Assembly (NCBI GenBank): GCA_030836925.1 | Contig: JAUPLK010000001.1 | Span: forward strand, 1-27,018 | DNA: 27,018 nucleotides | Direction: 5' to 3' | Origin: Pseudomonadota bacterium | GTDB taxonomy: Bacteria > Pseudomonadota > Gammaproteobacteria > Steroidobacterales > GCA-2729495 | Program-made: the position numbers and the translations under genes | In this document: one piece after another, positions 1 to 27,018 of the stretch | How positions within the stretch are numbered: the stretch's first letter is position 1 | How the letters are laid out: each line of letters starts with the position of its first letter | Notes under the pieces: model-generated | What the model was told of the DNA's origin: nothing | The model's database searches: none | The model's input: the letters and a program-made list of their open reading frames with translations, nothing else

Positions 1-15
1 TAGCCGGCGGGATCC

Positions 16-1074
16 CTAATTCGCCGGCACCCGTCGCCTGGTCTCGGAAGGCGTCTCACCAAAACGCGCGCGGTAGCACTTGGCGAACTTGCCGAGGTGA
101 TTGAAGCCGCAAGCCAGCGCGACATCCGTCACGCTGCGCCCGCCGACCGCACCGGCTGCCAGCCCCTGGTGTGCCAGGTCCAGTCGGTGGTCGCGCAGAT
201 ACTCCATCGGTGTCGTATGCCGGTAGCGCCGGAATCCGGCCTGCAGGGTTCTTTCGCTAACGCCCGCAATCCCGGCCAGGTCGCGCAGCGTAATGGGCTG
301 GTCGGCATTGCCCATGATGTAGTGCTCGACCGTGCGGATGTAGACCGGTGCCGGACCGGTGCGCCCGGCATCAAGTGACTCGCTGTAGGTGTGCGGCAGC
401 TCCGTCATCACCAGGCTGATGAGCGTTCGTTCCAGCTGGCGGCACACGGTCGGATTGCTGACGATGCCCGCCTCGCGCTGTTCAAACTCCCCGCACAGGA
501 AGTGCAGGAAGCGCCGCAGTCCCGGTGCGTTGCTGTTTGCCGGCCCGGTTCCGGGTCCGGTGCCTGGATCGGCGGGCGGCGCAAAGTGCAGGGGCGCTGA
601 AGCCGGCTGCCCGGTGGTCTCTTCCAGCCAGGCGCGCAGCGGCGCTGCGGGTATGCGCAGTGTCAGGTTCACTTCGTCGGCGAGGAAACGCATGGTCGCC
701 GGCCCGGTCGGGTTCATGGCCCGGATGATCTGGGGGTTCAGTGCTCCGGTGTGGCCGTCCTGGCTGAGGGTACCGGCACCGTGCAGCAGCACGAGAAAGA
801 GGTAGGAATCATCCGGGTGCGCTTCGATCTGCACGGCAGCGCCGTAGTGCAGGGCGTGAATCGACACCTGACCGAGGCTGGCACTGCAGTGGCGAAAGGC
901 CACCAGCGGGCGCCGCGCCGTGGGTATGACCGAGTGCGGCCACAGGAATCTGGACAGGTGATCGCGGGCCGCCAGCAGGTCGGCGGTTTCCAGTACCAGC
1001 TGGCCGGGCAAGGGCATGCGGGCCGGTACCGCCGGCTGCAAACGGGCTGAAAACGCGTGTGTGGTGTCGTCCAT
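16..1074 (-). CDS. AraC/XylS family transcriptional regulator (AraC_binding_2-type N-terminal domain + C-terminal double HTH), 352 aa
   Basis: C-terminal AraC signature ITLRDLAGIAGVSERTLQAGF...VTDVALACGFNHLGKFAKCYRARFGETPSET. GAGG SD-like motif upstream of the ATG. Divergent from the acyl-CoA dehydrogenase. Confidence 0.93.
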   Translation of the reverse strand: MDDTTHAFSARLQPAVPARMPLPGQLVLETADLLAARDHLSRFLWPHSVIPTARRPLVAFRHCSASLGQVSIHALHYGAAVQIEAHPDDSYLFLVLLHGAGTLSQDGHTGALNPQIIRAMNPTGPATMRFLADEVNLTLRIPAAPLRAWLEETTGQPASAPLHFAPPADPGTGPGTGPANSNAPGLRRFLHFLCGEFEQREAGIVSNPTVCRQLERTLISLVMTELPHTYSESLDAGRTGPAPVYIRTVEHYIMGNADQPITLRDLAGIAGVSERTLQAGFRRYRHTTPMEYLRDHRLDLAHQGLAAGAVGGRSVTDVALACGFNHLGKFAKCYRARFGETPSETRRRVPAN

Positions 1075-1118
1075 GCAAGCCTCAACGCAGCGGGCGGGCA
1101 GGCAAGCTGCTGCCGGCC

Positions 1119-1133
1119 AGTATCGCGGATACT
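1119..1133. promoter_or_regulatory. Perfect inverted repeat AGTATC-gcg-GATACT in the divergent AraC/gcdH intergenic region; possible operator
   Basis: 6-bp arms with a 3-nt spacer, read directly. Function is inferred from position only. Confidence 0.3.
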
Positions 1134-1269
1134 AGCGCGGCCGGGCCCGCTGCAGACTGTACCGGCCGTTTCGGCCAATGCGGCTGCGCAAACCGTATAA
1201 CGGGCGGGCAGACGGCTTTGCTAAAAGTTCGCTTTGATCCCCCTCCTCTGACGCACAGGACATACGAGC

Positions 1270-2487
1270 ATGGTCGAGTCGGCAAGCAAACCGGAGGCGG
1301 GTTCCGGCCAGGGTTCGCAGGCAAGGCCGGCGCTGGATCCGCTGGATCTCTTCGATATCCGGTCCGAACTGTCGGAAGAAGAGGTCCTCGTGCAGGACAC
1401 CGTTGCTCGCTTCGTCGATGACCAGGTGCTGCCGATCATCCGCGACTGCTTCGAGCAGCATCGTTTCCCGCAGGAACTGGTCAGCGAAATTGCGGCCCTC
1501 GGCCTGCTCGGAAGCAGCATCGAGGGCTACGACTGTGCCGGGCTCAACAGCGTCGCCTATGGCCTGATCTGCCAGGAACTGGAGCGTGGCGACAGCGGCC
1601 TGCGCAGTTTTGTCTCGGTGCAAAGCAGTCTGGTCATGTACCCGATCCACAGTTTTGGTTCGGAGGCGCAGAAACAGCGCTGGCTGCCGGCAATGGCGCG
1701 TGGCGAGGCCATCGGCTGTTTCGGTCTGACCGAAGCGCATGGCGGATCCGACCCGGCCAGCATGAAGACCCATGCCAAACGTCAGGGCGGTGACTGGGTG
1801 CTGAACGGTTCGAAGATGTGGATCACCAACGGCACGATTGCCGATGTTGCCGTGGTGTGGGCCCATACCGACGAAGGCATCAAGGGCTTTCTGGTCGAGC
1901 GCGGCATGCCGGGTTTCGCTGCGCCGGAAATCGACAACAAGATGTCGCTACGGGCTTCGGTGACGGCGGCGCTGTTCTTCGACAACGTGCGTCTGCCGGA
2001 GGCCAGTGTACTGCCGGGTGTCACCGGTCTGCGCGGCCCCCTGAGTTGTCTGACCCAGGCCCGTTACGGCATCAGCTGGGGTCCGATCGGCAGCGCCCAG
2101 GCCTGTCTCAGGGAGTTGCTGGCCTACACCGGCAGCCGCAAGCTCTTTGGCAGCCCACTGTCCCACAAACAACTGATCCAGGTGCGTCTTGCCGACATGG
2201 CGCGGCGCATCAGCACTGCGCAACTGCTCGCGCTGCGTCTCGGCCGGCTCAAGGATGCCGGCCGCCTGCATCCCACGCAGGTGTCGCTGGCGAAGTGGAA
2301 CAACGTGCGCATGGCGCTCGACATCGCGCGGGATTGCCGCGACATGCTGGGCGGCGGTGGCATCAGCGCCGAGTACGTACCCGTGCGTCACATGCTCAAC
2401 CTCGAGAGCGTGATCACCTATGAGGGTACGGAGTCGGTACACCAGCTGGTGGTTGGCAAGGAGCTTACCGGCGTCAGCGCTTTCTGA
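1270..2487 (+). CDS. gcdH: Acyl-CoA dehydrogenase, glutaryl-CoA dehydrogenase-like, 405 aa
   Basis: GCDH-like segments YGLICQELERGDSGLRSFVSVQSSLVMYPI, GCFGLTEAHGGSDP, LNGSKMWITNG and TYEGT (catalytic Glu). AGGA SD upstream. Substrate not provable from sequence. Confidence 0.8.
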   Translation: MVESASKPEAGSGQGSQARPALDPLDLFDIRSELSEEEVLVQDTVARFVDDQVLPIIRDCFEQHRFPQELVSEIAALGLLGSSIEGYDCAGLNSVAYGLICQELERGDSGLRSFVSVQSSLVMYPIHSFGSEAQKQRWLPAMARGEAIGCFGLTEAHGGSDPASMKTHAKRQGGDWVLNGSKMWITNGTIADVAVVWAHTDEGIKGFLVERGMPGFAAPEIDNKMSLRASVTAALFFDNVRLPEASVLPGVTGLRGPLSCLTQARYGISWGPIGSAQACLRELLAYTGSRKLFGSPLSHKQLIQVRLADMARRISTAQLLALRLGRLKDAGRLHPTQVSLAKWNNVRMALDIARDCRDMLGGGGISAEYVPVRHMLNLESVITYEGTESVHQLVVGKELTGVSAF

Positions 2488-2516
2488 GCGGGCTTGTGTT
2501 TCAGCCGATCGGGCTC

Positions 2517-2533
2517 GACTATTGGCAATAGTC
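2517..2533. promoter_or_regulatory. Perfect 17-bp palindrome GACTATTG-G-CAATAGTC just upstream of the SD of the second AraC gene; candidate operator
   Basis: 8-bp arms and 1-nt spacer, AT-rich in a GC-rich context, followed by GGAGG and the GTG start. Confidence 0.5.
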
Positions 2534-2550
2534 ATCCGGGAGGCGCCGCC

Positions 2551-3594
2551 GTGGAGCTGCAGGAGACCAGGGACCCGCACATCATCGCCGGCTGGGCCGT
2601 TGCCGTAGCCCAGGCGCTGGACGCCCGCGGGCTCGACAGCCGTGCGATCTTCAACGCCGCCGGCATCGATCTTGCCGCCGCCCGTGTTCCCACCACGCGC
2701 TTTCCAGCGGCGGCCATGACCCGCGTTTATGAGCTGGCGGACGCTGCAACCGACGATCCCTCCTTCGGACTGTCCATTGCCGAATTCGTGCATGCCACCT
2801 CACTGCACGCGCTGGGCTTCTCGCTGCTCGCGAGCAGCACACTTGAATCCTTCTGCCGGCGGGTGGTGCGGTATTTCCGTCTGGTCAGCACCAATGCCGA
2901 CTGTCAGATGGAGCGTACCGCGACCGAGTACCGCCTGGTCATGGCGCCTACCATCGATCGTCAGCAGTACTATCCGCAGGATGCGTGGATGGCCACGGCG
3001 GTGCGGTTCATGCGCGAGATCTATCGCCCGGACTTTGCGCCCATGTCGGTGTGCCTGAGCCGGCCGCGGCCGCGCGAAAAGGTGCAGCGCTTCGAACAGT
3101 TTTTCGGGACGACGGTGATCTACGGTTGCCCGACCAACAGCCTGATACTCGATCTGCGTGACATGAGCGTGGAGCTGCCGGCCGCCAATGCCGAACTTGC
3201 CCGGCAAAACGATGCCGTGGTCATGGCCTTGCTGGCACGCATGGATCGCGACGACATCATCGCCCGGGTGCGCGCCCTGTTCATCGAGTTGCTGCCATCC
3301 GGGGAATGCAGCAAGGAGAAGGTTGCCGCGCGTCTCAACATGAGTGACCGGTCCCTGCAGAGCAAACTGGCGACCCGCAACACGAGTTATCGCAATCTGC
3401 TCAATGAGACCCGCCGGGAGCTGGCCCAGCTCTATATCCGCCAGGGGCTGCACTCGGTCAGCGAGGTCACCTACCTGCTCGGTTTCGCCGATGTCAGCAG
3501 CTTTTCCCGGGCCTTCCGCAGCTGGGAGGGGCTCTCGCCGAGCGAATACAAGGACCAGTCCCTGGGCCGGCGGTCGGGGGCGGCGGTCGAGTAA
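2551..3594 (+). CDS. AraC family transcriptional regulator (Arabinose_bd_2 / OruR-like N-terminal domain + HTH), 347 aa
   Basis: GTG start at 2551 preceded by GGAGG, so the ORF-track start at 2494 is probably too long. HTH region [19 protein letters not shown]...[30 protein letters not shown]. Confidence 0.92.
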
Positions 3595-3680
3595 GCGCCT
3601 GCCCGGCGCCCCCAGCCTGGCCGGATCGCCCGCCGGCAGCGGCCTCACGGGCCCCGATCTACGCCCCGGACCCTGCCGAT

Positions 3681-3709
3681 TTGAAAAAAACTGCTGGCCC
3701 GCATACACT
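3681..3709 (+). promoter_or_regulatory. Sigma70 promoter of rplM-rpsI: TTGAAA (3681-3686), 17 nt, TACACT (3704-3709)
   Basis: Near-consensus hexamers with exact 17-bp spacing, about 70 nt upstream of the rplM ATG. Confidence 0.8.
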
Positions 3710-3711
3710 TT

Positions 3712-3776
3712 GCGGCCCTCGCCGAGGGCTGTCCGGTTTTCCGGGTCCAGCCCAGGCATTTAATTACAGGTGTCGA
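3712..3776 (+). promoter_or_regulatory. rplM 5' leader with alternative hairpins (putative ribosomal-protein autoregulatory leader)
   Basis: GCCCTC-gcc-GAGGGC (3715-3729), or alternatively GGGCTG(3726-3731)/CAGCCC(3748-3753) enclosing CCGG-tttt-CCGG. Confidence 0.4.
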
Positions 3777-4205
3777 ATGGGCACGTTTTCTGCCAAATCC
3801 CATGAGGTTCGGCGCGGCTGGTATGTGGTGGATGCCACGGATCAGACGCTCGGTCGCCTCGCGTCCGCAGTGGCTCACAGGCTGCGCGGCAAGCACAAAC
3901 CCGAATTTACCCCGCATGTTGATACGGGCGATTACATCGTCATCATCAATGCCGCGAATATCCGCGTCACCGGCAACAAGCTGAAAGACAAGCTGTATCG
4001 CCACCACACCGGTTATGTCGGCAACATGAAGACCATCGCGCTCGGCAAGATGATGCAGGAGCACCCGGAGCGCGCAATCACCAAGGCGGTAAAGGGCATG
4101 CTGCCCAAGAACAGTCTCGGTGCCGCCATGCTGAAGAAGCTGCGCGTGTTTCCGGGCGCCGAGCATGAACATGCGGCCCAGCAGCCAGAAATCCTGAAGC
4201 TGTAA
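3777..4205 (+). CDS. rplM: 50S ribosomal protein L13, 142 aa
   Basis: [20 protein letters not shown]...LGRLAS...[24 protein letters not shown]...KGMLPKN. True ATG at 3777 gives the canonical 142 aa. Confidence 0.99.
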
Positions 4206-4238
4206 CCCTTAAACCAGACCCAGCAGGCACCACCACAG

Positions 4239-4637
4239 ATGGCTACTCAGTCCACCCAGTTTTATGGCACCGGCCGCCGCAAGGCTTCCACCGCACGGGT
4301 ATTCATTCGTCGTGGCAATGGCGACATCACCATCAACTCCAAGCCGATTGAGGTGTTTTTCGGCCGCAAGACCGCTCGCATGATCGTGCGGCAGCCGCTG
4401 GAACTGACCAAGCTGGAAGGCCAGTTCGACGTCAATGTGAATGTTGCCGGTGGCGGCATCACCGGCCAGGCCGGCGCAATCCGCCATGGCCTGACCCGCG
4501 CGCTGATGGCCTATGACGAGAGCCTGCGTCCCCAGTTGCGCAAAGCCGGCTATGTCACCCGGGATGCCCGCGAGGTCGAGCGCAAGAAAGTCGGTCTGCG
4601 CAAGGCCCGTCGTGCAACCCAGTTCTCCAAGCGCTAG
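4239..4637 (+). CDS. rpsI: 30S ribosomal protein S9, 132 aa
   Basis: [13 protein letters not shown]...[19 protein letters not shown]...[26 protein letters not shown]. Confidence 0.99.
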
Positions 4638-4650
4638 TTTTCGACCGGTC

Positions 4651-4656
4651 TATAAT
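4651..4656 (+). promoter_or_regulatory. -10 element (TATAAT) of a probable tRNA-Gln promoter, followed by a GC-rich discriminator
   Basis: Perfect TATAAT 13 nt upstream of the tRNA 5' end. No convincing -35. Confidence 0.55.
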
Positions 4657-4669
4657 GCGTCCCACCCAC

Positions 4670-4743
4670 TGGGGGATCGTCCAGCGGTAGGACATCGGAC
4701 TCTGACTCCGAGAACCTAGGTTCGAATCCTAGTCCCCCAGCCA
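4670..4743 (+). tRNA. tRNA-Gln, anticodon CTG (4702-4704), CCA encoded
   Basis: Full cloverleaf: acceptor TGGGGGA/TCCCCCA, D-stem GTCC/GGAC, anticodon stem TCGGA/TCCGA with loop CTCTGAC, T-arm CTAGG-TTCGAAT-CCTAG, 3' GCCA. Confidence 0.98.
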
Positions 4744-4750
4744 ATACCAG

Positions 4751-4781
4751 ACGGCCCGCGTGCAGCGGGCCGTTTTTTTTT
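4751..4781 (+). terminator. Rho-independent terminator after rplM-rpsI-tRNA-Gln
   Basis: ACGGCCCGC-gtgca-GCGGGCCGT hairpin running into a T9 tract. Confidence 0.92.
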
Positions 4782-4805
4782 CAGCTGCCGGTTGCGTCCG
4801 GCCCG

Positions 4806-5468
4806 TCAGCGCCGGTCCATGCGTTTCACGCCACTGTCCTCGGCCAGAAGAATCACGTCGGCTGGCCGGTTGGCAAACAGGCCGACGGTCACGATGCCGG
4901 GGACCTGGTTGAAACGGCTTTCGAACTCGACCGGGTTGCTGATCTGCAGGTCATGCACATCGAGGATGTGATTGCCGTTGTCGGTGACGAAGTTCTCCCG
5001 CCAGATGGGCTGGCCGCGCACCTTGAGGAACTGGCGGGCGACCCAGGTTCTCGCCATCGGAATCACTTCTACCGGCAGGGGGAACTGGCCGAGGGTGGCG
5101 ACCCACTTTGACTGGTCGATGATGCAGACGAATTTGCGCGAGGCGGCGGCGAGGATTTTTTCGCGTGTCAGTGCGCCGCCACCGCCCTTGATCAGATGGA
5201 AGTGCTTGTTCGCCTCATCCGCGCCGTCTACATAGAGATCCGGATCGCCCGCATCCTCGAGTTCGCTGACCGTCAGTCCCCTGGCGCGCAGCCGTGCTTC
5301 CGTGGCCCTGGAGCTGGCGACGATGGCGGCGAGGTCATCGCGATGGCGGACCAGTTCATCGATGAAGAAATTGACGGTGGAGCCGGTACCCACGCCAAGT
5401 GTCATGCCGGGCTTGATGAAGTCGAGGGCGGCCCGTGCGGCTTGTTGCTTTCTGGCGGCCTGATCCAT
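4806..5468 (-). CDS. rpiA: Ribose-5-phosphate isomerase A, 220 aa
   Basis: LGVGTGSTVNFFI, DLYVDGADE, IKGGGGALTREKI, PLPVEVIP, VTDNGNHILD. ATG at 5468 with GGAG upstream. Confidence 0.98.
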   Translation of the reverse strand: MDQAARKQQAARAALDFIKPGMTLGVGTGSTVNFFIDELVRHRDDLAAIVASSRATEARLRARGLTVSELEDAGDPDLYVDGADEANKHFHLIKGGGGALTREKILAAASRKFVCIIDQSKWVATLGQFPLPVEVIPMARTWVARQFLKVRGQPIWRENFVTDNGNHILDVHDLQISNPVEFESRFNQVPGIVTVGLFANRPADVILLAEDSGVKRMDRR

Positions 5469-5495
5469 GTACGTCTCCGCAGCTGTTGCGGGGAG

Positions 5496-5501
5496 ATTAT
5501 A
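5496..5501 (-). promoter_or_regulatory. -10 element (TATAAT) for rpiA
   Basis: Perfect TATAAT on the minus strand 27 nt upstream of the rpiA ATG, just downstream of a terminator. -35 not clear. Confidence 0.55.
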
Positions 5502-5526
5502 GGTACGCCGTGCGGGGAAGGGATAC

Positions 5527-5554
5527 AAAAAAAAGTGCCCGCCGAAGCGGGCAC
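5527..5554 (-). terminator. Rho-independent terminator with a C(UUCG)G tetraloop, closing the small-ORF transcript
   Basis: Minus strand GTGCCCGC-TTCG-GCGGGCAC-TTTTTTTT. Confidence 0.93.
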
Positions 5555-5569
5555 CGATTTTCGTGAGTC

Positions 5570-5615
5570 ATCTCCTGTCGGAGATCGGCCAGAAATCTTT
5601 TCAGATTTCTGGCCG
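5570..5615 (-). repeat. Two abutting perfect inverted repeats giving GNRA-capped RNA hairpins on the minus strand
   Basis: CGGCCAGAAATCT-GAAA-AGATTTCTGGCCG (13 bp, 5586-5615) directly followed by ATCTCC-GACA-GGAGAT (6 bp, 5570-5585). Confidence 0.85.
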
Positions 5616-5626
5616 GCGTCATGCGA

Positions 5627-5713
5627 CTAACGCTTTTTCTTTGCGGCCTTTTTCTTGGCCTTCTTCTTGGTCTTGGGAGCAACTTTTTTCTTGGAAGCTT
5701 TCTTCGTAGCCAT
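5627..5713 (-). CDS. Small Lys/Ala-rich basic protein, 28 aa (MATKKASKKKVAPKTKKKAKKKAAKKKR); histone-H1-tail-like composition, function unknown
   Basis: ATG at 5713 with GGAG SD at normal spacing, mixed AAG/AAA Lys codons, TAG stop, own candidate promoter and terminator. The ORF track shows it only as the tail of a 69-aa ORF. Confidence 0.7.
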   Translation of the reverse strand: MATKKASKKKVAPKTKKKAKKKAAKKKR

Positions 5714-5747
5714 AGTTTCAGTCTCCGTGTCGAGGTAGACGGGGCTG

Positions 5748-5779
5748 AGTATATACAAGAGTTTGCAGAATTCCAGCAA
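5748..5779 (-). promoter_or_regulatory. Candidate sigma70 promoter for the small basic ORF (TTGCTG ... TATATACT)
   Basis: TATACT at 5753-5748, or TATATA at 5755-5750 with TTGCTG 18 nt upstream. AT-rich patch in GC-rich DNA. Confidence 0.45.
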
Positions 5780-5848
5780 CCGGGGTGATTTGGTTCTCAT
5801 TCGGGTCACGGGGTGTTTCGTCTGCGCGACACCCATCGAGACGGATTT

Positions 5849-6463
5849 TCACTCCGTTCGTGTGCCGAAACGGCAACTCAAAGTGCCTTCATCGGTCACG
5901 ACTGCTTCGAGTTTGACGTCGTGTTTCTCGTGCGGAACACCGCTGATCTGCTGAAATGCATAAGCCAGTCCGATGAAGTGCGGCCGACGACAGTGCCTGC
6001 GTTGCGCAAGAAAGGCGAGCGTTCGGTCGTAGTAACCACCGCCCATGCCAAGCCGGTAGCCGTCTGCATCGAAGCCCAGCAGCGGTGCAAGGATGACATC
6101 CATCTCGCGTGCGCTGCGCCAGTCATCATCACTGCAGACCGGTTCGGCGATGCCGAAGCGATTGCTGGCCAGCAGGCTGTCAGCTGCAAAGGGAGCGAAG
6201 CGCAGTTCGCTGCCGACCACCACCGGAAGAAAGACTTCTCGTCCGCGTCGCCATGCCGCGCTGATCACGGGTGTGCAGTCGAGCTCACCGGATACCGGTA
6301 AATACAGGGCCAGGCGCCTGCTGCGCGCGAGGACCGGCAAGCGCCAGATCCTGGCGGCAACCCGCATGGCGGCCTGCTCCATCTGTGCCGGGGTCAATGC
6401 CCGGCGTTGTGCCAGCAGAAGCTGGCGGTGCTGTGATCTGGAAAGTGGTTTGCCGTTTGTCAT
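5849..6463 (-). CDS. ygfA: 5-formyltetrahydrofolate cyclo-ligase, 204 aa
   Basis: LALYLPVSGELDC, DVILAPLLGFDADGYRLGMGGGYYDRTL, HDVKLEAVVTD. Canonical position directly after 6S RNA. ATG at 6463 chosen because the longer ORF start lies inside the 6S RNA. Confidence 0.96.
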   Translation of the reverse strand: MTNGKPLSRSQHRQLLLAQRRALTPAQMEQAAMRVAARIWRLPVLARSRRLALYLPVSGELDCTPVISAAWRRGREVFLPVVVGSELRFAPFAADSLLASNRFGIAEPVCSDDDWRSAREMDVILAPLLGFDADGYRLGMGGGYYDRTLAFLAQRRHCRRPHFIGLAYAFQQISGVPHEKHDVKLEAVVTDEGTLSCRFGTRTE

Positions 6464-6475
6464 GGCGGGGAAGGT

Positions 6476-6664
6476 GGTCCCTCCCACCTGTGCCGGTGCA
6501 GCCTGCTGCTCACCGACCGGGAGCATCAGGTGGAATCAAATGCGGCAGAGAAGGCTTCCCGCACGAGGCGGTCATGCACAAACTACCGACAACCAGCGAT
6601 TCCGAAAGCGCGATTAAGGGTCGAGAGACCAATCAAGCCGCTGTCGAACACCGCAGGAGGGACC
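6476..6664 (-). ncRNA. ssrS: 6S RNA (about 189 nt)
   Basis: Conserved zapA-ssrS-ygfA position. Terminal pairing GGTCCCTCC/GGAGGGACC. 6S-like segments GTGTTCG..AGCGG, GCATG, GAAGCCTT, CAGGCTGC. TATAAT just upstream. Ends approximate. Confidence 0.9.
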
Positions 6665-6670
6665 GGTTCC

Positions 6671-6676
6671 ATTATA
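6671..6676 (-). promoter_or_regulatory. -10 element (TATAAT) of the 6S RNA promoter
   Basis: Perfect TATAAT 6 nt before the predicted 6S 5' end. Confidence 0.75.
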
Positions 6677-6706
6677 GGCACAGACCCGGATGAAAAATGT
6701 GACGTG

Positions 6707-7024
6707 TCAGAGATCGAGCTGACGTCCGGCCTGGAGTGTGCCTTCGATGCGCTCGCGCATGGCCTGCAGTCTGAGCTTGGCATTGCCTTCCAGCGATTCG
6801 CCGACGTTGCGCGAGCGCAGCAATTCATTGGCCATGTTCAGCGCTGCCATCACGGCGATCCGGTCGAGGCCGATTACTTTGCCGCTGTCGCGGATCTCGC
6901 GCATCCGGGTGTTGAGAAGCTCGGCCGAGCTCAGCAGGGCAGCGCGCTCGCTGATCGGGCAGGAGATTTGATATTCCTTCTCGAGGATCTTGATGTTGAC
7001 CTGGGTTGAGGTCTCCAGGGTCAT
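6707..7024 (-). CDS. zapA: Cell division protein ZapA, 105 aa
   Basis: VNIKILEKEYQISCP...ERAALLSSAELLNTRMREIR...DRIAVMAALNMANELL. ATGA overlap with the upstream gene. Confidence 0.95.
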   Translation of the reverse strand: MTLETSTQVNIKILEKEYQISCPISERAALLSSAELLNTRMREIRDSGKVIGLDRIAVMAALNMANELLRSRNVGESLEGNAKLRLQAMRERIEGTLQAGRQLDL

Positions 7025-7251
7025 GAGCCGTGCTCCATGGCTTTCAGTCGTCCGACGATCGCTTCAACCCGTGACCGGACCTGTTCGTTTTTCTGCAACA
7101 GGGTGGCGCGCTCGGCAATCAGCGTGTCCTGACGCTGGCGCAGGGAGCGGTTCTCATCCTTGAGCTGGTTGGTGATCGTGACCAGTTCGTCGAGGCGCCG
7201 CTCGAGGCGTTCGAGTTCACGGCTGAAGGTCTTTTCGAGAGTGTTGCTCAT
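7021..7251 (-). CDS. TIGR02449 family coiled-coil protein (ZapB-like), 76 aa
   Basis: LERRLDELVTITNQLKDENRSLR...ERATLLQKNEQVRSRVEAIVGRLKAME. Canonical position upstream of zapA. Confidence 0.9.
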   Translation of the reverse strand: MSNTLEKTFSRELERLERRLDELVTITNQLKDENRSLRQRQDTLIAERATLLQKNEQVRSRVEAIVGRLKAMEHGS

Positions 7252-7258
7252 GGGTCTG

Positions 7259-7288
7259 AATATAGTGTCAGCCAGCTGCCACGGTCAA
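7259..7288 (-). promoter_or_regulatory. Sigma70 promoter TTGACC, 18 nt, TATATT for the TIGR02449-zapA operon
   Basis: -35 at 7288-7283 and -10 at 7264-7259, only 7 nt from the ATG at 7251. Confidence 0.65.
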
Positions 7289-7322
7289 ATGCCGGCCGGC
7301 CTGCGCCTGATACCGGGTCGGA

Positions 7323-7331
7323 TGCTAGGAT
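7323..7331 (+). promoter_or_regulatory. Extended -10 promoter (TGcTAGGAT) for the ygfB-pepP operon
   Basis: Matches TGnTAnnnT in the divergent intergenic region, about 90 nt upstream of ygfB. Confidence 0.5.
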
Positions 7332-7421
7332 AGGCATGCCGCCCGAAGCTGTTAAAAGAACCGACTGTCGGTCTGCCTGTTTCGCCGTTCCAATCCCACT
7401 GACTTGAGGCCGGGTGTCGCC

Positions 7422-8033
7422 ATGATGGCCAGCAATTCCTTGTCCTTTGATGCCATCGTGGATGCCCTGCAGGGTGCGGGGTCAGTCAGTGACCCGGCCG
7501 AAATGCATGGCAGCCTGTGCGGACTGGCCTGCATACTGGGCGCCAACGCGCAGTCGCTGTGGATGGCCGATATCCTCACCAATGGCGGTGGCTCCGCTGT
7601 GGCAGATGAAGACAGTGCCGCCGTTGTGCCCGGCCGGGAAAAGACGGCTGCCCTGCTCAGTGCGCTGGCAACGGTCAGCGCCACGGCGCTGGAGGCCGGC
7701 GACATGAGTTTCCAGCCCCTGCTGCCTGGTGACGATGAATCACTGGAGCAGCGCACCGTGGCGCTTGCGGCCTGGTGCCAGGGCTTCAACCATGGCCTGG
7801 CACTTGCCGTACGTATTGGTGACGCCGACGAGGCCCTGAAGCACGAAACCGTCGCTGAGATCGTGCGGGATTTTGCCGAGCTGGCCCAGCTGGGTTATGT
7901 CGAAGACGAGATCGAGGGCGAGGGTGAGGTTGCCTGGGCCGAGCTGGTCGAATATGTGCGCGTAAGCGTGCAGCTGGTGTTTGAAGAGCTGGCTGGTGTC
8001 CGGCAGCGTATCGCGCCGGCTGTCCACCACTGA
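7422..8033 (+). CDS. ygfB: UPF0149 family protein (YgfB/YecA), about 203 aa
   Basis: PAEMHGSLCGLAC, FQPLLPGDD, LAAWCQGFNHGL, ELVEYVRV. Canonical position before pepP. Start is 7422 or 7425. Confidence 0.92.
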   Translation: MMASNSLSFDAIVDALQGAGSVSDPAEMHGSLCGLACILGANAQSLWMADILTNGGGSAVADEDSAAVVPGREKTAALLSALATVSATALEAGDMSFQPLLPGDDESLEQRTVALAAWCQGFNHGLALAVRIGDADEALKHETVAEIVRDFAELAQLGYVEDEIEGEGEVAWAELVEYVRVSVQLVFEELAGVRQRIAPAVHH

Positions 8034-8043
8034 AGGTCAGGCC

Positions 8044-9357
8044 GTGAATCCAGGGGAATTCAGCCGTCGTCGCCGGCAACTGATGCGCATGATGGGCAAG
8101 GGCGGCGTTGCCATACTTCCCGCAGCCCAGCCGCGCATGCGCAACCGCGATGTGCAGTACCCCTACCGCCAGGACAGTGACTTCTATTACCTGACCGGAT
8201 TCAGCGAGCCGGAGGCGGTTGCGGTGCTGGCGCCGGGGCGGGCGGGCGGCGAGTACCTGCTGTTCTGTCGTGACCGGAATCCCCAGCGCGAGACCTGGGA
8301 TGGCACACGCGCTGGTCCCGCCAATGCAGTGAGTCAGTTTGGTGCGGATGAGGCCCTGTCCATCGGCAAGGTCGACGATATCCTGCCGAAGATCATCGCT
8401 GCCAGCGAACGGATTTATTACACGATGGGTGCACACCCGGAGTTTGACCAGCGGCTGACCGGCTGGCTGTCTGCGCTGGGCGCGCATGGCGGCATGGGGA
8501 TCACGCATGCGCCCGACCAGTTCATCGCGGTCGATCATTTTCTGCACGACTTGCGGCTGTACAAGAGCCGGGAAGAGCTGGTGGCGATGCGCCGCGCCGG
8601 ACGCATCGCGGTGCAGGCACATCGCCGGGCAATGAGTGTCTGCAAGCCCGGCATGTATGAGTACCAGATCGAGGCCGAGTACCTGCACGAGTTTCACAGC
8701 CAGGGCGGACGGCCTTCCTATCTGCCGATTGTCGGTTCCGGGCCCAACAGCTGCATCCTCCATTACCATGCCAACAACCGGAAGCTGGAGGATGGGGATC
8801 TGCTGCTGGTGGATGCCGGCTGTGAATACGACTATTACGCGTCTGACGTGACCCGCACCTGGCCGGTCAACGGGCGCTTCAGCACCGAGCAGCGGGCGAT
8901 TTACCAGGTGGTGCTCGATGCGCATGCAGCGGCCATCGCCGAGGTCCGGCCGGGCAATCCATGGAACCAGCCGCATGAAGCGGCGGTGCGGGTGGTGACG
9001 CAGGGACTCAAGCAGCTCGGTTTGCTGGAGGGGAGCCTGGCCGAACTGCTGCAGACGCGCGCCTACCAGCGTTTCTTCATGCACCGGACCGGGCACTGGC
9101 TGGGCATGGACGTGCACGATGTCGGCGACTACCGGATCGTCGAGGAGTGGCGGGTCCTCGAGCCCGGCATGACCCTGACCGTCGAGCCGGGTATCTACAT
9201 TCCTGCCGGCAGCCGCGGTATCGCGAAGCACTGGTGGAATATCGGTGTGCGGATTGAGGATGATGTGCTGGTTACCAAAGATGGTTGCGAGGTCATGACC
9301 CGCGACCTGCCGGTTGATCCGGACACGATCGAGGCGCTGGTCGGTGCAGCGGCCTGA
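8044..9357 (+). CDS. pepP: Xaa-Pro aminopeptidase (aminopeptidase P, M24B), 437 aa
   Basis: GTG start. YPYRQDSDFYYLTGF, ILHY, LLVDAGCEYDYYASDVTRTWP, HRTGHWLGMDVHDVG, TVEPGIY, GVRIEDDV. Confidence 0.98.
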   Translation: MNPGEFSRRRRQLMRMMGKGGVAILPAAQPRMRNRDVQYPYRQDSDFYYLTGFSEPEAVAVLAPGRAGGEYLLFCRDRNPQRETWDGTRAGPANAVSQFGADEALSIGKVDDILPKIIAASERIYYTMGAHPEFDQRLTGWLSALGAHGGMGITHAPDQFIAVDHFLHDLRLYKSREELVAMRRAGRIAVQAHRRAMSVCKPGMYEYQIEAEYLHEFHSQGGRPSYLPIVGSGPNSCILHYHANNRKLEDGDLLLVDAGCEYDYYASDVTRTWPVNGRFSTEQRAIYQVVLDAHAAAIAEVRPGNPWNQPHEAAVRVVTQGLKQLGLLEGSLAELLQTRAYQRFFMHRTGHWLGMDVHDVGDYRIVEEWRVLEPGMTLTVEPGIYIPAGSRGIAKHWWNIGVRIEDDVLVTKDGCEVMTRDLPVDPDTIEALVGAAA

Positions 9358-9375
9358 GACAGCGATGGGAGTTTT

Positions 9376-10908
9376 ATGAAGGCCTATAAAGTCTGGGTGC
9401 TGGCCCTGGCCCTGTTTCTGGTCGGCGGTGCCCTGTTTGTCTACAAGTGGCAGGGGCTCGGCTATCCGCTGCTGCCCGAGGAGGAGACGCGCATCTGGAC
9501 GGTCGAGGCCACGCTCAAGTTCGATGCCGGTCCGGCACCGGTGCCGGCCAAGGTCACGCTGTATGTGCCGGCACTGACGCCGGGCTTCGCCATCCTCGAC
9601 GAGAATTTCGTGTCACGCGGCTTTGGTTTCACCACCCGTTACGTGAGCGGCGGGCGGCAGGTGCAATGGGCCGTGCGCCGGATCAAGGGTGAACAGACGC
9701 TCTATTATCGGGCCACCATCTACAAGGATCCGCTGCAGGCCGAAAATGACTCCACGCCGCCGTTTCCGGCACCGCCCCGGCTGCGTGAGCCAGACAGTCT
9801 GGCCATGCAGCAACTGGTCGGACAGATACAGAGCCAGTCGGCGGATCCGGCCTCGTTTACCGTCGAACTGCTCAAGCGACTGGCGAATCCCGGCACCGAC
9901 CAGAATGTGCTGATGCTGCTCGGCTCGCAGGCCGGCACGACCTCGCGCGCGCTCACGGCGATAACCGTGCTGGCGGCGGCACAGATTCCGGCCCGGCTGC
10001 TGCGCGGGGTCTATCTGACCGATCGCGAACGGCAGGCGCGCATGCTGCCCTGGCTGGAGGTGCACGATGGCGAGCGCTGGATCTATTTTGATCCGGCCAC
10101 CGGCGCCCAGGGCCTGCCGGAAAACTTCCTGGTGTGGTGGCGTGGTTCCGAGCCTCTGTATACCCGCGACGGAGGTGGCGACACCGAGGTGCAGTTTTCA
10201 GTCCAGCGCAATGAAGTCGATCCGGTGCTGGTTGCGGAGCGCAGGGCGGTGGCGTGGCAGTCGCGGATTGCGGACTTCTCCATGTTTTCACTGCCGATCC
10301 AGACCCAGGCGGTCTATGGCATCCTGCTGATGATTCCGCTCGGCGCACTGCTGGTGGTCTTTCTGCGCAACATCGTCGGCATCAAGACCTTCGGCACCTT
10401 CATGCCGGTACTGGTCGCACTGGCCTTCCGCGAAACCCAGGTTGTGGCGGGTGTGATCCTGTTTTCCCTGGTTGTGGTGCTGGGTTTGCTGTTCCGCTTC
10501 TTCATGGAGCACCTGCGTCTGCTGCTGGTGCCACGACTTGCCGCGGTGCTGATCATCGTGGTGCTGCTCATGGTGCTGATCAGCATCGTCGGTCACCAGC
10601 TCGGCCTGGACATGGGTCTGTCGGTCGGGCTGTTCCCGATGGTCATTCTGACCATGACCATCGAACGCATGTCGATCGTCTGGGAGGAGCGCGGGCCCAC
10701 CGAAGCGATCCAGCAAGGTCTGGGCAGCCTGCTGGTCGCCGCGCTGTGTTTCAGCGTGATGGATATCGAAGTCCTCAAGCACCTGTTCTTCGTCTTTCCG
10801 GAGCTGCTGCTCTGGCTGCTCGCCATCACCCTGCTGCTCGGGCGCTACAGCGGCTACCGGCTGCTTGAGCTGCTGCGCTTCAAGACCCTCGCGGATCCGG
10901 CGCCCTGA
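9376..10908 (+). CDS. Inactive transglutaminase fused to a 7-TM domain (Transglut_i_TM + 7TM_transglut type), 510 aa
   Basis: N-terminal TM, DENFVSRGFG, transglutaminase-like IPARLLRG...PWLEV...WIYFDP lacking the catalytic Cys and His, and hydrophobic C-terminus with RNIVGIKTFGTFMPVL and FPMVILTMTIERMSIVWEERG. Confidence 0.88.
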   Translation: MKAYKVWVLALALFLVGGALFVYKWQGLGYPLLPEEETRIWTVEATLKFDAGPAPVPAKVTLYVPALTPGFAILDENFVSRGFGFTTRYVSGGRQVQWAVRRIKGEQTLYYRATIYKDPLQAENDSTPPFPAPPRLREPDSLAMQQLVGQIQSQSADPASFTVELLKRLANPGTDQNVLMLLGSQAGTTSRALTAITVLAAAQIPARLLRGVYLTDRERQARMLPWLEVHDGERWIYFDPATGAQGLPENFLVWWRGSEPLYTRDGGGDTEVQFSVQRNEVDPVLVAERRAVAWQSRIADFSMFSLPIQTQAVYGILLMIPLGALLVVFLRNIVGIKTFGTFMPVLVALAFRETQVVAGVILFSLVVVLGLLFRFFMEHLRLLLVPRLAAVLIIVVLLMVLISIVGHQLGLDMGLSVGLFPMVILTMTIERMSIVWEERGPTEAIQQGLGSLLVAALCFSVMDIEVLKHLFFVFPELLLWLLAITLLLGRYSGYRLLELLRFKTLADPAP

Positions 10909-11870
10909 TGTTTGGTCTCGCCAGAAAGCTGTCGACCAAGGGTGTGCTCGGCATCAACGCCCGCAACTGCAATTACATCCTGCGGCACAATCCGCGCAGA
11001 CTGTACCCGCTGGTCGATGACAAGCTGGCCACCAAGCGACTGGCAATTGCCGCCGGGCTGCCGGTGCCGGACCTGTATGGCGTGATCGCCAGCCATCGCG
11101 ACGTGCGTGAATTGCCGAAGCTGGTGGCCGGACACCGTGATTTCGTCATCAAGCCGGCCCATGGCTCGGGCGGGGACGGGATTCTCGTGGTGTCAGCGCG
11201 GGTCAGGGACGGTTCGGCCTACCGCCTGGTCGATGGCACCATCATGGATGGTGACGACATCGGCCATCACCTGTCGAACATCATCAGTGGCCAGTACAGC
11301 CTTGGCGGACACCGTGACGTTGCCCTGATTGAATACTGCGTGAAGTTCGACCCGATCTTCAGCGAGTGTGCCTATCGTGGCATCCCCGATATCCGCGTCA
11401 TCGTGTTCCGTGGTTATCCGGTGATGGCCATGCTGCGACTGCCAACCCGCAAGTCGCACGGCAAGGCCAATCTGCACCAGGGTGCGGTGGGTGCCGGCCT
11501 GGACCTCGCCACCGGGGAGACCACCTGCGCGGTGATTGGCAATTCGGGGATCACCGAACATCCGGATACCGGTGCCCTCATCGCCGGGCGGCAGATTCCG
11601 CGCTGGCCTTATCTGCTGGATTTTGCCGCACGTTGCCATGAACTGACCGGGCTCGGTTACATAGGCGTCGACATCGTGCTCGACCGTGACAAGGGGCCGA
11701 TGTTGCTTGAGCTCAATGTCCGTCCGGGTCTCAATATCCAGATCGCCAACCGCTGCGGATTGCGTGACCGGCTCAAGATCATTGAAGCGCAGCCCGACGG
11801 CGTTGGTGTCGCGGAACGCGTGGCATTCTCCATGGGCTCGCTGCTGCAGCCTGCAACTGCAGCGCATTGA
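10908..11870 (+). CDS. Alpha-L-glutamate ligase-like ATP-grasp protein (RimK-related, TIGR02291 type), 320 aa
   Basis: GVLGINARN, YPLVDDKLATK, FVIKPAHGSGGDGI, PDIRVIV, ANLHQG, GVDIVLD...LLELNVRPGLNIQIAN. TGATG overlap with the 7TM gene. Confidence 0.9.
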   Translation: MFGLARKLSTKGVLGINARNCNYILRHNPRRLYPLVDDKLATKRLAIAAGLPVPDLYGVIASHRDVRELPKLVAGHRDFVIKPAHGSGGDGILVVSARVRDGSAYRLVDGTIMDGDDIGHHLSNIISGQYSLGGHRDVALIEYCVKFDPIFSECAYRGIPDIRVIVFRGYPVMAMLRLPTRKSHGKANLHQGAVGAGLDLATGETTCAVIGNSGITEHPDTGALIAGRQIPRWPYLLDFAARCHELTGLGYIGVDIVLDRDKGPMLLELNVRPGLNIQIANRCGLRDRLKIIEAQPDGVGVAERVAFSMGSLLQPATAAH

Positions 11871-11884
11871 TCAAGGCAAAACTG

Positions 11885-12988
11885 ATGGCGCACCAAACTC
11901 CCCTGTATGCCGACCATGTCGCCAACGACGCCCGGATCGTCGAATTCGGCGGTTGGGACATGCCTTTGCAGTACACATCCGCGCTCGCCGAGCATCACGC
12001 CGTCCGCCAGTCCTGCGGCATCTTTGACGTATCACACATGACCGTCGTGGACCTGACCGGTCCGGACAGCACGCGTTTTCTGATGCGGCTGCTGGCCAAT
12101 GATCCGGGCAAGCTCAAGAGCGTGGGGCAGGGCTTGTACAGCTGCATGCTCAACGACGCGGGTGGTGTGGTCGATGACCTGATCGTTTACCGGCTGGGCG
12201 ACAATGTCTACCGGATCGTCATCAATGCCGCCACGCGTGTCCAGGATCTGGGCTGGATGGCGCGGGTGGCAGATCGCGACGACGTCGTGATCCGGCATCG
12301 CGACGATTTCCTCATGATCGCCGTGCAGGGACCGAAGGCGCGTGAACTTGCCGCCCCCCTGCTGGCGGAAGAAATGCGGGCTCCGGCGCTGGCGCTGCGC
12401 CCGTTTGAATGCGTTCGCCATGATCATGTGTTCGTGGCCCGCACCGGTTATACCGGCGAGGATGGCTTTGAAATCGTGCTGCCGGTCGAGGCCGGGATTG
12501 CCCTGTGGCGGGCGCTGGCCGCTGCGGGTGCGGTCCGTTGCGGTCTCGGCTCGCGGGATACACTGCGCCTCGAGGCTGCGCTCAATCTCTATGGTCAGGA
12601 CATGGACGCGGGGACCTCGCCGCTGGTGTCAGGGCTGGGCTGGACGGTCGCCCTTGAGCCCGCTGACCGTGACTTCCGTGGCCGTGCGGCATTGGAAAAG
12701 CAGATCGCTGACGGCATCACCGAAAAGCTCACCGGTCTGGTGCTGGAGGATCGCGGTATCATGCGCCATGGCCAGCGGGTGCTGACTGCGGCTGGCGAAG
12801 GCATCATTACCAGTGGTGGGTTCTCGCCGACCATGGAACGTTCGATTGCGCTGGCGCGGTTGCCGGTCGCAGCGAGCGGATCCTGTCAGGTCGATATCCG
12901 TGGTGTGCTGCGCAAGGCACGGATCGTCAAGCCGCCGTTCGTGCGCCGCGGGCGCATTCTGGTCGATGACGCCCCGGTTCAGAAATAA
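11885..12988 (+). CDS. gcvT: Glycine cleavage system T protein (aminomethyltransferase), 367 aa
   Basis: FGGWDMPLQY, FDVSHM, ARTGYTGEDGFEI, GLGSRDTLRLEA, ITSGGFSPT. Confidence 0.98.
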   Translation: MAHQTPLYADHVANDARIVEFGGWDMPLQYTSALAEHHAVRQSCGIFDVSHMTVVDLTGPDSTRFLMRLLANDPGKLKSVGQGLYSCMLNDAGGVVDDLIVYRLGDNVYRIVINAATRVQDLGWMARVADRDDVVIRHRDDFLMIAVQGPKARELAAPLLAEEMRAPALALRPFECVRHDHVFVARTGYTGEDGFEIVLPVEAGIALWRALAAAGAVRCGLGSRDTLRLEAALNLYGQDMDAGTSPLVSGLGWTVALEPADRDFRGRAALEKQIADGITEKLTGLVLEDRGIMRHGQRVLTAAGEGIITSGGFSPTMERSIALARLPVAASGSCQVDIRGVLRKARIVKPPFVRRGRILVDDAPVQK

Positions 12989-13009
12989 CTGCAGGGAACA
13001 GATACAGGC

Positions 13010-13402
13010 ATGACTCAGGTACCGCAAAACCTCAAATACACCGAGGATCACGAATGGGTCCGGACCGAAGCCGATGGCTCGGTCATCATCGGCGTCACCG
13101 ACCACGCCCAGCACCAGCTTGGCGAACTCGTCTACGTCGAATTGCCGGACGCCGGCCGGAAAGTTGCGCGTGGCGACGCGATGGCCGTGGTGGAGTCCAC
13201 CAAGGCGGCATCGGATGTCTACGCGCCGCTCGCCGGGGTGGTCGTCGAGGCCAATCCGGCACTCGCCAGCCAGCCGGAGCTCGTGAACAATGATCCTTAT
13301 GGCGAGGGTTGGCTGCTGCGGCTGCGCCCCGACAGTGCGACCGACCTCGCTGCCCTGAAGGACAGTACCGCGTACACACAACTGCTGGCCGCAGGGGACT
13401 GA
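13010..13402 (+). CDS. gcvH: Glycine cleavage system H protein, 130 aa
   Basis: [26 protein letters not shown], lipoyl-Lys motif [24 protein letters not shown]. Confidence 0.98.
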
Positions 13403-13440
13403 GACAGTCTGCAGGCGACCGCCAATTCACGGGAAGCGAC

Positions 13441-14805
13441 GTGCCATTCATTCCACATACCGACGACGATCTGGCGGCGATGCTGCAGACGATCGGCGTT
13501 GCAGATATCGATACCCTGTTCGACGAAATCCCGGCCGCCCTGCGTGTCAGCGGTCTGCCCGGGGTACCGCCCGGCATGTCGGAAGCGGCTGTCACGCGCC
13601 TGATGCACGGACGCGCGGCACGCAACACCGACAGCCTCTGCTTTCTCGGTGCCGGTGCCTACGAGCACCACATTCCGGCGGCGGTCTGGGAGCTGGCCAC
13701 GCGCGGCGAGTTCTATTCGGCCTATACGCCGTACCAGGCCGAAGCCAGCCAGGGCACTTTGCAACTGATCTACGAGTACCAGTCGATGCTGGCCGGGCTG
13801 GTCGATCTCGATGTCTCCAATGCTTCGCTGTATGACGGTGCGACCGCTTTTGCCGAAGCCTGCCTGATGGCGGTGCGTGCCAGCCGCAACCGCGACTCGC
13901 GGCGGGTGCTGGTGGCCCGTTACCTGCATCCGCTCTGGCGCAAGGCTGCGGAGACGCTGCTCACCGGTCAGGCGGTCGAACTGGTCGAACTGCCATCGGC
14001 TGACGGCCGTACCGATGCCGGAGCGCTGGCAACACTGGACGCGCAGGATTTCGCGGCCGTGTGTCTGCCCTGGCCGAATTTTCTCGGCGGACTCGAGCCG
14101 GTCGACGAGCTGACCGACTGGGCGCACAGCCACAACCTGCTGGTGATCGCGGTCTGCAATCCGGTTGCGCTCGGACTGCTCAAGCCGCCCGGCAAGTGGG
14201 GTGCGCAGGGCGCCGATATCGCCTGCGGCGAAGGGCAACCGCTCGGCATTCCGCTGGCTTCAGGCGGTCCGTATTTCGGGTTCATGGCCTGCCGTCAGGC
14301 GCTGGTACGGCAGATGCCGGGCCGGATCGTCGGCCAGACGCTGGACATCGAAGGCCGGCGCGGTTTCACGCTTACCCTGCAGGCCCGCGAGCAGCATATC
14401 CGGCGCTCGAAGGCGACCTCCAACATCTGCACCAACCAGGGCCTGATGGTGACCGCCGCCACCATTCACATGAGCCTGCTCGGCAGTGAAGGCTTGCGGC
14501 GCGTGGCTGCGCAGTGCCATGCCAATACCCGCTCGCTGGTGGGCGCGCTGACCAGCCTCGACGGTGTGGCGTTGTACTTTGCGCCGTATTTCCACGAAGC
14601 AGTCCTGCAGCTGCCACGGCCTGTCGCGCCGATGCTGGCCGAGCTTGCGGCCGCCGGCATCCTTGGTGGCTACGACCTGAGCGCCGATTTCCCCGAGCTG
14701 GGCCAGGGCCTGCTGGTGTGCGCCACCGAGCTGCGTACCGCTGAAGATATCGAGGCCTATCGTCTGGCGCTGGCCGGCGCGCTGGGCATGGCGGTGGCCG
14801 CATGA
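13441..14805 (+). CDS. gcvPA: Glycine dehydrogenase (decarboxylating) subunit 1, 454 aa
   Basis: GTG start giving [63 protein letters not shown]. Confidence 0.97.
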
Positions 14806-16277
14806 AACGCGAAGAGCTGATTTTCGAACAGTCGCGGCCCGGCCGGCGCGCGAGTACCCATGCCCCGGCGACACTCGCGGCAATCGATGATCTGCCGGCC
14901 GCGGTGCTGCGCGAGACGCCGCCGCCGCTGCCGGAGGTGTCGGAGTTGCAGGTCGTGCGGCATTTCACCCGCCTTTCGCAGCTCAACTTCTCCATCGACA
15001 CGCACTTTTATCCGCTCGGTTCCTGCACGATGAAGTACAACCCGCGGGTATCGAACACGCTGGCGATGCTGCCGGGCTTTCTCGCGCGGCATCCGCTCGA
15101 GCCGGACAACCATGCCCAGGGCGTGCTTGAATCGCTGTACGAATTGCAGGAGATGCTGAAGGCGGCGACCGGCATGAGCGGCGTGTCGCTGACGCCGATG
15201 GCCGGTGCGCAGGGCGAGTTTGCCGGTATCGCTATGATCCGTGCATGGCACCTGTCGCGCGGCGATACGCAGCGCACGCAGGTTATCGTGCCGGATGCCG
15301 CGCACGGCACCAATCCCGCCACCGCGACCATGTGCGGCTGCGAGGCCATCGAGATTCCGACCGGGCCGGATGGCGACGTGGACCTCGATGCCCTGCGTCA
15401 GGTGGTGGGCCCGAAGACCGCGGCGATCATGCTGACCAACCCGTCCACGCTGGGCGTGTTCGAGCGTCGCATCAGCGAGATTGCAGAAATCGTCCATGCG
15501 GCAGGCGGGCTGCTCTATTACGACGGCGCAAACCTCAATGCAATTCTCGGCCGGACGCTGCCGGCGGGGATGGGTTTTGACGTTGTGCACATCAATCTGC
15601 ACAAGACCTTCTCCACGCCACACGGCGGCGGCGGACCGGGCGCCGGCATCGTGGCGGTCAATGCGCGCCTGGAGCCCTTCCTGCCGATACCGATCGTCGG
15701 CAAACGCGAGGGCGGCCATGTGTGGCTGACCGAAGCCGACCGCCCGCAGACCATCGGCCGGCTGTCGGGTTTCATGGGCAATACCGGCATCCTGCTGCGC
15801 GCCTATGTCTACATGCGCCTGCTGGGCGCGGAGGGCATGCGCCGCGTGTCGGGCTATGCCACGCTGAATGCCAACTACCTGTGTGTGCGACTGGCGGCTG
15901 CCGGCTTCACCATCGCCTATCCGCGACGGCGCGCGAGCCACGAGTTCATCATCTCCCTCAAGGACATTGCCCGCGACACCGGCGCCACGGCGATGGACTT
16001 TGCCAAGGCCTTGCTCGATCGCGGCTTTCACGCGCCGACCACCTACTTCCCGTTGCTGGTGCCGGAGTGCCTGCTGATCGAACCGACCGAAACGGAAACG
16101 CGGCAGGAGCTGGATGCCTTCGTGCAGGCGCTCAGCGAGATCCGCGACCTGGCGATCCGCGACGTCGGCGAGCTGAAGCGCGCACCGCAGACCACGCCGG
16201 TGCGGCGGCTCGACGATGTGCGCGCGGCCCGGCAGCTGGACCTGACCTGGCAGGGCAAGCCCAGAACCGTCAACTGA
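14802..16277 (+). CDS. gcvPB: Glycine dehydrogenase (decarboxylating) subunit 2, 491 aa
   Basis: [33 protein letters not shown]-Lys motif [30 protein letters not shown] overlap. Confidence 0.97.
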
Positions 16278-16313
16278 TACCCGCGCTACGCGCCCATCCA
16301 GGAGAGTGAAGAT

Positions 16314-17252
16314 TTGTCAGCCCTGATCTGCGGTTCCATTGCCTACGACAACATCATGGTGTTTCAGGGACGCTTCAAGGAACACATCCTTCCCGACCAG
16401 ATTCACATCCTCAACGTTGCCTTTCTCGTGCCGGAGCTGCGCCGCGAGTTTGGCGGCTGCGCGGGCAACATCGCCTACAACCTGAAGCTGCTCGGCGACG
16501 AACCGCTGATCATGGCCACGGTGGGCGGTGATTTCGGCAGTTACCGTGCCTGGCTCGAACGCCACGGCATCGACCAGCGTCATATCCGCGAGCTGCCGGA
16601 TACCCTGTGCGCGCAGGCCTACATCACCACCGATCTGGATGACAACCAGATCACGGCCTTTCATCCCGGCGCGATGAACCATGCCCATCTCAACCAGGTG
16701 CCCGCTGCTGCGGGGCTGAAGCTCGGCATGATTTCGCCCGATGGACGTGACGGCATGCTGGAGCATGCCGAACAGTTTCATGCGGCCGGCGTGCCCTTCA
16801 TTTTCGATCCCGGGCAGGGCTTGCCCATGTTTGGCGGCGAAGAACTGCGGCGCTTCATCGAGCTGGCGAGCTGGGTCGCGGTCAACGATTACGAATCCAG
16901 GTTGCTCAGCGAACGCACGGGCTGGAACGAGGCAGAGCTGGCCCGCCATGTCGATGCCTTCATCGTCACGCGTGGCGCACAGGGCTCGACGATCTGGGCC
17001 AACGGCGAGTGCATCACGATTCCGGCGGTCAAGCCGGCGGCAGTGCTGGATCCCACCGGTTGCGGCGACGCCTACCGGGCCGGCCTGCTGTTCGGTCTGT
17101 CGCGCGGGCTGGGCTGGGAAGAAACCGGACGCATCGCCGCCCTGCTCGGTGCCATCAAGATCGCCCATCGTGGCACGCAAAACCACCAGTTCAGCCCCGT
17201 ATCACTGGCGCAGGAGTTTCGTGCGGCATTCGGGCATGCGCCCGGCTTCTGA
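16314..17252 (+). CDS. PfkB family carbohydrate/nucleoside kinase, adenosine-kinase-like, 312 aa
   Basis: TTG start with GGAG upstream. GSIAYDNIM, FGGCAGNIAYNL, DPGQG, anion-hole motif DPTGCGDAYRAG. Confidence 0.9.
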   Translation: MSALICGSIAYDNIMVFQGRFKEHILPDQIHILNVAFLVPELRREFGGCAGNIAYNLKLLGDEPLIMATVGGDFGSYRAWLERHGIDQRHIRELPDTLCAQAYITTDLDDNQITAFHPGAMNHAHLNQVPAAAGLKLGMISPDGRDGMLEHAEQFHAAGVPFIFDPGQGLPMFGGEELRRFIELASWVAVNDYESRLLSERTGWNEAELARHVDAFIVTRGAQGSTIWANGECITIPAVKPAAVLDPTGCGDAYRAGLLFGLSRGLGWEETGRIAALLGAIKIAHRGTQNHQFSPVSLAQEFRAAFGHAPGF

Positions 17253-20046
17253 GATTTCTGCGCTGTTCCTGTGCCTGGCGGTGGTGCCGGCACTGTGGGC
17301 GGCAGATGTGTCCGCGCCCGGTGCCTGGCGCAACACCATTGAACGGATCTCGCCGGCGGTGGTGTCCATCCAGGTTGACGGTACCCGTGCCTTCGATACC
17401 GAATGGAATGAATCGAGTCAGGCGACCGGCTTCGTGGTCGACGCCGAGCGGGGCCTGATCCTCACCAATCGCCACGTCGTCACCTCCGGGCCGGTGCGCG
17501 CGGTCGCCATACTCACCAATCAGGAAGAACTCGAGCTGACGCCGGTTTACCGCGATCCGGTGCATGATTTCGGCTTTTATCGCTACGAGCCGCGGAGTCT
17601 CAAGTACATGAAGCCGCAGGCGCTGCGGCTCAACCCGGCCGGTGCACAGATCGGCCGCGAGATCCGCGTGGTTGGCAACGATGGCGGCGAGCAGTTGTCG
17701 ATCCTGTCCGGAACCATCGCCCGGCTGCGCCGCGAAGCGCCCGACTACGGCCGCGGCAAGTACAACGACTTCAACACTTTCTACCTGCAGGCGGCGTCCA
17801 GTACCTCGGGCGGCTCGTCGGGTTCGCCGGTCATCGATATTCGTGGCGATGTGGTGGCGCTGAATGCCGGCGCCAGCAGCGAGACGGCATCGAGTTTCTT
17901 CCTGCCGCTGGATCGCGTGCAGCACGTGCTTGAGTTGCTGCGTGCGGGCCAGCCCGTGGCGCGCGGAACGCTGGGAGCGATCTTCAGCTACACGGCATTT
18001 GATCAGCTGCGTCGCCTCGGGCTGCGTGAGACGAGCGAAGCGGCGGTACGCCAGCGTTTCCCTGACGGTATCGGCATGCTGGTGGTGAGCGAGGTGCTGC
18101 CTGGCGGGCCGGCGGCCGGTGCCCTGCAGGTCGGCGATGTGCTCGTACAGGTCAATGGCGACTACATATCGGAGTTCGTGCCCCTGGCTGCCGTGCTGGA
18201 TGCGCGCGTGGGCCAGCCCGTCGATCTGCTCGTCGAGCGTGGCGGCCAGGTGATCAGCCTGAGTCTCGGCGTGCAGGACCTGCACCGCTTCAATCCCGTC
18301 GAGTATCTGCAGTTCGGCGACGCCGTGGTCAACAACCTCTCCTGGCAGCAGGCGCGTCATTTCAATCGTGCCGCCGAGGGCGTGTATGTGGCCAACCCCG
18401 GCTTCAGCCTGGCCGCCGCGGGCATTCCGCGCGGTGCGCTGATCGTGGGCGCCGGCAACGAGACGATCAACACCATCGACGATCTCGAAAGGGTGCTTGC
18501 GGGTCTCGCCGATCAGCAGCGCGCCGTGCTGCGCTTCATCACTGTCGACGAGCCTGGCTCCAGCCGCCTGCGGGTGATCCGCATGGATCGCCGCTGGTTC
18601 CCGGCGGTGCGCTGTCAGCGTGATGATGTACGCGGCGAGTGGCCGTGCCGCGAGCTGGTGGCCGGACCGCCCGCTCCGCCACCTGAAGGGGGCACAGCCA
18701 GCCTGGTTCCGCAGCGTGATGCAAGGCTGCGTCGGGTTGCCGCCTCGCTGGTGCTGGTCAACTTCGACATGCCTTACGTGGTTTCTGGCGTATCCGAGCA
18801 GCATTACTACGGGACCGGCGTCGTGGTGGATGCAGAGCGAGGTTACGTGGTCGTCGATCGCAACACGATTCCCGAGGCCATGGGCGATGTGCGGCTCACT
18901 TTCGGCGGCACGCTCGAGATACCAGCCCGCGTGGTCGTCGTGCATCCACTGCACAACCTGGTGCTGGTGGCCTATGACCCGACACTCATCGGCGACACGC
19001 CGGTCGAATCAGCGCGCCTTGGCACGGCCTTGCCGGATCCCGGTGACGAGTTGTGGGTGATCGGTCTGCGCGGTGGCGAAAAACTGGTCTCACAACTGAC
19101 GACCTTCTCCACACTTGAACCGGTCGACTACCCGCTGTCGCGCACGATGCGTTTCCGTGACAGCAACCTGGAAACCCTGGCGCTGGTCAATCCGCCCCGC
19201 GACATCGATGGTGTGGTGACCAACCGCAAGGGTGAGGTGGTCTCGCTGTGGTCGAGTTTCGCCTGGCAGGGCAACGGCCAGTTGCGGCAGGAAAATCGCG
19301 GCATGCCGGCCGAGTATGTGACTGAACTGCTTGAACTCGCCGGCGGTGACCAGCCCCTGCATTCGCTGGAAGTGGAGTGGGCGCAGATGCCGCTGGCTGC
19401 CGCGCGTCGTCTCGGACTGCCGGCGGTGTGGGCAGAGCGCATTGCCGGACATGATCCCGAGCGCCGCCAGATCCTGAGCGTCACGCGCACGGTGGCCGGA
19501 TCGCCTGCCGCAGGACTGTTGCAGCCCGGTGATCTGCTGCTGACCGTCGATGGTCAGCCGGCGACACGTTTCCGCCAGGTCGACCGACTGACGCAGAAGC
19601 CGGCAGTCGTGCTGGAAGTGCTCCGCAACAGCGAAGTGCTGAGTCTGGAGGTGGCGACCGTGGCGCTCGATGGCAGCGGCATCCGTCGTGCGGTGCTGTG
19701 GGCCGGTGCCCTGCTGCAGGCGCCCTATCGCGACATGGCCGCACAGCGTGGCGTCGAACCCACCGGGGTGTATGTCTCCTACTTTGCCTTCGGGTCACCG
19801 GCGTCGCGTTATGGCCTGTTTGCCGGGCGGCGGATCACGGCCGTGGATGGCATGGCTGTCGCCGGCCTGGATGAATTCATCGCAGTGGTCAGTGGCCGGC
19901 GCAACCGCGACTCGGTGCGGCTTACGACCGTTACCTGGAACGGTCAGGTCGAAGTACTGACGCTCAGGCTGGATGACACCTACTGGCCGTCGTACCAGAT
20001 CGTCTGGCACGACGGCCAATGGCATCGCGAAGCCTTGCTACGGTGA
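17236..20046 (+). CDS. Exported tandem HtrA-type serine protease (protease-PDZ-PDZ-degenerate protease-PDZ-PDZ), DEG7/Nma111-like, 936 aa
   Basis: ATG at 17236 gives a signal-peptide-like MRPASEISALFLCLAVVPALWA. Triad TNRH80, DPVHD111, GGSS195GSP. The second half repeats VDAERG with His/Asp replaced by Asn543/Asn574. The ORF-track extension from 16741 overlaps the kinase and is spurious. Confidence 0.88.
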   Translation: MRPASEISALFLCLAVVPALWAADVSAPGAWRNTIERISPAVVSIQVDGTRAFDTEWNESSQATGFVVDAERGLILTNRHVVTSGPVRAVAILTNQEELELTPVYRDPVHDFGFYRYEPRSLKYMKPQALRLNPAGAQIGREIRVVGNDGGEQLSILSGTIARLRREAPDYGRGKYNDFNTFYLQAASSTSGGSSGSPVIDIRGDVVALNAGASSETASSFFLPLDRVQHVLELLRAGQPVARGTLGAIFSYTAFDQLRRLGLRETSEAAVRQRFPDGIGMLVVSEVLPGGPAAGALQVGDVLVQVNGDYISEFVPLAAVLDARVGQPVDLLVERGGQVISLSLGVQDLHRFNPVEYLQFGDAVVNNLSWQQARHFNRAAEGVYVANPGFSLAAAGIPRGALIVGAGNETINTIDDLERVLAGLADQQRAVLRFITVDEPGSSRLRVIRMDRRWFPAVRCQRDDVRGEWPCRELVAGPPAPPPEGGTASLVPQRDARLRRVAASLVLVNFDMPYVVSGVSEQHYYGTGVVVDAERGYVVVDRNTIPEAMGDVRLTFGGTLEIPARVVVVHPLHNLVLVAYDPTLIGDTPVESARLGTALPDPGDELWVIGLRGGEKLVSQLTTFSTLEPVDYPLSRTMRFRDSNLETLALVNPPRDIDGVVTNRKGEVVSLWSSFAWQGNGQLRQENRGMPAEYVTELLELAGGDQPLHSLEVEWAQMPLAAARRLGLPAVWAERIAGHDPERRQILSVTRTVAGSPAAGLLQPGDLLLTVDGQPATRFRQVDRLTQKPAVVLEVLRNSEVLSLEVATVALDGSGIRRAVLWAGALLQAPYRDMAAQRGVEPTGVYVSYFAFGSPASRYGLFAGRRITAVDGMAVAGLDEFIAVVSGRRNRDSVRLTTVTWNGQVEVLTLRLDDTYWPSYQIVWHDGQWHREALLR

Positions 20047-20814
20047 CGGATCTGCCTTCAGCCCGGCAAACTTTGCCCGCCAGTCCGTGCTCGGTGAGCC
20101 GGGAACGGTGTGGGTTTCGAAGGTGCGGTTGCGGGCCTCCGGGTACTTGAGCGCCTGCACGCATATCGTGGCGACATCGGCACGTGCGATCGTCGTCTGT
20201 CCGGTGACCTTGTCGCCCTGTTCCAGTACAAAGGCGCTCTTGCCCGGTTCGGCGTTTGTCAGTCCGCCCGGCCGGATGATCGTGTAGGGCACACCGCTCG
20301 CGCGCAGTGCATTCTCGCCCTGCAGCTTCCACTTGAGTACATCACCGAACATCCGGTTCAGGGGGTGGTCCTCCTGGGTTACCGCACGCGACGACACGAG
20401 CACGAAGTGCCGTACACCGGCAGCTGATGCGGCGCTCGCCAGGTTCTTGACGCCCATGTAGTCGATCACCTCCGGTCGGCCAGGTCCCTTTGCACCCTTG
20501 GCGCCGATCGTCGAGATGACGGCATCGGCGCCCTGCATGGCCGGTGCCAGCGTGGCGGGGTCGGTGACATCGCCAGTGAGATAAGTGACCTGCTCGCCGA
20601 GCACGGCCCGCGCCTTGGCTGGATCCCGCACCAGTACGCGCACCGTATAGCCTTCGGCCAGCAACTGGGCCACGAGTGGCGTGCCGGTGCGACCGGTGGC
20701 GCCGGCGACCAGCACGGTTTTGGGTGCCGCCGACAGGCCGCCGGTGCCGGTCGAACACGCGCCAAGAGCCAACACGCACGCGCCGATCAAGGCGCTTCTT
20801 CTGGTCAGGGACAT
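20038..20814 (-). CDS. NAD(P)-binding atypical SDR (NAD_binding_10 type) with a predicted lipoprotein signal, 258 aa
   Basis: VLVAGATGRTG Rossmann motif, IDYMGVKNL, SGVPYTIIRPGGL, IARADVA. N-terminus MSLTRRSALIGACVLALGAC. GGAG upstream of ATG 20814. Confidence 0.88.
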   Translation of the reverse strand: MSLTRRSALIGACVLALGACSTGTGGLSAAPKTVLVAGATGRTGTPLVAQLLAEGYTVRVLVRDPAKARAVLGEQVTYLTGDVTDPATLAPAMQGADAVISTIGAKGAKGPGRPEVIDYMGVKNLASAASAAGVRHFVLVSSRAVTQEDHPLNRMFGDVLKWKLQGENALRASGVPYTIIRPGGLTNAEPGKSAFVLEQGDKVTGQTTIARADVATICVQALKYPEARNRTFETHTVPGSPSTDWRAKFAGLKADPSP

Positions 20815-20887
20815 GGGCAGGTTCTCCATTGAATGTGCCCCGAGCATACCCAAGCGCGACAGGCTGCGCGAGTCCCGCACGCGCGGG

Positions 20888-20893
20888 TATGAT
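20888..20893 (+). promoter_or_regulatory. -10 element TATGAT 6 nt upstream of the AKR start codon
   Basis: TATGAT-cggcgg-ATG. No SD and no clear -35. Confidence 0.45.
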
Positions 20894-20899
20894 CGGCGG

Positions 20900-21883
20900 A
20901 TGAAACAGCGAAAACTCGGCAATACCGGTCAGGCGGTGTCTGCGCTAGGTCTCGGCTGCATGGGCATGGTGGGCTGGTATGGCCAGCGCGATGATGCCGA
21001 GGCACGGGCCACGCTGCATCGGGCGCTCGATCTCGGCATCAACCATCTCGATACGGCTGCCGTCTATCAGGACGGCGCCAATGAGCGCTTTGTCGGCGAG
21101 GCGATCCGCGGACGCCGCGATGAAGTGTTCATCGCCACCAAGTGCGGCCTGGCACGCAGCCCCGCGGGGCGGATCACGGCCGACAACCGGGCGGACACGA
21201 TTCGCCGTTCCTGCGACGAGAGCCTGCAACGGCTGGGCGTCGAGCAGATCGACCTTTTTTATCTGCACCGCATCGATCCGCAGGTGCCGATCGAGGACTC
21301 GATGGGCGTGATGGCCGGGCTGGTGCAGGCGGGGAAGATCCGCTACACCGGCATTTCGGAGGCCGGTCCGGAGACCCTGCGCCGTGCCCACCGGACGCAT
21401 CCGCTGGCGGCCCTGCAAAGCGAGTTGTCGCCCTGGACCAGAAATGCCTGCCGTGCGACCCTCGATGTCTGCAGGGAACTCGGCATTGCATTTGTTGCCT
21501 ACAGTCCGCTCGGGCGCGGTTTCCTGACCGGTGCCATCAGCAGCGGCGGGGATTTTCCCGAAGGCGATACGCGACGCATGTTCCCGCGCTTTCAGCCGGA
21601 AAATCTGCAGCACAATCTGGCAGCGGTCGAACGTTTGCGCGAACTGGCACATGGCATCGGTTGCACGCCTGCGCAGTTGTCACTCGCCTGGGTGCTGGGC
21701 CAGTGGCAGGGCGTGTTGCCGATTCCCGGCACCAAGAAGCGCCGCTACCTGGAAGAGAATGCAGCGGCTGCCGAGTTGCAGCTTGCGGCCGATCAGTTGG
21801 CGGCAATCGAGCGTGCGATACCGGAGGAACTGGTGCATGGCGAGCGTTATCCCGCAGGCATGCTGGAGACACTCAATGTCTGA
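20900..21883 (+). CDS. Aldo/keto reductase, 327 aa
   Basis: LGLGCMGM, catalytic tetrad in DTAAVY, ATK and YLHRID. YSPLGRGFLTG, PIPGTKK. Confidence 0.95.
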   Translation: MKQRKLGNTGQAVSALGLGCMGMVGWYGQRDDAEARATLHRALDLGINHLDTAAVYQDGANERFVGEAIRGRRDEVFIATKCGLARSPAGRITADNRADTIRRSCDESLQRLGVEQIDLFYLHRIDPQVPIEDSMGVMAGLVQAGKIRYTGISEAGPETLRRAHRTHPLAALQSELSPWTRNACRATLDVCRELGIAFVAYSPLGRGFLTGAISSGGDFPEGDTRRMFPRFQPENLQHNLAAVERLRELAHGIGCTPAQLSLAWVLGQWQGVLPIPGTKKRRYLEENAAAAELQLAADQLAAIERAIPEELVHGERYPAGMLETLNV

Positions 21884-22415
21884 GCCCGTGCTGGCTGGCC
21901 GGCGTCGCTGGTTCACGCTGCTACTCCTCCTGCCGCTGCTGTCGGGCGGCTGCGCGCTGTTCAAGGGCAAGCTTGAGGCGCCGAAGGTCACGCTGAGTGG
22001 CATTACGCCGGAAAAACTCGAGCGCGGCAGCCAGGTGTTGCGTTGCCGGTTGCTGCTTGAGAACCCCAACAACGAGGACCTGCGGGTGGTCGGCGGCAAG
22101 GTCAGGCTCGAGATCGATGGTGTCTCGGCCGGCAAGGGTGAAACGATCGAGGGTTTTGTGCTGCCTGCACTTGATTCAAAGGAAGTCGAGCTGCGTGTGA
22201 CGCTGGATCTGCTGTCGTCACTGACCGGCGCACTGCGTTCGCTGGGTTCCGGCAAGCCGGCGCTTGAGTACACCCTGAAGGGTTATGTGGACCTGGATGT
22301 GAAGGCGCTGGGGCGATTGCCTTTCAGCAGCAGTGGCAAGATCAAGTTCGATGACCTGCTGCGGCACGCGCCGGGTTTGTTGCGTTCCATACCGGATCCG
22401 GAGAAAACGTCATGA
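21876..22415 (+). CDS. LEA type 2 (WHy) domain lipoprotein, 179 aa
   Basis: Basic n-region, hydrophobic stretch and LLSGGC lipobox-like site. LLLENPNNEDLRV motif, beta-rich body with YTLKGYV. 8-nt overlap with the AKR. Confidence 0.75.
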   Translation: MSEPVLAGRRRWFTLLLLLPLLSGGCALFKGKLEAPKVTLSGITPEKLERGSQVLRCRLLLENPNNEDLRVVGGKVRLEIDGVSAGKGETIEGFVLPALDSKEVELRVTLDLLSSLTGALRSLGSGKPALEYTLKGYVDLDVKALGRLPFSSSGKIKFDDLLRHAPGLLRSIPDPEKTS

Positions 22416-22972
22416 CCACACTCAGTGAGCGAATCGCCGGCGAGCGTCGGCGCCTCAAGTCCGTGCGACAGCTGCTCACCGCCGCGGTAGAGCGCAAGTC
22501 CGGTGGTGATCAGTCCTTCGTGCCGTTCTACGTCGCCCTTGGTGACTATATCGAGGCATCCATGCATCGTCTGCACGCCCAGGATGTGAAGATGGGCGAC
22601 ATGATCCGGCGCAAGCTCGTGACGCTGGATGACAATGCCAGGCAGGCGCTCGATGAACTGCATGAACGGCTTGCCGGCAACCAGGCCCACCTGACGGTTT
22701 TTTCTGCCGCAAAAAGTGCACTGCAGAGCGAGGGCGCCGATGCCTTGCCGCGCTTCGAGCAGGCCAGCGCCGCCTACACCGCCTACATCGTCGCCAACAT
22801 GGGTCATCACGGGCTCACCACCGAGCTGGCAGCAAAACTGTTCAGCGAGGCGGACTGGACGTACATGGCCGGTATTTCCGAGGTGGATACTGCAGTGGAG
22901 CAGCAACTGTATGCCCGGGTGTTCGCGTTGCTGCCGGCCGCACTGGCGGATCTGCGGTCCACGGCAGTCTGA
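22412..22972 (+). CDS. Hypothetical all-helical protein, possibly a degenerate hemerythrin/HHE fold, 186 aa
   Basis: Clean ORF coupled by an ATGA overlap. Helical pattern with scattered His (HRLH, LHE, AHL, GHH) and the hemerythrin-like tail LAAKLFSEADW. Confidence 0.6.
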   Translation: MTTLSERIAGERRRLKSVRQLLTAAVERKSGGDQSFVPFYVALGDYIEASMHRLHAQDVKMGDMIRRKLVTLDDNARQALDELHERLAGNQAHLTVFSAAKSALQSEGADALPRFEQASAAYTAYIVANMGHHGLTTELAAKLFSEADWTYMAGISEVDTAVEQQLYARVFALLPAALADLRSTAV

Positions 22973-23000
22973 AGCGATCGACGCAGTGAGGGGAGCCGGC

Positions 23001-24140
23001 ATGCTGTTGCGGCCTGTTGTTCTTGTGTCGATGCTGCTGACGCTGCCCATGGCGCCGGTCTTTGCCGAAACGCGTGTCGGCGACACCATCGTCATCAGCC
23101 AGGCGGTCGCGGACGATTTTTACGCCGTGGGCGGCAGGCTGCAGATCGACGCCTCTGTGGCTGGTGATGCCGTGCTCGCCGGCGGCAGTGTCGACATCGA
23201 GGGCGATATCGATGGCGATGTCAGCGCGACCGGCGGACAGGTCGCGATTTCCGGCGGTGTTGGCGATGATCTGCGCGCGGCAGGTGGCGAGGTCAGTCTG
23301 CGCGGCTTTGTCACCGACCACGCCGCGATAGCCGGCGGTGTGGTGCGCATCGAGGAGGGCAGTGCAATTGCCGGCCGCGCCTGGATTGCAGCTGACACCC
23401 TGTACATGGCCGGCCAGATCGGTGCTGATCTGCGGGTGTTTGCCCGGACAGTCGTCATCGCCGGCCAGATCCAGGGTGATGTGGAGATTACGGCCCGGGA
23501 AATCCGCATCGACCCGGGGGCGGTTATCGGTGGCCAGCTCATATGGCACAGCCAGGAGCCGCCGCTGATTGCCGAAGACGCGTTGATACTGGGCGATATG
23601 GCGGGCACGCAGGCGCCCGTCGATGAGTTGCCCGAAATGACGCCACCGGTGTTTGACAACTGGGCGCTGGCCATCGCCATCTTCGTTGCCGCCGCCGGCT
23701 TGTTCTGGCTGAGTCCCGCACTGGTCGAGCGTTCCGGTACCCTGTTCCATGCCGCACCGGGGCGCACGCTTGTTGTCGGCGCCATCGCGATGGCGCTGAG
23801 CCCGCTGCTCATCGTCTTTCTGTTCGTGTCGATATTCGGCTGGCTGCTCGGGCTGCTGATGCTGGTCGCTTATGTGCTGGCAGTCCTGCTGTCGGGACTG
23901 CTCGGGCTGCTGATGCTGGTCCAGCTGATCCGGATCCGCTTCGCCGCTCAGGAGCCGGTGCCGGCCACCGGCCGCAGTCCCGGCTGGCGCAGCCTGGCGT
24001 TGCTGTTGCCGGTGACACTGTTCGCATTGCTCATGCAGTCGGTGCCCGTTCTCGGCGGGCTGTTTTCGATGCTGGTTCTGCTGGCGGGCTTCGGTGCGCT
24101 TGCATCGCTGCTCATGCGTCGAGCGCCGTCAGCCGCATAG
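23001..24140 (+). CDS. Membrane protein with signal peptide, about eight 17-19-aa beta-helix (bactofilin/polymer-forming-like) repeats and C-terminal TM helices, 379 aa
   Basis: GGAG upstream of ATG 23001. Repeats [17 protein letters not shown] / [17 protein letters not shown] / [17 protein letters not shown] / [17 protein letters not shown] etc. Several long hydrophobic segments at the C-terminus. Confidence 0.8.
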
Positions 24141-26446
24141 TTTCTGGCCCAGGCCGGGAATTCCTCGGCCGGCATCGGTCTCGCGATCAGAAATCCCTGC
24201 GCCTGTTCGCAACCATTTTGCCCGAGCCAGGCCAGGGCGGCCGGCGTCTCAACCCCTTCGGCGATGACCTGCAATCCCAGGTTGTGGGCCAGGTCTATCG
24301 CTGCACCCACGATCGCCACATCCTTGCTATCGCCCGGCAGGTGGGTGACGAAAGACCGGTCTATCTTGAGTTCATCCACCGGCAGGCGTTTGATCAGGGA
24401 CAGCGAGGAGTAGCCCGTCCCGAAGTCATCGACGGCGATCCGGATGCCGAGGTCGCGCAGGCATTCGAGGATCAGCGTGGCATGTTTGAAATCCAGTACC
24501 ACCGCTTCTTCGGTGATCTCCAGCAGCAGATTGCCTGCCGAAAGGTCGTGATTGCGCAGCAGTTCGAGAATGTAGCAGGGCAGGTTCCGGTCCTGCAGGT
24601 CCCGGCATGAGAGGTTCACCGATACGGGCAGGTCCAGCCCCTCTTCAAGCCACAGGCGACATTCGCGAATCGCGGTGGCCAGTGCCCAGTTGGTGATCAG
24701 CGAGATGTTGCCGGATTTTTCCGCGATCGGTATGAACTGATCGGGGGTCAGAAAGCCGAAGCCGGGATGCTGCCAGCGCACGAGGGCCTCGGCGCCACAG
24801 ACCTGGCCATCGGAAAGCCGTATTTTCGGCTGGAGGTACAGCCTGAACTCGTCATTGCGGGCGGCCTTGCGCAGGTCGCCGAGCAGCGCCATCTGCCGCA
24901 GATGCAGCCCGTCGTTGCCCTCCTGATATATGCAGATCCGCACGCCGGTGTTCCGTGCGTCGTTGCGCGCAACCGCCGCACGTTGCAGCAGCTGCTCGGC
25001 GTCTACGGCATGCTGTGGATAGCTGGCGATACCGACCCGCGCCTCGACACTTACATTGATGTCGCGAACCGAAAGCCCGCCACCCAGCAGCCGCACCAGA
25101 TCCTCGGCGATTTCACTTGCCTGGTCGACGGTGCGTCCGTCGAGCACGATCACGAACTGGTCGCCTTCGATCCGGCCGAGCAGGTGCCGCGCATCGAGGC
25201 CGGCGCGAAGGCGCTCGGCCGCCTGGCAGCGCAGTGCGTCGCTGATGTCATGGCCGAGCGATGAACCGATATCGCTGAAGTTGTTGAGGTCCACCAGCAT
25301 CACGGTGACCGGTTGTTCAGTGGGTGCGGCACGCAGAATGGCGGCCTCAAGTTCGTCAAGTGCCGAGAGGCGGGTCGGCAGGCCGGTGAGTCCGTCGAAG
25401 CGGGCGTGGAGCGTGATGTGCTCCTCGCGGTCGGCAATGCCCCGTTGCATGGCGTTGAGTGCGCTGGCGAGCTCGGCCACTTCGCCGCCGCCCTGCACAT
25501 CGATCGGCTGTTGGTAGTGGCCATCACGGATCCGGCGGGCTGCCTGCACCAGTGCGTTGACCGGCCTGGTAATCGTTCGGGACAGCAGCAGACCGCCGAC
25601 GACAGCCAGACACAGTGTGATCGTGCCGAGCAGCAGCACCGAGTAACGCAGGTTCCGGTAGGGAGCCATGATCGCATCGAGCGGCTCGGACAGCAGAATC
25701 TCGATACCTTGCCGGCCGGGAACGAGTGGCAGCAGCAGCGCAACGTGCTCGGTGTTGCCGGTGCTGATGCGCATGATGCGGCCGGTGTCCGCTGCGGTGC
25801 CGGCCAGATCATTCAGCAGGCTTGTGCTGTCCAGCCCAGCCAGCGAACTGCCGGGTATGGACCACGGCGCCGTGTTGCGTGCGAGCAGGGTGACATCCAG
25901 ACCGGTCAGTGCAGACATGCGTCGGGCGAAGTTTTCCTCCAAAAGCACACCGCTGGCCAGCCAGGCAAGCGGTGCTCCCTCGCCGACCGCCAGGGTAACC
26001 ACTTCATAGTTGTGGTCGTGAACCCTGATGTGAGCCGGTGCCGGACCCTCGGTCATGGCCACGTTCACCAGCTCCGGAAAGTTCTGCGTGCTGCGTGGGT
26101 CTGTTCCGGCCACGATGCGGCCATCTGCGTCAAGGAGGACAAGCAGATCGATCTCGGCACGGTAGCGATGCGCCTTCAGCAGGTCATTCAGTGCAACGAG
26201 ATCCCCGGTACTGACGGCATTGCGGAATTGCGGATCGGTGGCCAGCACGGCACCGGCCGTCCGCAGCCGGGTATGGCGGCCGGTCGACAACTGTCCGGCG
26301 ATGCTGGCTGCCTTGTGCAGTATCTGGTCAGCACGCTTCGAGACTTCCCGGTCGCCGGTCAGCAATACGGTGCTGACCGTGCTGAACTGGGTGAATACGA
26401 CGAGCAGAGCGGCCAGGGCCAGAATTTTTGAACGAAGACTCCGCAT
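23948..26446 (-). CDS. Membrane c-di-GMP signalling protein: TM, periplasmic Cache-like domain, TM, HAMP, degenerate GGDEF, EAL; 832 aa as read (last ~64 aa look like read-through)
   Basis: [22 protein letters not shown]...[17 protein letters not shown] site reads EGDQF. EAL motifs [34 protein letters not shown] and QGF are intact. Confidence 0.93.
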
Positions 26447-26518
26447 GGGAGGCTAATCGGCCGGCTGCTGCGGAGCTTTATCCCCGCCGCCCTGTTAATT
26501 GGTCCCGGTCCAGTTTTT

Positions 26519-26534
26519 TGTGACGGACATCGCA
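26519..26534. promoter_or_regulatory. CRP/Clp/Vfr-like binding site TGTGA-cggaca-TCGCA
   Basis: 9 of 10 matches to the TGTGA-N6-TCACA core, in a divergent intergenic region. Confidence 0.45.
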
Positions 26535-26637
26535 TCCGCACAGGCTGTCCCCGCGGGAGCTGAAATCAGTTATGGTTGGCAAAGTGATGAATTTCGTCGC
26601 CAAAAAGAATCGTTCTCAACCTTCCGGAGCCGCCACG

Positions 26638-27018
26638 ATGACCAAGACCTCGACCATGAAGCCTTTTGCGCCGGGCGATATTTTTCTCGGCTGTACCTAC
26701 CTGATGAACGTGCCCGGTGACGACCATGCCGGCGAAGGGCGCATCCTGCAGTACGACCGCAACATGGTGCCGAAGGGCACACTGTATACGGAAGGCACCA
26801 GTCATCTGATCGTCAATCTGCGCTTCGGGCCGGACGGGACGCTGTGGGGTTTCGATCCCTTCGAGTACGCGGTGGTGCGTGTCTCGCCGGAGGGCAGGCA
26901 GTTGCCGTCGGCTGATCTCGGCATGCGCGCCTGGGGCAACGTGTGTTTTGCGGCGGACGGCAGTATCTGGCTGGGTGAATACCTGAAGGGTGACAAGCCC
27001 TACCAGGGCGGCGACATG
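26638..27018 (+). CDS. Hypothetical protein, N-terminal 127 codons only (runs off the window); beta-propeller-like repeats
   Basis: GGAG 8 nt upstream of ATG 26638. Open to the end of the window: MTKTSTMKPFAPGDIFLGCTYL...LRFGPDGTLWGFD...VCFAADGSIWLGEY. Absent from the ORF track because it has no stop in the window. Confidence 0.75.
   Translation, partial: MTKTSTMKPFAPGDIFLGCTYLMNVPGDDHAGEGRILQYDRNMVPKGTLYTEGTSHLIVNLRFGPDGTLWGFDPFEYAVVRVSPEGRQLPSADLGMRAWGNVCFAADGSIWLGEYLKGDKPYQGGDM

Follow-up and report, generated by a model that had tools for sequence, protein, structure and literature searches.

A comparison of the interval between ygfA and rpiA in related genomes indicates that a 28-codon, lysine-rich frame on its minus strand is a genuine, transcribed and mis-annotated protein-coding gene. 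The frame lies in the window, i.e. the whole stretch of 27,018 nucleotides that was analysed. As judged from its locus and from a phylogeny of the flanking genes, its 28-aa product is an orthologue of the 64–203-aa Lys/Arg/Ala/Thr-repeat proteins that relatives encode at the same locus, and an evolutionarily reduced one. The peptide would be a disordered polycation that acts by unspecific electrostatic binding to DNA or to polyanions in general, a reading to which we give a probability of roughly 0.55. This reading fits because charge density, termini and expression signals are conserved while the length floats tenfold and no domain is present. The promoter, the abundance, the binding target and the mechanism are the parts of the model that we infer.

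A lysine-rich gene of 28 codons

The peptide (5713..5627, minus strand) contains 15 Lys and one Arg, a single Pro and neither Asp nor Glu. This composition and the coordinates, first given in a model's reading of the letters without database searches (the sequence-only reading), were verified. The host assembly (2.0 Mb, 79% complete) has 63.7% GC, and Lys makes up about 2.1% of its long ORFs. Translated in six frames, the entire assembly contains just two more segments of comparable basicity, which inspection by eye assigns to ribosomal protein S21 and to the C-terminal tail of topoisomerase I. The 28-codon frame is thus not a chance product of composition. The longest A run in the ORF is 6. 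The alternation of AAG and AAA, which had been taken as an argument against a poly-A slippage tract, is true but says less than implied, since the ratio of 10:5 merely equals the 68% AAG of the genome.

Upstream of the gene lies ygfA, encoding 5-formyltetrahydrofolate cyclo-ligase, and downstream lies rpiA. A 6S RNA is found nearby at 6662-6477 (Rfam, 68.8 bits), and all of these neighbours are as originally described. The stationary-phase link that had been drawn from the 6S RNA is not retained here, as the usual ssrS-ygfA neighbourhood is all that it was drawn from. To be noted, the 6S RNA gene (6477-6662, minus strand) and the longest ygfA frame (ORF 5849-6526, minus strand) overlap by the 50 nt at the start of the latter. 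Translation of ygfA therefore probably begins at a later codon, around 6463, in keeping with an ssrS-ygfA operon.

With positions 5400-5900 as BLAST query against 40 related genomes, a match is obtained in 22 of the 24 same-genus genomes. In the more distant ones it spans only ~5791-5525, which is the unit itself with the flanking genes excluded. A frame of 22-37 codons is observed in all 20 same-genus loci first fetched and likewise in those fetched afterwards. The ends of these short forms are fixed, with MATKK at the start and AAKKKR at the finish (AAKKR in one), and all length differences among them are in frame. As evidence, the open frame and the in-frame indels are weakened because A/G-rich DNA rarely has stops and AAG repeats slip by whole codons. 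Since these arguments alone are weaker than they appear, the coding case rests on the fixed ATG, Shine-Dalgarno (SD) sequence and stop, which all relatives retain, and on the excess of third-position variation. In a codon alignment of 19 distinct sequences the variable columns are distributed as 11/14/24 over codon positions 1/2/3, and AAA/AAG changes occur in seven of the 13 invariant Lys columns of the same-genus codon alignment. The two comparisons that had been proposed as checks on the gene, for a conserved frame with its SD in the ygfA-rpiA intervals of relatives and for synonymous-biased changes, therefore both came out positive, the former in every same-genus locus fetched.

Many relatives have an in-frame stop 2-8 codons 5' of the ATG, or no upstream start, and the sole common upstream "starts" are TTGs within the promoter boxes. 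Because there is no conserved upstream in-frame start, the start of the 28-codon frame is the conserved one. A 69-aa gene model was rejected as an over-extension on account of these upstream stops and missing starts. Exactly this 69-aa product is present in the public protein collection on 34 contigs, unnamed, which is the extension that annotators had been predicted to call; the 28-aa product is absent from the same collection. A length of 87 nt is below common gene-caller cut-offs, and gene callers miss or mis-extend this lysine-rich gene. The features of the unit are collected in Table 1.

Table 1. Features of the lysine-rich unit and of the rpiA upstream region in the window.
Feature	Position	Strand	Remarks
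TATAAT box between terminator and rpiA (ATG 5468)	5496..5501	-	window's subclade only
Intrinsic terminator	5527..5555	-	GGTGCCCGC, loop TTCG, GCGGGCAC, then T8
3'-UTR hairpin 2	5570..5585	-	6-bp stem, GACA loop; from the fold
3'-UTR hairpin 1	5586..5615	-	13-bp stem, GAAA loop; from the fold
Coding sequence, polycationic peptide	5627..5713	-	ATG 5713-5711, TAG 5629-5627 included; 22-37 aa conserved
5' leader	5714..5744	-	conserved block GACACGGAGACT at 5731-5720, containing SD GGAG 5726-5723
Conserved upstream block, putative promoter	5745..5780	-	near-invariant in ~20 same-genus loci

Long orthologues and the shrinkage of the gene

In sister families of the same uncultured gammaproteobacterial order, BLAST finds loci with ORFs of 100-160 aa that consist nearly entirely of K, R, A, T, S and V. 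The parts flanking these ORFs are as in the window: the upstream block CTGGAA..TATATACTC, the GACACGGAGACT leader and the GTGCCCGC..GCGGGCAC-T8 terminator. An exact-pattern scan for the leader, performed on one genome per prokaryote species, shows the pattern in 81 species, with an ORF of 22-203 aa and 48-78% K+R behind it. The scan fixes the leader by construction, and the BLAST-found loci alone are independent evidence of leader conservation. All 81 species are uncultured Gammaproteobacteria, which their depositors labelled Woeseiaceae, Chromatiales or Candidatus Rariloculaceae.

Synteny is strict. In essentially all 109 loci, including the window, ygfA is found upstream and rpiA downstream on the same strand, and zapA is found further upstream of ygfA wherever the fetched DNA extends that far; the 6S RNA was confirmed at the window's locus only. 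Long and short forms have a common N-terminus, MA-T/S/K-K/R-K..S-K/R-K-K. The C-terminus is basic in most members and reads K/R-K-K-R in the short forms and in some long ones. Family members have more than 48% K+R and most have no acidic residues. The window's gene agrees with this family in position, in flanking blocks, and in termini and composition. The long forms are built from (A/T/V)KKK or KRKT tetramers; in one 203-aa form a 48-nt unit is repeated 9.2 times with 97% identity, and in the window's gene 2.5 copies of a 12-nt unit are left. We argue homology from synteny, shared non-coding blocks and termini because sequence and profile searches gave nothing.

Two irregularities are observed among the loci. 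The gap from ygfA to the Lys gene is ~600-700 nt and not ~130 nt in about half of the long-form loci (e.g. L038, L040, L049, L064), so an extra gene or element is inserted there in some families. In a long-read assembly (locus L051, OY969712.1, around 3418) the Lys-rich frame breaks after 21 codons, which is probably a homopolymer or repeat sequencing error and not a real pseudogene.

A maximum-likelihood tree was calculated from concatenated RpiA and YgfA (62 rows). The short forms make up one clade on this tree: those of 35-37 aa branch at or next to its base, and those of 22-32 aa are nested within it. Forms of 64-203 aa occupy the sister clade of this group as well as the remaining half of the tree. 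Since the short forms are one clade among long forms, the shrinkage is derived. A 22-aa form, MAAKKKAAKKK.., is also found in another family of the order (L149, G063:C19:21301-22331, positions 743-830, plus strand). A -10 box can still be recognised at its gene, whereas leader and terminator differ in sequence; this family, at least, shrank the gene independently. The 27-aa form at locus L048 may be another independent shrinkage. No long paralogue is found elsewhere in the window's own genome or in five near-complete genomes of the genus. When the 1 kb ahead of rpiA was surveyed in 59 further families of the class, these showed no Lys-rich frame, and the sole match is a same-order genome with the independent 22-aa form.

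With lengths running from 203 down to 22 residues at a single orthologous locus, nature has in effect carried out a deletion series on a histone-H1-like protein. The outcome suggests that a short polycationic stretch is enough for the function, and it provides a minimal peptide that can be tested. What is novel here is this orthologous series, which shows one origin of such peptides. A broader proposal can be made with considerable reserve, and we think it somewhat doubtful: oligolysine peptides of ~20-30 residues might be a widespread and overlooked class of abundant bacterial polycations, genetically encoded counterparts of protamines or polyamines; they would arise when an H1-like repeat protein of 100-200 aa is whittled to its two termini with promoter, leader and terminator kept. 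If this is true, ~15 positive charges suffice for the cellular function, and the leader together with the SD-like 3' hairpin may feed back on the gene's own translation.

Probable promoter, RNA elements and transcription

The upstream block, of 35 nt, contains TTGCTG (5779-5774) and TATATA/TATACT (5755-5748), followed by a GC-rich stretch, CAGCCCC, and it is recognisable in the BLAST-found loci of other families. It is a probable promoter, as judged by its conservation. The candidate promoter of the sequence-only reading (5748-5779) coincides with this block, but the sigma-70 consensus scan is silent there. By eye, sigma-32, sigma-E and sigma-S consensus sequences fit only partially. Sigma-54 was ruled out by eye from the GG..GC spacing.

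The leader, of 30 nt, exceeds the coding part in conservation and is unpaired in the centroid fold. Its GGAG, already named as the SD, is present 9 nt ahead of the ATG, and the conserved 12-mer around it also precedes the long orthologues, both at the BLAST-found loci and in the 81 species of the pattern scan. Behind the stop codon, hairpin 1 shows compensatory changes at no fewer than five stem positions across the genus, and the stem of hairpin 2 varies among relatives yet stays paired (CUCC/GGAG, CUUC/GAAG, CCUC/GAGG). The unit ends with the strong terminator that had been predicted, ~70 nt past the stop. It has a 9-bp GC stem (5555-5534), a UUCG loop and eight T down to 5527; the stem sequence is invariant in the genus and is kept after the long orthologues of other families.

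The arms of hairpin 2 are anti-SD-like (AUCUCC; CCUC in relatives) and SD-like (GGAGAU; GAGG), and the minimum-energy fold shows the 5' arm of this hairpin base-paired to the SD region of the gene itself (CGGAGA). Relatives in which the SD is GAGGA have CCUCG..GAGG in hairpin 2. Both sites (5570-5585 and 5720-5731) also fit a loose CsrA-type A(N)GGA motif. This pairing could be a feedback or titration element, or a coincidence.

Conservation of this kind could be expected if the unit were mainly a small RNA, e.g. a protein-titrating or base-pairing one, with an incidental frame. The leader and the 3' hairpins are conserved as much as the coding part or more, hairpin 1 covaries, the fold z-score of the unit is -5.8, and the best hit on the correct strand among the RNA families of Rfam 15 is rsmX, which the unit resembles weakly, with 20.9 bits where the gathering score is 56. 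No Rfam family reaches its threshold for the unit, and a small RNA would not explain why every relative retains the ATG, SD and stop and third-position variation is in excess, nor why 200-codon orthologues keep the same termini. We consider an incidental frame extremely unlikely and retain the protein-coding reading.

A transcript between 5750 and 5527 was the test that had been set in advance for the gene. Contigs of four RNA-labelled runs were aligned to 4800-6700, two of them filed as true metatranscriptomes (X12 and X14). In X12 a contig matches 5555-5721, and in X14 contigs match 5548-5652, 5562-5652 and 5623-5706. The 5548-5652 contig has five mismatches and the three others have none. 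The one further match is a fifth, foreign contig that overlaps the Lys-rich part by 33 nt. Within 4800-6700 the two metatranscriptomes have no contig on rpiA, ygfA or the 6S RNA. The other two RNA-labelled runs cover the flanks as well and may contain DNA. In an index search, about 17 metatranscriptome runs from at least nine studies contain 17-61% of the sampled words of the 224-nt unit; they come from river, sediment, soil, biofilm, wastewater, sludge and bioreactor. All of this RNA evidence consists of assembled contigs of mixed communities, which give only approximate ends and depths; the unit is identical in close relatives, and some carry-over of DNA is possible. Within these limits the contigs at 5548-5721 pass the test: a short transcript is present, and it is probably abundant. 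In this widespread group of uncultured Gammaproteobacteria from sediment, soil and wastewater, few features of the locus are as conserved as the lysine-rich gene or, apparently, as strongly transcribed.

The unit had been described as an independent transcription unit. Its own conserved upstream block, its terminator and the short transcript agree with this, but in many relatives rpiA depends on read-through. In many short- and long-form relatives (e.g. L008, L013, L016, L025, L040, L073) the rpiA start is only 6-20 nt past the T tract. There, rpiA would be transcribed by read-through or from further upstream because there is no room for a promoter of its own. Rather than standing fully apart, the unit is more aptly seen as a first cistron that is strongly expressed and ends in an internal terminator. 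A comparable layout is known from rpsU-dnaG, where an internal terminator separates a small basic gene from the weakly expressed gene behind it.

The same arrangement could also arise if the ORF were a leader peptide whose translation responds to the supply of Lys-tRNA, or stalls on Lys runs, and in this way governs the terminator and with it rpiA. The gene is always directly upstream of rpiA on the same strand with the terminator between them, and the short distance from the T tract to rpiA in many relatives makes rpiA read-through-dependent there. We regard such an attenuator as very improbable because the long orthologues use the same leader and terminator and leader peptides are not 100-200 aa, because ~70 nt with two stable hairpins separate the stop from the terminator, because the fold consists of three independent hairpins with no alternative anti-terminator pairing with the terminator arm, and because rpiA is not a lysine-pathway gene. 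Furthermore, the window's subclade has gained a TATAAT box for rpiA.

Proposed function and comparison with known polycations

We propose that the conserved upstream block, as the probable promoter, gives rise to a transcript of ~220 nt. It would begin with an unstructured leader, continue with the 28 codons and carry at its 3' end two hairpins that stabilise it, followed by the strong terminator. The encoded peptide would be an intrinsically disordered oligocation with a charge of about +16. This reduced orthologue would act as the long Lys/Arg/Ala/Thr-repeat proteins do, by electrostatic binding and charge neutralisation of a polyanion. Its most probable target would be chromosomal DNA, which it may coat or compact in the manner of the histone H1 tail, Hc2 and protamines, with RNA and polyphosphate as possible alternative or additional targets. 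A small fraction of the transcripts would pass the terminator into rpiA, which is the only visible route to rpiA in many relatives.

Database searches do not place the peptide in any named family, and the sequence-only reading had not recognised it as any of the proteins that it named for comparison. No Pfam or NCBIfam match at E<=10 is obtained for the 28-aa peptide and three long orthologues, a PDB sequence search has no match for the peptide family, and Rfam is likewise without a match. A word-seeded HMMER search with a 105-aa orthologue returned none of 8000 scored candidates at E<=0.001, because composition correction removes the signal. Neither HMM nor sequence searches link the family to Hc2, AlgP, H1 or any other family, and the resemblance to these proteins is compositional. 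Feature-based look-alikes are unnamed clusters, a few of which carry Pfam HC2. In the literature we found no description of a K/R-repeat family at the ygfA-rpiA locus.

Fish protamines have ~30 aa and ~20 positive charges and compact DNA. They are similar in size to the 28-aa peptide, and they share with it and with the C-terminal tail of histone H1 more than 50% basic residues, disorder and an expected charge-neutralising binding to DNA, by analogy only; unlike the peptide, protamines are Arg-rich and eukaryotic. Linker histone H1 differs in its globular winged-helix domain (PF00538), which is absent here and for which a 28-aa low-complexity peptide has no room.

Among bacterial parallels, those studied best are Hc2 and AlgP. 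Hc2 (HctB, PF07382) is a chlamydial histone H1-like protein, which condenses DNA and varies between 165 and 237 aa through lysine-rich repeats (PMC2848022). Like Hc2, the ygfA-rpiA family is rich in Lys, Arg and Ala, of low complexity and without acidic residues, and its length varies by tandem lysine-rich repeats over 22-203 aa, a feature displayed by the long orthologues. Unlike Hc2, neither the peptide nor the three long orthologues match PF07382, and the repeats are tetramers where those of Hc2 are pentamers. The family also belongs to another phylum and another locus, and even the shortest Hc2 exceeds the form in the window in length, the overall factor being 6-8. DNA condensation is a demonstrated property of Hc2 and a predicted one of the ygfA-rpiA family. 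The comparison with the histone H1 tail and Hc2 that was made at the outset for the peptide is strengthened by the 64-203-aa orthologues. By analogy, we infer that the peptide may work like an H1-tail or Hc2-type protein, but it cannot be shown to belong to those families.

A polycation binds polyphosphate as readily as DNA, and the protein family might bind polyphosphate granules rather than DNA. The precedent is AlgP, a histone H1-like protein of Pseudomonas aeruginosa with Lys-rich repeats, which acts on polyphosphate granule spacing (PMC9239181), so that a protein of this kind may have polyphosphate as well as DNA for a target. AlgP and BpH1 of Bordetella are, like the ygfA-rpiA family, proteobacterial Lys/Ala-rich repeat proteins of variable length, but they have no detectable sequence relationship to it. 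AlgP has KPAA repeats behind a structured N-terminal part; the ygfA-rpiA family has no such repeats and no structured domain, with 0-1 Pro per short peptide. Nor is there any link to ppk or ppx at the locus, where the neighbours are ygfA and rpiA in all loci. We therefore consider polyphosphate as the main partner improbable and keep to unspecific electrostatic binding with DNA as the first target.

The small size, the extreme basicity and the apparently abundant transcription would also suit a ribosome- or RNA-associated tiny protein like bTHX, bS22, bL37 or Sra, expressed in step with growth. The small ribosomal proteins bTHX, bS22, bL37 and bL36 have 20-40 aa, are highly basic and are easily missed by gene callers. 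The GC-rich stretch that follows the -10 box is typical of growth-rate-controlled promoters, and it fits a role on RNA or the ribosome about as well as one in the nucleoid. Moreover, the strong conservation of the leader resembles that in autoregulated ribosomal-protein mRNAs, and the gene layout recalls that of rpsU-dnaG. However, the ribosomal option, which the sequence-only reading had also offered, fits badly with the tenfold length range: ribosomal proteins keep their length and sequence, whereas the orthologues vary from 22 to 203 aa through recent tandem repeats. No match to any ribosomal protein is found in Pfam, NCBIfam or the PDB, and the gene is found in one order only. A ribosomal role thus seems unlikely to us, though it ranks next after the polycation reading.

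A further lysine-rich sequence is encoded in the window's own genome. Contig C342 has, from ~5578 onward on the plus strand, an 860-aa frame that by eye resembles topoisomerase I and has a Lys/Ala-rich tail, ..KKVVKKAAKKAARK... This tail is longer in other families of the order, with KKKAKKKT repeats (also at L027 and L031), and it is the source of off-target BLAST matches. It carries the same kind of AKK repeats as the peptide, so the motif is used there on a DNA enzyme.

Follow-up and report, generated by a model that had tools for sequence, protein, structure and literature searches.

Does a gammaproteobacterium encode an exported counterpart of the eukaryotic tandem HtrA proteases Nma111 and DEG7, and where did this doubled architecture arise? 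The double HtrA proteins have been regarded as a fungal and plant speciality, with the duplication placed in those lineages (PMC3194040, PMC3473262). A 2011 survey reported the family from fungi, plants, and algae only, and studies seeking bacterial Nma111 “orthologues” used single-unit HtrA proteins (PMC5982838, PMC10565124). Here, we follow up a protein encoded in a 27,018-nucleotide stretch of DNA (the window) from a member of the Steroidobacterales, which an earlier sequence-only reading had taken for a bacterial homolog of DEG7 and Nma111. That reading knew of no characterized bacterial member, and none was found in the literature. We are fairly confident that the protein is a Sec-exported bacterial double HtrA of the Nma111/DEG7 type, periplasmic in location and most likely bacterial in origin.

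Tandem architecture with a single catalytic triad

When the two halves of the protein are compared, residues 1 to 470 align with residues 471 to 936 over approximately 448 positions at 25% identity (E 1e-21), which bears out the internal duplication proposed for this 936-residue chain. The protein thus consists of two HtrA units in tandem, each made up of a protease fold and two PDZ domains (Table 1). Pfam recognizes Trypsin_2 in half 1 only (residues 63 to 209, E 7e-29), as well as four PDZ_6 stretches and two PF12812 (PDZ_1) stretches, located at residues 353 to 426 and approximately 818 to 886. Together with the structural model, these matches confirm the two PDZ-like units previously suspected after each half. 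The PF12812 match in PDZ2 scores 53.8 bits (40.3 bits in the genome search), and the segments NNLSWQQAR and WAGALLQAP are the beginnings of the two PF12812 units.

The catalytic triad is kept by unit 1 alone. H80, D111, and S195 are invariant among 68 aligned family members and also in more than 120 representatives. In unit 2, the His and Asp positions are occupied by N543 and N574, with the 31-residue spacing kept as the sequence-only reading had described, and the Ser position, where no motif had been recognized, reads D656. Asn at the unit 2 Asp position is common to bacterial and eukaryotic members. The motifs YRDPVHDFGF and GGSSGSPV and the C-terminal TL..D..YWP, described earlier as hallmarks of DEG7 and Nma111, are consensus blocks of an alignment comprising both bacteria and eukaryotes.

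TABLE 1 Features of the double HtrA locus, with positions counted from the first nucleotide of the window
Feature	Position	Strand	Basis or remark
Glycine-cleavage genes gcvT, gcvH, gcvPA, gcvPB	11867..16277	+	gcvPB is the conserved upstream neighbor across the order
Upstream PfkB-family kinase gene	16314..17252	+	17-nt overlap with protease start
Double HtrA (Nma111/DEG7-type) protease gene	17236..20046	+	Open ORF, 936 aa
Predicted Sec signal peptide, aa 1-22	17236..17301	+	Proposed cleavage ALWA/AD
Active HtrA protease domain, aa ~30-240, H80/D111/S195	17323..17955	+	Trypsin_2; invariant triad
PDZ1, aa ~248-345	17977..18270	+	PDZ_6, PDZ_2, and PDZ matches 279-344; model secondary structure
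PDZ2, PF12812 (PDZ_1) type, aa ~353-449	18292..18582	+	PF12812 353-426
Junction hairpin, aa ~454-473	18595..18654	+	W454/W469 family-invariant; C460/C471 bacteria-specific, probable disulfide
Degenerate (pseudo-)protease domain, aa ~496-702	18721..19341	+	N543, N574, and D656 in catalytic positions
PDZ3, aa ~708-811	19357..19668	+	PDZ_6 stretches; model
PDZ4, PF12812 type, aa ~818-911	19687..19968	+	Second PF12812 stretch
C-terminal beta-hairpin with conserved YWP, aa 912-936	19969..20043	+	TL..D..YWP consensus; strands 920-925 and 928-933

A bacterial branch of the Nma111/DEG7 family

Named eukaryotic Nma111/DEG7 proteins from oomycetes, a choanoflagellate, chytrid and zygomycete fungi, and a plant are colinear with the bacterial protein over approximately 900 residues (34 to 42% identity, E 1e-150 to 1e-230). 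For a plant DEG7-type protein, identity is 47% in half 1 (E 3e-123) and 32% in half 2 (E 1e-67), whereas DegP, DegQ, and HtrA2 match the first half only, with E values of just 1e-17 to 1e-20. The best full-length matches are therefore not ordinary HtrA fusions. The NCBIfam DegP/Do model (TIGR02037) scores 143.1 bits, below its cut-off of 416.2, and the DegP and DegQ equivalog models score 62 to 64 bits against cut-offs of 720 to 756; with these scores and its doubled length, the protein falls outside the Do family.

The AF2 model of the protease (pLDDT 93.3, pTM 0.90) leads to the same assignment. With predicted structures on both sides of the superposition, the best structural match in Foldseek is Arabidopsis DEG7 (E 1.6e-102, TM 0.92), accompanied by 25 fungal entries, namely, 23 named Nma111 proteins and two Schizosaccharomyces pombe paralogs, with TM 0.91 to 0.94 and an rmsd of approximately 2 Å over approximately 930 residues. 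The next match is DegP, with a TM of 0.28. Sequence and fold searches of the PDB returned single-unit HtrA proteins only and no Nma111/DEG7 coordinates. From one end to the other, the chain is homologous to yeast Nma111 and plant DEG7 and superposes on them. Its two protease folds, degenerate second fold, four PDZ domains, colinear similarity, and whole-chain fold place it in the Nma111/DEG7 double HtrA family (MEROPS S1C, “clade III” Deg proteases). Existing annotation points to this homology implicitly, as one database names a Methylococcales protein “pro-apoptotic serine protease NMA111.” The protein represents a real, uncharacterized bacterial lineage within a known family rather than a machine of a new type.

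Saccharomyces cerevisiae Nma111p/Ynm3 (P53920) and its fungal orthologs have an identical six-domain order (active protease, PDZ, PDZ_1, dead protease, PDZ, PDZ_1), share YRDPVHDFGF, GGSSGSPV, and the C-terminal YWP, and are 31 to 37% identical to the bacterial protein (TM 0.93 to 0.94). However, Nma111 is nuclear, with an N-terminal extension lacking a signal peptide and with many cysteines, while its bacterial relative starts with a cleavable-type leader and contains a single conserved Cys pair, and no bacterial counterpart is known of the pro-apoptotic role and the Bir1 substrate of Nma111. Arabidopsis thaliana DEG7 (Q8RY22; 34% identity) likewise carries Asn at the Asp position of its degenerate second domain, but it comprises approximately 1,100 residues and has been reported from the chloroplast stroma, with photodamaged PSII proteins as its targets (PMC3194040, PMC4877387). 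With Escherichia coli DegP/DegQ and other Do-family proteins, the bacterial double HtrA shares signal-peptide export, a trypsin-fold protease with two PDZ domains, approximately 20 to 25% identity in the first half, and a likely periplasmic protease/chaperone role. Those proteins are nevertheless single units of approximately 450 residues that form hexamers, 12-mers, and 24-mers from at least six chains, their serine motif is GNSGG in place of GSSGS, and they have neither PF12812 nor a dead second half.

An old housekeeping gene of its order

The protease gene lies behind glycine-cleavage genes and, as the ORF coordinates confirm, overlaps the kinase gene by 17 nt. Across related loci, gcvPB is found upstream of it in approximately 70 of 80 cases, and the PfkB kinase neighbor is also present at part of them. 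GC content is uniform, with the gene matching the rest of the window. Of 41 related genomes, 40 carry the gene, and each of the 17 families sampled from the order is represented. Its carriers comprise at least 497 bacterial species, with an emphasis on Woeseiaceae and Steroidobacteraceae (sediment and soil heterotrophs), and include cultured Steroidobacter and Peristeroidobacter, among them Steroidobacter flavus and Peristeroidobacter soli. The same genome encodes two ordinary HtrA genes besides the double one. A promoter and terminator scan of positions 11500 to 21000 gave nothing exceeding shuffled expectation. Synteny, GC content, and distribution agree with the housekeeping context read from the sequence earlier: this is an old gene of its order, inherited vertically and outside any island. 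Eukaryotic contamination was rejected because the gene overlaps a bacterial gene, shares the GC content of the window, and has order-wide synteny.

Predicted export and location of the protease

The bacterial homologs begin with a variable hydrophobic leader and an AxA-like site, followed by a conserved mature start. Across hundreds of homologs the leader is kept, its sequence drifting while its hydrophobicity stays constant; in the model of the protease it has a pLDDT of 52 to 63. By a hydrophobicity threshold that 12 of the 65 bacterial representatives miss, a leader is present in 53 of them and in 3 of 63 eukaryotic representatives. In six of those 12, no more than 12 residues precede the conserved mature start, a sign that their starts may be truncated or miscalled. 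The mature protein contains exactly two cysteines, C460 and C471, which probably form a disulfide. These positions are kept in 58 and 60 of the 65 bacterial representatives, respectively, and in none of the 63 eukaryotic ones; the median Cys count is 3 in the former and 12 in the latter. Leader and Cys pair are both lost in a eukaryotic copy nested within the bacterial clade. The hydrophobic N terminus with its ALWA/AD site, the sharing of the leader by the bacterial clade, and the clade-specific Cys pair support the prediction, made already by the sequence-only reading, that the protein is exported by Sec. A lipoprotein was rejected, C13 lacking a lipobox context and not being conserved.

A periplasmic location has two alternatives to be weighed. 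The protein might be cytoplasmic, with the true start downstream or an uncleaved N-terminal anchor, and act like intracellular Nma111/DEG7. Although the ATG at position 17236 has no well-spaced Shine-Dalgarno sequence, we consider this very improbable: no in-frame Met occurs between that ATG and the conserved mature start, and the constant hydrophobicity of the leader and the confinement of the paired cysteines to the bacterial clade both speak for export. In addition, a second candidate start, the GTG at position 17221, has AGGAG 4 nt 5' of it and is the one called in homologs 97 to 98% identical to the protease. It gives 941 residues with the N terminus MRHSGMRPASE and an unchanged leader, the sole change being a longer positively charged n-region. 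The protein could also be extracellular or displayed at the surface, for instance, for feeding on proteinaceous matter or for surface remodeling, instead of serving periplasmic quality control. The leader speaks for crossing of the inner membrane only, some HtrA proteases are secreted, and the carriers are sediment and soil heterotrophs. This too seems improbable to us, since Pfam finds no autotransporter, T9SS, or other secretion-sorting domain and there is no lipobox, the neighbors are glycine-cleavage and kinase genes and no secretion system, and HtrA-type cage proteases are mostly periplasmic.

For the periplasmic protease that we favor, signal peptidase I would cut the 22-residue leader, and the mature protein would fold in the periplasm, where the C460-C471 disulfide would staple the hairpin joining both halves. 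Homotrimers may then assemble with the dead protease domains as scaffold, so that three chains would yield a particle resembling the DegP hexamer. This particle would act as an ATP-independent protease and chaperone for unfolded envelope proteins, its PDZ domains binding and gating substrates. In Arabidopsis DEG7, trimerization through the dead domain is experimental, seen by yeast two-hybrid and size exclusion chromatography (PMC3194040); for the bacterial protein, we infer such oligomerization and the resulting pseudo-hexamer by analogy, and serine endopeptidase and chaperone activity are likewise inferred. A three-copy complex prediction of the degenerate domain (residues 494 to 706) scored 0.00, which is evidence neither way.

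Origin of the duplication

The degeneracy of unit 2 is common to bacteria and eukaryotes, and both steps, duplication and inactivation of the second unit, therefore took place once, ahead of the divergence of the bacterial and eukaryotic proteins. A search with half 1 for unduplicated single-unit relatives returned only fragments of double proteins. The duplication was rooted by a duplicate-gene root scan (half 1 versus half 2) on a fixed topology under LG+G4 and LG+C20+F+G4 PMSF, in which the labels “bacterial” and “eukaryotic” mostly reflect clade membership and spot-checked names. The best root lies inside bacteria under both models. Under LG+G4, all 31 nonrejected root positions are bacterial; under the better-fitting PMSF model, the top 11 are, while roots between bacteria and eukaryotes (p-AU 0.28) and on the first eukaryotic branches (p 0.21 to 0.38) are not rejected. 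Rooting inside fungi or inside the plant/alga clade is rejected (p ≤0.03). On the free paralog tree, AU tests do not reject bacterial monophyly (half 1, p 0.09; half 2, p 0.45).

These results make it most likely that the family arose in bacteria. Of the two origins left side by side by the sequence-only reading, a bacterial source and a transfer from eukaryotes, the first gains from the rooting, and the direction bacteria to eukaryotes is tentatively favored. A fuller scenario, to which we give an even chance, is that the double HtrA first evolved in bacteria, as a periplasmic protease stapled by a disulfide, and then passed to eukaryotes, where it was stripped of leader and cysteine pair and given new roles in the yeast nucleus (apoptosis) and in plant chloroplasts (PSII repair). 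The reverse, in which the bacterial clade acquired an already duplicated Nma111/DEG7 gene from a stem or early-branching eukaryote and adapted it for export, appears rather unlikely. It draws on the root between bacteria and eukaryotes and the roots on both neighboring eukaryotic branches, which PMSF retains, on the full-length tree, where bacteria form one clan that is sister to a small oomycete and choanoflagellate clade, and on the wide distribution of the family in eukaryotes (PMC3194040). Against it stand the bacterial position of the best roots under both models and the rejection of fungal and plant/alga roots. Moreover, the bacterial clade is deep, with identities down to 29% and members among Gamma-, Alpha-, and “Delta”-proteobacteria, and the one demonstrable transfer, seen in the eukaryotic copy that branches among bacteria, runs from bacteria to a eukaryote.

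Significance

That bacteria have a large, deep, and exported branch of their own, complete in architecture, contrasts with the view of double HtrA proteases as confined to fungi and plants. With this branch, the duplication and the pseudo-protease scaffold date back to before the bacterial and eukaryotic proteins separated, and their origin probably lies in bacteria. The family also presents a natural case of compartment switching, its leader and Cys pair being bacterial and lost in eukaryotes, including the eukaryotic copy nested among bacteria. Its bacterial members may offer simple systems for understanding how a dead protease domain organizes an HtrA particle.

Architecture and family membership

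The double protease is an internal duplication, its half 1 (residues 1-470) and half 2 (471-936) aligning at 25% identity over ~448 positions (E 1e-21). The triad of half 1 is H80 in TNRH, D111 in HDFGF, and S195 in GGSSGSP, and the residues of half 2 aligned to it are N543, N574 (at the same 31-residue spacing), and D656. Pfam recognizes a trypsin-type domain in half 1 only, together with four PDZ stretches and, at the end of each half, a PF12812 "PDZ_1" stretch (two in all). All residue-level statements of the sequence-only reading are borne out, and we also recovered the two PDZ-like units it had placed after each half, the open 936-residue frame, and the 17-nt overlap with the upstream PfkB kinase ORF. 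An alternative in-frame start, GTG at 17221, has AGGAG four bases 5' and is the start called in 97-98% identical homologues; the resulting 941-aa product differs only in a longer positively charged tip ahead of the leader's core.

Of 1.84 billion cluster representatives scanned exhaustively with HMMER, 878 proteins reach an E value of 1e-30 or better, and almost all of the best 150 are full-length and colinear with the query. Ten of the longer matches, when looked up, proved to be eukaryotic, from oomycetes (Aphanomyces, Albugo), a choanoflagellate (Diaphanoeca), chytrid and zygomycete fungi, and a plant (Stephania), at 34-42% identity over ~900 residues; several bear the UniRef name "Pro-apoptotic serine protease NMA111." The plant protein is 47% identical to the query in half 1 (E 3e-123) and 32% in half 2 (E 1e-67). 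The solved HtrA proteases HhoA, DegP, DegQ, and HtrA1 to HtrA3 match residues ~30-450 only (E 1e-17 to 1e-20), and the curated DegP/Do model gives 143 bits, below its cut-off of 416.

The AlphaFold2 model, computed from an alignment of 68 sequences, has very high confidence (pLDDT 93.3, pTM 0.90), which is low at residues 1-30 only. Against Swiss-Prot models, Foldseek ranks Arabidopsis DEG7 first (E 1.6e-102, TM 0.92), followed by 25 fungal entries (23 named Nma111 and two S. pombe paralogues; TM 0.91-0.94, rmsd ~2 A over ~930 residues). DegP-like proteins come next, at a TM of 0.28. Its architecture, motifs, sequence, and predicted whole-chain fold all place the double protease in the Nma111/DEG7 family, as had been claimed from sequence.

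More than 120 family representatives keep an intact first triad. In their second halves the Asp position is nearly always Asn (HPxHN motif), the His position varies freely, and a Ser motif is missing, in bacterial and eukaryotic members alike. Since this pattern of degeneracy is the same on both sides, it indicates that both the duplication and the inactivation of the second protease unit predate the bacterial/eukaryotic separation, with one origin of the architecture.

Probable export and the junction cysteines

Homologues at 99% to ~63% identity retain a hydrophobic N-terminus of free sequence, which ends in an AxA-like site, then A/S-D and the conserved mature start W-R-x-T-L-E-R-I. Such a leader is present in 53/65 representatives of the tree-defined bacterial clade versus 3/63 eukaryotic ones. 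Six of the other 12 bacterial representatives have at most 12 residues ahead of the mature start, pointing to truncation or a miscalled start. Many close homologues (among them P0028, P0034, P0037, P0055, P0058, P0064, and P0070) begin M-x-C-x-S; this Cys at position 3 precedes the hydrophobic core of the leader and is not a lipobox.

The mature protein has two cysteines only, C460 and C471, located in the hairpin linking half 1 to half 2 (model strands 458-461 and 471-473). Cysteine occupies these positions in 58/65 and 60/65 bacterial representatives, respectively, and in 0/63 eukaryotic ones; median cysteine counts are 3 versus 12. Few cysteines and one conserved pair are the usual mark of a protein folding in an oxidizing compartment. 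The claim of export is supported here: the double protease is very probably exported, and we infer a periplasmic location and a C460-C471 junction disulfide.

A homologue on a eukaryotic scaffold, P0184, served as internal control for this argument. Its neighbors are a Vta1 gene and an EF-hand acyltransferase gene, and it branches within the bacterial clade (100* with homologue P0154), and signal peptide and cysteine pair have both been lost. Apparently this gene stems from a separate transfer from bacteria to a eukaryote.

Genomic setting and distribution

The double-protease gene is the last of a long co-directional run: UPF0149, pepP, 7TM-transglutaminase, ATP-grasp, gcvT, gcvH, gcvPA, gcvPB, pfkB, double protease. 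In ~70 of 80 related loci (L012-L089; Woeseiaceae, Steroidobacteraceae, and relatives) gcvPB lies upstream of it, with or without pfkB between, and GC content is flat. The locus is a housekeeping one, as the sequence-only reading had it. We treat the link to glycine cleavage as inherited synteny, with no functional reason apparent.

Features of the window and of one homologue locus
Feature	Position	Strand	Remark
tRNA	4670-4740	+	
5-Formyltetrahydrofolate cyclo-ligase gene	5849-6526	-	longest ORF
6S/SsrS RNA	6477-6662	-	68.8 bits
7TM protein with inactive transglutaminase domain (PF14402 + PF14400), then ATP-grasp protein (PF14397)	9376-11870	+	gene pair
Glycine-cleavage genes through double protease	11867-20046	+	conserved synteny
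Double-protease ORF	17236-20046	+	open, 936 residues
dCache_3-HAMP-GGDEF-EAL signaling protein	23948-26446	-	832 aa
Long ORFs	1132-3759; 20945-23095	-	no Pfam matches
P0184 double-HtrA gene	L092:4001-6865		intronless; GCA_000142905.1

Elsewhere in the window, the 7TM-transglutaminase and ATP-grasp ORFs share one base at 10908, and the latter overlaps gcvT by 4 nt. The 6S RNA lies upstream of the cyclo-ligase gene and overlaps the 5' end of its longest ORF, the classic ssrS-ygfA arrangement. The long minus-strand ORFs shadow plus-strand acyl-CoA dehydrogenase, AraC regulator, aldo/keto reductase, and LEA_2 genes and are probably not genes.

The genome is a 2.0-Mb MAG, 79% complete, with two ordinary HtrA genes besides the double protease. 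Of 41 relatives, 40 have the double protease, and each of the 17 families sampled within the order is represented among them. It also occurs in 16 of 295 high-quality genomes drawn evenly from the class (identity down to 29%) and in 1 of 393 high-quality genomes drawn from the phylum. A motif scan of 185,579 species genomes found it in at least 497, the nearest carriers being Woeseiaceae and Steroidobacteraceae, including the cultured Steroidobacter flavus and Peristeroidobacter soli. Deeper bacterial representatives bear names that include Methylococcales, Marinobacter, Alphaproteobacteria, and "Deltaproteobacteria."

Direction between bacteria and eukaryotes

The sequence-only reading had proposed either a bacterial source of the eukaryotic family or a transfer from it. 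Full-length trees unite the bacteria in one clan adjoining a small oomycete and choanoflagellate clade, with the fungal and plant/alga clades more distant. For rooting, the internal duplication serves as its own outgroup. A free maximum-likelihood tree of both halves places the root within bacteria in each half, at differing positions, and AU tests on it do not reject bacterial monophyly. In a further scan, each half was held to the full-length topology of 62 taxa, and every one of the 121 root positions was scored. With LG+G4, 31 positions are not rejected, all within bacteria, with the inter-domain branch at p-AU 0.024 and every eukaryote-side root at p <=0.041. LG+C20+F+G4 PMSF fits much better. 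Its best eleven roots are again bacterial; roots on the inter-domain branch (p 0.28) and on the two eukaryotic branches next to it (p 0.21-0.38) are not rejected either. Roots within fungi or within the plant/alga clade are rejected. Several top-ranked roots lie on long terminal branches, making long-branch attraction a concern. On our reading, the bacterial members did not branch off recently from crown fungi or plants, and a bacterial origin of the double HtrA family is favored, with chances that we put at about even or better.

Novelty and proposed function

Half-size bacterial HtrAs have previously been taken as Nma111 "orthologues" (Klim et al. 2018, PMC5982838; Kaczanowski's group 2023, PMC10565124), and our searches of an open-access library turned up none on a double HtrA from bacteria. 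A published survey of 2011 reports the family from fungi, plants, and algae only. In one source, a Methylococcales member is already named "pro-apoptotic serine protease NMA111," and Pfam already annotates PF12812 on bacterial double-HtrA proteins. What is new here is an apparently exported, putatively disulfide-bearing bacterial form of a known family.

Its domain structure, intact first triad, dead second triad, and family fold are established. Protease activity is known for Nma111/Ynm3 as well as for DEG7 (PMC3194040, PMC4877387), and the DEG7 trimer is organized by its dead domain according to yeast two-hybrid and size exclusion data (PMC3194040). By analogy with its family, the bacterial double protease would act as an ATP-independent serine protease and chaperone, and, as in DEG7, may form a trimer organized by the dead domain.
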